NCBI RefSeq assembly: GCF_025526975.1
Contig: NW_026515682.1
Location: 434,001-498,000, forward strand
Direction: 5' to 3'
Source of the DNA: Fimicolochytrium jonesii
Lineage: Eukaryota
Length of the DNA stretch: 64,000 nt
Part shown: one piece after another, positions 1 to 64,000 of the stretch
How positions within the stretch are numbered: position 1 is the first letter of the stretch
Layout: the number at the start of each line of letters is the position of its first letter
The notes under the pieces: model-generated
What the model was told of the DNA's origin: nothing
The model's database searches: none
Seen by the model: the letters and a program-made list of their open reading frames with translations, nothing else
Translations under genes and position numbers: made by a program

Positions 1-39
1 CGGCTGAGACAGGCGATCACGGCCTCCGATCCGCTGCTC

Positions 40-600
40 ATGAATTACCTCCTCGTCGTGAACAAGACATACGATTACGCCCGAAGTCGAGTCAGCATCG
101 TGAAGAAGTTACCACATCCATCAACTGGCATGGGCAACGGGTCGACCCAACATCCCATCATAGAAACGGTCCAAATCGGCGCGGAACATTTAACCCTCGG
201 CGACCTCGTCCGCATCAACCTCCCCGTCCCGCCCCGGCCCGGCCCCAACGGCGCAACCGCGCAAGCAACACTCAACATCCGCGTCGCGCGTCTCGTCGCC
301 ATCCACCACGCGGGTACACCCACCGACCCGGTCACGCTCGGTCTAAAACCGTACGTTGCGCGTGACGCCAAGTTCCCGTATGATATCAGCCACGCGACAT
401 TGGGGATGCGCAACGGGAAGTGGGTCATTTTTGGGGCTGGTGGGGAGGGGAAGTTTGGCGGGGTGGTGGAGCCTGAGGTGGTGATTGGGGTTGACCAGGT
501 GGTGGGGAGGTTTTATCCCCGGTTGACGGGGGTGGATGGGTGGGTGGGCCCGAGGAGAAATGATGGGAGGGTTGCGGCTGAGCCGGAGGAACTGGTGTGA
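40..600 (+). CDS. C-terminal part of a protein resembling the Clr2 (cryptic loci regulator 2) C-terminal domain; 5' end probably outside the window
   Basis: Motifs 'IGAEHLTLGDLVRI' and 'VVGRFY' resemble the GAE..GD.VRL and GRxY motifs of fungal Clr2 C-terminal domains (recognised from memory). Confidence 0.4.
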   Translation: MNYLLVVNKTYDYARSRVSIVKKLPHPSTGMGNGSTQHPIIETVQIGAEHLTLGDLVRINLPVPPRPGPNGATAQATLNIRVARLVAIHHAGTPTDPVTLGLKPYVARDAKFPYDISHATLGMRNGKWVIFGAGGEGKFGGVVEPEVVIGVDQVVGRFYPRLTGVDGWVGPRRNDGRVAAEPEELV

Positions 601-1294
601 GTTTTGGAAGAAAGGAAGTGAACGTTATGATTGGCATGGGTATGGGAACATGGATAGGACCCTTGAGGAAGACGTGGGGATTGAAGCGTTACCTGATGGC
701 TCGCGAGAAGCAAAATAATGCCCCCTCTGTCGGAATCCTTCTAGTATAGACAGATCCTAGGCACCAAAATTACTGCAGGTCCAGAGTAGGGGAGGCCTCG
801 ATGCCCGGCTTGTAAACAATATGTAGGCCCACGTTTTACCACGATGTCCGTCCGTCAATCTCCGAGCGGCGTATGGTTGCTTCCGTGGAAAGTAAACTAG
901 AGTTCTACAGGTTCAGCTAAGCGAACGGGTCTTGTCTGAGGATGTTCTAGTCTTCACCACATCTAAACCCCGCACTCAACTACGGCTCCTAGCCTCTCGT
1001 CTGCGAGTTTTAATGCCCCTCTCTGCCGCATCCCCGCCTGTTTGCTCTTAAACCCCACTTCCGGGCCCTCGGACAGCTTATCGAGCCGCCCGACCTCCCG
1101 TCTTATTGAATGGAACATGGATGTGATTCCGAGAAAGCCGGCTGTTCGTTTGATGCGGTTGGAAATCTGCTGTCCTTCCTATCGTTACCCGCTGGACGTA
1201 ACACCATCAATAATCCGCTCCTCACGTCTGCGAACCTCAACCCATCCATCATATCGAATCTCAACTTCCATACTTCACAACCCCACATCCCCAC

Positions 1295-1846
1295 TCACTC
1301 CCTAACCAACGCAACCCCGTTGATACAATACCGTTCCCCAGTCGGCATCGGCCCATCCCTAAACACATGCCCCAAATGTGAGTGGCATTTCGCACACACG
1401 ACCTCTGTCGCGCGCATCAGGCCTTGCCAATCGGGTCGGGTGTGTATCGCCGCTGCCAGTGGTGATCGCCCATCTGAATCTATTGATGAAGTTGGAAGCG
1501 TCGCAGGCTGGTAGAACGACGGCCACCCCGTCCGGCTATCGAACTGAGCGGCGGATTCAAAGACGGGGTGGTTGCAGGCTTTGCAGCGGTATAAATGGTT
1601 ATCGTCGGCATCAGTTGGTTGTTTGTGGGCATATGGGGATGTGAATGGAACTTCCGTGCCTTTTTTGCGAAGGACGTTGTATTCTGCGGGTGTGAGGGAG
1701 TTTTTCCACTCGGCTTCGTTTCGTGTGAAGGCGGGCGATGCGCGGGTTTGTGTGGGCGAGCGACGGGGGGAGAGGAGGGTGTAGGTTGCTGCGGAGGCGG
1801 TGAGGATGGCGGCGCTGGAGAGCAGGAGTTTGGTTTGGCGGTGCAT
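1295..1846 (-). CDS. msrB: Peptide methionine-R-sulfoxide reductase (MsrB/SelR), with a possible N-terminal targeting peptide
   Basis: LTPAEYNVLRKKGTEVPF, CKAC, FDSRTGWPSF, EVVCAKCHSHLGHVF.DGP.PTGERYCING. Confidence 0.96.
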   Translation of the reverse strand: MHRQTKLLLSSAAILTASAATYTLLSPRRSPTQTRASPAFTRNEAEWKNSLTPAEYNVLRKKGTEVPFTSPYAHKQPTDADDNHLYRCKACNHPVFESAAQFDSRTGWPSFYQPATLPTSSIDSDGRSPLAAAIHTRPDWQGLMRATEVVCAKCHSHLGHVFRDGPMPTGERYCINGVALVRE

Positions 1847-2638
1847 GTTGTTCGTATGGAGTATCTATTGTAGACGAGATGGATCAGACTTATTAAAGCC
1901 TGCGCAACGCTCACGTGATGAAACCCACGTGATGGAACGCTTTCTCGGACGCTCTTTTGGCCACCTGTACCGTACAGTACACCCTTCTGGTACTACTGTA
2001 ATTGCATTCTGACAACACTGGCGCTTTGGCACAGTTGAATATTGCTCTCCTTGCAGACGTGCAGGTAGCGAGTTCAATTCCCACTCCCAGACAACTTCTT
2101 TGTTCAGATTATGACCCCTGTCGCGCTAGGCGCGGCGTGGTAACTACTGTCGCGCTCGGCGCTTCGTGGGTGTTAACTGAACAGCACAACTACCGTAGGT
2201 ACTATGTATCGCAACAGAAAGCAACCTTACCCACTCTCAAACAGCTCGAGCCACGACCATTTTTCCTCTGCCTCACGGTCCCTTTCGTTTTATTCCTGCT
2301 GAAACGGGTTGTTTATAAACACTCCCTCTCAGACTGCAGATCGAATTCAGTTGCCGTCGCCGTCGTAGTCGCTCTGCATTCTGATCTCATGGACCGTTCC
2401 GCTCTCAACTCCCGCGATCGATGGAGACAGCCCGGAATAGGGGCAGCCTCGCGATTCGCTCTATGAGAGAGCGTGTGTCAGGAGCAGTGGAGATGGCGGA
2501 GACAGTTGTCTCGGAGACAATGATGAACTCACCCTCATGCAAATGCATGATCCTCCTCCTCCCACAACTCGGAGCCCGCTGTCTCGTCGCCACCAGATGT
2601 AGATCCGTATGATGACACGGACTCCGAGTGTGGGACCC

Positions 2639-2913
2639 TGTAACGTCAGAGGAAATGTAGACGATATTGCGCCCTTCTGAGAGGGCTGAGAACAGTGTAT
2701 TGTAGTGAAGAAAAAAGTAAGAGGCTCTTCGCAGCGGCCGCTCGACTGACAGCTTTATATATGGGCTGCCAGTGGGGCTTGCGTGGCTTCAGTGAGGCTT
2801 GGCACCTTATGTAATGTATCACCGAGAGCGCGGGTGGCCAGCCCGGATCTCGGATCAAGTAGAAGTAGAGAGATATAATGTGAAATACATGTGAAGATGA
2901 GATATCCCCGACA
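2639..2913 (-). repeat. LTR of family A (complete, 275 bp)
   Basis: TGTAACGTCAGAGG...ATATCCCCGACA. Near-identical copies lie at 8444-8508 (partial) and 12067-12335. Confidence 0.95.
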
Positions 2914-3274
2914 CCTCCCTCAGATCCTGAGGAGGGCGCCGCATAAATAAGAGGTGAACTACGAGGGATATGTGAAGAAAGGGAGAGCTCATGTTCATTT
3001 TAAAGTGTTGACGCACTTGTTCATTTTATAGTGTTGACGCACTGTGTGATGTGTGTGTTTGAGGCAAAAGCGTCCCTAAGCCGACGTCGTGTGTGATGTG
3101 TGTGTGTAAGGTCGGTTCTTGCGTCGCCGCGCGTGATGTGATGTAGTTTATGTCGCTATTGCCAGCGGTGTGATTGATAGTGAGCAGTTGTTGCGGCGTC
3201 GCGCATGTGATGTGATATGAGATGCTCTATGCTGTTTGTCTCCGTATCCACAAAGATTGTGGGTGAGCTTTTCG

Positions 3275-4587
3275 TTATCGTTTGTAGGCAGGCGTGTAGC
3301 AAAGTGCGGATTTGGGTTCCCAAGTAGGGTCTGGATAACCGAGCCATTTGACTAGAAGATTTCGTACGGCGCGTCGCTCGTCGATGATGTCTTCTACAAC
3401 CCATTCAGGTTGTCCGTGTTCTTCGATTGGTGGAGGAGGCTGTGGAACTGCACGTTGCGGATATTGCTCTTCGCAATGTGGTCGTAAAATATCGACGTGA
3501 AAGATGGGCCAGATGCCGCTGATCTTTGATGGTGATAAATCGAGTTCGTAGGTATCAGGATGTGCTCCCAGTGCGATGATTTTGAATGGTCCGATCCACG
3601 TAGCTGAGTATCGTAGTCCTCTTCGAGCGTCTACTTCTAGGTTGCCAATTCTGTATGCGATTGGCGTTCGACCTTTGTCGTGTTCCCGTGCGAATTGATC
3701 TTGCGATCTCTGAAGGTTTTCGCGTACGATACGGGCGATGTCTTCCTGCCCTTTCTTGAAGAGTTCGATTTCGTTTCGATTTACAGCTCGAAGTTTGAGT
3801 TCTTGTCCTTCGAGAATTGGATTCCAACCCGGGAGGATTGGAGAGCGTCCGAGATCTACTTCGAATGGCGATAAACCTTCATATTCCCCCTCGGAGCGGT
3901 ATTGTATGCGAATTTGATTAAAGGCAATAGTTTCTTCCAATTGCTTTTGTCGTAGTTGAGGTATTGCTTCCAAATCCTTTTCAGGGTTTGGATGGCTCGC
4001 TCAACTTTGCCGTCAGTTTGCTGATGACAAGCCGTAGCAAGTTTGTGTTTTACACCGAGGAGAATATCGAATGCGAGGAAGAAGTCGGAACGTGCGCAAG
4101 GTTCGCGATCCGTAACAAAGACTTTTGGCGTACCGACATGTTTCCAAACATGATCTAGAAAGACTTGGGCTAGTTTGCGTCCAGTAATCGTCTTCTTAAT
4201 CGGTGTCAGAATCACATGTCCGGAAAGATAATCAATGCAGACAAGACAAGAGTTTGTTTCATCTACTTCGAAAATGTTGAATCCGACCGTGTGCCATCTT
4301 CCAAAAGGTATAGGAAGAGGTCAGAGAAATTCGTATCGACGATGACCAGGTTTGAATTGTCGACAGGATTAGCAAGTTCCAACGTATTTGATGACGTCGG
4401 AGCGTACGGTAGGCCAGTAATAGTCCGTAAGAATTCTTGCGAGAGTCTTCTTAACATTGAGATGTCCTCCGGTGGCGAGTTCGACATGGAATTTCCGCAA
4501 AATCTTTGGGCAAATGTCTTCAGGAACGTATAGACGTCCTTCGTGTCGTACTAATCCATTTTCGAACGTATAACGGAGTTCTTTCAA
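3275..4587 (-). pseudogene. Integrase plus C-terminal chromodomain of retroelement A, broken by frameshifts and stops
   Basis: GGHLNVKKT..YYWP..DV..YVGTC zinc-binding region, VTDRE core, HQQTDGKVER, WIGPFKI (GPF/Y), chromodomain EWVVEDIIDER..LVKWLGYPDPTWEP. The domain is split over three ORFs. Confidence 0.93.
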
Positions 4588-4608
4588 AGTTTTCTCGTGT
4601 TGGGGATT

Positions 4609-6360
4609 TCAAGAAATTTCATCGAGATAATCCGAATATGGATCTTCGCGTAGCGCTTTTTTCCATACTTCTTCTGAGCAAGTAGGTGAGTTTTGTGGAT
4701 CGTCTGTCGTAGCGTTGGAGGAAGGTTCGTTGACAAGCATACTGCTGATCTGCGTATGCATGTCGAGGCGTCGTTGACAATCTACACACCGAGGCGCATA
4801 GATTGGATTGCGGGAGAGCATGTCGGCGATATGATTCCATTGTCCAGGTAAATACTGGATGTCAAAATCATACTCTTGTAGCTTCTCCACCCAATTGGCT
4901 TGTCTTCTGCTCAAATGTGGTTGCGTTTGGATGAATTCGAGTCCCTTGTGATCGCTAAAACATTGAAAGTAACGACCGATGAGATATGGTCGCTTGGCGA
5001 CCAACATCTTGACAAGAGCTAAGAGCTCCTGTTCGTGCGTAGGATATTGAGTTTCTGCGTCCTTCATCTTTCTAGAGAAGAAGACAACAGGCCGGAGCCG
5101 GGGTAACTTCTTCCATTGTCCGACAAGCGTAGGCAGATTTGTAGGGATCGTTTCATTGCCAGAAGGTTGTCCAATCCAGCGAGCGATAGCGTAGCCTGAT
5201 GAGTCAGTATAGACGTAAATTGGCTTGGTTTCATCGATTGTTGCTAGGGTAGGCGCATTGATCAACGCTTCTTTCAACTTTTGAAATGCCTCTTGTTGCT
5301 CAGGACCCCATCGAAATTTGACTTTCAAAGATTGAATACTTGATAGGGGCAGAGCGATGTCCGAATAACCTTGTACGAAGTCGAGGAAATAGTTTGTGAA
5401 CCCGAGAAAGCTTTGAAATCCTTTTGTTGACTTTGGAGTAGCCCAATCTTTGATAGCTTGGATTTTCGAGGGCGCGATGCGAACACCATGTCTTCCAACA
5501 ATATGTCCACACCATTCGAGTTCTTGTTTAGCCCATACGCACTTTGAAGGATTGATGAAAAGGGCGTGTTCTTCAAGTTTCTTCAGGATACGATCGACGT
5601 GTTCCCGATGTTCGGCTAAGGTCTTCGAGAAAATAAAAATGTCGTCCAGGTAAGTAGCGAGAAATTCATGGTAATCTTTATGGAAGATCTTATTCATAAG
5701 ACGTTGAAATGAAGCAGGTGCGTTGGTAAGCCCGAACGGCATGACCAAATACTCAAAATGTCCGAAGCTAGTTTGTATTGCTGTTTTTTCTTGATCTTGT
5801 TTTCGTATAAGAAGACGATGGTATGCTTCTCGAATATCGATAAGCGTAAACCATTTACAACCTTGAATTCGATCCCTCATCTCACGAATATTGGGTAAAG
5901 GAGTGCGATCTTTCTTGGTGACGGCGTTGAGACCTCGGTAGTCCCAACAGATGCGTAATCCGCCATCTTTCTTTTTCGCAAAGACGACACTAGCTCCCCA
6001 GGGACTTGAGGAGTGTTGTATCCATCCTTTTCCGAGCATCGAGGTGATTTGTTTCTTAAGTTCAGCGAGTTCTTCTTTGTTCATGTGCCGAAGAGGTTGC
6101 CAAACGGGTTCAGCACCTTCAGTGAGTTCGATCTTGAAATTATCTTCTCCGCGATCAGGGGGTAGACCTTCCTGTTCCTTGAAAAGCGTATTGACGTATT
6201 TATTTAGGATATCCTTAAGATGTCCTGGATTTCCTTTAAGCTCTTGAGGAGCGTCCGGTATTTTGTTAAGAGCAAGGCAACAGACCATGTCTTTTTCAAA
6301 CTTGTTCCGTTGCCAAGCCTTATTGAATCCCTTGGAAGTCATTTCTATGATGAAGGGCAT
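4609..6360 (-). CDS. Reverse transcriptase-RNase H of retroelement A
   Basis: KKDGGLRICWDYRGLN, VMPFGLTNAPASFQ, YLDD, YTDSSG, HEQELLAL, SDHKGL. Confidence 0.96.
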   Translation of the reverse strand: MPFIIEMTSKGFNKAWQRNKFEKDMVCCLALNKIPDAPQELKGNPGHLKDILNKYVNTLFKEQEGLPPDRGEDNFKIELTEGAEPVWQPLRHMNKEELAELKKQITSMLGKGWIQHSSSPWGASVVFAKKKDGGLRICWDYRGLNAVTKKDRTPLPNIREMRDRIQGCKWFTLIDIREAYHRLLIRKQDQEKTAIQTSFGHFEYLVMPFGLTNAPASFQRLMNKIFHKDYHEFLATYLDDIFIFSKTLAEHREHVDRILKKLEEHALFINPSKCVWAKQELEWCGHIVGRHGVRIAPSKIQAIKDWATPKSTKGFQSFLGFTNYFLDFVQGYSDIALPLSSIQSLKVKFRWGPEQQEAFQKLKEALINAPTLATIDETKPIYVYTDSSGYAIARWIGQPSGNETIPTNLPTLVGQWKKLPRLRPVVFFSRKMKDAETQYPTHEQELLALVKMLVAKRPYLIGRYFQCFSDHKGLEFIQTQPHLSRRQANWVEKLQEYDFDIQYLPGQWNHIADMLSRNPIYAPRCVDCQRRLDMHTQISSMLVNEPSSNATTDDPQNSPTCSEEVWKKALREDPYSDYLDEIS

Positions 6361-7011
6361 TGGCTTGAGCGAATCGAGATACGTAATGAGGTGCGGCTTG
6401 TAGAGGACGAGTATCCACAGGTTTAATGATCCGAACAGGTCGAACGGGTCTTTTGTCTATGACTGGATCTTGTTGCACATTGAAGTAAGGGTTGTTGTGT
6501 TTCGGGATGTATTCGACGTCTTCCTAGTTTCTTGAAGTTCTTTTGCACTTGATGGTGACAGACTGCGGTGCGTTTGGTATAGGGCCGTAATTGGTCCAGC
6601 AAAGGATAGGTAAGGTACTCATCGAGATTTGTTCATCGTAATTAAAGAAACGCCAGAAAGGCATTCCAATAATAGCGTCGTAAGCCAGATTACTGACTAG
6701 CCAGGGAAGTTGTCCAACTAAGAAAAGCAACTGAGATTCGAGACTTTTCTGAAACGACCGTGTCGAGAAGCATGTATGATTCTTTGTCGGCCAGCCATAT
6801 CTGCTTCGGTTCGATACGTTCCTTGGGAAATTTGTGCTTTTCAACGAATGTCTTATCAAGGAATAACCCAGTTGCACCGCTATCAAAAAGAACACGAGCA
6901 AACTTGTTTCCGATGCGACAATGAGAGACCCAGAGTCCAGCAGACAGTGGTTCGAAGACGGTTTATCGGTAGGATCGTATGTTGTAGGCCGAGCAGGGCT
7001 ACCGAGGGGCT

Positions 7012-8349
7012 CTATCGACCTTCAAAAAAACACGAAGATTGATTTGTAGTAGTATTCGTAGTATTCGCAGAGTTGACGGCGTCATCGAGAATTTCCGTAA
7101 TGCGTGACCCAGCATCAACCTGATTGGCTGAACCTTGTTGTTGATTAGGTTGGCGACTGCGCTGCGGAGTTTGAGCGCCACAACCGCGCTGTCGAAAACC
7201 ACCGCGTCGGTTCTGGATTTGCGAGCCTTGCTGTCGATTTTCGGGATTTGACCAGCATTCAACTCTCCAAAGTCCCATTTTATTACAAAGGGGACAAGGA
7301 GTCGTTGGACGTTGACGAGGAACGTGCGTAGTTTGCCATTGTCCACATCGACAAAAGGGCTGTTGACGTTGGTAGGGAACTTGACCTGTAGTGAGACAAC
7401 TCACTCCAGTGGGATAGTATGACGTACCGAGGGCATTGAGCCCAAAGGTCATATCATCTAAGTCTTGCTCGAATTCCGTAATTCGAGGATTGGTGTACGG
7501 GGCAAATCGTCCGCCACGACCACCGCCACGACTACCCCAACCGCGACTGGCTCCACGGCCGCCACAAGCACTGGTTGCCGAGGCAACCGGACGAGGTGTA
7601 TTGGCTTGGTTGCCATCAGTGAACCCATGAGCCACATGAGCACGACGGGCTGCAGTGATAGCTTGATCGAGAGTGATAGGGGTGTTGATGTTGGTAGTCT
7701 GCGAGACTTTGAAGTTCGTAGCGGCTTCAACGAGATAATGACCGATTACCGTATTCTTGAGAAGACCGGCCTTGAAGTATCAAATCTGATCGATAAGGGG
7801 AATGGTGCCTTGACTGTTATCGAGACGATGAGCGGCTTCGAGCTCATTATTGGTGTCTTGAAACTCCTTGAGATATTTCTCGAGAGAGTCACCGAGCTTG
7901 AGGCGGGAGAGCTTGAGCTCAATAGTATTACGCGAGTTGCGAGGATAAAAGTGAGCGACAAGAGCCGTTTGAAAAGCTGTCCAACTCGCGGGAGCGCCAG
8001 TAGCGTAGGTCATATTGTACCACTTGAGAGCAGTACCCTTGAGGTAGGTAGTGAGTGTAGGAGCGTACTCTGCCATAGTAAAGGCTATGGCGTTCGCAGC
8101 TCCAGTACCGTCTGGTCCAGCTTGTACAGCCAGGACCGTGAGACACTCGAGCAAATTGCTGTGAGACGTAACAAACTCTTCGATCTTCTTGGCAGCTTTG
8201 GCGCCATCGTATTCGACGAGCTTGTTCTTGCAAGCGTCCATAAGAAGTTTGAAACGTTTGGCTCGTTGGACGTCCTGCGTAACAGCACGGTCCCAAGTAG
8301 CGAAAGCAGCTGCGACAGCCGCAACGATAGCTTGAGTTTGTTGGTCCAT
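7012..8349 (-). pseudogene. Gag of retroelement A (capsid plus Cys/His knuckle region), interrupted by stops
   Basis: LKGTALKWY...SWTAFQTALVAHF retrotransposon Gag motif, an RGG-rich segment and a CPLC...C knuckle. It lies between the PBS and pol. Confidence 0.85.
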
Positions 8350-8508
8350 TCTTGCTTGTGAACGAGTGTACGGGCGACGTCCGGTAGAGGGGCGACATTG
8401 ACAAGGAATGCCTTGGTGATTCTAGCGGTAGGTGGTGCTACCATGTAACGTCCGAGGAACCGTAGACGATATTGGGCCCTTCTGAGAGGGCTGAGAGCAG
8501 TGTATTGT

Positions 8509-10474
8509 CCTGGTCAGGTTGGAGGAGAACTGCGCCGAGAGCAAAGTCGGAGGCGTCAGTTTCGACGACGAATGGCTTCTCTGGGTCAGGGTGAGCAAGG
8601 ATGGGGGCGGTGGTGAATGATTTCTTCAGGTTCTCAAAGGCGGTGTTTGCAGCGGGCGTCCAGGCGTACGGGATGTCTTTCCGGGTCAGGGCTGTGAGCG
8701 GGGTAGCGATCTTGGAATAACCTTGGATGAATCGGCAATAGAAGTTGGCAAAGCCGAGGAAGCGCTGGACGCCTTTGACATTCTTGGGAGGTTCCCAATC
8801 CGTGATGGCAGCGATCTTCTTGAAGTCCATCTGGATGCCTTTCTCGGAGATGATGAAGGCTAGGAACTCGACAGATTCGCGGTCAAATTCGCACTTCTCG
8901 GGTTTGGCGTACAACCCATGCTGGCGGAGGCGGGACAAGACTTCGCGGACGTGCTTGGGGTGATCTTCGGGGTTCTTGGAGAATATCAGGATATCATCAA
9001 GGTAGACAACAACAAACACATCGAGAATGTCGCGGAAGATGTCGTTCATCAGGTACTGGAAAACACCAGGAGCATTGCTGAGTCCAAAGGGCATGACATT
9101 GTATTCGAATAGGCCGTAGCGGCAGCGGAAGGCGGTCTTCCATTCATCGCCCGGGCGCATGCGTAAGAGGTTGTAAGCGCCGCGGAGGTCGATCTTGGTG
9201 AGACGGCGGGCACCGCGCAAACGGTCCATGATACCGTTGATCAGGGGCAGGGGGTAGCGATTCTTCACCGTGATGCTGTTCAGGCCTCGATAATCGACGC
9301 AGAGGCGGAGAGAACTGTCCTTTTTCTTCACGAATAAGACTGGCGCACCGGCAGGGGACTTTGAGGGTTTGATGAATCCTTTGGCGAGGTTTTCTTCGAG
9401 GTATTCCCAGAGTGCTTTCATTTCTGGTTCGCTGAGGCTGTAGATCGGGCCGAAAGGTGGCTGCTTGCCTTCTTCCAGATCGATTGGACAGTCGTAGGGC
9501 CGGTGCTCGGGGAGAGTGTCAGCATTTTTCTTTTCGAAAACGTCGGCGAAATCTTGATATTCGGGGGGCAGGAAGTCTTTGATGTTTTTCTCGGGTGTCG
9601 GGGGGTTACTGGGGCTAGGCAAGACCGGGAGCTCGGGTTTCGCAGGGTTGGCGTAGGCGACAAAGACCTGGTCATGCCTTGCAGCGACCCGGAAGGCTGG
9701 GGTGGAGATGAACGAGACTCGGAGCGGCATGGGAGCCGGTTCTGGGGTGCTGGAGCGAGATACCTTGGGTACTGGAATTGACCATGTTTTGTCGACGGGG
9801 ACTTCATCCTGGGGGATGCGGATCAAGGGCTCGGGGGTTCTGGCAGGTGCTGGGCTCGGGGGTGCCAGGGAGTGGTCCCAATTCGTGAGTTCATGGTCCT
9901 GACAGTTGCAATGGAAACCGACCGAAAGGTTCTTGAAGTCAAGGTTAATGTCATGGAGGCGGAGCCAGGGAAGACCAAGGAGGATTGGCGCGTGAGGTGA
10001 TTTGGTGACATGGAAGACGAGTTCTTCGAAGTGGTCGTCGACCCACATGCCTACTGGTTAGGTGTGATGGGTGATTGGCCCAGCAGAGCTGGGTTGACCG
10101 TCAACGAGTTCGATCGTCAGGGGACGCTGATGGGGGACTAGGGGGATGCGGTGTTTGCGGGCAAAGTCTCTGTCGATGAAGCAGGACAGGGCCCCGTTGT
10201 CGATCATGGCTGAGGTAGGTATTGGGGCGCAGCTGGATGATACCATGATGGTATCGTGGTAGTTGAAGGGTTCGACGGGACCCAGCACAAGCAGGGTGCG
10301 TGGGTTAATTTCGGAGTTTTCGACATGGGTGGCGGCTAGGAGGGTTGTGTTGGCTATAACGGAGTCGGGAACCGGGGGGGTGGCCTCTTCCGTTGCAGGA
10401 GCTGCGAGGTTAGGAGGCCCAGAGGAGTGTGTGTAGTCCAGTCGCTGGGGCTTTACTGCGGCTGGACCTTGGGA
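8509..10474 (-). pseudogene. Pol (protease-RT-partial RNase H) of element B, -1 frame relative to gag, with an in-frame stop at 10058-10060
   Basis: Protease AMIDNGA...ILLGLPWL; RT KKDSSLRLCVDYRGLN, MPFGLSNAP, YLDD; RNase H start ETDASDFALGAVL. Confidence 0.93.
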
Positions 10475-11460
10475 AAACCCTGTTCCGTGGAGGTTTCTTT
10501 GATGTCGACGTTGGCGGCACGGGTGGTGGTCTTGTTCTTGGCTGGGCAGGCCTTTGCAATGTGCCCCGCCCCACCGCAGTAGAGGCAGAGGTTGTTGGAA
10601 ATGCGGCGTTGGCGTTCCTGGGGGCTCAGAGGGCCGCGGGGACGAGCGGCGTCAATCTGCATGGGCTCGCTGTGGTCGACGGTGGTGGTAGTGGTAAACG
10701 AGGTATGGGGGACTGGGAAGGTCTGGCGGGTTCTGTTTTGTTCCAGGTGGCGCTCAAACAGTCGGTTATCGCACTGGATAGCCTGCTCCATCACCGTATC
10801 AATGGTGGCAGCAGGAGGCATTGTGAGCATCAGATCCTTCACGTCCTCTTTGAGGCCACGGCGGAAGGTAGCAATCAGGGCCTGGTCATTCCAGGAGACA
10901 TCGCATTGTAGCTGGCGGAACTCGGCGATGTACTCGGTGGCTGCACGGGTTTGGCGAAGGTTCTGGAGCTTGTTCTCAGAGGTGCGGACCCTGTCGCTGT
11001 CCCTGAAGACAGATTGCATCTGACCGATAAAACTATCGAAGTTCTGAAGGCTGTGATCTTGGCGTTCGACTAGGGGCGCCATCCAGGCTTGCGCAGTGCC
11101 GGTGAGGTAGGTGCCAATCGTTTGGATCTTGATGATGTCGCTGGGGTAGCGGTCGGGCTGGAGAGCAAACATCAACCGGATGTTGTTCAACCACCCACGG
11201 AATTTGCTGCAGGTACCATCAAACTTCTCAGGCGAGCTGATTCTTGGCTCCAGAGCTCCGGGAGCAGGGTTGGGGACTTGAGGACGGGTGTACGTATTGG
11301 CTTGGACCTGGGCGGCAATGTTCTGGGCAGCTTGTGCGTTGGCTTGGGCTTGCGCTAGGTTGGCCTGCAAGTTGGCGTTTTGGCTTTGCAAGGCGGCAAT
11401 GGCTTGGCACATATCAGTCCATTGCTCGGCGGTGAAAGGTACGGATTCGGATTGGGACAT
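10453..11460 (-). CDS. Gag of element B (PEG10/RTL1-like capsid with CCHC zinc knuckle)
   Basis: SPEKFDG..FRGW, LTGTAQAW, EPMQID, CLYCGGAGHIAKAC. Likely ATG at 11460 (MSQSES). Confidence 0.93.
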   Translation of the reverse strand: MSQSESVPFTAEQWTDMCQAIAALQSQNANLQANLAQAQANAQAAQNIAAQVQANTYTRPQVPNPAPGALEPRISSPEKFDGTCSKFRGWLNNIRLMFALQPDRYPSDIIKIQTIGTYLTGTAQAWMAPLVERQDHSLQNFDSFIGQMQSVFRDSDRVRTSENKLQNLRQTRAATEYIAEFRQLQCDVSWNDQALIATFRRGLKEDVKDLMLTMPPAATIDTVMEQAIQCDNRLFERHLEQNRTRQTFPVPHTSFTTTTTVDHSEPMQIDAARPRGPLSPQERQRRISNNLCLYCGGAGHIAKACPAKNKTTTRAANVDIKETSTEQGFPKVQPQ

Positions 11461-11528
11461 GGCGAAAAGGTGTGGCAGATGCAGGGTTGGACAGGTTCTG
11501 AACTTCGCAGTGTTGGAGCGGATCAAAC

Positions 11529-12066
11529 TGTTATGATCTCGACGACTGAGGCGGAAGCGAAGTAGAGAAGACAAGGCGAGAGCGATGGGCGACAAGAGAT
11601 TGTATTGGCGAAACAAGAGACAAGGACTAGAACAAGAGATGAGAAGAACTGGTGTTGATCTGCTGGGGAGGAAGGGAATGGACGAAGAGAGGCCGGCTAT
11701 TTATAGATAGGCAACCCAGCAGGCCAGAGAACAACAACAACAAGAGAGGACTGGGGGGGCGCCAGCTATGCTCCTAGAGCGTGCGTGGCGAGCGTAGAGA
11801 GCATTGCTACAGCTGCTGGCTATGGAGAAGTAGTGGGGGATGTGGAGAAGCCGAGGGGGGATTGGCGAAATGAGAGGAGAGAGGAGGAGTGGCAATATTG
11901 CGGGAGGATTGGCAAAATGAGAGGAGAGAGGGGGAGTGGCATTGACATTGACATTGACACTGACATTGACACTGACATTGACATTGACATTGGCGTTTGA
12001 CATTGGCGGTTGACATTGGCGGCTGTCAATAGGTAAGCTTATGGTATGGGCGCGTCGTCCATAACA
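11529..12066 (-). repeat. LTR of family B (538 bp) with internal tandem repeats
   Basis: 6-bp inverted termini TGTTAT/ATAACA. Minus-strand TATAAAT at 11699-11705. Contains a duplicated ~42-bp unit and a (GACATT)n hexamer array at about 11940-12020. Confidence 0.85.
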
Positions 12067-12335
12067 GTCAGAGGAGACGTAGACGATATTGGGCCCTTCT
12101 GAGAGGGCTGAAAGCAGTGTATTGTAGCGAAGAAAAAAGTAAGAAGCTCTTTGCAGCGGCCGCTCGACTGACAGCTTTATATATGGGCTGCCAGTGGGGC
12201 TTGCGTGGCTTCAGTGAGGCTTGGCGCCTTATGTAATGTATCACCGAGAGCTCGGGTGGCCAGCCCGGGTCTCAGATCAAGTAGAAGTAGGGAGATATAA
12301 TATGAAATACAAGTGAAGATGAGATATCCCCAACA
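12067..12335 (-). repeat. Family-A LTR copy into which element B inserted (first 6 bp missing)
   Basis: Aligns with 2645-2913 and ends in CA at 12335. Confidence 0.93.
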
Positions 12336-13222
12336 GAGGCTGCTCTCCACCGACGTATACTCCTCGTCATCATCATCAGCGTCGTCGGAGGCGGGGGTAA
12401 AAGCCCGCACTTCCTCGGCCTTCTGCTTTGCAGCGGCCAGGCGCGCTCGGTGTGCGTCAAAGAGGGGCGTGGTGTGGGCCTTCATCGCCTGGCGTGTTGT
12501 TGAACCGCATGTCTCCCTCACTAGCTTAACGCCCTCCAGTGCCCCTCCTCCTCTTCAGGCATGGCCAGCTCCTCCTGCGCCATCTCGTCATACCCCTCCT
12601 CCTCCTTGTGACCGGTCGTCGGGGTGGGCGCTGCTGCTGCTGCTGCTGCGGCTGCGACCCCTGCTATGGCGGCAGCGCGGGTGGGGCGGGTGGGGATGGG
12701 GGCAGGGTTGAGAAGGGCGGAGATTGGGATGGGGTTGGGGATTAGGGCGGGGTTGAGGAGGCTGGTGATTGCAAAGGGGTTGGGGATAGGGGCGGTGGGA
12801 GCGGCAGCGGCGACGGGAGGCTGGGGGGCGGAGACAGGGGGAGCGGCGGCAGAGACGGGGGACTGGGCGGTGGAGACGGGGGTTGGGATGGTGGAGACGG
12901 GGGGATGGTGGGCGGAGACGAGGGGCTGGCGGGTGAGGTGCGTGGTGGCTGGGGCGGGTGCGGGGAGGGTGGTTGAGGGGACGACGGGTTTGCCCGGGAG
13001 GGCAGCGATGGCGTCCAGATATGCCTGCGCGCGCCCACACTTATTGCAGGCTGCCCTGGCTGTGTTGACGTTGTTCACAATGCCCGTTCGCCACGCAGCG
13101 GACGTCCGAGCCCCGCAAACAACGCAGACTCCTCCAGGAGTAAGGCAGGAGTAGTTTCGGTCGTCCCTACCCCTGCCTGCTCCAGCACCAGATTGAGTTC
13201 GGCGTGGGGGTGCTTTGGGCAT
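12336..13222 (-). pseudogene. GATA-like zinc-finger protein with a Pro/Ala-rich repeat region; 3' part frameshifted and interrupted by the LTR
   Basis: CVVCGARTSAAWRTG...ACNKCG (C-X2-C-X22-C-X2-C with T..WR). ATG at 13222. An acidic tail continues in another frame up to the LTR at 12335. Confidence 0.6.
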
Positions 13223-13602
13223 GGTTGTTGTCGTTGTTGTCGTTGTTGTTGTGTTCTCTTTGTTGTTGTTGTGTTGTCGTTCTTGTTGTTGCTGTGTCAA
13301 GGTGTGGATCTTGGCGTGTGCTGAGGTTGGAAGAAGAGAGAGCGAGAAAGAGGTCTCAGAGACAGGGACCGCAAAAGTAGGTAGCTTTGACAGTATTTTG
13401 ACAGTGTAGGCATATTAATAATGACGTCTAAATTTACATATCCTGGCTGCACACCGAAATCGTTGTCAGTATTTAACATTCGCACAACAGGGCAGATTTG
13501 CAATGTAAAGAGCCTCTGCACAGCTGTAGCAAATCATATTCGCTTATTCACCAAGTAGCGTACACACAGCTATACGAGATCGTCGCTTTTCTATGGAACT
13601 AG

Positions 13603-14140
13603 CTACTCCTCATTGTCGTTCTCGCCAACCTCGTTCCCATTCTGGCTCCCACCATCATCATCATCATCCGCCGCAGGCTCCTGACCTTGAAACTGTGCAA
13701 GGTCTAAGTAGGATTGACAGTCATACATACACCTGAGTCGTTGTCCTCTAAGAGCAATGGTAAAATTCCTCATGACTTCTCTCATCCACCCTTTTACCGT
13801 CTGCGCTGAAATGCAATCCAGCCCTTCATGAATAAGATGGGGAAGGATGTCCTGAGTAGCTCAAATTTCGTGACAACGAATGAAGGGCTTGACGCTGCCA
13901 AAAACCCATTCTGCGCAGTTGAAAAATGGGGTATAAGAGGGGAGCATTTTCAGCGTATGGCCCGCATCTTGGATAATATCCTTGATAACACGTCGACGGT
14001 CGATGGGTGCATTGTCCATAATAAGAACTTGGTTGGCTTCGTCGATTCTAGGGATGACATCGTCTCGCAAGAATGACTCGAAGACCGCTGCTGTTGTCGT
14101 CGTGGCCATGTTCAAGCGAGATGCGAGAACACCGTGATTT
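13603..14140 (-). pseudogene. Tc1/IS630-family (DD34E, DDE_3) transposase C-terminal remnant
   Basis: GVLA...TTTAAVFESFL...LIMDNAPID...GHTLKMLPSYTPFFNCAEWVFGSVK, with 34 residues between D and E. In-frame TGA at 13861-13863, then ...TVKGWMREV. The N-terminal HTH and first Asp are missing. Confidence 0.88.
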
Positions 14141-15142
14141 CTTGCCACTTGCTTCTCTTTCATGCGGGCCATTGCCTCTGCCTTTCCGCTGGCCAGCTCT
14201 CTTGCGGCTAACGCCTTTTCGCCCTTCCTTCAAGCTTTCTCCGCCACAGCCCTTATCGTCGCTATTTCCTTCTCTCGCAGTCGCTGGGCCTTCAACGCCG
14301 AGAGACGGTTTCTCTCCGCCTCCATCTCCTCCGGGGTGCGACAATCTGTAGTCTGAGAGGGAGTGTTGTAAACAACCAGTTTCAACCACAACTTCCTTTT
14401 AATAGTTACCGTACCCCTCCCCCTTTTCTTCTCTGCAGATAGAGAGATGGTTGTGTGTGTGTGCAGACCATCCGATCGAATGTCTATAAAACGAGTGGTA
14501 TGTGTGAAGGGGAATAAAGTACCGAGTTCCACAACAGGGTCTTCGGAAAGGTGTGCCGAATAGCTTGCATTCTCTGCACTGCCAAAGGCGCTTCCTTCTC
14601 AAAAAAAAAGTCCCGCAATCACCTGCAACACCTGTACATGTACACACACCAGGAAGCTACCTTTACACGCGTGTAAAAAACGTGGGGATCCTCACTCCCA
14701 ATTACATACCACCCTTCCTTCCTACCAACCTTCCTTCCCAACCCCCTTCCTTCCCAACGCAATTGTGAGCAGTAAGCATCCCCGGTTTCACCTTCAACCG
14801 CCACCAGGTAACAACCGCAATTCCTCACCATTCTCAGCCTCATTACCACAGCACTGACGTGAGTTCCTTGACACACAGCTGTCACGGCAATCACCACCCG
14901 TCTCGGCTGACTTAAGGCACAGCACGGCCATCATGCCATCACACCAGGCGCTCCAGAGGCACCTGTGGTGTGGCATCTTTACCGGAGCTACCACACCACG
15001 GCGGTAGAGGAGGAAGGTTGCTCCGGTTACCCCGCGGTTGCCCATACGTCTGCCAACCGCTGTGCAGACACCATTGCAACCACCCCCGCGATTCGAGTTC
15101 CCACCTTCTGTCCATCGCCACTTGCCCCAAGCAATTGCAGAC

Positions 15143-17951
15143 ATGGTTAGCGAGAGTTCCGGCGCTGAAGACGGGCAGCAGCAGCAGCAACAGCAGCGAG
15201 GGCTTTCACCCGGGGACAGGGGTCTGCAGCGTCGGTTGAACCTCCCCGCTCCCATCCCTTTCCTTTTTTCCAGCACACCGGGTGGATCCCTGGTGTATGA
15301 ACCCCCGCCACCACCACCACCAATTCAACGACCCCGCCTGCAAACACATGCCAGCACCAAGGTTTCGCTTCACCGAGTCATCCATAATCAGAATCAAGCT
15401 CAAAGGGAGCGCCTGACAACGTTCATCGGCAATGTTCACGTCCTTGCGCGCCACACCACCTTCTTTCTCAAGTACTACCTTGGTGAGTTTTTGAGGTACA
15501 CTGTATATTTCCCATAGTATTTCCCATAACAATGTCCTGACTACTACGTCTGCCCACCGCAGCTGATCAACCTCTACGCAATTTCCCGGACATCACTGAC
15601 AAGCACATCAGTGTGATGTTTGAGCCGCTCAACAATCCAGGCTACAACGGCAATCCAGTCATTGCGCAAGAGTTGCATCCATGGGTTCAAGACTACTGAG
15701 ATGTTCACGGATTCGCCCCCATCTGCATGCGCCAACAGACCGCAGCGAACAGGGCTTAGAGCATCTTCACAAACCTCAAAGTTAACGTACAAGAGCATTT
15801 CATGCAAATGTTTCTGCGCTACGTCAATGAAAGGCTTGGTTTGAACCAAGTCATACTGCATCTCCGTAGAGCTGGAGTCAATCAAGCGCAGCGGCGACAC
15901 TATTATCAGCGTGTCCGTCAGTTTAAAAAGTATGCGACGTTTGAAGAGTTTCCAACCAAAGAAGATTTTGCGCGCCTCACACGACTTGAGCGGACCGTCC
16001 TCGACAAGATATGGGCTCTGTTTCCTCCCCAGGATGAACCGCTTGCGTACAGCCTTGCGGTGGACGCAATGCCATATTTAGGTGAGTTAGTATATTTCGG
16101 GCCCCCCCCGCTTCCTCTTTTGTCTAATCATGGTCCGCACCTGCCTCGCCTCATCACAGGTGCCTATTGTGAGCTCTCACGCCTCTATGAGCACCGTGGA
16201 ATGTGGCTGTTTTCCGCTATCCCGCTGCGCAAATCTCGAATACAGTCATCTGTTCGGATCGACACAAAGATCCTAACCACTCATATCCTGGCCTTGGGCC
16301 ACCATCGCATGGGGAAACTCACCGATCAACGCAAGCGGGAGCTGTGGGGGCAGTTTCTTAACGTGAATGTAAGTCTCTATCCCTCTGCGCTTATTACACT
16401 CACCTCACCTCGCTGAATGACGGATTGCAGGACAAGGTCTTCAAGCATCGAAAGAAGGTTGGTCTCAAATTTGATGGGTCAATCAGCACAAACGGGTATT
16501 CCGCTACCATCCACTTCAAGAAGCCAGGGCTCAAGTACGGCCATCGCGCCCGGAAGCGCAGCAAAGCCCAGATGCAGGAAGAAGTCAAGCAGCTGTATTT
16601 TGAGCACCACATCGCCGAACTACGGCAGGCTCCAAACATCGTCAGCATTGATCCGGGCAAGCGTAACCTCTTGTTCTGTCGAGACATCAAGAAGGAGCGG
16701 CCATTTCGGTACGTTTCAGTTGATTACTACTGCCCTGCTGTCCCCGCTACCCCCCCCCCCCCCCCGTCTCCGCCCCCAGCCCCCCGTCTCCGCCCCCCAG
16801 CCCCCCGTCTCCGCCCGCCAGCCCCCCGTCTCCACCCGCCAGCCCCCTGTCTCCGCCCGCCAGCCCCCCGTCTCCGCCCACCATCCCCCCGTCTCCGCCC
16901 GCCAGCCCCCCGTCTCCGCCCGCCAGCCTCCCGTCTCCGCCCGCCAGCCCCCCGTCTCCGTTCACCATCCCCCCGTCTCCGCCCACCATCCCCCTGTCTC
17001 CGCTGCCGCTCCCACCGCCCCTATCCCCACCATCCCCATTGCGGCAACATTCTGTTGCAGCGTTCTCAGAATGCACCACCCCATACCAGATACACATCCA
17101 ATCAACGGGCGGTCAAGACAAAGTCTCGGTACTTTCAAAGAGACATGAGCGAGCGAAAGATCAATGCCGGCATCGCTGAGATGGAATCACATATTCCATC
17201 GCACAAGAGCATGAACATCGAGGCGTTCTCAGCTTTCATCGTGGATCACATACATGCAGGTATGATGTATTATGCGCTGTCTTCAAATTTAGTAATACAT
17301 GGGCTGACATCCATCCATATCCCAGATCCCGCCCTGGATGAGTTTTACCAGGATTGAGATTCACGTCGCTCGCAGGTTCAAGGCGTTCTCACTGCGGCAA
17401 AAGTCTGAGAGCAAGCTCATTAAGAACATGCGACGCCGGTATGGAAAGAATTTTTCGGTCATCTTGGGTGATTGGAGCGATGCTGGTAAACAATGCGCTT
17501 TCAGGAGTCATCGAAGACCAAGGGGTGAGTGACCATGATTGGTGGTATCTACTATGTATTCTATTATGCTAACTCATCATGGAACAGATTCCGCACACTC
17601 TTTGCGAGAAACGGCATTCCATGCTACTTGCTGGATGAGTATCGAACGTCGTCCGTGTGCCCCGACTGCCACGGCCGTGTGAAGAAAAACATCCGACAGC
17701 GGCTGTCATCTCGGCCATGGCAAGCTAGAAAGGGAAGAATGGAATACGTCCATGGATTGGTGGGTTGCCCCAACCCCGAATGTATCAACCAAGACTGGAC
17801 ACCATTTGAGATTCCTGGAAGACGACCACTACGACTACGGATGAGAGTGCACAATCGGGACGTCCTGAGCACCAAGAATTTCCTCTCGATTGTGCGTTCG
17901 GTGGTGTTTGGCAATGGCCGCAGACCAGACGCATTCTCCCGTAACCGGTAG
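15143..17951 (+). pseudogene. Fanzor1 (TnpB-like RNA-guided endonuclease) copy 1, seven exons, about 692 codons spliced, inactivated
   Basis: GT-AG introns at 15483-15562, 16082-16159, 16369-16430, 16709-17089, 17260-17325 and 17525-17587. The spliced protein has FDGSISTNGYS, RuvC-I VSIDPG, FRYTSNQR, GDWS, KGFRTLF...LLDEYRTS (RuvC-II), CPDC...VHGL.GCPNPEC and RuvC-III NRD. Stops at 15697 and 15757; compensating +1/-1 indels at about 17355 and 17490 relative to copy 2. The start codon is uncertain. Confidence 0.93.
16763..17003 (+). repeat. 21-bp GC-rich minisatellite (about 12 units, CCCGTCTCCGCCCGCCAGCCC) inside Fanzor intron 4
   Basis: Visible tandem array; the orthologous intron of copy 2 has about 5 units. 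Confidence 0.9.
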
Positions 17952-18046
17952 TCTAGATTTCACCCCATCCCATTTTCCGTGGTGGTTATCTGCCATCCAC
18001 ATCATTGTACCTCTGCCTGAGGCGTCGCCGATGAAGGCAACTTGTA
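17952..18046 (+). ncRNA. Putative Fanzor omegaRNA scaffold / element right end (copy 1); putative guide begins at about 18047
   Basis: Identical to the copy 2 segment up to ...AAGGCAACTTGTA, after which the copies diverge. Two hairpins: GTGG-TGGT..GCCA-T-CCAC and TGCCT..GGC-GTC-GCC..AGGCA. Confidence 0.78.
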
Positions 18047-19031
18047 GAAACGAAAGGGTGAACCGCGGACGCGTTGGTTGCGGCGACACTCGTCTGAGCC
18101 CGAGGAGGTTGCTTTGATCAATGATCATAGCCAGCTCCCGTGCGAAGCCATTGCCTTGATGTGCTTGGTAAGGGATCTGCACATGTGAGCCCATACATGG
18201 TGTGGGGCCTGTGTACATGTACCCTCAGTAGCTCGGTTGACTCGCTGCTCTCGGTGTGTGGGCTTTCAGCGCGACGACGTGCTTAGGTATGATTGGTACG
18301 CAGTGGTCCCGGTTTCATACCTCCGCTGGATATAGCATTGATTGAGTGCATGACTTGCCTGCTGGTTCATGTGCATTGATCGCTGCACAGGCAAACAGCC
18401 TTGTCTAGAAGCTACATCCTTTGCCTTGTCTTCTCTGCCGAGTGCGATGTGTGATATCCTTGTGAAAACCTTGTTGGGCCCACTGGTGTGCACGAGACTA
18501 AATCGTTTTCCGCAATATACCAACACAATGTACAGTACGCATCCAGCGCCTACTCCATACAACGCTGTAAGGTATGTACTGTATGTATATACCTCCCAGC
18601 AGTCGAGCTGTCCCATGTCCAGATCGAGGAGCCACCGTTGCGAACGCGTTTCCATTCGGGCTTGCTCTGACTTGCTCTGGGAAGTTGGGTTGTTGGCGCT
18701 GAGAGTCGGAGACCCCGGCAGTGAGCAAGGCCCCACTTCTTGCAAACAAACGGTCAGCTAGTGAACGCACTTGCAAATGTAGTGGGTAGTACTTATAATA
18801 GCACCCCGCCTCTTCGCCGCCAAGTCCCCTCTAGCACTCCCTATTGTGGAGAACTTAACCCGCCAGCCGCTCCCACGTGCGCGATCATCCACCTCTCGCA
18901 AAATACTACGGCGCTTCGAAGATCGAGTGCGTTCAGAATAGGCTGCCACTTAAGGATAAAACCAGCTCAGAAGCATAGAGAGACTTTGGAAGAATCTGTT
19001 CTGGGCATAACGCCGTTACAGACTCGAGAAA

Positions 19032-21413
19032 ATGGAGTGCTTTGACGCCCGTCACGAGTCATTTCTGAAAGGCAGGCCCGCCTGGCCATTCAAGCGGCTG
19101 AAGGAGCAAAAACAGTATATCGTCAAGGTAGTCTCCTTATCAGGCCCATACGCACAATTAGGCTCACTCTAGTAGGTGTCCCAACTTCACCATGCTAACG
19201 CCGCAAACTTATGGACCAAAGCTCGCAAGATCAGGCTGGTACCTCAGCAAAGGCCCCACAACATGCCAATGCAGCGCCTGCAACGCCAAACGGACGACGT
19301 TCGCAGTCAACGACGATCCATTCGAAGGACATGCCAAGACATGCTTCCTGGCGGATGTATGGCGGATTTTGGAGATGGGTGATAAATACAGCGCTCAGTG
19401 CGCCGATGCGCGCGCGAATACTTTTGCACATGGGTGGCCGTTGAAAGGGCAGGAGGGATGTGACTCGCTTGCGAGTGATAAGGTGTGTGCGGTCGAGATT
19501 CTGTTGCGTTCTTGAACGTGGAAACCTAACGAAATGAACGCTCCAGATGGCCGCCGCAGGATTCATCTACTATCCAGTGACCGACGCCCCCGACACGGTG
19601 CTGTGTCCATACTGCCAACTCTCGTTAGATGGATGGGACCCAACAGACGATCCAATGTTAGTCTTGCTTCTCGAAATGCTTCTTACGGCAGGTGACAATT
19701 GACAGAAAGTTCTTCACGTAGTAAAGAGCATCTGAAACGACAACCCAACTGCGAATTCTTTCAACCGCCCAAGCCCAAAGAAGAAGTCAAGGCGTCCACA
19801 GCGCCACCTAAAAAAGGCGTCGCCAGACCCCTCAAGAGGGCGCTGATCGGGAAAGCTGTGCCGGCCAAGTCGACGGTCGAACCCCCGTCGCGGGCGAGAT
19901 CCAAGAAGGTGGTGGCACCGGAGAAGGTAGTGGAGCCGGTGGCGGAAGTCGAGAGTCAGGCTCCGTCGGCTGCGGCGGAGCGAGGGAAGCGAAAGCGAGG
20001 GGTTGAAGCTCATGCGTCTGCCAAAAATGCGGAGGAGGTGCCAGTTGTTGAGAAGAAACGCAGGGCGCCGGTGGAGGTAAGACTGGGCTTTGTTCTCGCT
20101 GAAAGTGGGACGGCTGATTAACATAGCGGTTTCAGGCCGTCCCTGTGGTAGAAGCTGAAGTGACAGAGCCAGCAATAGAAGCAGAAAACAATGATCAGGC
20201 AGTTATAGAGAGAGCCGACGAAACAGCAACCCCTATGCAAGTCGACGAAGATGACATAGGCGGAGCCCCACCCATGCGCAGATCAGCCGCAATGGAAACC
20301 ATCCACCCAGACCCGCCAATAGCACGAGCCGCGGAGCCAGCAGGACCAGCACGGCCACGACGCGAAAGAGCCAAAGCCATCTGCTATGCAGAAGACACGG
20401 TCGACCTGGACGGAAAGCCCAAAGTCAAGAAAGCCCGTCTGGCGAAGACTGTTGTCGCGGGGACGGATGCGTCGAGTGCATCGCAAGAGCCCGTGGAGAC
20501 GATTCAGAGTCAAAGTCAGAGCCAGGGCAGCATAGGCGCCTTTGAAGCTCCTAGTAGGAGATCGGGGACCATTGTCACAGTCGAGATCCCGATGCGCCAT
20601 GATAGATTGGCAAGTTCCTCATCCGCTGGTAGCGCCCGTAGCGATGGGTCAACGGACAAATCGAACACTGGCAAGACGCAGAACCGGGCGGCCAAAGCCA
20701 AAGCATTGCAAAAGGCTGATAAAATGGATGTTGTGGAGGTTACGGAAGAGCCGGAGACTCTGGAGGTTGAGCCGCCCCGCACGACAAAGGCGCGGGTTGG
20801 CAGGACGAGGACAGCCGTGTCGCCTCCTCCTGTGTCTGTTGCAATCGACGAGGAACAACCGCAACAGACTGCGAAACCGACGAGGAGTAAGGCGGCTGGA
20901 GCAAGACCTGCTGCACGTCGCGCGGCTCGTGCCGAAGAAGTCACTGCGATCCACGAAGGCCGGTCGGACGAGATGGATGTGGACGCACTGAACGTAGACT
21001 CACCGTCGCAGATGTCCCAAGTCAACGACGGCGCCGCCCCATCCCCCACTCGCGACATCGTCGCGACCCACCCATCCACCCTTAAAACAGCTCCCACCAC
21101 TCGCACCAACCCACCCAGCCCCGGTCTCGTCCCCCAACTCACCATCCCTCTCCTCCAACCCCTCACATCCACCTCCAACCCCGCCGACCTGCACATCACC
21201 TCCGCAGAAGCCAAAATGACGGTCGCGGACTATTTCCCGATGGAAGCGGATCGTGTCAAGAATGAATTTTTGAAAAGGAGAGAGGAGGCGTGGAGGCGGG
21301 TTGAGGAGGAGTTTGGCAAGTTGAGGAGGTGGATTGAGAGTAGGCCGGATGCGGTAGGCGGGAGTGAGGGGAGATGGGTGGGCGGGCGCGCTGAACTGGC
21401 CAGGAGTAGGTGA
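19032..21413 (+). CDS. BIR-repeat protein (Bir1/survivin-like chromosomal passenger subunit), multi-exon
   Basis: MECFDARHESF..WP; LARSGWY..CQCSAC..DDPFEGH..C; second BIR R..TF..WP..MAAAGFIY..DTVLCPYC.LSLDGWD..DDP..EH....PNC. Followed by a long disordered linker and a C-terminal MTVADY helix. Confidence 0.88.
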
Positions 21414-21713
21414 TGACGAGGTTAGGGCTTGGGAGTGGGAGGTGGACTATCGTTGTTTCAGCCGAGCGTCCCACACGGACTTCACATCCCCATTCCCGAC
21501 CTGGATTGCGTACTTCGCAAGTTGTCCACATGTGCATGTATAACATACGTGATAGAGAGCGGAAAAGGCTATCTTGTAGTCGCCAATGGAAAAATGATAG
21601 TATGCAAAATCGTGGGAATGAATAAAGAATGTGTCTACCTAATCTGTCTAACCCTGCAGCCGTACGCCCTGAAAGATTCTCAAACTTTGCGACGCTTCCA
21701 CTACAGTACGCAA

Positions 21714-23346
21714 TCAAACCAACCCCTCAATCGCCATATCGTCATCATCATCATCCGATAACTCCTCGATCACAAACTCCTTCCTATCCTTCGCCTGCGT
21801 CTCCGCCTCCCCATCCAGCTTTATCCGCTTCGCCTCGGGCACCGGCATCTGCACGTCCCTCACATCCTCCCCCTCCTCATCCCGCATAATCATCTGCACC
21901 AACCGTTCCACAACATCCTGCACACCATCGTCCTGCTCAGCGGCGTGGAGGTTGCGGATGACGGGGTAGACTTTTTTGGCGCGGAGGATGTCGCGGCCTT
22001 TGCGGGTTTGGGTGAGGAGGAGGAGAGTTTCGACTAGGGCGGTGCGGAGTTTTGGGTCGGGTTCGCGGGTCTTTGTGGAGGGGAGAAGTTGAAGGTCGTC
22101 GGGCATGCCCTCCATGTCCTACGGGCGGAGAGAGGATAGGGTGAGAATCCAGCATCGATATGTAGAGAAGGGGAAGGCGCAAGCACGAACCTCATCCGAA
22201 AACTCCTCAGGCCCACAAATCGGCAACAATAAATACGGCAACAAATCCAACTCCCCATCCGTCAACAACAACTCATGCCCCGCCGGGTCAAACGCGGTGT
22301 TCTTGATCGTCGCAATCGCCGCCGCCCGTCGTATCCGATTCGGATGCTCCACAAACGCCACGACTTTACTCAGTCTCAGTGTCCCGTCGACGCCCGTGCG
22401 CCCGCGGAACCATTGTGCGCCGGCGGGCGTCATGGCGACGTTGGCCAGGACCCCGCCGAGGAAGTCGTAGGTGGCGTTGGGGTTGTAGGTCTTGCCTTCG
22501 CCGCGGACGAAGACTTCGAGGAGGTTGTCGAGGTAGTGGGTCTTGAGTTTTGTGGCCGGTTGTTGGGATTGAGGGGTGGTGGTGGGTTGTCCGGTGGGTG
22601 TGGGGATGGTGGGGGCGTTAAGTGGCATGTTGTTCGTTTCGGAGGCGCTGCGGGAGATGTCCGCGACCAGTTTGCGGGCGACCGAGTTGTTTTCGGAGAG
22701 GTTGTTAAGAAGCATGCAGCACAGATCTGCTACGACGTTTCGTGGGAGCTGCATAGAGGTATTCCATCAACATCTGCGCTTTTCGGATGTAGTGCCTCCC
22801 AGCAACATACCACAATCATGAGGATAAGATCAAACAAGAAATCCTCGTTATCCATCACTTCCACAAACACAGGGTCAACACACAGATTTATCAGTGAGCT
22901 CAGGGCATCGTGGGCTGCGATCTAATACCGAAACAGGAAGCGTAAGTCAGTCACTCGTTTCCTTTCCTACACCTTCTCTTCGATGCCCGAACATATACAT
23001 ACCGACTCTCCCTTGACCAATCTCATCAGGTCCTTCACGGGTTTGCACCCATTCACCTTGAAGAACGGCAGAAACTCCGCCGTCGTCGTGAGACCGGCAA
23101 CGTTTTTGGCTGCTAGTTGGCGGACCTGTTACCGGAAAGAAACCCAAGCAGCCCATTAGACACTAATACGCCTTTTCTGGAGGAGGTTCGGCGGGTTCTA
23201 CAAACATCTTCCCGTTTGTCAGTGAGGAATGAGAACAGCTGTCAGGCGAGAGAGAGACGAATGAAGTGTTAGTTTTTGCGTTCAACAGGAGTTGGTGCAT
23301 AAGTACATTAGGACAACAAACGTACTTCTGAAAGCTGGGACTCCAT
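21714..23346 (-). CDS. HGH1: HGH1 homolog (eEF2 chaperone, DUF383/DUF384), multi-exon
   Basis: ADLCCMLLNNLS, YDFLGGVLAN, RRAAAIATIKNTAF, LPYLLLPICGPEEF, REPD...LVETLLLL..T..GR..LR...VYPVIR.LH. Confidence 0.92.
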
Positions 23347-23869
23347 GGCTCTCTCGCTGTTATCACACGCAGGAGTTTGGCTTTGCTTCGGAAGGAGGAT
23401 GCAGTACTCAGGTCAACAGTGTGAGCGACGAGTGCGATAATGCCCACGGGCTGACGGGAAAAAAAAAGGGGGGACCAGGGCCGAAACGCGCGCGACAAGT
23501 TGCAATCCAAGTCGGAGGCTCAGAGGCTCAGAGGTGCGTAACCCGAATCTCCGTAGTGCCCGGAGTGGAAAGTAGGTCTATAAGGGACCTTGGCATAGAG
23601 AAACTGCACAGACTGCATAGCCCATTCGAGAGCACCCGGGATCGCGCTTTGCCGATTTGCCAGGGCTTCATCTATGTTTGTATCCTTCGGAAACATCTTA
23701 CGGGCTAGCTGTGTTTGCAATCTGATCCTGCTTCGACCTGTAGGAGCTCGAATAGTAGGCCATCGTGGGAAGTCCCACCGCTCCGGTCTATCTTTGCTTT
23801 TTCGCTCGAGCTTTCGAATGATAACTTCCATTAAGTGCATCAGGATGGCTTTCCTCAAGGGAGGACTGT

Positions 23870-24754
23870 TCACCGAGAGGCGTTTGAAGTTGACGGACGG
23901 CAACTTGGTAGGCGTCGGATAAGAAAGGCTTGAAGAAAATCCGATCTTCCTCTATGTTTCCGGCGAGGATCGGGAATGTACTCCACGACCGTGTGTTCGT
24001 CATCATCTTCGGGGTCCTCGGCTCGCCATTCCTCCAGCATGAGCCTCCATTCCTCCAACTCAGAGAACCCTTCCCATCCCTCAAAAAGTTGCTTACTCCA
24101 ACTCCACGCTTCCTGCTCCGATAAACCAAATCGAGCCTTGGTCTTCTCGTCGAAAACGCTCTCGGCGAAATGCTGGCTTTCAGTGTCCTCTTGGAACCCG
24201 GAAGAGATCTCGACGGGGCGGTTTTCGGGCTTGTCATCGTCCAACCATACACAGCCTAACATCAAGCCATCGTCCATCCCTAGAACCTCTATTTGGGCGT
24301 AGCGACACCCAACATACAATAGGGGAAGGCCAGGCCTCTCCCACTCAAAAACGAGGTCCACCTCTCCGTGCATTGCGGCCGGTACCCCGACCCCGTTGTA
24401 AACGGCCCTAAACCCGACCGGCAAGCTAGCAGACCACATCGAGCCGTACAGCCGCGCGCGAAGCGCAGCAAGATCGCTCAGCACTTTCTCTGGTTCAGAA
24501 CTGAGGGTGGAAGGAAAGCGTCTGGCGAGCGCATGACGGAAGGTTGAGACCAAGCGAAAAGCTGGTGAGTGTTGGAGGCAGGCGTAGAGATGCTTGGAGG
24601 CCTGGCTGAGCCGTGCGCATGACATGAGGTTGACTTGGGTTCGGAGACAGGCTACGACCTCGACGGGCAAGGCCTCAAGTGTGGAATATGGCGGGCTGAA
24701 GGAGGGTGTGGTTGACAGCAGACGAAAGGGCCAGCTGGTTGTGGCTCTGGGCAT
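23870..24754 (-). CDS. F-box domain protein
   Basis: N-terminal LEALPVEVVACLRTQVNLMSCARLSQASKHLY F-box pattern. The 3' end is uncertain. Confidence 0.55.
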   Translation of the reverse strand: MPRATTSWPFRLLSTTPSFSPPYSTLEALPVEVVACLRTQVNLMSCARLSQASKHLYACLQHSPAFRLVSTFRHALARRFPSTLSSEPEKVLSDLAALRARLYGSMWSASLPVGFRAVYNGVGVPAAMHGEVDLVFEWERPGLPLLYVGCRYAQIEVLGMDDGLMLGCVWLDDDKPENRPVEISSGFQEDTESQHFAESVFDEKTKARFGLSEQEAWSWSKQLFEGWEGFSELEEWRLMLEEWRAEDPEDDDEHTVVEYIPDPRRKHRGRSDFLQAFLIRRLPSCRPSTSNASR

Positions 24755-25498
24755 CGGCCTCAGACTGCCTCAGATGAGTTTCAGGCCGTCAAGATGCAGT
24801 AGGATGCCAAATTACTTATTAGGTTCCGACGGCCGCGCAAAATGCCCTGAGCAGTCCTGGGCCCATGGAACGTGGGAACAAGGGCTTTATCACGGGAAAC
24901 CCGTATCATACCGAGTTGTCCTTCGTTCTCCCGCGGCCGTACGTTGACGTCAACCAACACCGGAACTGCGTGATGCAGCAATGATGACAGTCTTCACAGA
25001 GACCCTTCCAAAGTGGGGTGTGGAGAGCAGAACGGATGCCAAGAACGTTATCAAGCCAGGAGATCCGACAAAGAAAGAACATAAAAGTGGAGATGCCTCT
25101 TGACAGCAATGACAGTACTGTCAGTGAAGGACTGTATTTTCGTCGTCACGGCTGCTCTAACGGCCCTTGGCTTCTTGTGCATTCGTAGAAATACCTGACT
25201 GTCCTGAGACAAGACGACAAACTCCACATTAAGGGTGTGGCGCGAGTGGTAGACTACTCAGCAGCCTCGCCATTTCCCTCCCTCTAGCATATATCCCCCC
25301 ATTCACGCTGCTGCCGGCTTGACTATTTCAATTTACCCAACACCATAGGCGGACCAATCTCCTCCGCGGTCGAGTGCAGTGGCAACGCAGTCAGAACACA
25401 GTTGCCAGGGATGTATATTCGTTTAGGCGCCACATAATGCATAGATACAGGCCAAATACCGCCGCCTCCCACCCCCTTAACCCTTGCTTCCTTCCCCA

Positions 25499-26870
25499 TC
25501 AACCCAACAACTCATCCAACCACTTCAAATCCTCCGCCTCACTCGTTTTCGTCGTCGATCCTGTCCGCGTTGTCGCCTGTGTGTCCGTGTTTCTGGCCAT
25601 CGAGGTGAATTGTGATGACGATGATGCTAATGGTGGTGCCGGTCGTGCGGCAGGTATGTCGAGGTCGAGCAGATTGTCTATGTCTAGCGGGTCAGTGGGT
25701 GTGGCTGCTGGGATGGGAAGGTGGTTAGTGCTCAAGGTGATGATAAAATTTCGGGCGGAAACGGATTGATACCTATAGGAACTGGTCTAGTTTTGATTGG
25801 TAAAATTGGCGCTGATGGGACGGCGGGACGATGTGCGGCTGATGATTTCGATGGAGGGTGGGATTTGAATGTGTGCGAGTCGGGTGTAGATAGCGGTGGT
25901 GTCACGGCGGCCGGACTCCGTTCCGCCGTGGTGGTGTGCAGCGATTTGAGAGGTTCGGTCGCTGGTGGTGATGGCGCTATTTCCGCCACCCGAGGCGCCA
26001 ACGCCGTATTCGATAATCCCTTCCGCAATTGCACTCTTCCCGATTCACCCTCTCCAGTCGCCCCTTTCGGCAGAACCGAAAGCAGCCCCGCGAGCTCCGC
26101 CTCATCCACGTCCAGTCTCGTGTGCAGGGGTATGGTAGCGAGCGAGTCTGCGAGGGATCTGATGTCGAGTTGGAGGAGGGTGCGGTTCAACTGGGTGTGC
26201 AGAATCTCAGAGGTTAGTGACAACCCAGCCAGCGATGATGCGGAAGGGAGGCGGGTTATGAGCATACCTCGTCAGTAGCAGCGTCCTCCATCGCGCCAGT
26301 TTGCGCCCACCCTTTTTCGTCGCGGAACTGGAAGTACATAGCCGGATCATATTCCTCATCTACCACACCCGCTCACCAGTCAGCTCCCCTTCGTAAATCG
26401 TACTTCATTCTCCCACTTTACCGTACCAGCATCACCAATCAACGCGCGCAAATGCTCCGTAGCCCGATCGATCCCCTCGTCCGCGGCACGGATCTCGTCC
26501 TCGGTCGGTTCGTGGTAGCGGTATGCGTTGCTGGCGAGTGGGCGGCGGGCGTATTTTGATCTGGCTTTGCGGGGATTGAGAACATGTCTGTGAGGCGGAT
26601 GGGACCTTTGAGAAGAGCGACGGAGAAGAACCCACGTTTGTGTTCCTGGGCCTCCACCTCCGCCTCCCCATCAGTTGTTTCCGACCGTGGTGGAGTCCCA
26701 TTCAGGCCACCGCCCACATGCCCAGTCTGCTCCGTAGCCGGTCGTCGGTGGTGATCATCACTTGACTGTGGTTTTGCTGTAGAAGCGGCGTGTTTGGGGG
26801 AAAGGGCAGCAGTCCCGTGCTTTGCCTTCCATTGCTTTGTTGCTTTCGCTTTGTGCGGGTCTGGGCGCAT
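25499..26870 (-). CDS. Aven-like protein, multi-exon
   Basis: MRPDPHKAK..WK..H start, an internal KYARRPLASNAYRY motif and a C-terminal EDLKWLDELLG. These resemble the RR...SN..RY and L..WLD motifs of Aven-family proteins. Confidence 0.55.
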
Positions 26871-28484
26871 GGTTTCGGCACGACGGTCGGCGGGATGTTG
26901 AGCGTCGTGTGTGGAGTGCAAGATTTTAGGATATATTTATAGTTGTGATTGGAAAAAAGAAAGTGTTCCACATTCCCGCCCCTACAGCTACCCTAACGGT
27001 CGAAGCTGAATTCGACCGCATCGTAGTCGTGTTCACCAACAAGCAAATCGCAGTCTGCCTCTTTACACCAGCCGAGTTCAGCCAGCTGTATGGGCGTTTG
27101 TTTTCTCATTTGCCTGGATGGGAAATGGATAGCACTTCAGCCGGGTCACCGCCCAAATCCCCACACTTGACCGGCCTCTGCTACCCACGAAAGACGTAGC
27201 CGAGTCCGGTCAAGCTTGAGAAGTGAGCACTTTTAGGGGTGTGATGTGGTTTGCTGCAGAGGAGAGGGAGAAGGAGAAGGGGGACATGAAGAAGGTTGGT
27301 GGGCCGGTGTCCAATCGGGGTGGGCAACGGGGTTCTGATATGAACTCCCAAATCAGCCCGTCGCCCTCTATGTGCAGGTACCATCGGCTGCCGACGATTA
27401 TGCGTTGGAGGAGAGGTTCCTCGATACGGCCGAGGTCGAGCGGATCTTTGATAAGTATCTACGTCTTGATCTTTGGTTTAGGCCCAGACATCATTACGAG
27501 AAATTGACTGGGGGAAACTGTGTATTACTCTTGGCCTCCTCCCTGAGAATCACATCATCCCGGGTGTCGAAAGGCCTCACAGAGTCATAAGCGCTGCGGT
27601 GTCGTCTGCATTGAGGGACCCACAACTGATTCGTTTTCAAAGTCGTCATGGTCCCGCACGCCCCTGAAAGGCCCCAAAGCACCTACCAACTGAGTGTGGG
27701 AGGCGGGCAAGATGCGGGAGTGAGAGAAGAGGAAGTTGCAGAAAGCAGCTGGAAAGATCGAGTTGAGCATTGATGACGTTCATGGAGCAGGTGAATCTTC
27801 GGGGGGAGTAGGGGTCTAGTGCAACCGCCTATTCGTGCGCTTGAATTTGCAATACAGTGTACGTCCAGCTATCTCCAATGCCACCTTTTTCCCCGTCACG
27901 CATCTATGAAAGGAGTGTCGGCGTCGACTTCGTACATCACAAGCCTTTGCTCCCATGCAGCTCTAGTTCCGTTCAACTCCGACCTGTGCCAAGTCCGTAG
28001 AATCAAGAACCGAACTCTTATCTCCTCAAGAAAAAAGTTGAAAGAGAGCCCGAGTCTGCAAAAAGTGTGCGTTGTGATCCGCTGCCGTACATAGCCCTGC
28101 GGAGGAGGCGAGACTCGAAGGCAAGATAAGCGACGAGAGAAAAGAAAAAAAGTGCGAGTAATAAGCAGCTGAACGAATGGGCGAGTGGGAAATGCCCAGA
28201 TGAAAGCGCAGCCCAAGCAGCCCACCTTAATTTGGGGGTTGTCATCGGGCCCGTTCTTCGCGTCGCTCGCTCTTATCTCTTTCTCTCGAGAGTCTCTCGA
28301 CTTCTCCCTTGTCACGGCACTCTTGGCTACGAACTGTATGCACGTAGGCATCGCCGTGCCAAGAGGGGAGAAGAGAAAAAAATAGGTTGCCGGTTCGGGC
28401 TTTATAAACGGGCACCACATCCTCGCCTTTTGGTCCCATGCACCGCGTCAGAGAACGAACCGCCAGTAAAGCTTCCAACCCAAG

Positions 28485-30010
28485 ATGAGCTTCCTACAAT
28501 CCATCCGTTGCGCCCACGCATCCCTCGCCGCCCGCGGTCTGGCCCGAGTATCCCCGTTGAGAAGCAGCGCTCCCCGAAACGTCGCCGCAAGATCGTACTC
28601 TACCCCAAACACCAACCCTACGCCGAGAAAGCCATCGTCATTCCCAGCCTTTGCGGCCCTCGCAGCTGCCGGTGCAGCCGGCGCTGGTGGTTACTACCTC
28701 TTAACCGCACGCGACTCTCCTTTAATTGTCGAAAAGTCTCAGGATGACGCGACTAAGCCCTCTGAGAAGGCGCCAGCCCCGGCTCTCACGCCTGCCCAAA
28801 TCGACGCGCTTCTCAGCCAAAGCCAGCAGACGATCGCTCTGAAGAGGAAGGATTTGAAGATTAAGCGGATCGATGTCTGCGTTGTGGGGAGCAACGAGCC
28901 GTGTGAGGACCGCTGGTTCATCGAAGAGACGGACGATGCAACCGGCGGTGGTGTCCTGTTGGGTGTCATCGACGGCCATATCGGCGAAGTCTGCGCCGAG
29001 AAGGCTAAAAACACCCTACCGACCTACATCAAAGAACACCTGGCAAAAAGCAAATCCTTCTTCAAATCCACCTCCTCATCTATCTCCCAAGCCCTCACAA
29101 ACGCATTCGATGCATTCGACGCCGACCTCATCAACCTCCCTCTAACCGTGGTCCCCAATTTCGCTTCCCAGACCCGCGAATCCATCGCCGCCATCCCGGC
29201 CGCCGAGCGGGAAGCCATGATGAAGAAACTCCTCCCCTCCTTCGCGGGTGCCGTCGGGCTCGTGGCGTACATCACCCCGAAAACAATCCACCTCGCCCAC
29301 GCCGGCGACGTCCGCTGCGTCGCGCAGTCCACGGACGGCCAAATCCACTCCACAATGGACCACCAAGCCGAGACGCCCTCCGAAGCCGCGCGTCTCCGCA
29401 AAGAACACCCTGGTGAAGAAGACACAGTCGTCTGTCTCCGTAAAGGCGAAGAACCCTCCGCCGACGGGCAACAACCGCCCCTGCGCGTGATTGGCCTCCT
29501 GATGCCGAGCAGATCGTTCGGGGATGCGCATTCGAAGTGGAGTGTGGAGTGGCAGGAGAAGTTGAAGCCGATTCTGGAGTTTTTCCCTACGGCAAAACGG
29601 TTGGGGATTGCGCCGTTGTGTAAGACGCCGCCTTGTAAGTTGTCACCGTACCCTCCTTCATTTCAATTCATCAAGTACTCACGCATATATCTTCCCCATC
29701 TCATCTCATCATAGATATAACAGCCCACCCCGACATAACCCCCCTCCCACACCCCGGCCAACGCTTCCTCGTCATCTCCACCGACGGAATCACCGACTCC
29801 CTCTCCAGCGAAGACATCGCGTCCACCGTCTCCTCCACCCTCGCCACCGAAGACTCGCAGAACAAAAACCTTGCGGGGATTTTGGCGCGGAAAGCGCTGG
29901 GAGGTGGGAAGTTTGATGATGAGGAGGCGGGGAGACGGTTGGCGTTGGAGGGGAGGGAGAGGAGGGAATGGAGGGATGATATTACGGTTCTTGTTGTTGT
30001 TTTTGAGTAG
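28485..30010 (+). CDS. Mitochondrial PP2C-family phosphatase (pyruvate dehydrogenase phosphatase-like), 2 exons
   Basis: SNEPCEDR, GVIDGHIG, AHAGDVR, GLLMPSRSFGD, TPP(Y)ITAHP, ISTDG, RDDITVLVV. Arg/Ser-rich presequence. Confidence 0.92.
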
Positions 30011-30365
30011 GGTGCGGGTGAGGTTTGGGGTGGGCGACGGACTCTCTTTCTGGCCTTTGTCTTGCCGAACATTGGCGTAAATTTCACATATAGTTTGAGT
30101 AGGCAGAAGCGAATATCTCATATCAAACCGGCGTAGCAGCGCATTCATTGACGACCAATACATGATCCCATTCCAAGCATACTGAGGTCAATACAACTTC
30201 GCCAATGCGTTCAATAATGTCAGTCACGGCGTGGCAGGGGTGGCGCAAGCGTGGCTTCATCCCCCCTCCGCGCACTCATTTGGCACAGAAAGGCGCCCAA
30301 CTCCAAATCCCATCTGCTTCTCACTTCCACATAACCCCCATCCCCATCTCAAAAGCAACACGAAA

Positions 30366-32201
30366 ATGGCTCCCTCAAAGGCCCCCGCAACAAAGAAGGA
30401 CGACCCCGTGTCCGAGCAGGTCCCCGCCGAGGACCCGGCGTCCGCGAGCGACGCTAGCGACGATGAGGAGGATGAGAATGATTTGACGACGAATGTGGTG
30501 ACGAAGTATCAGACTGCTGCTGATATTGCTAACCGTATGTGTTCAATCTTTTGGGTGGAGGGACCTGGATGGAATTGGAGATGGGGGTTCTGGGCGAGAT
30601 GCAAAGAGGGATGGGGATGGATGGAGGATGTGTGCTTTTCGTCTACGAGCGCGTGCGTGGGTGGCAACAGAAGTTCGGAAGTGGACGGAGTTTTGGAATC
30701 GGGTGGAAGGAAAGGGATTCGGCTACGGTGGAAAATCTATGTGCGGACCAATTTCGGGCGGAAGAGGGCGTCAGACTGTGATACACCCCACTCACCTCGT
30801 CCCGCTACACCTGTTCCTTGACTCATATGTTCCTTTCGTTCCTTAGGTGCCTTGAAGAAGGTGATTGACGCCGCTGTGGATGGTGCCAAGGTCACAGACC
30901 TGTGTGCGCTTGGAGACAAGACGATCGAAGAGCTCGCTGAGAAGGTTTACAACAAGGGAAAGATCCTGAAAGGTACGTTTGGGGAAAGGACCTGTTGAAA
31001 CAATGCAAAATTGTTCATGTCCCCATACATGCGACCGCACTTACATTCTGAGAGACGGTTCTGACGTTTGCCCTGTGATTTCAAAAAGGAATCGCATTCC
31101 CAACGTGTGTCTCCCCCAACACGGCCATCTGCCACATGTCCCCCCTCGCCTCCGACCCCGAAGCCGCCTTGACCCTCAAGAAGGGCGACGTGGTCAGGAT
31201 AGAGCTCGGTGCCCACGTCGACGGTTACGTCGGTCAAGTCGCCCACACCCTTATCTTGGGCGCGGATGCCAAGGAGAACCCCATCAAGGGACGCCAGGCT
31301 GATGTGCTGCAGGCTGCTTACCTTGCCACTGAGGCCGCTATCAGGCTGTTGAGGCCTGGAAAGACCACTACGGAGGTTGCGAATGCGGTGCAGAAGGTTG
31401 CTGATGACTTTGAGTGCAAGCCTGTTGAAGGTGAGGGGACGATGTCGCGGTTTCTGCTAATTGTCGATAGGCGTGGCTAAACGCTTCACCCTTTCCAGGC
31501 ATGCTCTCCCACCAACTCCAACGCAACGTCCTGGACGGTAAGAAGCAAATCGTCCTCAACCCCTCCGAAGCGCAACGCAAGGACATCGAAGAATCCACCT
31601 TCGAAGAAGGCGAAGTCTACTCCCTCGACATCCTCATCTCCTCCGGCGAAGGCAAACCCCGCACGCTCGAAACCCGCACAACGGTCTACAAGCGCCAACC
31701 GGACGTGACCTACCAGCTCAAAATGAAGACCTCGCGCGAAGTCCTCGGCAAGATCTCCAAGCTTTCCGGCGGCGCCATGGCCTTCTCCCTGCGCCACTTT
31801 GAGGACGAGAAGAAGGCAAGGATGGGCATCGTCGAGTGCGCGAACCATAACCTCGTCGTGCCGTACCAGGTGTTGTATGAGAAGGAGGACGCGGTCGTTG
31901 CACACTTTATGTACACGGTCCTGCTTTTGCCCACGGGACCGTTGAAGATTACGAGCTTCCCGTGGGACCAGGAGCTGGTGAAGAGCGACAAGCAGATCAA
32001 GAGCGAGGAGATTAAGGAGCTGTTGAAGCAGGCTGTTAGAACCAACAAGAGCAAGGCTAACAAGAAGAAGAATAAGGTCAGTTATGCTTCCATAGTGAAT
32101 CCGCCATTCCCTTCATCTATCATCTACTGACTCTCACATTTTTCCTCCAATTCAAACAGAAGAAGACCGCCGCCGCCGCCACCCCCGCCCCCGCGAAGTA
32201 G
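30366..32201 (+). CDS. PA2G4/Ebp1/Cdb4-like peptidase-M24-fold protein, multi-exon
   Basis: VVTKYQTAADIAN, GIAFPTCVSPN, GDVVRIELGAHVDG, EGMLSHQL, YQLKMKTSR, a Lys-rich C-terminus. Confidence 0.93.
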
Positions 32202-32865
32202 AACAAGCCAAAACGTAATTTATGGTATGCCCGGGCTCCCCTCCTCAACCCTCCTTCCCCCCCACAACAAACGAGAGGGCCAGATTAGATAGATTTCGCT
32301 CCCACCTCATCCCCACATCCCCTTCCGGCTGCGATGGCCGGAAGGCTTAGGGTATAGCGCCCCTTTTCTTTTAGTGATGGTTTAGGTAGGAATGATTCTT
32401 AATCCTGTGTTCCTGCTGCTTTGGGGAAAGACTACGTATAATCATGCACGTTAGCGGTCTCTCGGTTTGTGAGGGTTGGAAGCTGGAAGTTGAGGAGGTG
32501 TCCTTTGAGACTGGGGGCTCGAGATTCGAGTTGCATAGCGACGCGTCGGAATTATGGACGCGTTCGCGATGGCTGGATTTGAACCGCAGCGCACATGTCT
32601 GCTCAATATTCCATTCTTCCTTCCTTCACAGTTACGGTTTTATGGTCGAGTTCCCAATAGATATGCATTCACTGAAGAATGAAAATGGAGAGACGAAAGT
32701 AGGGGGCACGCTAATTCAAAAATCTATGTACGATGCAGTAGTGACGGGACTCGTATGACGGTGGGATGTGTGGAATCTCTCCGACAAATTATTACTGTTT
32801 GGGATGGTCATCGGGGTAGTTAGGAAGAGCTGATGCTAAAAATGGAAGATATGTTTTCCCCATTC

Positions 32866-34066
32866 TTAGTTCTTCTTGACAAACTCGACACCCTTAGCAA
32901 TGTTCTTCTTGAGCTCCGGGATAGCGGCCTGGTAGAGCTTCTTCTCGTAGTCGTTGATGGGCCCAATGTCGTGGATCTTCTTGACACCCTCGGTGCCGAG
33001 CTCAACCTTGGTGGCAAAGTACTCGACGCCGTCCTTTTCGGCGACGTGGCTCTTGACATAGGTGGGCTCGACGATGCCCTTCTCGCCGCTGAGAGCGCGG
33101 AGGAGGGAGTCGGTGAAGCGGGCACCGGCTTGGGCCATGGAAAGGGTGGCGGATCCTGAAAGGATTGAATGTGAGTAGACTGCACGAAAAGTAATTCCCA
33201 GTGATGGTTGAAACCTACCAGTTCCGTTCTTGGCCTTGACAACCTCGTCACCACCGAACTGAATGCGGTTGGTGAGGGCGTCAATCTCCTCTTGCGAGAA
33301 CTTGATGCCGGTTTGGGACAGAAGGGGCATGATGGTGACTCCAGAGTGACCGCCAATGACGTGGACGTTGATGTTCTCGGGCTCCGTCTTCTTTGTTTGT
33401 CCGACGAAGGTGGAGGCACGGACAACGTCCAAGGTGGTGACACCAAACAGGCGCTTGGGGTCAAAGACGCCGTGCTTCTTGAAGACCTCGGCGACGATGG
33501 GGACGGTGGAGTTCACGGGGTTGGCAATGATCAGAAGGTGGGCCTTGGGGGCGTGCTTAGCGGCGGCCTCGGCAAGGGTCTTGACGATACCAGCATTGGT
33601 GTTGAAGAGATCGTCACGGGTCATTCCGGGCTTACGGGGCACACCGGCGGGGATGACGATGACCTGAGCATCCTTCAACGCCTCACCGAGCTGCTCCTGG
33701 CCGACGTGGCCGGTGACGTGAGACTTTGTGTTGATGTGGGAGATGTCGGCGGCGACACCGGGGGTGTTGACGATATCGTACAGGGCCAGACGGTCAACAT
33801 TGGGGTTGAGCTTCAACAGCAGGGAGAGGGGCTGGCCGATACCACCAGCGGCACCGAGAACGGCGACCTTGGCACCACGCTGTTGTAGAAAGCAAAGTAA
33901 TGATCAGCAACGGACATGGTATCAGCACGGGATTTTCCCAGTCGTCGGAAATGCCCTCGGGAAGCAAGATGACGACCGATGGACGACGGGTCTGCATATG
34001 GCACGGTCGACATACCTGGAAAGCAGAGCTTGCGAAGCCACGAGCGAACACACGGGAGGCGAGCAT
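32866..34066 (-). CDS. MDH1: Mitochondrial malate dehydrogenase, 3 exons
   Basis: Presequence [63 protein letters not shown]. Confidence 0.97.
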
Positions 34067-34216
34067 ATCGAGGATGTGTTGGGAGGTGGGTTTGGGTGGA
34101 ATTGAAACGGGATGAGTTTGCGAAGGAAGTTATGCAAAATGGATCGATGCGTTGCCGAGCTCGGAAAATGGCGCAAGTGGCAGCAAAAGGAAGCTTCACA
34201 CCAACTACGGACAAAA

Positions 34217-34305
34217 CGACACCAGCAGGATTCGAACCTGCGCGTGCATAGCACATCAGTTTTCGATATTCAAGACTGACACGTTAACCACTCCGTCATG
34301 GTGTC
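34217..34305 (-). tRNA. tRNA-Ser(TGA) with a 7-nt intron
   Basis: Acceptor stem GACACCA/TGGTGTC with G discriminator, D-loop AGTGGTTA, anticodon stem TCAGT/ACTGA, long variable arm GTGC-TAT-GCAC, GGTTCGAATCC T-arm, and a TTTT Pol III terminator immediately after. Confidence 0.9.
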
Positions 34306-35515
34306 GCAGGTGTAGACAGACCACCCGCAGCTGCTCAAAAAGGTTAGCCGTGCAACCCTGGCAGTAATTCGACAGAATGTCATAACCACGCCCTTACGTG
34401 ACCCCACACTCTTGTTGATATTCTGAAAGTTGATATTCTGCCAGGAGGTCTTTAAGCAGGAGGACCTCATGCAATAGGTGATAGGGGTTGTGCTCATAGT
34501 AGATAGCATATAGCTTTGTTGGTCTTAGAAAAGTGCGTTGGAGTGTTGTGTGCGTTGGACTGTCGGGCACTCACTTGCCCGGCTCCACGCAGCGCGGGAA
34601 GTACCGGGTCGAGTATGATACGGATCGATGCGTTGCTGAGCTCGGAAAAGAACGGGCGCGCCGTTTTTGCACAGTTCCTTGCGTGATTGCCACATGTTGC
34701 AAACAACCAGCAGGGGCTTCACCATTCAGCACTGTTCCTTCCCCAGTCACTCGCTATTACTTGGGGATCCACCTGCACCCCGCAACCCTGCCTGCAAACG
34801 CACATAGAAACATCAATAGATTCAACCCCAAAGTATAGTACGTAGGTCTGCAACGCCGAAAGCCCGGACGCGTGCGGAACGCTTTCATTCGGTGGAATGA
34901 TAAATCAGCAGCTACCGCAAAGGCAGTTCCATGCCTGTCAGAAGCGGATGTACTCTACGGCCCAATGCCAGCGGGTGTCTTTTGTTCCGGACCTCCCTGT
35001 ATCGTGCAGCGTGCATATGGGTGCATAGAGGTGTCGTATGCGTCACTCTTGCCATCACGGACGAAGGGCATGGACGAAATCGGCCATCTCGTCTCCATTT
35101 ATTCTTCTTTTCAGTTTGAAGCCTCCGATATCTGCATCGGAGGTGCTCGGCGAACCTGGCAGGATGCCAACCTGAAGGCTTTCGTGAAGATGGTGCGAAT
35201 GGAAGCTTCACCTGAAAGCCACGAGAGCCAAGAGTGTGGGGGAACTGCGTTTGGCCGGAACGCAGCGTCACGTGTGCGTTGATTAAAACCGGCTTGAAAG
35301 AAGAGGAAACGCCCCAGGCGCAATTCCCACACGAAGACCACCCTGACCACTCCCAACGGAGATAAGGGCAACCAAAACCCACCACAACGCCGGAATCTTC
35401 CCTCGCTGCCACATCCCCCCTCGCCCCACGACAGCTAATTACTTGCCGCTATACACACAGCGTCCTCGACCACTCGCTTCTTCCCAACAACCCCTCGCCC
35501 CCACAACCGCTAACA

Positions 35516-36965
35516 ATGGCCGAAAGAGGTACGCTCAACCGGCGAGGACTGGCCTGGGAAAAAGTGGAATCAAGTGACGCGTGCATAGAGATAAAGCCGC
35601 ATCTTCCCACGGATATTTGCTCCGAAATCTTGCAACAGCTGCACCCATGTACTCGGACTTACTTCTATTTCCTCTTCTCCAATGTGTTCCGCTATATTAG
35701 CACGAGAGGACCAGGTCTACATGGCCAAGCTTGCTGAGCAAGCTGAGCGATATGATGGTGAGTTTGATCGTCTTTCTGGATTGCCGGATTCAAGCGGAAA
35801 GGATGTCCAACCGCATGCCTGGGCCGCGAGGATACTTTATTACTATTTCGTTACTCAGCTGGGCCGGGGTATGGGAGGAGCTTCACTTCCGTTTCCTCGC
35901 CACTAACGGTCGCATCTCTATTTTGCAGAGATGGTTTCGTTTATGAAGGCAAGCACGTTTGATATCTGTTCCCACAAGCTTGCAGCATCCCCGGTAGCTT
36001 TGAGATTATAGCACTTATCCTAACCTTTCTTTGCTTCAATTGTCTCTCCGAAACACTCCAGGAAATCGCCAAGGTATTTGTGGTGCTACGAGAATTTTTT
36101 TGGCGGTTGCACAAGTGCTAAACAATTGCCCACCTTCTTCGATCACAGCTTCGCGTTGAGTTGACGGTCGAAGAGCGAAACTTGCTTTCAGTTGCGTACA
36201 AGAACGTCATCGGAGCTCGCCGTGCGTCATGGAGAATTGTTTCCTCCATTGAGCAAAAGGAGGAGAGTAAAGGCAACGAGGGTCAGGTCAAGAAGATCAA
36301 GGACTACCGCATCAAGATTGAGGGAGAGCTCAGCGACGTGTGCTCCGACATCCTCGCTGTCCTTGACGAGCACTTGATACCTGCGGCTGAGGCTGGTGAA
36401 TCCAAGGTCTTTTACTACAAAATGTATGTGAGCGCTGGGGAAATGTTCGGCAAAGGACGAGGGACATATTACTAACATTCATTGATTCTACAGGAAGGGA
36501 GACTACCACCGTTACCTTGCTGAGTTTGCCCAAGGCGAGAAGAGGAAGGAGGCTGCGTCCCACGCCCACGATGCCTACAAGGCCGCGACCGACATTGCAC
36601 AAACGGAATTAGCGCCCACCCACCCCATTCGCCTCGGACTCGCACTCAACTTCTCTGTCTTCTACTACGAGATTTTGAACTCCCCTGACCGTGCTTGCCA
36701 TCTGGCCAAGCAAGCGTTCGACGATGCCATTGCCGAGTTGGACACCCTCAGCGAAGAGTCTTACAAGGACTCGACTCTGATTATGCAGCTGCTACGGGAC
36801 AACTTGACCTTGTGGACGTCGGATCTGCAAGATGGTACGTGTGCAGTTTGATGGAGAGCGTTGGGTTGATGAGACTATTGTACTAACCCTACGTCTTCAA
36901 TCATTACAGCCGAGGAAAACAAGGGAGAAGAGGTGAAGGCAGAAGAGCCAGAGGAAGCGAAATAA
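35516..36965 (+). CDS. 14-3-3 protein, 7 exons
   Basis: [83 protein letters not shown]. Confidence 0.98.
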
Positions 36966-39515
36966 GGTATAATTATCTTTTGTCGATTTTCAGGCGCTGG
37001 CCCTAAAATGAACCAAAGGCTCACTCCCGCAATCATTCTTCCAGTGTCCAGTCGTCCACTAGTGATTAGGCCCTCGTTCAACCTCTCCTCTCCGCCGCAA
37101 TCTCTGGCTAACGACATGTAGCACTTGCATGTCAGAGGATTCCGTCGCTAAAATTCGATTTACTCTCTATGGTCTATCAGATATCTCTCCCCCTTTTCCC
37201 GTGTCTTACGTTGTTTCTTCGCCATATGTCCCGTACTCTTTCTTTTTCCGTAATCTTACCGTGACCACACAAACGCAAAAACGTGCGCATGAATGGGATT
37301 GGGATGTGCGGAGTTGTTCTCTTCTCGCGCAGAGGAAGGACGAGTGAATGAAAGGGGGTGATCCCACCCCGATGTACCGTTCCCCGATCTTTTATTCTCC
37401 ATCCGGCCGAGCCGTGCGGTTATTTCAAATTCAGCGAGCACATCGACCTCTCGCGATTAATGGGGCAGTGCGTCGGCTCACCCATCCTCTTTCACGCCCG
37501 GATCTTTTCTCACAGAGTCTCCAAACCCGACAATACTTTCGCTTCGAGTGTACGCACGATGCATCAAACAGATCCAGGTTTCCTGCATCCTGACGCATCC
37601 GATGGACACAAACCAACAGTATTACATATATATATACGACACCCAAATGGATAGATGGGACTTGCTAAGTTATATACCTTACCGTAATGGCAGCGTGCGA
37701 GAAACCAACGCTACAGGTGAAACACCCGTGCACTTTTGCATTTTGGGCCTTTTTTCCAGGGGGTGCCATCTCTACCAGCGAAGAGATCATTCAGATCATC
37801 TAGAGGCATACCGTCTACGTAGTAATCAAAGGAGATGGGAAGGAAATAGGATGATATTCCCCACCCTGCCGAGGGAAGTTGAACGTCGGGGTTGTACCAC
37901 AGGACAGCATACGTACAGATATATGTATGTATGTAGAGTATAGCGTCCAAGTCCCTGGGCATGTTCATGGCGCTGTGTCCCCGAGCGAGACATGCAAATG
38001 CGAGATGTGAGAAAAACGCGTGTGCTGAAAACCGACGCGTTTGTGGTTGCCACGGCGACGGAGGTGGGGCACAAAACACCCGTGACATCATCATTCCGCA
38101 CCGGGCTGTTTGCGGACAGCGAGGGATGCCCTTGTCTGTGAGGCTTTTTCGGTGGAGTGCATCATTCATCAGGGGTGGGGGCCGCCGCGACCTTTTTTTG
38201 TATGTTCGGTTTTGGGCTTTTGGCTTGGCGGATGTTCGCGTGGAATGCTCCGAGAATAACGGAAGGGATGGGGGGCTTTTTTGGGCTTGCCAAGGCGAGT
38301 GCGGGGGGGTTCCTGTGGGTGATTTGATGCAGGCTGGCGTTCGTAAGTGCGGCGCGTCTCCGAGGCATACATAGAGTAGAGATGTGAAATCGGTCGTGAA
38401 AAAATAGACATCTCTGCGGGTGTGGGGCCGCCCGCCAAGCAAATTCATAAACCGTCAGTCACATTTGGCCGCGGAATCGGTGATGACTTTTTTTTCTAGA
38501 AGGGTCCAAAGACAGAAAGATGCGAACCCTGTCCTCATCAAACGCTCAAAGGTTGTGTGGAGCGGACCCCCATCGACAGTCAGTCGCCTTGAAAGGGCGG
38601 CTGCTGTCAGTTTCAGTCAGCCATGGGTTGAAGCCACCCCATTCTGAAAAAATCGATGAAGGACGCGCTCTTTTTCCGTTCAGAGGGCGTTGGTCGTTAT
38701 TTGCTCATGCATTTGGGGACGGACGGCCACAACACGATGTGGACATGGAAAGTTTTTCCTGTCGTCCATCGACAACTGTCGACCTTTCGCTTGCGATGAG
38801 AATGAAGCGGTCCGCTATGTGCAGTGTCTTCAGATCACGTATGGGAGTAGCCGCTATATCTCCCGGGACATGGGAACGCCAAGCGGCTTCGATTTGGTTT
38901 GGACTTTCCAAAAATAGCGACAGCGGGATATCCACACCCGTCAGAACAATACCAGGAGCCAAGACGCTCCTTCAAACGCTTACCAATCGTGGCAACAGGT
39001 GCAGCTTGGCGGTTTCTCTTCCCCCGGTCGGTGCCCTATGCTGCATTCCCCACGAGGTGTCTTGCATGTGCTGTTCATAGTAACCATGGCCGGAGGGTGC
39101 AATTCGATCGGTGGTCCATGTGGTGCAGGACAAAAATTGACACTGCCCATGGAGGACAAGAATCTGGAAGCCGCTCGGGCAAATCCCAAGTTCCAGAAGA
39201 CATTTGCGCAGGCGATGAAATCAGATGGGGGCCAACCCCAGTTGCCAGTTGTAGTGATCTGATGTTACCGACAGCGGGCATGGCGAACGGGAGAGACGAG
39301 AATGCGGGATTGCTGGAGCCTGCGGGATCGGATGGGAGCGATGGAATGATGCCATATTTTTCTTCTCCCTGGGGGGGGGGGGGGGGGGGAAACCATGTCC
39401 TGAATAAGGCGCTGTCGAATTGGAGCGAGGGGAGCGAATAGTAATTGCGCGCACGACAAGAAGACCGTGTTTTTTCTTAGCACCGCCCCCCCCCCCCCCC
39501 CCAACCCCCAAACCC

Positions 39516-39523
39516 TTTATAAA
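39516..39523 (+). promoter_or_regulatory. Candidate TATA box of the ODC gene
   Basis: TTTATAAA followed by a C/A-rich, ATG-free leader. Confidence 0.5.
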
Positions 39524-39906
39524 AGCACCCCCTGCTCAACGCAACCCCCCCCCAACCCCCTCGCCCACAACAAACGCTCTCAGAACCCACATACCCCAAC
39601 GCAATATCGTCGTCGCTCTCAGCTTCGTCAAAACACTCCCGTCGTTAACCCTTGCATACCCCCCAACTGCGCCACACCTCGTTTTTTTTTCGCCCCAGTC
39701 CGACATCTTAGTGTCATCGTCCATCGGAACAACCCCCATTTCCCTGATACATCCCCCGCTTCTGACAGACGCCAAACCCCGTCCGTCGCTATCTTTTGTT
39801 GACACTTCTTTTCGGCTCGGTTATTCCTTTTCCCGGTTAACTCCGAAGACTATATTACTTGCACTGAGGGTGGTTAACAACTCCCCCCAAGTGCAAACGC
39901 TCGAAA

Positions 39907-40268
39907 ACGTCGTTCCCAACACGTAGATTTCAGTTGCTTTTACTTCCGGGGTTCCTACCTGGTACGTTTCTCTAGATGTATGAACCGGGGCGATGTACAA
40001 GGGAGGACCTGACCGGCGACGAAAGAGGGAGGAGTTGGATCGATGGGACAGCGATCGCTTGGCGAAAAGGGGCTTCATTGGGCCGGAGTTACATGGGATC
40101 GATTCGAAATGGGACGGTCTTGGCAGCATCAAAGGGCGGGACACATGCATACCCCTTCTGGCCACAGCCGGGTCCACTTTACGTCATTCGCACGAATCTG
40201 ACCACCGGCCTTCCTCTTATTCCCATTCGACAGAACCCCCTTGGCCAGGTCCCGACGCCGGCCCCTGA
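39907..40268 (+). promoter_or_regulatory. Putative non-AUG regulatory uORF (uCC) of ODC ending ...LPEPPWPGPDAGP*, split by intron 39962-40233
   Basis: GTACGT donor, CTGAC branch and CAG acceptor. Splicing yields in-frame EPPW. Candidate ACG start in AAA-ACG context. No ATG was seen in the spliced leader. Confidence 0.72.
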
Positions 40269-40386
40269 AACCCTCTATTTGAGCTTTCGCCCCATCGCCC
40301 ACTCTCCCATCGGCTTCGCGCCACCCCGCACAAAGCACACCCCCCACGCCTCCCTCTCTTAAGCAGCCCACCTGCACCTCGGTCCG

Positions 40387-41996
40387 ATGAAGGAAGTCAT
40401 CGCCCCTTTTATCCGCTCAACTACCGATATCCTTGGTCAGAGTCACAATAAAGACACCCTCGCGAAGAAGCTCTCCACTTCGTCCAATGTCGCGACGAAG
40501 GGAAGCCTCGCGGCAACTACTGTCGCTGCCGAGTCCTTGAAGAAGAAGGCTACGTCACCGTACATTCACGACTTGTCTGTTAAGACTATCCTCGAAAGCC
40601 GTGTCATTGATTATGATCCTGAGGACGATACCGCGGAAGATGCTTTCTTTGTAGGTGACATGGGAGAGATCAAGCGCCAGCATGATCAGTGGAACCGCCT
40701 TCTTCCTCGCGTGGAGCCTTTCTACGGTATGTTGTGTGGTCGGAACGTTCGTTTGTCACATCCGGCCTCGTTTCTCACGTCTCATCGCATTTCCCTCTCA
40801 CAGCTGTCAAATGCAACCCCAACGAAACCATCTTGAACACTCTCGCCAACCTCGGCACCGGCTTTGACTGCGCCAGCAAGGGCGAGATCCAGATGGCCTT
40901 GGACCAAGGAGTCGATCCTTCCAAGATCATCTACGCAAACCCATGCAAGCAGGTGTCCCACATTCGTTTCGCCCTGAACGCCGGGGTCCGCATGATGACC
41001 TTTGACAATGCCGACGAGCTCCGCAAGATCAAGCTTATCCACCCCACCGCTCAGATGGTCCTCCGTATCTTGACGGACGATTCTCGATCCATCTGCAAGC
41101 TAGGCACCAAGTTCGGCGCGTCTCAGGCTGCCGTTCCCCACCTCTTGAAGACGGCTCGCGAGCTCGACATGGATGTCATTGGCATCTCGTTCCACGTCGG
41201 TAGCGGCTGCTTCGACGCTCAGGCCTTTGGTGACGCTGTCGCCTTGGCTCGCAGGGCGTTCGACGAGGGCAAGAACCACGGTTACGAGTTCAGCCTTCTC
41301 GATGTCGGTGGCGGTTTCCCCGGCAACAACGCCGAGGGAGTCAACTTCCACCAGATTGCGGCCATCCTCGGCCCGGCCATCGACCGCTACTTTGGCCCCG
41401 AGATCCGCGTCATCGCCGAGCCTGGCCGCTACTACGTCTCCTCGGCCTTCACCCTCGCGGTGAACGTCATCGCTCGTCGTGTCGCTTCCCGCGACCGTCG
41501 CCCCTCCGTCGTGGGCCCCATCGCCGTCACCACCACGCACATTGTGGCCGACACAGGCGACGTCTCGGACACGGAGAGCCAGAAGTCGGCCGTGTCGTCC
41601 ACCCCCTCCGGCCCCGCCGAGGAGATCGACGCATCCGGCGATGACCACCCCTACTTCATGTACTACGTCAACGACGGCATGTACGCCTCCTTCAACTGCC
41701 TCACCTTCGACCACGCCATCGTGACTCCCCGCGTCCTCGCTCGCGCCAACCAGTTCCTCTACAACCAGCCCACCACCGGCAGCGAGAGCGAGTTCCCCTG
41801 CAGCATCTGGGGCCCGACTTGCGACTCGATCGACTGCATCGGCAAGAAATTCTCCCTCCCCGAACTGCAAGTCGGCGACTGGCTCAACTTTGACAATATG
41901 GGCGCTTATACCATGTGTGCGGCGAGCGAGTTCAACGGGTTCAAGAAATCCAAGATTATTTTTACGAACACTGAGGAGGGCGCTGTTACTATCTAG
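40387..41996 (+). CDS. SPE1: Ornithine decarboxylase, 2 exons (intron 40727-40803)
   Basis: PFYAVKCN (PLP lysine), FDCASKGE, IYANPCK, SFHVGSG, DVGGGFPG, EPGRY, WGPTCDSID, MGAYT. Confidence 0.97.
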
Positions 41997-42538
41997 ACAC
42001 ACCTTTGGACTTCCAGTCCTTTACTCTTCTCTCTCTTCTTCTTCTTTTATCCTTATACACGCACACTTATACGACGCACGCCCTGATTCCTCCCCATCAC
42101 AACGTTCCCCTTTTGCTGTCTGAGTATGGCTTCGGCTATTTATCTCCCTCTTCTCTTTTTATTTCTTTGATTTGGGACGGGATACCATACCCTTTCTGTT
42201 TGGGACCTTTCAGAATAAGAACATTTGGTGCGTAGATACACAAATGGAGTGCTGAAGCTGCTTTTGTGCTGTGCGGGGGCGCGTGTGTCACCGCTGGGCG
42301 AGCGAGTGGAAACTGTCAACCGGGGGCGGGAGATCTCGCCGCGGCTTTTCTCGACCGTCCGCCTAACTGACAACACCGCTCCTGCACACTCGGCGCATCT
42401 GCCAAGCAACAAAACCATCGGTAGTCTAATAATACGGTACTCTCGGCACCGTTCACCCATATCTCGTTGCTCAACTTCCCAGCCAAAAAAAAAATGGGAC
42501 AACTTTCAGCGTCACCGCCAAAAAGCAACGACGCTTCA

Positions 42539-43790
42539 ATGACACGCATGACATTCACACACCTCCCCGCAGAGCTGCAGCTCAAGATCCTCTCCTGCCT
42601 CGACGCTGTCAACCTGGCTCGGGTGGCTGCAGTGTCTTGGTTGTTCAACACGCTTGCCAACTCGGATTTATTGTGGAAGGAGCTGTGGTATGTACATGGC
42701 TTACGGTTGTCAACCCTTTCGCTCCCCTTTAGCAAAGTTCTCTAATTTGTTCATACAGTCGAAAACGCTGGAGGACCCTCCGCCACCTGCCCTTCACCCT
42801 CCACCCGCGCGTCGACTACACCGGCGCGCTACTCAAATCGCTCACTATTGCGGAACTCAAACAGATACTTGCTCGGCGAGGGGTGCCGTTGCCGCGGGGG
42901 GCCGTGGAGAAGAGGGAACTTGTGGGGTTGGTCGAGGAGACGAGGCCGATGTTGAGTCCGAGAGGGAGGTGGACGGGGAAATGGTAAGAGCCGCGAGCGT
43001 GGCGAGGCCGAGGGATGGTGAAGGTTTGGTTCGGGAGAGCGAAGGGAAGCGAGCCACAATGCGCCAAAGGGCGCAATACTCCCCTGACTGCATTCCTTAG
43101 CGAGCCTCCAGCTAGCGTCAGATCTTTTGCGAGCGAAGCGAGCACTACGTTGCGCCGAGGCGCAATACTTCTCTCACCCATCCGGTGCAACCTCCTTGTC
43201 GCGAGGGTATTGTTCAAACATCCAACCATCACACATCAATCAGAGTGACCCATTGTTGCGCATGTAGGAAGAGCAGCTACATCGTTGCGGAAAAGGACCT
43301 GAAGCGGACGAGTCTGACGCTCAAAGAGGTGGTGGACTTGGAGTGGGTGTTTGAGGTGAGCACTCCTATTTCCCCCTACATCCCATTCTCTTCCAACCGA
43401 TAACTAACCATCTCCCCCACCAGTTCACAGAAGGCGGCGCCCAATGGCAACCCATGTCCGACGACGACTCCGACTCCGACGCCTCCGCGCGGCGCACAGC
43501 CCGCGTCCAGTTCCGCGCAGACGGGTTCTACGTCAACCCCGCGCTGCGACTCTCCGGCTTGCGTTGGCGGTTGACACCTGCTGGGGGTGTGCAGGTGGAG
43601 GAGTATCCGCCGCATAGGGTTGAGAGGAGTGTGGACGGGGGTTGGGTATGTTTCTTTTTGGGGTTTGGGTTGTACGGAGGTTTTATTATAAGTATCAGAG
43701 TGGAGAGATCGCTTATTGACATTCCACTTTCGATTCCTGGTTCTTAGATCATGTCCAACGGATACTTCTGTTACCGATCATTACATAATG
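42539..43790 (+). CDS. F-box protein, multi-exon; ends approximate
   Basis: FTHLPAELQLKILSCLDAVNLARVAAVSWLFNTLANSDLLWKEL; later exons are bounded by GT-AG introns. Confidence 0.7.
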
Positions 43791-44336
43791 GCGAACCAAC
43801 TTTCAATGAGTGAACCGCGTTGTCACACTGCCGCCTGTTACGGGCGACGTCAGAACGGTACCCGGAGGAAGAGCTGGAAGCCTTGAACTGCACAATCGCC
43901 TGGGTCGATCGGCCAAGTTCTCTCTGCTTTTCCTTGTCTGGGCATCGCTTGGGCTGGGCTCTGGCGCGTCTGCGTCTACCGTCTCTTCTCTTGCCCTGAA
44001 GCCTTTCCTGTTACGGCGTTACGTCTTTGCCTCTTTTCTCATCAAGTCGAACGGGATCAGCGAAGAACATGTTCCGATTATAGGTTCCAGCTGCATCAAC
44101 ACGATATATGACGTCGATGGATGTGCTGGGTGTATATAGGATGTCCACTAGAAACTAAAACATTATGCTCCACTTTTTGTGCATCAGTCGCTCCTGTTCT
44201 CATTAATCCGAGGGTTCCTTTGCAGTTGAAACCCGATGAGCAGTGTGAACATAACAATAATATGATATCGTTTAGAGAATCTATGACGAAAAAACTACGC
44301 CGTCGCCAGAAATGCATATCTAAAACATCCGTCCAA

Positions 44337-46337
44337 TTACGCCGTCTCAACCCCACCCCCAACCCCGCGCTCCCAAAACTCCCTCAACACATCATCCCCA
44401 ATCCTCCCCTTCCCCACCGCCTCCACCGCCCTCGCATACGCCTTCTCACTCGTCTCTTTCAACACCCCCTGCCCGTCCCGCTCCAACATCCACTTGACCG
44501 CGGCCCTGTTCCCAAACTCGGCGGCGAGCACGAGCGCCTGCCGTGCATCCCGGCCAACGTCCATGCGCAAGCCGGTGTGCAGGGCATCCAGCCCGGCGAA
44601 CACACGGGCGATGTGTCTGGTCGTGTTCCGCGGCGACGACAGCGATATCGATGATCGGGTCACCATGGACGGGATGTCCGACGGCCGCAGTTCGCCCAAC
44701 GGCGACAGCGAGACGGGTTGGGTCGGGTTGGTGTGCAGGACGGCCGAGACGAGCAGGGACGAGACGATCGGCGACGCGGACGGATGCGACAGGGAGATGT
44801 GGCGGGCGTCGGAAAGGTGGGACACGACGTCCGGGCGGGCGGTGAGGAGGATGAGTTCGAGGAGGTCTTTGAGGGCGTGGGCTGTTGTGTGGAGGCCGTA
44901 GGCGGGTGGGGAGGAGGATGTGAAGGGCGTGAAGAGGACGGAGGGGAGGCGCTGGAGGAGGGTTTGGGTGATTGCTAGGTTTGCGTGATCCGGGTCCATG
45001 TCCGTTGCGGCGTTGAAGTTCGATGTTACGGCGATGCGGAGTGCGGCGATGAGGATGTGGGTGCGGTCAGCGACCGGTGCGAGGGCCATCACCAACTTCT
45101 CATTGCCGGCCCGTACGGCCCCGTGTAGGAGCGCATTTAGAACATGCGTCGGCGGGACCTGCGGTGGTGGAACACCGCTTTGACAGTTCCACGCTGGAAG
45201 GTATCGCTCCACAAGGTGAGCGATCGCAGCCTGGTGGACATCCCCACCGACTGCGCCCCTGCGCAACAAGACGCTCAGGACCGCCTCGTTCCCCATCCCC
45301 GCACAGATCAGCTTGTCCGTTGCTTCGGCCCTGTTTGCCTCGTCCAGTGCGTCCACAAAGCATGTGAGAGAGTCGGCACGGCCTTTGTTCCTCCTCTCCT
45401 GCGCGAGCATTTCTGCGGAAGTGACCTCGTCCGCCATCATGCTTTCGCCAATCTCGTCCATAACGATCTCTTCGAGATCCTGACACCATGTCATCAGAGT
45501 GTCCGTGTCATCTCCCGTGGCCGAGTGGTCGCTCAGGCTCAGCACGGCGTTGTGGCGAGTGCGAAGGTACATGACCGTCGGTTTGGCGCCGCCGAGGACA
45601 GCACAGTGCAGCGCCCGAGCGAGAACACTAGCAAAATCCTCGCTTTTCGGTTGTCCCTTCGCAGCGTCTTCACTGGGTATCACCGCCGGCAACCTCGCAA
45701 GAGCATTCAAGGCCACGTCCACAGCCTCCACCTGTCCAAAATAACTCGCAAACATCGCAACCCGTTTCCAAAACTCCCGCTCCGTCAGGGCCGCACCCAC
45801 ATCCCCAACCTCCGCATCCGCATCTCTCCCCTCGCTCGCCGGCGTATACGGCGCCACAGCCAACAAACTCCTCAACATCCCCCTCACACACCCCAACGTC
45901 GCAATCACATCCCCTTCCCACATCCCCATGCCCTCCTTCACGGCGTCGCGGACCGCAAACCGATTGACGCTACCGCATTCGTCGGTTGCGCCGAACGGTA
46001 CGCTGCTGGTGCCGTCGGCTAATCGCTTCCATACCGTCTCGTTGGCGCGGAAGAGCACTTCCCAGCTCCCCGCGTGGTGTTTGGTGAACCAGCGCCGGAC
46101 CCATTTGCGTTGCGTGGAGGGGTGGTGGATGATGAGGCGGAGGAGGCGGTGGGTGTGGGAGATGGGGAGGAGGGTCGGGAGGTAGAGGGCGATTTGTTCG
46201 AGGACTTCGGTGGGGAGGGAGAGGAGAGGTAGGGGTTGAGAGGTTGATGATGAGGGTTTGGACGAGGAGGTTGAGGTGGGTTTGAGAGTGGTCGACGGGA
46301 AAGCCGGCGAGGGCTGGATGGCCATGCTGATGGGCAT
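44337..46337 (-). CDS. F-box plus degenerate ankyrin-repeat protein (666 aa)
   Basis: LLSLPTEVLEQIALYL F-box; ALHCAVLGG, LLHGAVRAGN and ALVLAAEFGN ankyrin-like motifs. Confidence 0.72.
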   Translation of the reverse strand: MPISMAIQPSPAFPSTTLKPTSTSSSKPSSSTSQPLPLLSLPTEVLEQIALYLPTLLPISHTHRLLRLIIHHPSTQRKWVRRWFTKHHAGSWEVLFRANETVWKRLADGTSSVPFGATDECGSVNRFAVRDAVKEGMGMWEGDVIATLGCVRGMLRSLLAVAPYTPASEGRDADAEVGDVGAALTEREFWKRVAMFASYFGQVEAVDVALNALARLPAVIPSEDAAKGQPKSEDFASVLARALHCAVLGGAKPTVMYLRTRHNAVLSLSDHSATGDDTDTLMTWCQDLEEIVMDEIGESMMADEVTSAEMLAQERRNKGRADSLTCFVDALDEANRAEATDKLICAGMGNEAVLSVLLRRGAVGGDVHQAAIAHLVERYLPAWNCQSGVPPPQVPPTHVLNALLHGAVRAGNEKLVMALAPVADRTHILIAALRIAVTSNFNAATDMDPDHANLAITQTLLQRLPSVLFTPFTSSSPPAYGLHTTAHALKDLLELILLTARPDVVSHLSDARHISLSHPSASPIVSSLLVSAVLHTNPTQPVSLSPLGELRPSDIPSMVTRSSISLSSPRNTTRHIARVFAGLDALHTGLRMDVGRDARQALVLAAEFGNRAAVKWMLERDGQGVLKETSEKAYARAVEAVGKGRIGDDVLREFWERGVGGGVETA

Positions 46338-49300
46338 GGTGGCGAGCTGATGGCGGGGTTCTCCGATGTGCTGTATGATGGTATGGGTCGCTTGAATCGT
46401 GAAGGAGTCGTTGTGGAGACGACGGATTGTAGGATAGTTGAGACGACGAATAGTCGTAGGCGGAGCGCAGACGAGGACCGCTAGTGTTTATAAGTCGGCT
46501 CAACGTAGAATAATGACTGTAATCTCCCACTTGATAACCAGCAGACATGAAATCCCATATCCCATACGAGGCCGAGACCGCACGAAACTCCGATAAGCCC
46601 AAAACCGGATCCTCATGACTGATATGACTTCTAGGATTGACCCAGCAAAAGATATGATCGCCCTCCTAAAAATACAAAAGCTGGCGTCCCTTGGTGCCGG
46701 ATAGTGCGGGGACCGCAACTGAAATCGTTCAATGCTCGGGACCGGAACTCGGCAGCTATAGGAAAACGAACAAATCGTAGGATCGGCTCTTATCTGGAGG
46801 TTGTCGGTATTGTCTGCCCGGCGCTTTGGTCAACTCGGACGTTTATCGGAGGGGGTTGATCACTTTTGCGCGGAGTTTGAATTTGGGATAACCTCACGCG
46901 ACACACGGAACTGAAACGGATCCATTTCTGGGTACAGACTGCTGTCCACTGACAGAACTGATATGCACGCTGGAAGCTTCGGCAGAGCCACGATAAGTTG
47001 CTCAACTATCTTGGAATGAAGCGGGTTCAGAACGCAGATCTTGCACTAGCGCAAAAGCCAAGAATCTCAGGCACAAGTGGGAAGCAACAGATAGGTCCAT
47101 CAACGGGAGACGAGAGCAACGCCGGTGGAAAGGAACAGCCTTGATAAAGTGGATAATGCGCCTAGAATGCAGTTTAGTGGGTTTTCCCAACTTCGCCCAC
47201 TCGATCTCCGTGCGTTCTTGACCCACTGTTCTGCACCCAAAGCTTCTACTGCGCGTGTTCTTCCCAGCCCGCGCATTGCCAGATTCGTGATTGACAAAGT
47301 TTAGTATGGTGGGCTTTTCTTCACTCGGCAAAGTGTAGTTTGTGTGGGCTATGGAATCGGGTGGGCGACGTGGGCAAACCCACTACCCTTTCGGTTTCAA
47401 AGTCGAGAAAAGAACAGCGAGCCCCGGCAAAAGGTTAATCGGCGCCATCCCGGCCTCCTCCCCTTTAACCTCACGCTCACCCGCCTAGCCCATTGATGTT
47501 TCGCAGGCTGCAAGTCCACGCCTCAGGTCATGGAGCCTTGCCTTTTAGTCACTACTGGTCAATGAAACTAGACTGCGGGCGACACGGATAACTTCAAGTA
47601 CTGATCAGCTCGTCGTCGTCACTCGTCGTCGATCACCGTCGGAAACAATAGCGTCTGTCATGTCGCACGTATAGCCTGCAGTACCCCTGCCGCAGACATT
47701 GTCTCGTAAGGTTGATCAGGCCACGTCGATTGAGCACCACCAAGCAGTCGTATATGTGCATACGTACTGATGGAGGCGAACGCCGTACAGTTCATCCTAC
47801 CGCCCCAACCTCCATCCATCATGAATCTTTTCGAGCCATGATGCCCACTCCTCTCTCATAGCACGCTGGTTAGACTGGCTACATCTGCGCGCTAAACCTC
47901 ATAGAGTGGGTTGTAGTAGTTTCTGACGTAACTTGAAGGCGCGGGACTTTCGATTTTCTTCAATCCGAATATGCCATTCACTTCAGGCTCTCTATAGTTG
48001 TAAAACGTAGCATTTGGCATTTGGCATTTGTGAAACCCCGATGTTGAGCTCCAAGCATAGGCCCCGCGCTGTCTCTGGGTTCAGATGGGGCTGGCGATTG
48101 TGAACGTCAATGGAGATGTTCCACGTCGCAGTGCCGCCTTGTCCCTCTGCTCCTGTCCCGACCTGTGTCCCGACGGAGACAAGGCCGAGAGACGCGTCGT
48201 CATTATTCTCGAGGGGAGACGGCTTTTTGCTACCTGACTATGTAACGTCGGCAGTGAACATTGCGGTGGACGCAAGACTAGATCTTCGGAGTACATTGAA
48301 CTCAAGTGGCAGTAGCCTGTCCTCAAGTTCTCCGATCCATGCTTCGCTGTTCTCCATGGCCAACGGGCAAGTAAAGGAGGTCTCTCCTCGGCCGAAATCG
48401 AAGAGCTATGGACGAGTTTGGACGGGCAAACCTTCTCAGTTACATGCGATTTCCGATGCACTACAATGTGCGGGTAAATTATATCGCGACAGATACCGTG
48501 CGCATGTGGATCGTGGCTACCGGGGGAGGTACTCCAAATGTATATCGCTAAATTACGTACTATTATGTAAACTATGTGCATATATGAGAGAAGCCAACTT
48601 CCTTTCCAATAATCCTTTTTGACTATTTCCGGGCCGGTTTTGTTGTCGTTTTCGACAGTTTCGGAGGAGGTCCTCGACTCCAAGCGGTCGGTAATGACCA
48701 TCGCGGCTAAACCATCTGATTACCCGGTGCTTGGATGCTGATCGTGAATCACGATTCCTGGTGCTATGAGCTGTCTGGAAGCCGGGATGACGCGCCGACC
48801 CCGTGGAAGCCCGTCGCGCCAGCCACAGTCCAAACCGGTGGGGAGATTGTGATCCGCGCCCAAAGGAAAGAGAGAGAGAGAGAGAACGCACTCTGGGAAT
48901 CCGTCGCAACCGTCCCTACAACGTCGCTCGCTGTCGCTATTGTCGGGCCCCATACATACCCCCTCCTGTCCATAACTGAGCCCTGAGCATACAGTACAGC
49001 ACCAGCCCCATACCTACGTCACTATCAGGGCCTCGCTTTCTAGACGAGATACGGACGTGCTAGAAGCAACGAGGAGAAGCCTATTTTCGCTGGTGAGTAT
49101 TATGCCAAGCTGCTTGGGGTGAGCTTTGGAGGCAAGCGTATTTCACACTGAGCCGGAGTGTACTGCGGTTTTCGTGTCGAGGCTTTTGACGTGGGGAACT
49201 GAAAAGTCGTTTGGGGTTCATATATAAGCTGAGAGCCTGATAGGTCTGCATATTTCCTTTCAACCGTCTTACCGAAAATCACTACTACCAGCCGTCGATA

Positions 49301-49358
49301 TCAATCCGCCAACAACAGATACAAACAACATCCTCCCATATTCAATCCCTCAACAAAC

Positions 49359-49829
49359 ATGAGCGACAGAACACCCAGCCCCACCCAAACAAACGGCACT
49401 CCACCAGCATCGCCCGGAAACGAGAAAATTCGGCAACTAGTCTACGTCAGCCAAGCCAGCCACGGCCTCACAAGCGCCGACATGGCCGACATCCTCGTCG
49501 AAGCGCGCACCCGCAACGAGGTCTGCAACATCAGCGGCATGCTCCTCATGAACAACGGCCAATTCATGCAATGCGTCGAAGGACCCAGCGGCGCTGTCGA
49601 GGAGCTCATCGACGGAATCGGGCGCGATGAACGGCACTGCTTCATGTCAATCTTACTTGACCACTTTATCGAAACCAGGGATTTCGACTGCTGGTTGATG
49701 GGGTTTAAGGATCTGTCGAGCAACAAGCATTTCGCGAATAACGACGACGTGATGGATTCGGCGTTTTTGAGTGAGATGTCGCATCCAAGCAGGGCTGTCG
49801 CGCTGCTGTCCTCTTTTGCGAAACTGTGA
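49359..49829 (+). CDS. Stand-alone BLUF-domain blue-light photoreceptor (intronless)
   Basis: QLVYVS, DILVEARTRN..NISGMLL, FMQCVEG, RDERH, RDF..WLMGF. The Tyr, Gln and Met photocycle residues are present. Confidence 0.93.
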   Translation: MSDRTPSPTQTNGTPPASPGNEKIRQLVYVSQASHGLTSADMADILVEARTRNEVCNISGMLLMNNGQFMQCVEGPSGAVEELIDGIGRDERHCFMSILLDHFIETRDFDCWLMGFKDLSSNKHFANNDDVMDSAFLSEMSHPSRAVALLSSFAKL

Positions 49830-50715
49830 TCTGGTGAAGGGCTTTTCGATCCCCCAACCCCATAGATGGATGAGATTGGGATAGCGTTATTTCTCCCGGT
49901 CATCGGTCCCTACCTTTTTTTGTATCATCATCAGTATGCCGAATATTCGTGGATTCTCCACGAATCTTTCCTTGTTCGTGGCAGGACAACGAACATCATA
50001 CCTCATATCCCTCTGACGAGGACACAAGCCTCAGTCGTCTTTTGTGCTCTCTTTCATAGTCATCAAAACAATGTCAGGCGTTCTGTTACGCTTGGGATAC
50101 TTGCTCCTTGTTGCTCAATACTCATTCTCGATTGCATTGACTTTTCTGTGGATGCAATCGTAACGAGGTAGCCGTCCTTCCAGGCGAATCCTGCAGGCCA
50201 CCTGCGACAAACCACTCTCCCTGCCATAAGGGAGGCGCAGCAGCACGTTGCCCACTCCACAGAATCGGCTCAACAAGACGGTTGAGATGTTCGCCGCCTT
50301 CGTGGATTTGGGGCTCCTTCGGGGAACGCGCATGTGTCACTCCCTGACGTAAGCACTCACGGAGGCCGCGCGAAATGCCCTTTCAACTTGCTTCTTGTCG
50401 TCGTCCGAATTGCGCAAATGGGTGCAAACATTGTCACCTACAGTTTCACCGGCTACCCGTAAAAAAAACGCATAGGTGAGGAGAGAGGACTGTCTGGATT
50501 GCATTCGTTCGAAATAGTTTGTTTATATTGAAAAATCAACACCTCCATTCAGATATCTTCCCCCAACGCGTTTGAACTTGCAAAGATGAATATGAAATCG
50601 GTCCGGAGGGCAAAGGTGCGAGCGGATGGGGGGAAAGCGAGGATGGAATGGATGCATGGAGAGCGTTCAAAAGGAGACAAATATGCTCAAATCTCTTCCT
50701 CAACCTGCCATATAG

Positions 50716-53619
50716 GCGGGCCCGGAGACCTCCGTACTCGGCGGCCGTACAGCATCCATGCACTCACTCCGCGACGCACTCAACGACGAAGGCGGCGGTG
50801 GCGGCGGGGAAGACTGGCTTCCAGTAAGTCTAAGTCCAAAACCCCTTCCCGCTCTCTATCAAATACACCCTAAAATATCTCCAAACCCCAGCCAAAAGTC
50901 CTTTTAAAACCCCCCGGCCAACTTACCCTCACCGAAGCCGAGCTGAACGAAGAGCTCACGCGCATCCTGAATGCCAACAACCCGCACGCGCCGCAGAACA
51001 TCGCGAGGTTCAATTTCAGGGAGAAGGTCTTCAAGGCGAGCCCGAATGTGGACCATTTGGTCGTGCATTTTGAGTTTGATGGGTAGGAAAACGAGATCGT
51101 TCGGAAGGTGCTGATGGGTTCCGTCTCTGCGATGAGTCGCTCATCAACATATAACGTCTCCAGATTCTTAACCTTCAAAACCACCGACGAAACCGCCCCA
51201 CCCGCCGAAGCACCCACTACAACATCCACAACCGACACGTCCACCACCGCCGACGGCACAACAACAACATCAACAGAAGCAGGCACAGGCACGGAAGACG
51301 AGAAGGCGGCAGAGGAAGCGAAGGCGAAAGAGGAGGATGATAAGAAGCCGAAGGGACCGTTGAGGAATCAGTTCAATTTCAGTGAGCGGGCGGCGCAGAC
51401 TATCAATAATCCATACCGGGTAAGGAGGGCGTGGGGAGTGAGAGGATGGATAGACGAGCGGTGCGTCGATGTTGGTGATCAAAGACTGATCCTGGCGAAA
51501 TTTCCGATCTGGGAAAATGTGTAGGACCGCTCAACAAACACCGAACCACCACCGCAACGCACATTCTCCGACACAGTCACACAATGGTCCATCTTCGACG
51601 CATACATGGAAGACCAGCAACAAAAGGAGCGGGCGAAAGTAAAGGTATGCATGCCCCTCGTTATCTCATCTCCCGTAGTACATCTTGTCCAACACTCTTT
51701 CAATTTCCCGTAGGCCCCAGCACCAACCCCCCACAAATCCGCCAAAGAAGAAGACAAGAACCTCCTGCCGACCGAAACACACACCGAAGACGTGTACTAC
51801 AAAAACACAGAGCTGCGGAAAGCATTGATAGTTGTTGAACGCATGGCGAACCAGAACACGTTTGATGAGATTGCGCAGGACTATAAGTTTTATGAGGATG
51901 CGATGGATGACATGAATCCTGGGAAGGGTATGGATCACCCACCTTTGTCTCCCTCCAGTCACATATCTCAGCCGCGTTCACTGACCTGAGAATATTCTTT
52001 CCCAAAAGGCACCCTTCTGCCTCTCTGGAAATTCATCCACGAAAAAGAAAAGCGCAAACAAGTGACATCTCTCGGTTGGAACAGTCGCTTCCCCGATTTC
52101 TTCGCGGTCGGGTACGGGTCGTATGATTTCTCACGGCAAGGACCCGGGATGGTCGCGGGGTTCACGTTGAAGAATCCGAGTTATCCCGAGTTTCTGTTTG
52201 TGACTGAGAGTGGGGTTATGAGTTTGGATTTCCATCCGCAGGTATGGGGGGTGGGGGATTACGGGGAGGTTGGGGGTGGGGGTGAGTGGGAAGGCGTGGT
52301 CGTCTGATGCGTGGTTTTTTTTTGTTCAAACATGTAGCATCATTCCATGCTTGCCGTGGGACTCTACGACGGATCCGTGGCGGTATACAGCATGCAAGAG
52401 CAATCCGAGGCCCCGCTGTTCAAGTCGCCTGGAAAGGGCGGGAAGCATACCGATCCGGTGTGGCAGGTAAAAGAACCCATGTTCGATTTTTGCACTTGGC
52501 CAAGGGGGTTCGTTTTTTTTTTCCTGACAGATGAGTTTGCGATTTTTGGTCTTGGTAGGTGTCATGGCAGAAAGACGACCTGGACGGCAACGCCAACTTC
52601 TTCTCCATCTCCACCGACGGCCGGGTTATGCAGTGGACGTTGCTCAAGACCGAGCTGGCATACACCGTAAGCCAAAAACATCCCTCCCATCCTTCCCATC
52701 TACCAAGTACAAACGAATCTCACAAATCAAACCCTAATCTTCTCCGCAGGACGTAATAAAACTCAAAATCGACCTACAACCCTCCCCCACATCCGGCGAC
52801 GTAACCACCAACGACGAAGAGCTGTTCGGCCTTGCAGGTGGCAGCTGTTTCGATTTCCACAAGAAATTGGACCATCTCTTTGTCGTCGGCACCGAGGAAG
52901 GGAAGATCTTCAAATGCTCGAAGGAGTATAACAACCAGTTTTTGATGAGTTTTGAGGTGCGTTTCTCATTCATCTTTCGCATCTACTGATACGGGCACGG
53001 AAAATGATGTGATGGGATATGCATCGACAGGGCCACCAAATGTCAGTCTACGCCGTGCGCTACAACCACTTCCAGCACAACATCTTCCTCTCCGCGTCGG
53101 CGGACTGGACGGTGAAGCTGTGGGACCACGACTCGAATAAGCCGATCATGACGTTTGATCTGGGGAGCAGCGTGGGGGATATCGCGTGGGCGCCGTACTC
53201 AAGTACCGTGTTTGCGGCTGCGACGGCGGATGGGAAGGTGCGTTTTGTGTTGTTTCGTGAGCGGGTTTTGTGCTCCTCGACGACGACGGGTATCACAACT
53301 CCATGATGGGGCCTAATGAAACTGATTTGCCCCCTCTCCCCCCCCCCCCCCCCCCCCCCCCAAGGTCTGCGTCTTCGACCTCAACGAAAACAAATACGAG
53401 CCCATCTGCGAGCAACAAGTGATCCGCAAAGCCAAACTCACCCACATCGCCTTCAATCCGTTCGAACCCATCCTGCTCGTCGGCGACGACAAGGGGCAGG
53501 TGATCAGCTTCAAGCTTTCGCCGAACCTGAGGAAGAAGGCGAAGCAGGGGGCGGATGATGAGGCGACCAAGTTGAAGAACATTTTGTTGATTGCCCAGGG
53601 GCAGTCGCCGACGGATTAG
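50716..53619 (+). CDS. DNAI1: Axonemal outer-arm dynein intermediate chain 1 (IC78-like, WD40), many exons; first exon upstream not resolved
   Basis: [103 protein letters not shown]. Confidence 0.93.
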
Positions 53620-54060
53620 CCATTGGGGAGGTGGTTCTTTTTTTTTTTTTGCATATTGTGGGACTTCAGTTTTTTTTGTTTCTTTTTGGATGATTTTGGA
53701 GAGGAATATGACTTCCTGCTTTTTTTTTTTTGGAAGATGATGAGACGTTCAAGCTGGCTCTCAGTGATTGGGATAGTGTGTATTTGAATTCGAAAGCGTC
53801 CGGACGATGGTTGATACGCCATAACATTACGATACGCCAATGTGCAACTTCCGCAATAACCCAATCAACACCAACTTGCCAGCAAACATTTTTGCATCAA
53901 TAGCATTTCATCAAAACAAGGGATATACACTTGCAAGGCAGGATCCCAAGGACTAAACCCAATTACGACCAATTCCAGCCCAAAACCTAGACAAAATGTA
54001 CTAAAAGATGGATGCAGAATAGTTGGGGTAGTGTCCGAGAAGGGCGGTGGGTGGGAAGCA

Positions 54061-57000
54061 TCACCGCTTCTTGAGCAACTCGGAGAAGGTGTTCTCGATA
54101 CAGGATCTGAGATCGCTGTAGCTGACGATGAGGCAGGATTGCTCGTCGCGGGAGGTTAGCATTACTTTTTCGTCTATGCCGGCGTCCAGCTGTAAAGGGA
54201 GGTGGCGGCGGTCAAAGGTTTGTTCCAAATCTCAAGTATGATGGAGTGATCGACGCGAATGGCAACCAATGGTACCTTGTTCAAACACTGAATGATATGC
54301 GCCATATCGGTAATCGGCGTCCCATCCTCATCAACCTGGTGGAAGACATAGTCTCGGAACAGTTTCAGGAGGTACCTGTCGCCTGTTTCCGACCACGTCC
54401 GGTCCATGTCAAACCTGCACAGTTAACGTCAGTGGTGTTGAGGCAGACGCATGGGATGTGAGGAAAAGATGGCTTACTCTGGTCGCTCGTTGATGCACCC
54501 AAGCTTGCATAGTAGGCGTACTAGTCGCCCGTTCTCGAGCTCGCGGGTGAGCTCGCCTTCCAGTAGATCGTTGTAGCTGCGGATAAAGGAAGCCCATCGT
54601 AAGTCAAGGCGAGCGTGCATTGCCGGCCGTCTCCGCTCATCAACTCACTGATGAGCACTATTAATCTCATGCAAGATCCTTGGCCCAATCATCGTCACGA
54701 CATCATCTATTGTCTTGTACTGGCTAGGTTTACTCAGCAGGTACAGGATCACGTTCTTCATGTCGGCCGAGTAGTGTCGCACAATGTATTCGATCGACTT
54801 TGACAGGTTGTGCACGGCGGCTAGCGAGCCACAGGCTAGTGCTACAATTAGTTGGCCGAAGTGGAGGAGGTCTTCTTGCTACGTGGGCAGAAAGGCATGA
54901 GTGAACGACTCCGAAAGATTGAAGGTGGGTTGAGTGCCCTTACTTGGTGATGTGGAGTGTTCTTCCCCCCATTGAAGGTAAGCATGTCAAAGATCCCACA
55001 GCAATTTAGCCGTATCCTGTATGTGCAGTCATTGAGCTCGAGTTTGCACATTCGAGGTCTCCTCCAGCAAATCTCCCCTCCCATACCTATTCTTCCCCGT
55101 CAACAAAATCTTACTAGGCTCAATGATCCGCGCCGCGAGTCCTGCCGAATGTATGGTCTTCAACGCTGATGCCAGCTGTGTGATGAAGCTCCAGAGGTTT
55201 TTCTCTGGGACTCCGGCCACATTGTGCGCTGGCTGGCTGAAGTACTTTGAGTAGAGGGTTGTGGATAATGGGTGGTAGTCGTAGACAAACACCAGTGCTG
55301 TGGAAGCAGTTCGTGAGTTTCCCCTGAGGAGTTTGGGGTGGTGTCAACGGCAACTGGTCTTACAATGATCCCCGAACGCCTTCGTGGTGAAAGCTTCCCG
55401 CACCGAAACTATGTTCGAATGCCGTATTCTCCGCCACGATTCCGCGCTCGACATTGCTGCTTCATTCGTCAGACGAAAGCCTGCATTGGAGATATGAGCG
55501 TCAGATCCGCTTTCCCTCTACCCACGTCAAAAGCATCCTCTCGACGTAGTCCCCACCTTCCACTCTCCGCAGAACATAAGGCTTTCCGTCATTGGACGAA
55601 AACGCTTTATACACCCATGTCGGATATCCAAACACTTTCACGCTTCGCTCCCGATGGACGTCCAGTGGGTAGAATGAGTGGTAGTGATGGATTTCCGAAG
55701 GTAGCCGTTGGTACTCCGGCGCTGTTGTTGCGACATTTTCGGGTTTCGAAGTGGTCAGCTCAAGCTCTAAACCGGCTATCAAAACATCCTCCTGCTGAAG
55801 ACGCTCACATGTGGTATCCAGAACCTGCTGTATTGCTTCGCTTTTCCGTTGCAGCTCCTCCCTCAGCTTATCCGCCATAAAAAAGGCATGTATCGTCTTC
55901 TGATGCGGGTGCAAATTGGAGATATGTGGTAGTGGCGTGGTGTACAGATGATATTGCAACTGCATGTAGCAGAGGAGCATTTAGCCATCGTTTCCGGCGC
56001 ACGAAGATGGCATTGGGGATCATCTGTACCGGCTGTTGAGGCGCCACCATCGGCATCTGCTGTTGTTGCGGGTAATATTCGTCCGAGGATTGCTGATAAT
56101 ACCCTCCCTGCTGCTGCTGCTCCACCCGTCAGTCCTTCGCTCGCAGCCAAGATAGCATTTCGCAACAAGTCGAACCTGCCCGTCCGACAGCTGTGCAGAT
56201 GGCCCCAGACTCATCCGTGCCATCGCATGTCCCATCCCCATATCCGACATCATCACCTGATGCTGTTGTTGGCCCCCGTATGATCCCATGTTTTCTCCTG
56301 GGGTGTTGCCTCCGTAATAGTTGTATGCTTGGGCGTCGTACGGTTGATGCATGCTTCATAGTTTCACTCTTAGTCCCGAGTACATAGCCTTGCTCTCAAG
56401 GACATTTCCAAACCTCGTCGGTATTGAGTCATGCCCTGGCCCAGACGCCCCCGTTGGTATCCGAGCCGATGTTCTGTCTGCGGGAACATGTCAGGGATGA
56501 TGCTTGCCCTCCAACTGCATCAGTAGTCGAACGTACCGCCCGCCTTCGTAGTCGCATACGGAAACAGATTGCTCCCATCGTTGTTAACAGTATTGGCAAG
56601 CGACGTTGGCGTGAAGATCGGAGAGTCCACTCGCAGCTTTGACTTTCTTTCATGGCACATATACCGAACAGCCATAAGTTGCCCGATCCCACCATCCTAT
56701 CGGCATATACATAGACTGATGAACGTACAGATCTGGACTCGAGCTGGGCTGTGATCCTGGAGTTGCTTTCGTCTGTATCGCATATAGGACGAGGGCAACC
56801 GGCGCGTGGGAGGTTAACGCCCCACTCCCACCAAAAAGCACAAGGACAAAGGAGACTCACGGCATCATGGTTGTATTCGCAGCCTTTATTCTCGAATTTA
56901 CAAAATCCATGAATAACCTTCAATACATATTCAAGGAGGGAAGGAAGAGGGTTTACGCCGTAAGCTTCAAGCAAGGTGGTGCATTACAACCTAACCCGGC

Positions 57001-57178
57001 TACTTACAACATTTCGACACAAACGTTGCCTTGCTAAGAGCCAAAAAGGGAACCGGGTCAAAAGAGAAAAACGACACTCAGCGCCCTGTGAACTGCAAGG
57101 GTTGCCTCGTTAACCTCATTGTATGGCCGTCTACTCACCATTCCGCGGAGGCGTCCTGGGCGTCTGGTCCTTCGACAT
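54061..57178 (-). CDS. PAN3: PAN3 deadenylase subunit (CCCH finger, pseudokinase, C-terminal knob), many exons
   Basis: [74 protein letters not shown]. Confidence 0.94.
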
Positions 57179-57663
57179 CTTTGCTACACAGGTGGGAGGC
57201 AAACCACAGCAAACTCGGAAAGCTAGAGTAATATGAGGCGGTATTACCGGCTACAGAAACAGGGTAGCGGAGAAGTCCAGAGTTCTGTGTAGGGGTCCAG
57301 TAGGGGTCGCTCTCGATGCCTGTCAACCCCCTCCCATGCAAGTCGACGATGTCTGACCTGTTTCGACTTTGCGCAAATCAAAAGATGACGAACGCAGACG
57401 CGGCTGCTGCTGAGCTCAAACCTGGCTCAAACACTGCATACAACACAGCGTCGCAACAGGTCCGTCGGAACACAGAATACCGGCAACAACACGACGGCTC
57501 ACGACGGGAAGGAGGGATAGCATCATCTCGGCGGGTCAACGGTGAACCAGCCCTGCGTAGGGGAAAGAATACGCCGCCTGTTCAACGCTTCATTGTGGGT
57601 CGCGTATAGCCAGGAACGTTTGGCACAGAGAGCTGCCGAAAGAAATTCCCACGACCATAAGAT

Positions 57664-59216
57664 ATGCTGGGGATGAGAAAGAAAGTCGTTTGTGTCGGCG
57701 ACGAGAAGGTCGGCAAAAGCGCCTCTCTTCTCGTATACTGCGGGAAGCCGTATCCTGAAAGCTATCAGAGTACCGGTGAGTGGGAGCGTTCGAAGCATTA
57801 TCTCACGAACCGTTTGTACTGACCATAGAACGCTACCCCACTCTAGTCTCAGACACATATCAACCGCCAGCAACATGCCCGTACGATGAATTGTGGGACA
57901 CGCCGGGGACCCAGGAGTTTGATAGACTTCGGCCGTACAGTTACGATGGGGTCGACTCATTTTTTGTGTTTTTCGCTATCGATGACCCGTTGTCTTTCGA
58001 GAACGTTGAGGAGAAGGTGGGTAGCAGAGGGCGACGCATGGTGGATAGCTGTTGATACTGCGTCGGAATCTCAATGAAGAATGGTTGGACCTTACTTCTG
58101 GCCTTCCTCTGGGTGTCTGCAGTGGATCCCTGAAGTCCGGTACTTCAGCGCGGATGTCCCAATCACTCTCGTCGGCTGCAAACAGGATCTCCGAAACGAT
58201 CCTTCTACCCTCCGGAGGTTAGCACGCCAGCAACTCACCCCCGTCTCCTTCGAAAAGGTAAGCTCGTGGGCCCTGCGCATGGAGTGATAGACCAGTTCCA
58301 ACTTCATGGATCTCTCTAGGCCCTGGACATGTCCCGGCGAATCGGAGCAGAACGATACATAGAATGCAGCGCACGTCTGAACACGGGCATCACATCCGTA
58401 TTCGAAGGTGACAGCCCACGGGCAGCAGCATCGGATGCTGGTCCATCCGAACATCACGAACAGGGTTTAATACACCTCCAACCACACCCCGACGCAGTAA
58501 ACCTCAACCAAGACTCCTTTGCCCTCCACGACCCCACACCTCGCCCCGCATCACCGAATTCATCCGGTTCCTCCCACCCGCTCGACCTACCCCCACCACC
58601 CCACCTACCGCCCCACCCCCTCCGCCCCTTAACCACCTCTCACTCCCATTCCAACCTCGGCCCAAGAGTCAACCACGAACATCAACAAAGCCGGAAAGAC
58701 CGCAACCGCACCTCCGTATCGTCAGGGAAAAGCATATCCTCCATCTCATCAGCGACGACATCCACGTCCTTTGCGACGAGTTTTAATACCTCTACGACTG
58801 CTACGACGATGCAGAAATCCGCTGCTGCGGCGGCGGATGGTGGGACGAAACTGGTGTCGGAGATCGATGTGCATGTGTCGAAGGGGGATGTGCCGAGTGA
58901 GCTGAGCGAAAGAGAGGGTGGGGAGAAGTTAGTGGTTGGGGATGGGGAGACGGGTGGTGAGAGTATTCCGATGGTGGATCGGTCTGAGAAAGCGGGTAGG
59001 AATGATGCCGAGCAACCGGCAACGCCCGTCGCGAGACCATCCGAGCCTGAGGCAGTCGTGCCTGACTCGTTCAAGACCTCGATAGAGCTTGCGCCGATGA
59101 CTCGACATGAAGCCGTCAGCGTTAAAGGTACCTCATTACCGACACCGCCGACGGTTAACACGACGCCCAAACACGCACAGGAGAGACAGACGGGATGCAA
59201 ATGCACGATTCTGTGA
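57664..59216 (+). CDS. Atypical Rho-family small GTPase with a long C-terminal extension and CaaX box
   Basis: KKVVCVGDEKVGKS, LWDTPGTQEFDRLRPYSY, SFENVEEKWIPE, LVGCKQDLR, YIECSAR, terminal CKCTIL. Introns at 57776-57846, 58018-58121 and 58258-58319. Confidence 0.88.
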
Positions 59217-59568
59217 GCGAATGGCGTAATAATCCCGTATTCGCACTCTGTTCTCTGCCATTGCCATTATATGTAGACGAAGGCCTCTTTTGTTTATTCT
59301 TAGCTCCTTTTAAGTTTTTGGATAGGCTTATTTGCCAAATAGGCGGTCATTTCTCTCAGTGATCAGTCGTGTTCAACTAGTTTCATGTTCATATTGTGTC
59401 TACATCTCGCAGTCTAGGGCTGGCCCGGAACAGAGATGTGCTGTCGCAAAACGTAGTGACTTGCATTCCATTGATTTGTCTTCCTCAAGCTGTCCAAAAA
59501 ACTAGACCTACGCCGCATCTACCTGAGCATAGCGTTATCGCAAACCACCTCCCCCACCCGCCTCAACT

Positions 59569-60714
59569 CTACCCCCTCAACCCCTCAAAAACCGCCCTAA
59601 CATGTTCCGGACCCGTCCGACAACACCCACCAACGGCATCCGCCCCAGCCTCAACCCACCTCCTCGCACACTCCGCATACCACCCCGGCCCACCGACAAC
59701 GCCCTCCTTCCTGATCCACGTCTTGCGCACACCATCATACACCTCTCCACTATTCGCATAAACAATCACCGTCCGTCCCTTTGCAGCAGTCGCGGCGATG
59801 CGCACGAGATCCTCGCAGAGGGCAGGGTCAGTGCAGTTGATCCCGACGGCGACGATGGAAGGCGCGATGTCCAGGGCCGCGATGCAGTCTGCGAGCTTTT
59901 CACCGTGGGCGACGCGACCGTTTGGTTGGCAGGTGAATGTGACCCAGGAGGGGAATGTGGAGAGGATGGGATGGGTGGAGCAGGCGAGGGCGAGGGCGCG
60001 GGCTTCGAGGAGGGAGGGGATGGTTTCGAAGGCTATTATGTCTGGTTGGTGGTGTTGTGTAGTCGATGTGGGGGATTCACTCCCTAGGAGTGCCATGACC
60101 CTCGAGATATGAAACGCGGAGATCGTTTCCTCCGTGACATCAGCCGGATAGATCCCTGTATACTCGCTCCCATCCGCCAGTAAGGTAGCGTAACAACCGA
60201 CCGAGGCTGCGATAAGCGGGAGTGGCCGTGTATCCTTTAATGGGCGATTTGCCATGTGTTCTGACCGAGCGTCGATGGCGAGAGTTATGGAGAGACGCAT
60301 TAGGCGCAGGGCATCTGTGTGGGAGATGCCGACTGATGCAAAGCCTTCGAGAGAGGCTTGGTAGGAGGATGTTGTTGCTACGTCTGGGGTGGTGGGTAGG
60401 TCGTTTAGTTTCAGTACACTCCGCGGCTCCTAGGTCCACTGCACTCACCAGCCCCAGCATCAAAGTACCGCCTATGCACAGCCTTGATGGATTCCTGGTC
60501 TTCCCTCAAAAGCCTATAAAAGAAGCATACCATATATAACCAAGTTTGCAGAAAGCCTCCCCTCCTCACAACTTCACTCTTTGGTACATTACTTTGCGCT
60601 CCATAGACCTCCCGACAGATCCTTCCCGAAGTGGGTTTCGAGGTCGGTCGCGAGGCCGCCGTCCAGAATGACGGGACGGCCTCCGAAGCGGGTGAATGGG
60701 TTTTCAACTGCCAT
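59569..60714 (-). CDS. Homocysteine S-methyltransferase (Mht1/Sam4/MmuM-like), multi-exon
   Basis: VILDGGLATDLE, LWSA, ASVGCY..LADGSEYTG, IAFETIP, VGINC, YANSGE, VGGCCRTGPEH. Confidence 0.93.
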
Positions 60715-61829
60715 TGTGGGTCACTTGTGCGATCGGGTGTTTCGGGCAATGGGGCTGGTTTCTGGGATAACTTCCCTGCTGCTTTTCTGCCCATGACGCG
60801 TGGGAAGCGATGACACTCTCGCTCGAGAATCTTTGCACATCGCTCGAGGCGGCATCTTGGGCATTCATTCCCCTGCCATCGTATGAGATAGTTGGGGTAG
60901 GCGGACAACGAGCGCCTGAAAGGAAAACTTACGGACTCTGGACCACGGATCAAGGACCACGGATCATACCATTGTACATAGAATATCTCTTCTTAATAGG
61001 TGAACTTGAACCGATGAGGAAATCAAGAAGGTCATGCGTGTGGAAGCGGAGATGGAGGTAAGCCTGTTGCAGTGAAGAAAACCTTGACTCCGCGTGTGCT
61101 CTTGAATCTCGAAAATGCTTTCCTTCCTCATATAATTCCATCTTGAGATTTTTTTTGCGAAAGGTGGGCTAGAGATTTCGGGGGTTGCAATTGTTCGTTA
61201 GCGACCATATCCTCCGATAATGCAGGCCATCCTGGCGAACCTTGCGCTCATCGTACTCCCTCAGAAAAAGGTTCGATGGATTGAGTATATTACCCAGTGA
61301 TTAGGAGACCCTCCCATCATGGAAGGAAATAGATAGCGGCGAAGGGCCTCGGTGCTTTCTCGTAAGCCTATCCGTTCCCAGATTGGAACAGCCAAGCGTG
61401 ACAATGAGCCCCGTTGAAAGAAAACTAGGACAAGAGTAGGAGCAGAGACTGTATCCGTTGACTAGTATTTGCTTCACAATTATACATATTACATGCTTCA
61501 CACATTTTGCATTACATTTGCTTTCAGATGCAGTAGATGGAGGAAACCTTTCCATATTTCTTCTTCAATCAAAAGTTGCATCAAAAGTAAGAAGTGCGAC
61601 GTGCACAAAGACGCATATCTGCGCCTTGCGCGCGACCCAACAAGACGTCCGTGCCTGACGTCCTAAAACATCCTCCCATCCTCACTTTCAGCCCCAGATC
61701 TTGCAGGGTCTAATGAGAGAGTGCATTCGAGAGCTTCCATGGGAGAGAGAAAACCCTGGCTTGACGTAATGGGGTTAGGGGGCCGGGGGGGGGGGGGGGG
61801 GGGGGGAGCAACTAGGGGAGCAACGCAGC

Positions 61830-61875
61830 GGAGTTGGCCTGGGAGTTGGCCTGGGAGTTGGCCTGGGAGTTGGCC
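61830..61875. repeat. 12-bp tandem repeat (GGGAGTTGGCCT, about 3.8 copies) in the flank of Fanzor copy 2
   Basis: Directly visible. Confidence 0.9.
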
Positions 61876-61888
61876 GTGGGATCTGGGA

Positions 61889-61983
61889 TACAAGTTGCCT
61901 TCATCGGCGACGCCTCAGGCAGAGGTACAATGATGTGGATGGCAGATAACCACCACGGAAAATGGGATGGGGTGAAATCTAGA
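61889..61983 (-). ncRNA. Putative Fanzor omegaRNA scaffold / element right end (copy 2); putative guide runs from 61888 downward
   Basis: Reverse complement is identical to 17952-18046. Confidence 0.78.
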
Positions 61984-64000
61984 CTACCGGTTACGGGAGA
62001 ATGCGTCTGGTCTGTGGCCATCGCCAAACACCACCAAACGCACAATCAAGAGAAAATACTTGGTGCTTAGGACATCCTGATTGTGCACTTTCATCCGTAG
62101 TGGTCGTCTTCCAGGAATCCCAAATGGCGTCCAGTCTTGGTTGATACATTCGGGGTTGGGGCAAACCACCAATCCATGGACGTATTCCATTCTTCCCTTT
62201 CTAGCTTGCCACGGCCGAGACAACAGCCGACGTCGGATGTTTTTCTTCACACGGCCGTGGCAGTCAGGGCACACGGACGACGTTCGATACTCATCCAGCA
62301 AGTAGCATGGAATGCCGTTTCTCGCAAAGAGTGTGCGGAATCTGTTCCATGATGAGTTAGCATAATAGAATACATAGTAGATACCACCAATCTTGGTCAC
62401 TCACCCCTTGGTCTTCGATGACTCCTGAAAGCGCATTGTTTTCCCGGCATCGCTCCAATCACCCAAGATGACCGAAAAATGCTTTCCATACCGGCGTCGC
62501 ATGTTCTTAATGACCTTGCTCTCAGACTTTTGCCGCAGTGAGAACGCCTTGAATCTGCGAGCTACGTGAATCTCATCCTGGTAAAACTCATCCAGGGCGG
62601 GATCTGGGATATTGATGGATGTCAGCCCATGTATTACCAAATTTGAAAATCAAAGTTGAAGTTGAACATCATACCCGCATGTTCGTAACCCACAATGAAC
62701 GCTGAGAACGCCTTGATGTTCATGCTCTTGTGCGATGGAATATGTGATTCCATCTCAGCGATGCCGGCATTGATCTTTTGCTCTCTCATGTCTCTTTGAA
62801 AGTACTGAGACTTTGTCTCGACCGCCCGTTGATTGGATGCGTATCTGGTATGGGGTGGTGCATTGTGAGAACGCTGCAACGGAATGTCGCCGCAACGGGG
62901 ATGGTGGGGATAGGGGCGGTGGGAGCTGCAGCAAGAGACGGGGGGATGGTGGGCGGAGACGGGGGGCTGGCGGGCGGAGACTGGGGGCTGGCGGGCAGAG
63001 ACGGGGGGCTGGCGGGCGGAGACGGGGGGGGGGGGGGGGAGGTAGCGGGGACAGCAGTGCAGTAGTAATCAACTGAAACGTACCGAAATGGCCGCTCCTT
63101 CTTGATGTCTTGACAGAACAAGAGGTCACGCTTGCCCGGATCAATGCTGACGATGTTTGGAGCCTCCCTTAGTTCGGCGATGTGGTGCTCAAAATACAGC
63201 TGTTAGACTTCTTCCTGCATTTGGGCTTTGCTGCGCTTCCGGGCGCGATGGCCGTACTTGAGCCCTGGCTTCTTGAAGTGGATGGTAGCGGAATACCCGT
63301 TTGTGCTGATTGACCCATCAAATTTGAGACCAAGCTTCTTTCGATGCTTGCAGACCTTGTCCTAAAATCCGTCATTCAGCAAGGTAATCAGATTGAATCA
63401 AGCACAGAAGGGTACAGACTTAACTTACATTCACATTGAGAAACTGCCCCCGCATCTCCTGCTTGCGTTCATCGGTGAATTTCCCCATGCGATGGTGGCC
63501 CAAGGCCAGGATATGAGTGGTTAGGATCTTTGTGTCGATCCGAACAGATGACTGGATTCGAGATTTGCGCAGCGGGATAGCGAAAAACAGCCGCATTCCA
63601 AGGCGCTCATAGAGGCGTGAGAGCTCACAATAGGCACCTGTGATGATGCAGGTGCGGACTATGATTAGACAAAAGAGGAAGCAGCGGGGGGGGGGGGGGG
63701 GGCGTAAATATACAGGATGTAACTCACCTAAATATGGCATTACGTCCACCGCAAGGCTGTACGCAAGCGCTTCATCCTGGGGAGGAAACAGAGCCCATAA
63801 CTTGTCGAGGACGGTCCGCTCAAGTCGTGTGAGGTGCGCAAACTCTTCTTGGGTTGGAAACTCTTCAAACGTCGCAAATTTTGTAAAGTGACGGACCCGC
63901 TGATAATAGTGTTGCCGCTGCGCTCGGTTGACTCCAGCTCTAAGGGGATGCAGTGCGACTTGCTTCAAACCAAGCCTTTCGTTGACGTAGCGCAGAAACA
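61984..64000 (-). pseudogene. Fanzor1 copy 2 (5' part beyond the window), inactivated
   Basis: Same exon structure as copy 1 (introns 63638-63727, 63362-63428, 62845-63083, 62604-62674, 62342-62404). Motifs SIDPG, DEYRTS and NQD are present. In-frame TAA at about 63203-63205 where copy 1 has AAG. Confidence 0.93.

Follow-up and report, generated by a model that had tools for sequence, protein, structure and literature searches.

A predicted omegaRNA scaffold at the identical right ends of two disrupted Fanzor1 genes in Fimicolochytrium jonesii

Two dead genes in the chytrid Fimicolochytrium jonesii end in exactly the same sequence, and the question is what this end encodes and whether it is still used. 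The stretch of DNA analysed here, 64,000 nucleotides in length and called the window, contains two copies of a Fanzor1 gene. Direct comparison of the two shows that 17921–18046 equals the reverse complement of 61889–62014 at 126 of 126 positions, while 11 amino-acid substitutions and a gap of 2 residues separate the last exons. These are the observations from which a sequence-only reading of the locus had started, and its 126-nt identity ending at TA, the flanks it quoted after TA, its estimate of about 11 substitutions with a 2-codon indel and its placing of TTTTCCG at 17973 all agree with our comparison. Identity, boundary, gene family, lesions and stem-loop 1 with its motif are observed directly. 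With good confidence, we regard the identical sequence as the right terminus of a Fanzor1 transposon that has introns and many copies. The omegaRNA scaffold is likely encoded by its last 75 nt, and the guide by the next approximately 15 bases of flanking DNA. Fanzor proteins of F. jonesii have already been catalogued (Yoon 2023), and we found no published RNA for this Fanzor1 family in the literature.

The assignment to Fanzor1 is based on the protein sequence, and its match to Fanzor1 proteins of solved structure is decisive. The last exon matches SpuFz1 of Spizellomyces punctatus with an E value of 1.4e-29 and the full-length homolog P0028 with 4.6e-149. The motifs of the RuvC triad (the Asp of DPG, the Glu just before the C4 zinc finger and the C-terminal Asp) are present in copy 1 and in P0028, and both window copies are disrupted outside these motifs. 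The F. jonesii annotation includes at least 31 homologous proteins, and in a tree of 24 rows the F. jonesii copies group together at 100/100, without a resolved sister group. P0028, an F. jonesii gene model of 761 amino acids, covers the gene from end to end and retains D497, E656 and D731. Since a full-length protein with all three catalytic residues is annotated, it is plausible, as the sequence-only reading had suggested, that the window loci supply guides in trans to an intact Fanzor.

Table 1. Coordinates of the features in the window
Feature	Position	Strand	Basis or remark
Fanzor1 pseudogene, copy 1, seven exons	14933..17951	+	stops at 15005, 15697, 15757; frameshift near 17354
Exons of copy 1	14933-15482, 15563-16081, 16160-16368, 16431-16708, 17090-17259, 17326-17524, 17588-17951	+	
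Fanzor1 pseudogene, copy 2, cut by window edge	61984..64000	-	stop at 63205, upstream of first catalytic Asp
Last Fanzor codons with stop (17921-17951) and 20-nt spacer, outside predicted scaffold	17921..17971	+	same in both copies
Predicted omegaRNA scaffold, copy 1, 75 nt ending in TA	17972..18046	+	SpuFz1 length, UCC start, loop motif; 3' boundary from copies and contigs
Predicted omegaRNA scaffold, copy 2	61889..61963	-	identical to copy 1
Stem-loop 1: 7 base pairs, one bulged U, 7-nt loop	17979..18000	+	pair probabilities 0.95-0.99, z -3.46
Predicted stem 2, closing on terminal TA	18006..18046	+	four basal pairs possible in SpuFz1 register
Predicted 15-nt guide, copy 1 (flanking DNA)	18047..18061	+	between-copy identity ends at 18046; length by SpuFz1 analogy
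Predicted guide, copy 2	61874..61888	-	first 11 nt (12/15) match Fanzor intron 5/exon 6 junction
Copy 1 site matched by copy 2 guide, preceded by CATA	17316..17334	+	sequence match
C-terminal half of a dead Tc1/mariner-type DDE_3 transposase, with internal stop, oriented divergently from Fanzor	13603..14148	-	Pfam DDE_3 E 2.4e-12
C4 zinc-finger-like gene, main part	12336..13222	-	21-nt minisatellite in common with Fanzor intron 4
Last 33 codons of the same zinc-finger-like gene	2538..2636	-	tblastn residues 289-321, 94% identity

The 3' boundary can be followed beyond the two window copies. Among 11 soil-metagenome contigs from runs X2 and X4 of two studies, four reach the element end. All four diverge at 18046 or 18047 and continue into different flanks, so that a conserved non-coding region between the Fanzor stop and the element end, followed by a variable flank, is present in both window copies and in 4/4 contigs. 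The six junctions all end in TA, and none of them comes from an element with both ends. X2 record 8 has only 18008–18046 in common with copy 1 and differs in the interior. It looks like the left terminal repeat of another copy, and judged by this sequence 18008–18046 likely doubles as the right terminal inverted repeat. The exact 26-nt end pattern gave no match in the JGI metagenomes. Repeated searches of the window did not find the left terminal repeat of copy 1; the best local candidate at about 2251–2281 has the wrong orientation and is near chance (14 of 300 shuffles), and a 16-nt piece of the left-end-like X2 contig is without a close match in the window. The left end of copy 2 falls beyond the window edge. 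Target duplication and TAM are therefore not readable at copy 1, and TA may be the target duplication by analogy with SPu-1, the matching left TA being unseen. The earlier proposal of a Fanzor right end with a scaffold ending at TA and a guide from the flank is supported, its end now checked in the contigs. The suggestion that the loci are still mobilisable is unsupported, given the missing left repeat of copy 1 and the dead DDE gene beside it.

An intact DDE transposase is absent at copy 1, where only the stop-containing C-terminal fragment is found. Between this fragment and the Fanzor gene, the X2 contigs have a junction at 14536/14537. One of the 3 matches to the fragment is an F. jonesii homolog, with 64% identity, on a contig that differs in length from those of the listed Fanzor copies. 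The fragment, which adjoins the Fanzor gene, is a putative part of the element. The neighbouring zinc-finger-like gene is split by a Ty3/Gypsy insertion at about 2639–12335 with gag and RT domains, and the best family match of its protein is a weak DUF7351. This gene is likely cargo, which would make copy 1 part of a larger composite element.

Folding supports the predicted scaffold in its first half. The sequence-only reading had described two hairpins, of which the first (17972–18005) is indeed more stable than its shuffles (z -3.46, 1/200), whereas the 126 nt as a whole are not (z -0.28) and for the 3' half several folds compete (z -0.85). A stem 2 as in SpuFz1 has -13.9 kcal/mol (-17.4 when drawn without one G-U pair) compared to -21.9 for the minimum-energy fold; pairing in the SpuFz1 register is possible, yet another fold is the predicted minimum. 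The RNA coordinates predicted earlier lie within 2 nt of 17972–18061 and 61963–61874 as given here. In a comparison by eye with seven published RNAs of fungal Fanzor1, stem-loop 1 shows the UCC start, the 7 pairs and the GUURUC loop layout. These seven RNAs from Spizellomyces and Parasitella have UCC, a 6-pair stem and then GUURUCGC, and 7 is the pair number reported as constant for stem-loop 1 (Xu 2024, PMC11423790). By the same comparison, three of the seven pairs are changed on both sides relative to SpuFz1 (no. 16) and six of the seven relative to Parasitella no. 58, with pairing kept in each case. X2 record 5 and X4 record 11 both have the stem-loop unbroken. Its loop has one U more than the published fungal Fanzor1 RNAs, directly before the G which in SpuFz1 pairs with C6 and touches the active site. 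This extra U could impair activity. Rfam gave no match in 17800–18200. Scans for related loci (alignment A3) yielded 7 metagenome loci, 1 genome locus and no viral locus, with a usable 3' end only in L001 and L002, which are the same sequence and were misaligned at that end by MAFFT. This more distant Fanzor1 has a U-rich UCC start, a shorter and different stem-loop without folding signal and no terminal repeat at its 3' end.

The closest described system is SPu-1 with SpuFz1 (Bao and Jurka 2013, PMC3627910; Saito 2023, PMC10432273; PDB 8GKH). Both have a Fanzor1 protein (P0003 is 46% identical to S. punctatus P0039 in the best segment) and a 75-nt scaffold, here a predicted one, reaching from N-UUUUCC to the terminal TA with a 7-pair stem-loop 1 and GUURUC loop. 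Similar to SPu-1, the variable flank would act as guide, and many of the many copies are dead. In contrast to the single ORF of SpuFz1, the gene here has six introns and about 110 more N-terminal residues, and two of the six TAM-contacting residues (R96 and N133) are not kept, as counted on alignments. The RNA differs by the extra loop U, a bulged stem U and an unrelated stem 2 sequence. The terminal repeat is possibly 39–46 nt instead of 30–33 nt, and a likely larger composite with the zinc-finger-like gene replaces the 2.1-kb single-gene element. PpFz1 of Parasitella parasitica (Xu 2024, PMC11423790; PDB 9CF0) shares the UCC start, the 7-pair stem-loop 1 and a GUUAUC loop, and has a short basal stem 2 like the one predicted here, but its protein is much more distant (E 2.4e-37), and its RNA is shorter with a different stem sequence. 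TA ends with a DDE sequence nearby are also found in known TA-ended systems with a DDE transposase near Fanzor; here, the transposase is a dead fragment and the left terminal repeat was not found. CrFNuc of Chlamydomonas reinhardtii (Jiang 2023, PMC10530073) is likewise an intron-bearing Fanzor1 with a 3' RNA conserved between copies. It bound RNA, with no cleavage detected in vitro, and differs from the present family in its Helitron2 association and its RNA.

For transcription, loading, TAM, cutting, homing and target duplication we infer the following course. Transcription would begin near 17972 and continue into the flank, and the RNA would form stem-loop 1 and a stem 2 that closes on the terminal TA. 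In SpuFz1, stem-loop 1 is held by the RuvC and zinc-finger domains. Because both window genes are dead, only an intact copy could provide the protein, in trans. Cutting by the complex would be directed at a TA-ending TAM followed by the flank sequence, which is the empty site after excision, and it would promote copying of the element back in, as in the published model of restorative homing. The end is likely more uniform than the gene because of its double role as terminal repeat and RNA scaffold, and copies with intact ends would be propagated whatever the condition of their gene. In S. punctatus, loci lacking the protein are expressed and encode working scaffolds.

How far does the identity itself argue for present use? 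Within the 126 nt, 17921–17951 are Fanzor codons (31 nt, stop at 17949–51) and 17952–17971 are spacer, so that only 75 of the 126 nt are predicted scaffold. A second identical run of 126 nt (17537–17662) and one of 112 nt (16459–16570) lie inside the gene. Under uniformly placed differences, a terminal run of at least 126 has p 1.5e-4 and two such runs have p 2.5e-4; the internal runs break that null too, and it was discarded. With the observed patchiness as null, 2 of 131 intervals reach 126, about 0.015. The copies differ at 0/75 scaffold positions compared to 80/1500 exon positions (p 0.018), and in metagenome contigs of the same runs at 8/349 end positions compared to 27/598 in the gene body (p 0.055). 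The stronger constraint on the end proposed by the sequence-only reading has modest support, given the internal identical run of equal length. These internal runs, the 51 nt of identity beyond the scaffold and the borderline contig p value would also fit a patchwork element with a relic scaffold, in which recent recombination or gene conversion produced the identity and no RNA is made or used from either locus, as would the death of both window genes. We consider this a real but minority possibility. It is opposed by the independent soil contigs, where ends are more alike than bodies (2.3% compared to 4.5–6.8% difference, p 0.055 to 6e-4, from non-independent rows and trimmed alignments), and by the expressed, functional S. 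punctatus loci without protein. It also grants the scaffold its identity and disputes its present use alone. A reading in which the end is conserved only as a DNA-level terminal inverted repeat bound by a Tc1/mariner transposase, with the upstream hairpin incidental, is improbable. In its favour, X2 record 8 looks like a left terminal repeat, elements of the Tc1/mariner type typically end in TA, and a DDE_3 remnant adjoins the Fanzor gene. Stem-loop 1, however, lies outside 18008–18046, and yet the fungal Fanzor1 RNA motif is kept there with compensatory changes and stays unbroken in the two contig records named above.

Beyond the omegaRNA scaffold, the predicted guide of copy 2 matches the family's own gene over the 11 nt after TA. 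The 13-mer of TA and these 11 nt is found only at the two genes and at the copy 2 end, none of 100 shuffles gives such matches, and an equally good match to the element follows only 2 of the 3915 other TA sites in the window. For the copy 1 guide, the best TA-adjacent match to the element is 4 nt. The copy 1 site follows CATA; the equivalent site of copy 2, whose match starts at 62609 on the minus strand, follows AATA. Conceivably, dead copy 2 supplies a trans guide with which an intact Fanzor binds, nicks or weakly cuts the intron 5/exon 6 junction of siblings with a suitable TAM (CATA). The family would be damped or homogenised in this way and copy 2, having AATA, spared, all within a composite Fanzor1 element with zinc-finger cargo. 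We hold this to be unlikely. The match was noticed post hoc in one of four guides examined, the other three matching 3–4 nt, and its first six letters are already present in the C-rich 12-nt tandem repeat that forms the flank. With guides of 10 nt SpuFz1 has hardly any activity, and its plateau is reached near 13 nt. CATA is the TAM of SpuFz1 and may not be that of the F. jonesii family, and the same trace, without function, could stem from a nested insertion into an older copy.

For a chytrid Fanzor1 family known so far by its proteins, the right end described here provides a scaffold and a guide boundary that can be tested. It adds a third genus to the covariation of stem-loop 1, and the natural one-base insertion in the loop probes the role of the RNA at the active site. 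Since the family combines many copies and dead guide donors with a member that appears intact, F. jonesii is a good place to study the native role of Fanzor. Should the self-matching guide prove functional, it would be a natural case of a eukaryotic OMEGA guide directed at its own transposon family, restraining or reshuffling it, and a way for such a family to regulate itself.

Two Fanzor1 pseudogenes, copy 1 on the plus strand and copy 2 on the minus strand, end in 126 nt without a single mismatch (17921-18046 and the reverse complement of 61889-62014), and their sequences diverge immediately past the TA. The sequence-only reading had described this identity together with a last exon in which 11 amino acids differ and two are missing from one copy; both descriptions are borne out, and the identical end is a real, correctly recognised feature. 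Since the copy 1 stop codon lies at 17949-17951, the run divides into 31 nt of codons, then 20 nt of spacer, then the 75 nt assigned to the scaffold of the predicted omegaRNA, the guide RNA of the Fanzor nuclease. From 15809 to the end, the copies differ by 115 substitutions in 2083 columns, and identity is also unbroken over two stretches inside the gene, 17537-17662 (126 nt) and 16459-16570 (112 nt). Small parts of the element are present in four public soil or straw metagenome runs. Among 11 contigs on 17050-18500, all four that reach the end stop at 18046 or 18047 (runs X2 and X4) and continue into unlike sequence, which supports the TA boundary proposed earlier. One of these four (X2 record 8) shares only 18008-18046, with a different interior that does not contain the stem-loop 1 motif. 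Judged by its sequence, it may be a left terminal repeat read backwards, a pattern that fits the statement in Yoon 2023 (PMC10711439) that both the terminal repeat and the target duplication belong to Fanzor1 scaffolds.

In the PDB, the last exon has a match to SpuFz1, the Fanzor1 protein of Spizellomyces punctatus, at E 1.4e-29. A protein search with part of exon 2 retrieved 19 proteins from 180 candidates, all from Fimicolochytrium jonesii and 18 of them with 77-93% identity; cluster look-ups brought the F. jonesii homologs to 31 and later to 34. Copy 1 is interrupted by stop codons at 15005, 15697 and 15757 and shifts frame near 17354; in copy 2, which extends past the window edge, a stop codon lies at 63205. 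P0028, an annotated F. jonesii homolog (761 aa, gene model only), spans the whole gene, aligns with SpuFz1 at E 4.6e-149 and keeps D497, E656 and D731. Counted on printed alignments, the SpuFz1 residues that contact its target-adjacent motif (TAM) are kept in P0028 at Q129, Q130, R291 and Y345 and not at R96 and N133; CATA cannot be taken for granted as TAM. The N-terminus (14933-15300) is about 110 residues longer than in SpuFz1 and proline-rich, and by eye a basic stretch within it resembles a nuclear localisation signal. A Fanzor1-like gene with 48% identity to the query (L008:1900-3276) sits on a Bacteroidota MAG contig of 3.3 kb; it is probably eukaryotic DNA that was binned with this MAG.

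The SPu-1 element was described by Bao and Jurka 2013 (PMC3627910), Fanzors with introns were reported by Jiang 2023 (PMC10530073), and Table S2 of Yoon 2023 lists F. jonesii proteins among its HMM hits, naming the genus 33 times. F. jonesii proteins are absent from the searchable supplements of Saito 2023 and Jiang 2023, and PMC12247965, in the portion available, names Fanzor in its reference list only. At the level of titles and abstract openings, outside subscription journals and bioRxiv supplements, we found no description of the element's RNA or cargo gene, nor of a natural self-matching Fanzor guide.

Saito 2023 (PMC10432273) gives the SpuFz1 scaffold as 75 nt ending in TA, followed by a guide of 14-15 nt. 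The window element is alike, with exactly 75 nt from the base preceding TTTTCCG through the TA. Scaffold positions 8-29 form seven base pairs (pair probabilities 0.95-0.99), and folding of the first 34 nt beats 199 of 200 shuffles. The seven published Spizellomyces and Parasitella RNAs used for comparison all share UCC, six stem bases, GUURUCGC and six complementary bases, two of them with one bulged G; the predicted window RNA follows this layout, with one bulged U in its stem and one U more in its loop, before the last loop G. The additional loop U is not private to the window copies, as X2 record 5 and X4 record 11 span it gap-free. By eye, both sides have changed in 3 of the 7 stem-loop 1 pairs relative to SpuFz1 no. 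16 and in 6 of the 7 relative to Parasitella no. 58, with pairing kept throughout. The seven pairs are constant and the region beyond is variable according to Xu 2024 (PMC11423790). Counting against the assignment, the 3' half of the scaffold shows no clear fold (z -0.85 against shuffles); the SpuFz1 register U35-A75, G36-U74, U37-G73, A38-U72 is possible and not favoured in isolation. An Rfam search of 17800-18200 gave no match. At L001, a distant intronless Fanzor1 locus from a soil metagenome, the U-rich UCC start is kept soon after the stop, whereas the hairpin is different and shorter; L001:5008-5080 is a candidate omegaRNA of its own.

The end had also been read as more strongly constrained than the gene. 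Between the copies, 0 of 75 scaffold positions and 80 of 1500 exon positions are changed (p 0.018). Against copy 1, metagenome contigs from the same runs carry 8 differences in 349 end positions and 27 in 598 gene positions (p 0.055); once upstream X2 records are added, the gene count becomes 71 in 1044 (p 6e-4). The rows behind these counts are not independent, and the alignments are trimmed. With the differences permuted uniformly, the terminal run has p 1.5e-4, but a pair of runs that long has p 2.5e-4 and three runs of at least 112 arise in 0 of 20000; because this null also fails for the internal runs, divergence is patchy, and 2 of 131 observed intervals reach 126 (about 0.015, our arithmetic). 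Support for stronger constraint on the end is real but modest, and the claim was overstated. The pattern is expected of any family whose copies spread by their ends and does not demonstrate present function at the two loci.

The copy 2 flank, which would supply its guide, matches the intron 5/exon 6 junction of the Fanzor gene over 11 nt (12/15), with CATA before the matched site in copy 1 and AATA before that in copy 2. A functional match is improbable in our judgement; SpuFz1 needs about 13 nt of guide for full activity, and the match is a post hoc observation in a flank that is a C-rich tandem repeat. Alternatively, it arose by chance, or was left by nested insertion into an older copy. The window contains the 13-mer with its TA at three places, and 0 of 100 shuffles contain it; only 2 of 3915 other TA sites in the window match the element equally well, and the three other guides tested match it over 3-4 nt.

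Coordinates of the annotated features
Feature	Position	Strand	Remarks
Fanzor1 gene, copy 1	14933-17951	+	seven exons, GT-AG introns
DDE_3 fragment	13603-14148	-	internal stop, without N-terminal half
C4 zinc-finger-like protein gene	13222-12336, then 2636-2538	-	split by Ty3/Gypsy insertion
21-nt minisatellite	16730-17020, 62900-63050 (intron 4, both copies), 12776-12982 (zinc-finger-like gene)		repeat numbers differ between Fanzor copies
Nested Ty3/Gypsy LTR retrotransposons	2639-12335		LTRs ~2641-2913 and 12062-12335, 94% identical

Searches upstream of copy 1 turned up no inverted counterpart of the right end, and the suggestion that these loci remain mobilisable went too far. Two X2 contigs share a break at 14536|14537 with different continuations on each side, which suggests a deletion in copy 1; the segment 14537-14607 is common to another context. 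For the zinc-finger-like protein there are four other homologs in F. jonesii, two with accessions directly adjacent to those of Fanzor proteins, one eight numbers off and the fourth with no Fanzor neighbour among the accessions listed. The C-rich minisatellite and its 3' tail are common to Fanzor intron 4 and the zinc-finger-like coding region, which suggests that the intron took in a piece of a gene. From the shared minisatellite and from accession adjacency, which points to linkage indirectly, copy 1 likely belongs to a larger composite element that has lost its left end or in which this end can no longer be recognised. The Ty3/Gypsy nest includes a partial LTR (8440-8508) and two RT regions, with a possible degraded 5-bp duplication at its insertion. 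Two inverted copies of a 42-nt sequence (2300-2341 and 14344-14384, 90% identical, the left an imperfect palindrome) lie on either side of the stretch with the zinc-finger-like gene and DDE fragment. No target duplication is evident at them; the sequence may mark a recombination site or the place where a separate element ends. The two right ends face one another across 43.8 kb of host genes (18047-61888), with ORFs that we take to include malate dehydrogenase-like and ornithine decarboxylase-like ones.

The published Fanzor1 model, as outlined in the review PMC13565253, has a guided nuclease act at the empty site so that the element is restored, and it most likely applies here, with transcription, loading, TAM and cutting taken over from that model. 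RNA from the right end and flank would be made and loaded on a Fanzor nuclease supplied in trans; it would direct the nuclease to the empty site left after excision, where repair of the cut would restore the element.

What the first reader, a model, noticed from the sequence alone, without database searches (positions are those of the whole stretch)
15143..18066. Intron-rich Fanzor1 (eukaryotic OMEGA nuclease) family present in two diverged copies, allowing an intact ancestor to be reconstructed
Seen: six GT-AG introns split a protein of about 692 codons carrying RuvC-I SIDPG, RuvC-II DEYRTS, a CxxC/CxxxxC zinc finger and RuvC-III NRD. An inverted paralog at 61984-64000 has the five introns visible in the window at the same positions. 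Over the shared region the lesions do not overlap: copy 1 has indels at about 17355 and 17490, and copy 2 has a TAA at about 63204. Copy 1's two early stops (15697, 15757) are single-base reversible to CGA and CAG. Known: these motifs define Fanzor1, a TnpB-derived RNA-guided DNA endonuclease of eukaryotic transposons that is also described from chytrids. Inference: this is a Fanzor1 family that ORF-based screens would miss because it is fragmented, and a consensus could be resurrected as a programmable nuclease.
Basis: partly seen in the sequence, partly recalled or inferred. Interest (0 to 1): 0.88.

Follow-up and report, generated by a model that had tools for sequence, protein, structure and literature searches.

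The report
Six-intron Fanzor1 family in a chytrid
These are two broken copies of a many-copy fungal jumping gene whose protein is a close relative of the known RNA-guided DNA cutter SpuFz1; it differs by six introns and changed DNA-reading residues, and whole-looking copies are already annotated, so it is a likely new tool candidate, not a new kind of system.

Summary
The gene is real: six GT-AG introns, and an inverted second copy with the same five visible introns. It is a Fanzor1 of the SpuFz1 clade. A full-length family member matches SpuFz1 (8GKH) at E=5e-149 and 42% identity, with the D-E-D triad and zinc finger. The family is not two copies: at least 55 annotated gene models at 52 loci carry the name Fimicolochytrium jonesii, and two (761 and 693 aa) look intact. 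Reconstruction is therefore unnecessary, and the proposed fixes are wrong: the start is probably 70 codons upstream (14933), there is a third stop, and the 15757 column is Thr/Ser, not Gln. Intron-bearing Fanzors and splice-aware mining are already published. New details: a 75-nt 3' scaffold with the SpuFz1 omegaRNA signature ending in TA; changed TAM-contact residues, so the TAM may differ; six intron sites absent from SpuFz1 and from five related loci wherever they span them; a GATA-like gene next to Fanzor here and at 2 of its 4 other copies; a piece of that gene inside intron 4; a Tc1/IS630 transposase relic between them. No RNA or activity evidence. New member of a known kind; moderate interest.

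The parts
14933..17951 (+). Fanzor1 gene, copy 1 (pseudogene): 7 coding exons 14933-15482, 15563-16081, 16160-16368, 16431-16708, 17090-17259, 17326-17524, 17588-17951; about 762 codons
   Evidence: 87% identical to P0022 over 760 residues; P0214 (KAI8819966) is 100% identical to its 3' part
14933..15142 (+).
15483..15562 (+). intron 1 (phase 1)
   Evidence: GT-AG with CTGAC; junction peptide in 6 of 7 spanning models
16082..16159 (+). intron 2 (phase 1)
   Evidence: 7 of 10 models
16369..16430 (+). intron 3 (phase 0)
   Evidence: 16 of 20 models
16709..17089 (+). intron 4 (phase 2), 381 nt, holding a 21-nt minisatellite and a sense-strand piece of the upstream GATA-like gene
   Evidence: 30-nt exact match at 17000-17029; 25 of 27 models
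17260..17325 (+). intron 5
   Evidence: 35 of 39 models
17525..17587 (+). intron 6
   Evidence: 41 of 44 models
17972..18046 (+). predicted omegaRNA scaffold, 75 nt: TTTTCCG start, first stem-loop with GTTATC, ends in TA; predicted guide is the next ~15 nt (18047-18061)
   Evidence: identical in both copies, whose flanks diverge right after the TA; fold; by-eye match to published SpuFz1/PpFz1 omegaRNA 5' ends
61984..64000 (-). Fanzor1 copy 2 (pseudogene, cut by the window edge); introns 63727-63638, 63428-63362, 63083-62845, 62674-62604, 62404-62342; TAA at 63205-63203
   Evidence: 86% identical to P0022 over 497 residues
61889..61963 (-). predicted omegaRNA scaffold of copy 2; predicted guide 61888-61874
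12336..13222 (-). GATA-like zinc-finger / Pro-rich gene, candidate cargo (5' part; frameshift near 12527)
   Evidence: GATA E=0.17, below cut-off; feature score 0.85, lead only
2538..2636 (-). last 33 codons of the same GATA-like gene, separated by the nested Ty3 insertion at 2639-12335
   Evidence: tblastn 94-97% identity, E about 1e-14
13684..14148 (-). Tc1/IS630-type DDE transposase relic (C-terminal part, one internal stop); link to the element unproven
   Evidence: Pfam DDE_3 E=2e-12; 59% to P0200, 45% to P0201

Best explanation
These are two decayed copies of a high-copy, six-intron Fanzor1 family closely related to SpuFz1, whose intact-looking copies likely encode an RNA-guided DNA nuclease that would help the element persist by cutting empty sites. 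SHOWN: gene structure, SpuFz1 homology, copy number, lesions, a shared 3' end at a TA, two intact-looking annotated copies. INFERRED, by analogy to SpuFz1: (1) an intact copy is spliced and translated into a ~760-aa nuclear protein; (2) the element's 3' end yields an omegaRNA made of the 75-nt scaffold plus ~15 nt of the copy's own flank as guide; (3) the complex cuts DNA where that flank lies next to a TAM, that is the empty or excised site, and repair from the occupied chromatid restores the element; (4) protein-dead copies such as these two may still supply guides in trans, like Spu-1 ghost loci; (5) insertion is at TA, by a transposase supplied in trans. The TAM may differ from CATA, because the R96 and N133 contacts are changed.
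For: Four of five copy-1 stretches tested hit SpuFz1 first (E=9e-30, 8e-16, 3e-19, 3e-15); exon 1 hit it only weakly (E=0.93). P0022 aligns over residues 129-759 at E=4.6e-149; its model matches 8GKH at E=3e-51, TM 0.85 by target length, 42% identity. Catalytic columns: D 25 of 28, E 51 of 51, D 47 of 47; the four zinc cysteines 52/52, 51/52, 49/51, 49/49. 55 models at 52 loci. Both copies end at the same TA with different flanks; SPu-1 has putative TA duplications (PMC3627910) and a 75-nt scaffold (PMC10432273), the length found here. Between the two window copies dN/dS is 0.72, p=0.21, in line with neutral decay.
Against: No RNA, splicing or cleavage data exist for any copy here; junction support comes from gene predictions and homology. 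The scaffold's fold is not more stable than shuffles (z -0.8 to -1.6). The identical tail is one of three identical tracts of 112-126 nt, so it does not show selection. No inverted left end was found upstream of copy 1, unlike SPu-1. The fourth metal ligand N385 is Gly in 26 of 28 models, though other relatives also have DPG. Only 2 of 54 models cover residues 134-758 almost fully with all three catalytic residues. The biological role of Fanzors is itself unproven (PMC10432273 Discussion).
Confidence: 0.8

Rival explanations
1. The family is extinct: all copies, including the intact-looking ones, are inactive remnants of an old burst.
For: Models are mostly 80-95% identical to P0022 and mostly partial. 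The window pair evolves near neutrally. The N385, R96 and N133 equivalents are changed.
Against: P0022 and P0023 keep an open frame over 625 and 623 of 625 core positions with D-E-D. The changed residues are family-wide (A 12 of 12; G 26 of 28), so they predate the expansion and are not random decay.
Confidence: 0.3
2. The GATA-like gene and the DDE relic are not cargo. One Fanzor copy landed beside them and the block was duplicated a few times, or they belong to separate nested elements.
For: Only 5 GATA-like copies were found against 52 Fanzor loci; 2 of the 4 others have no adjacent Fanzor accession on my list. The DDE relic has one homolog in this species at 59%. The region is a transposon nest.
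Against: Two other copies, on different contigs, have accession numbers consecutive with Fanzor models, and in one the order puts the gene upstream of the Fanzor 5' end as here. Intron 4 of both window copies carries sequence from this gene, so the link predates the split of these copies.
Confidence: 0.45
3. The element moves by a Helitron-like, one-ended route rather than TIR cut-and-paste, which would give fixed 3' ends and variable 5' ends as in Chlamydomonas CRe-1/2/3.
For: No left TIR was found. Only 8 of 55 models include the extreme N-terminus. CRe elements show this 3' bias (PMC3627910).
Against: The 3' bias is expected from my C-terminal query and from stop-broken annotation. No Rep/helicase domain among 47 window ORFs scanned. 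The closest characterised relative is a TA/TIR element, and L001 has imperfect TA-flanked inverted ends.
Confidence: 0.15
4. It is a domesticated host gene family, the introns marking long residence as an ordinary gene.
For: Six host-like introns and an NLS-like motif.
Against: At least 52 dispersed loci, mostly broken, with a sharp shared 3' boundary at TA and no purifying selection between the two window copies.
Confidence: 0.04

Closest known systems
SpuFz1 / SPu-1 element (Spizellomyces punctatus; PDB 8GKH)
   Same: 42% identity, same fold, D383/E541/D606, Q129/Q130, Y345 and the zinc finger kept; 75-nt 3' scaffold starting TTTTCCG and ending TA; many copies with Ty3 insertions nearby; same fungal order.
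   Different: SPu-1 is a single ORF with 30-33-bp TIRs in about 2.1 kb. This family has six introns, a ~130-aa disordered N-terminus, no TIR detected, R96 to G (8 of 10) with a 5-residue loop gap, N133 to A (12 of 12), N385 to G, R291 mixed (R 8, H 4, Q 2, C 1), and a linked GATA-like gene.
PpFz1 (Parasitella parasitica; 9CF0) and GtFz1 (Guillardia theta; 9CER)
   Same: Fanzor1 fold (Foldseek E=7e-31 and 5e-19); PpFz1 omegaRNAs have a similar first stem-loop with GTTATC (by eye).
   Different: Only 16-21% identity; different insertions and omegaRNA lengths.
CrFNuc, the intron-containing Fanzor1 of Chlamydomonas reinhardtii
   Same: Spliceosomal introns, several copies, conserved 3' non-coding RNA (PMC10530073).
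   Different: Sits in Helitron2 elements; not compared by sequence here.

Membership tests
Fanzor1 (SpuFz1 clade) | RuvC triad D (DPG/DPN), E (DEY), D (NRD) in Fanzor spacing | tested here: met
   Aligned to SpuFz1 D383/E541/D606 (numbering from PMC10432273); column counts
Fanzor1 (SpuFz1 clade) | CxxC...CxxxxC zinc finger (TNB) between RuvC-II and RuvC-III | tested here: met
Fanzor1 (SpuFz1 clade) | Enlarged REC plus WED lobe, overall Fanzor1 fold | tested here: met
   Predicted model of P0022 (mean pLDDT 78); the top seven Foldseek hits are all Fanzor1
Fanzor1 (SpuFz1 clade) | Phylogenetic placement with SpuFz1 | tested here: met
   Quick IQ-TREE, 38 rows: in one 21-row group with the S. punctatus copy P0055, SH-aLRT 91, unstarred; careful search unfinished
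Fanzor1 (SpuFz1 clade) | [quoted passage not shown] | tested here: inconclusive
   Length, 5' motif and TA end match; fold not significant; no RNA data
Fanzor1 (SpuFz1 clade) | RNA-guided, TAM-dependent dsDNA cleavage | not testable with these tools
   needs biochemistry
Fanzor1 (SpuFz1 clade) | Multicopy mobile element in a eukaryote | tested here: met
   55 models at 52 loci; shared end with different flanks
SPu-1-type TIR element | 30-33-bp terminal inverted repeats | tested here: not met
   No inverted match to the right end upstream of copy 1 (best TA-anchored 16 of 30, inside a coding region). One copy only; its left end may be lost.
SPu-1-type TIR element | TA target-site duplication | tested here: inconclusive
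   Both right ends finish in TA; left ends not located
SPu-1-type TIR element | Single intronless ORF | tested here: not met
   six introns
Helitron2-Fanzor | Rep-helicase gene, or ATIR/hairpin ends | tested here: inconclusive
   No such Pfam hit among 47 window ORFs; ends unresolved

The most novel reading that the evidence does not exclude
This is a composite, TA-inserting Fanzor1 element (about 6 kb once the Ty3 nest is removed) that carries its own GATA-type zinc-finger gene and a Tc1/IS630 transposase relic. That would point to the missing mobiliser of Spu-1-like elements. Its nuclease gene gained six introns while still amplifying, one of them swollen by DNA captured from its own cargo gene, and it reads a TAM other than CATA.
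Probability: 0.15. Interest if true: 0.7.

Novelty: new member of a known kind. Interest (0 to 1): 0.42.

Why it matters
Practical: a natural SpuFz1 relative with changed TAM-contact residues, two intact-looking sequences on record and a predicted 75-nt scaffold can go straight into a TAM screen and might widen the targeting range of the best-studied Fanzor editor. Evolutionary: 50 or more copies with flanks would allow a test of whether guides match empty sites, the still unproven role of Fanzors, and of how a transposon gene gains six introns. If the Tc1/IS630 link held, it would name the transposase that Saito et al. could not find for Spu-1. None of this is a new kind of system.

Tried and rejected
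No whole genome is held, so other copies' DNA and left ends could not be read. No sequencing run was listed; no RNA holder listed, which is no evidence either way. Viral contigs: no relative confirmed among 22 and 100 pattern matches. Rfam: only a tRNA in the window. Pfam does not name the protein (best TNB E=0.003, below cut-off). Left-end searches by pattern, ungapped scan, local alignment and TA-anchored scan found nothing credible; weak local matches at 2251-2280 (5 of 200 shuffles reach it), 13778-13809 (9 of 200) and 12373-12402 (3 of 200) were rejected as non-terminal and untested for multiplicity. 'Perfectly conserved tail shows selection' was rejected. Tail versus the L001 tail is not significant (219 of 1000 shuffles). 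Earlier findings of this scan: none. Literature: no listed title ties this species to Fanzor ('Fimicolochytrium', 17 papers, 15 listed); 'Fanzor'+'Chytridiomycota' gave 1 paper that only cites Saito; 'Fanzor'+'cargo'+'chytrid' gave 0; 'Fanzor'+'intron gain' gave 1, listing only; one search returned nothing relevant. Saito supplements: 0 hits for the species in 8 of 9 held files, positive control found, but the table lists only about 3,000 cluster representatives. Jiang supplements: 0 hits even for Spizellomyces, so uninformative. Two large supplementary PDFs and one scanned file could not be read and may bear on whether this family was catalogued.
Full report
1. Observation. Splicing at the six GT-AG introns gives 2079 nt, 692 codons plus stop, from 15143. 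Copy 2 runs from the window edge at 64000 to 61889 on the minus strand, has the same five visible introns and one internal TAA at 63205-63203. Copy 1 has stops at 15697 and 15757 and a compensating indel pair near 17355 and 17490, between which five stops fall in the shifted frame. The copies differ at 79 of 1486 exon positions (5.3%) and 40 of 503 intron positions (8.0%); dN/dS is 0.72, not different from neutral (p=0.21). Shared sequence stops at 18046/61889, directly after a TA.

2. Identity. Copy-1 exon stretches hit SpuFz1 (8GKH) first at E=9e-30, 8e-16, 3e-19 and 3e-15; exon 1 hit it only at rank 5 of 6, E=0.93. A search with the last exon among longer proteins returned 13 hits of 62 candidates, all named Fimicolochytrium jonesii, at 71-98% identity; this is a chytrid of the order Spizellomycetales. 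Three cluster look-ups gave 55 family models at 52 loci after merging consecutive accessions. I dropped three unrelated 51-56-aa cluster members (P0030, P0043, P0047). This is a lower bound. P0214 is 100% identical to copy 1's 3' part. P0022 (761 aa) aligns to SpuFz1 over residues 129-759 at E=4.6e-149 with no large gap at any splice junction; its predicted model (pLDDT 78, residues 1-129 disordered) matches 8GKH at E=3e-51, then PpFz1 and GtFz1, then Cas12f/TnpB far lower.

3. The columns of the two early stops are Cys 8/Arg 2 and Thr 10/Ser 2. The two window copies differ at 60 of 497 residues: the family majority sides with copy 1 at 37, copy 2 at 20, neither at 3; 9 shared residues are not the majority; 263 residues are seen only in copy 1, 28 of them off-majority. 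Two copies therefore cannot give the ancestor. It is not needed: P0022 and P0023 cover 625 and 623 of 625 core positions with D-E-D. These are gene predictions whose DNA I could not inspect.

4. Introns. Annotated models carry the same junction peptides in 6 of 7, 7 of 10, 16 of 20, 25 of 27, 35 of 39 and 41 of 44 spanning models; this is prediction, not RNA evidence. SPu-1 is a single ORF (PMC3627910 passages; PMC10432273 passages). A metagenome scan confirmed 6 loci among 159 pattern matches; L001 and L002 are the same locus. None has an intron at any junction it spans: 6 each for L001/2, L003 and L004, 5 for L005, 1 for L006. L001 has a GT-AG intron elsewhere, and L003 breaks at the same place. 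A quick tree (38 rows; 32 of 40 long representatives plus six added; careful search unfinished) nests the family among such relatives with unstarred support of 89-93. Lineage-specific gain is the parsimonious reading but is not proven, and intron-rich relatives are under-sampled by these collections. Intron capture by Fanzors is published, up to about 9.6 per kb (PMC10530073 passages); here it is about 2.6 per kb of coding sequence.

5. The 3' end. From ATTTTCCG at 17972 to the TA at 18046 is 75 nt, the length of the SpuFz1 scaffold. By eye, the published SpuFz1 and PpFz1 omegaRNAs also open with TT(T/A)TCC and a first stem-loop around GTT(A/G)TC, and the SpuFz1 scaffold also ends in TA before the guide (PMC10432273 supplementary file 5, part 1 of 2). 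The predicted fold has that first hairpin and two small ones, but is not significant against shuffles. The first stem-loop is the conserved part of Fz1 omegaRNAs (PMC11423790 passages). The tail's 100% identity between copies is one of three tracts of 112-126 nt, so I do not use it as evidence of selection. No left inverted repeat was found upstream of copy 1.

6. TAM and active site. SpuFz1 reads CATA with R96, Q129, Q130, N133, R291 and Y345, and binds Mg with D383, N385, E541 and D606. I mapped these by hand from the alignment: Q129, Q130 and Y345 are invariant (12/12, 12/12, 22/22); N133 is Ala (12/12); R96 is Gly 8/Arg 2 beside a 5-residue gap; R291 is mixed; N385 is Gly (26/28). A different or relaxed TAM is an inference.

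7. Surroundings. Upstream lies a GATA-like zinc-finger/Pro-rich gene (13222 to 12336, minus strand) whose last 33 codons are at 2636-2538, across a nested Ty3 insertion. Its family assignment is weak. Of its four other annotated copies, two have accessions consecutive with Fanzor models on other contigs (KAI8822222 with KAI8822220/21; KAI8826277 with KAI8826276), one is 11 numbers from a Fanzor model, and one has none on my list. I assume accession order follows contig order. Intron 4 contains a sense piece of this gene, 76-81% identical with a 30-nt exact match. Between the two genes is a Tc1/IS630 DDE relic (Pfam DDE_3 E=2e-12). That Tc1/mariner elements duplicate TA is recalled knowledge. 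The relic's search gave 2 hits of 759 candidates, one in this species at 59%, so its link to the element is only a lead. Saito et al. found no transposase within Spu-1 ends (Discussion read in full).

8. Mechanism and verdict. Most likely a non-autonomous, TA-inserting element whose intact copies make an omegaRNA-guided nuclease that cuts empty sites and so keeps the element, while dead copies like these two may still give guides. Structure, homology and copy number are shown; expression, cleavage, TAM and role are inferred. It is a member of Fanzor1, but not of the SPu-1 element type as defined, since it has introns and no TIR was found. I found no description of this family in the searches listed under Tried and rejected, which do not cover subscription papers or the unreadable supplements. 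bioRxiv 10.1101/2023.08.09.552727 was searched for passages only and had no mention of introns. New member of a known kind; interest 0.42.

Noticed in passing
window 2639-12335: Two nested Ty3/Gypsy elements (gag, RT, RNase H, chromodomain; LTRs at about 2639-2913 and 12062-12335, a partial one at 8435-8508) inserted inside the GATA-like gene; the 5-bp flanks match at only 3 of 5 bases.
   Followed up: partly
window 2300-2341 and 14344-14384: 42-bp inverted match (about 90%) that brackets the GATA-like gene and DDE relic; not TA-flanked; unexplained.
   Followed up: partly
window 14859-14922: Possible seventh intron in the 5' UTR (GTGAGT...CTGAC...CAG, 64 nt), seen by eye.
   Followed up: no
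window 14633-14644 and 14662-14677: Perfect 12-bp and 16-bp palindromes in the presumed Fanzor promoter region.
   Followed up: no
window 14150-14325, minus strand: A short charged, helical-looking reading frame with one stop runs straight into the DDE relic; it does not align to the transposase homologs.
   Followed up: partly
window 49233-49826: BLUF blue-light sensor domain (Pfam E=2e-24) in a chytrid.
   Followed up: no
window 61769-61875: Four copies of a 12-nt repeat and a poly-G/C tract directly beyond copy 2's right end; the predicted guide abuts them.
   Followed up: no
L001 4458-4484 and about 6995-7020: A related metagenome Fanzor1 locus has imperfect TA-flanked inverted ends, a tail starting TTTTTCCG and ending TTTGTA, and one intron at a site not used by the window family.
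   Followed up: partly
window 34216-34306: tRNA-Ser(TGA), minus strand.
   Followed up: no
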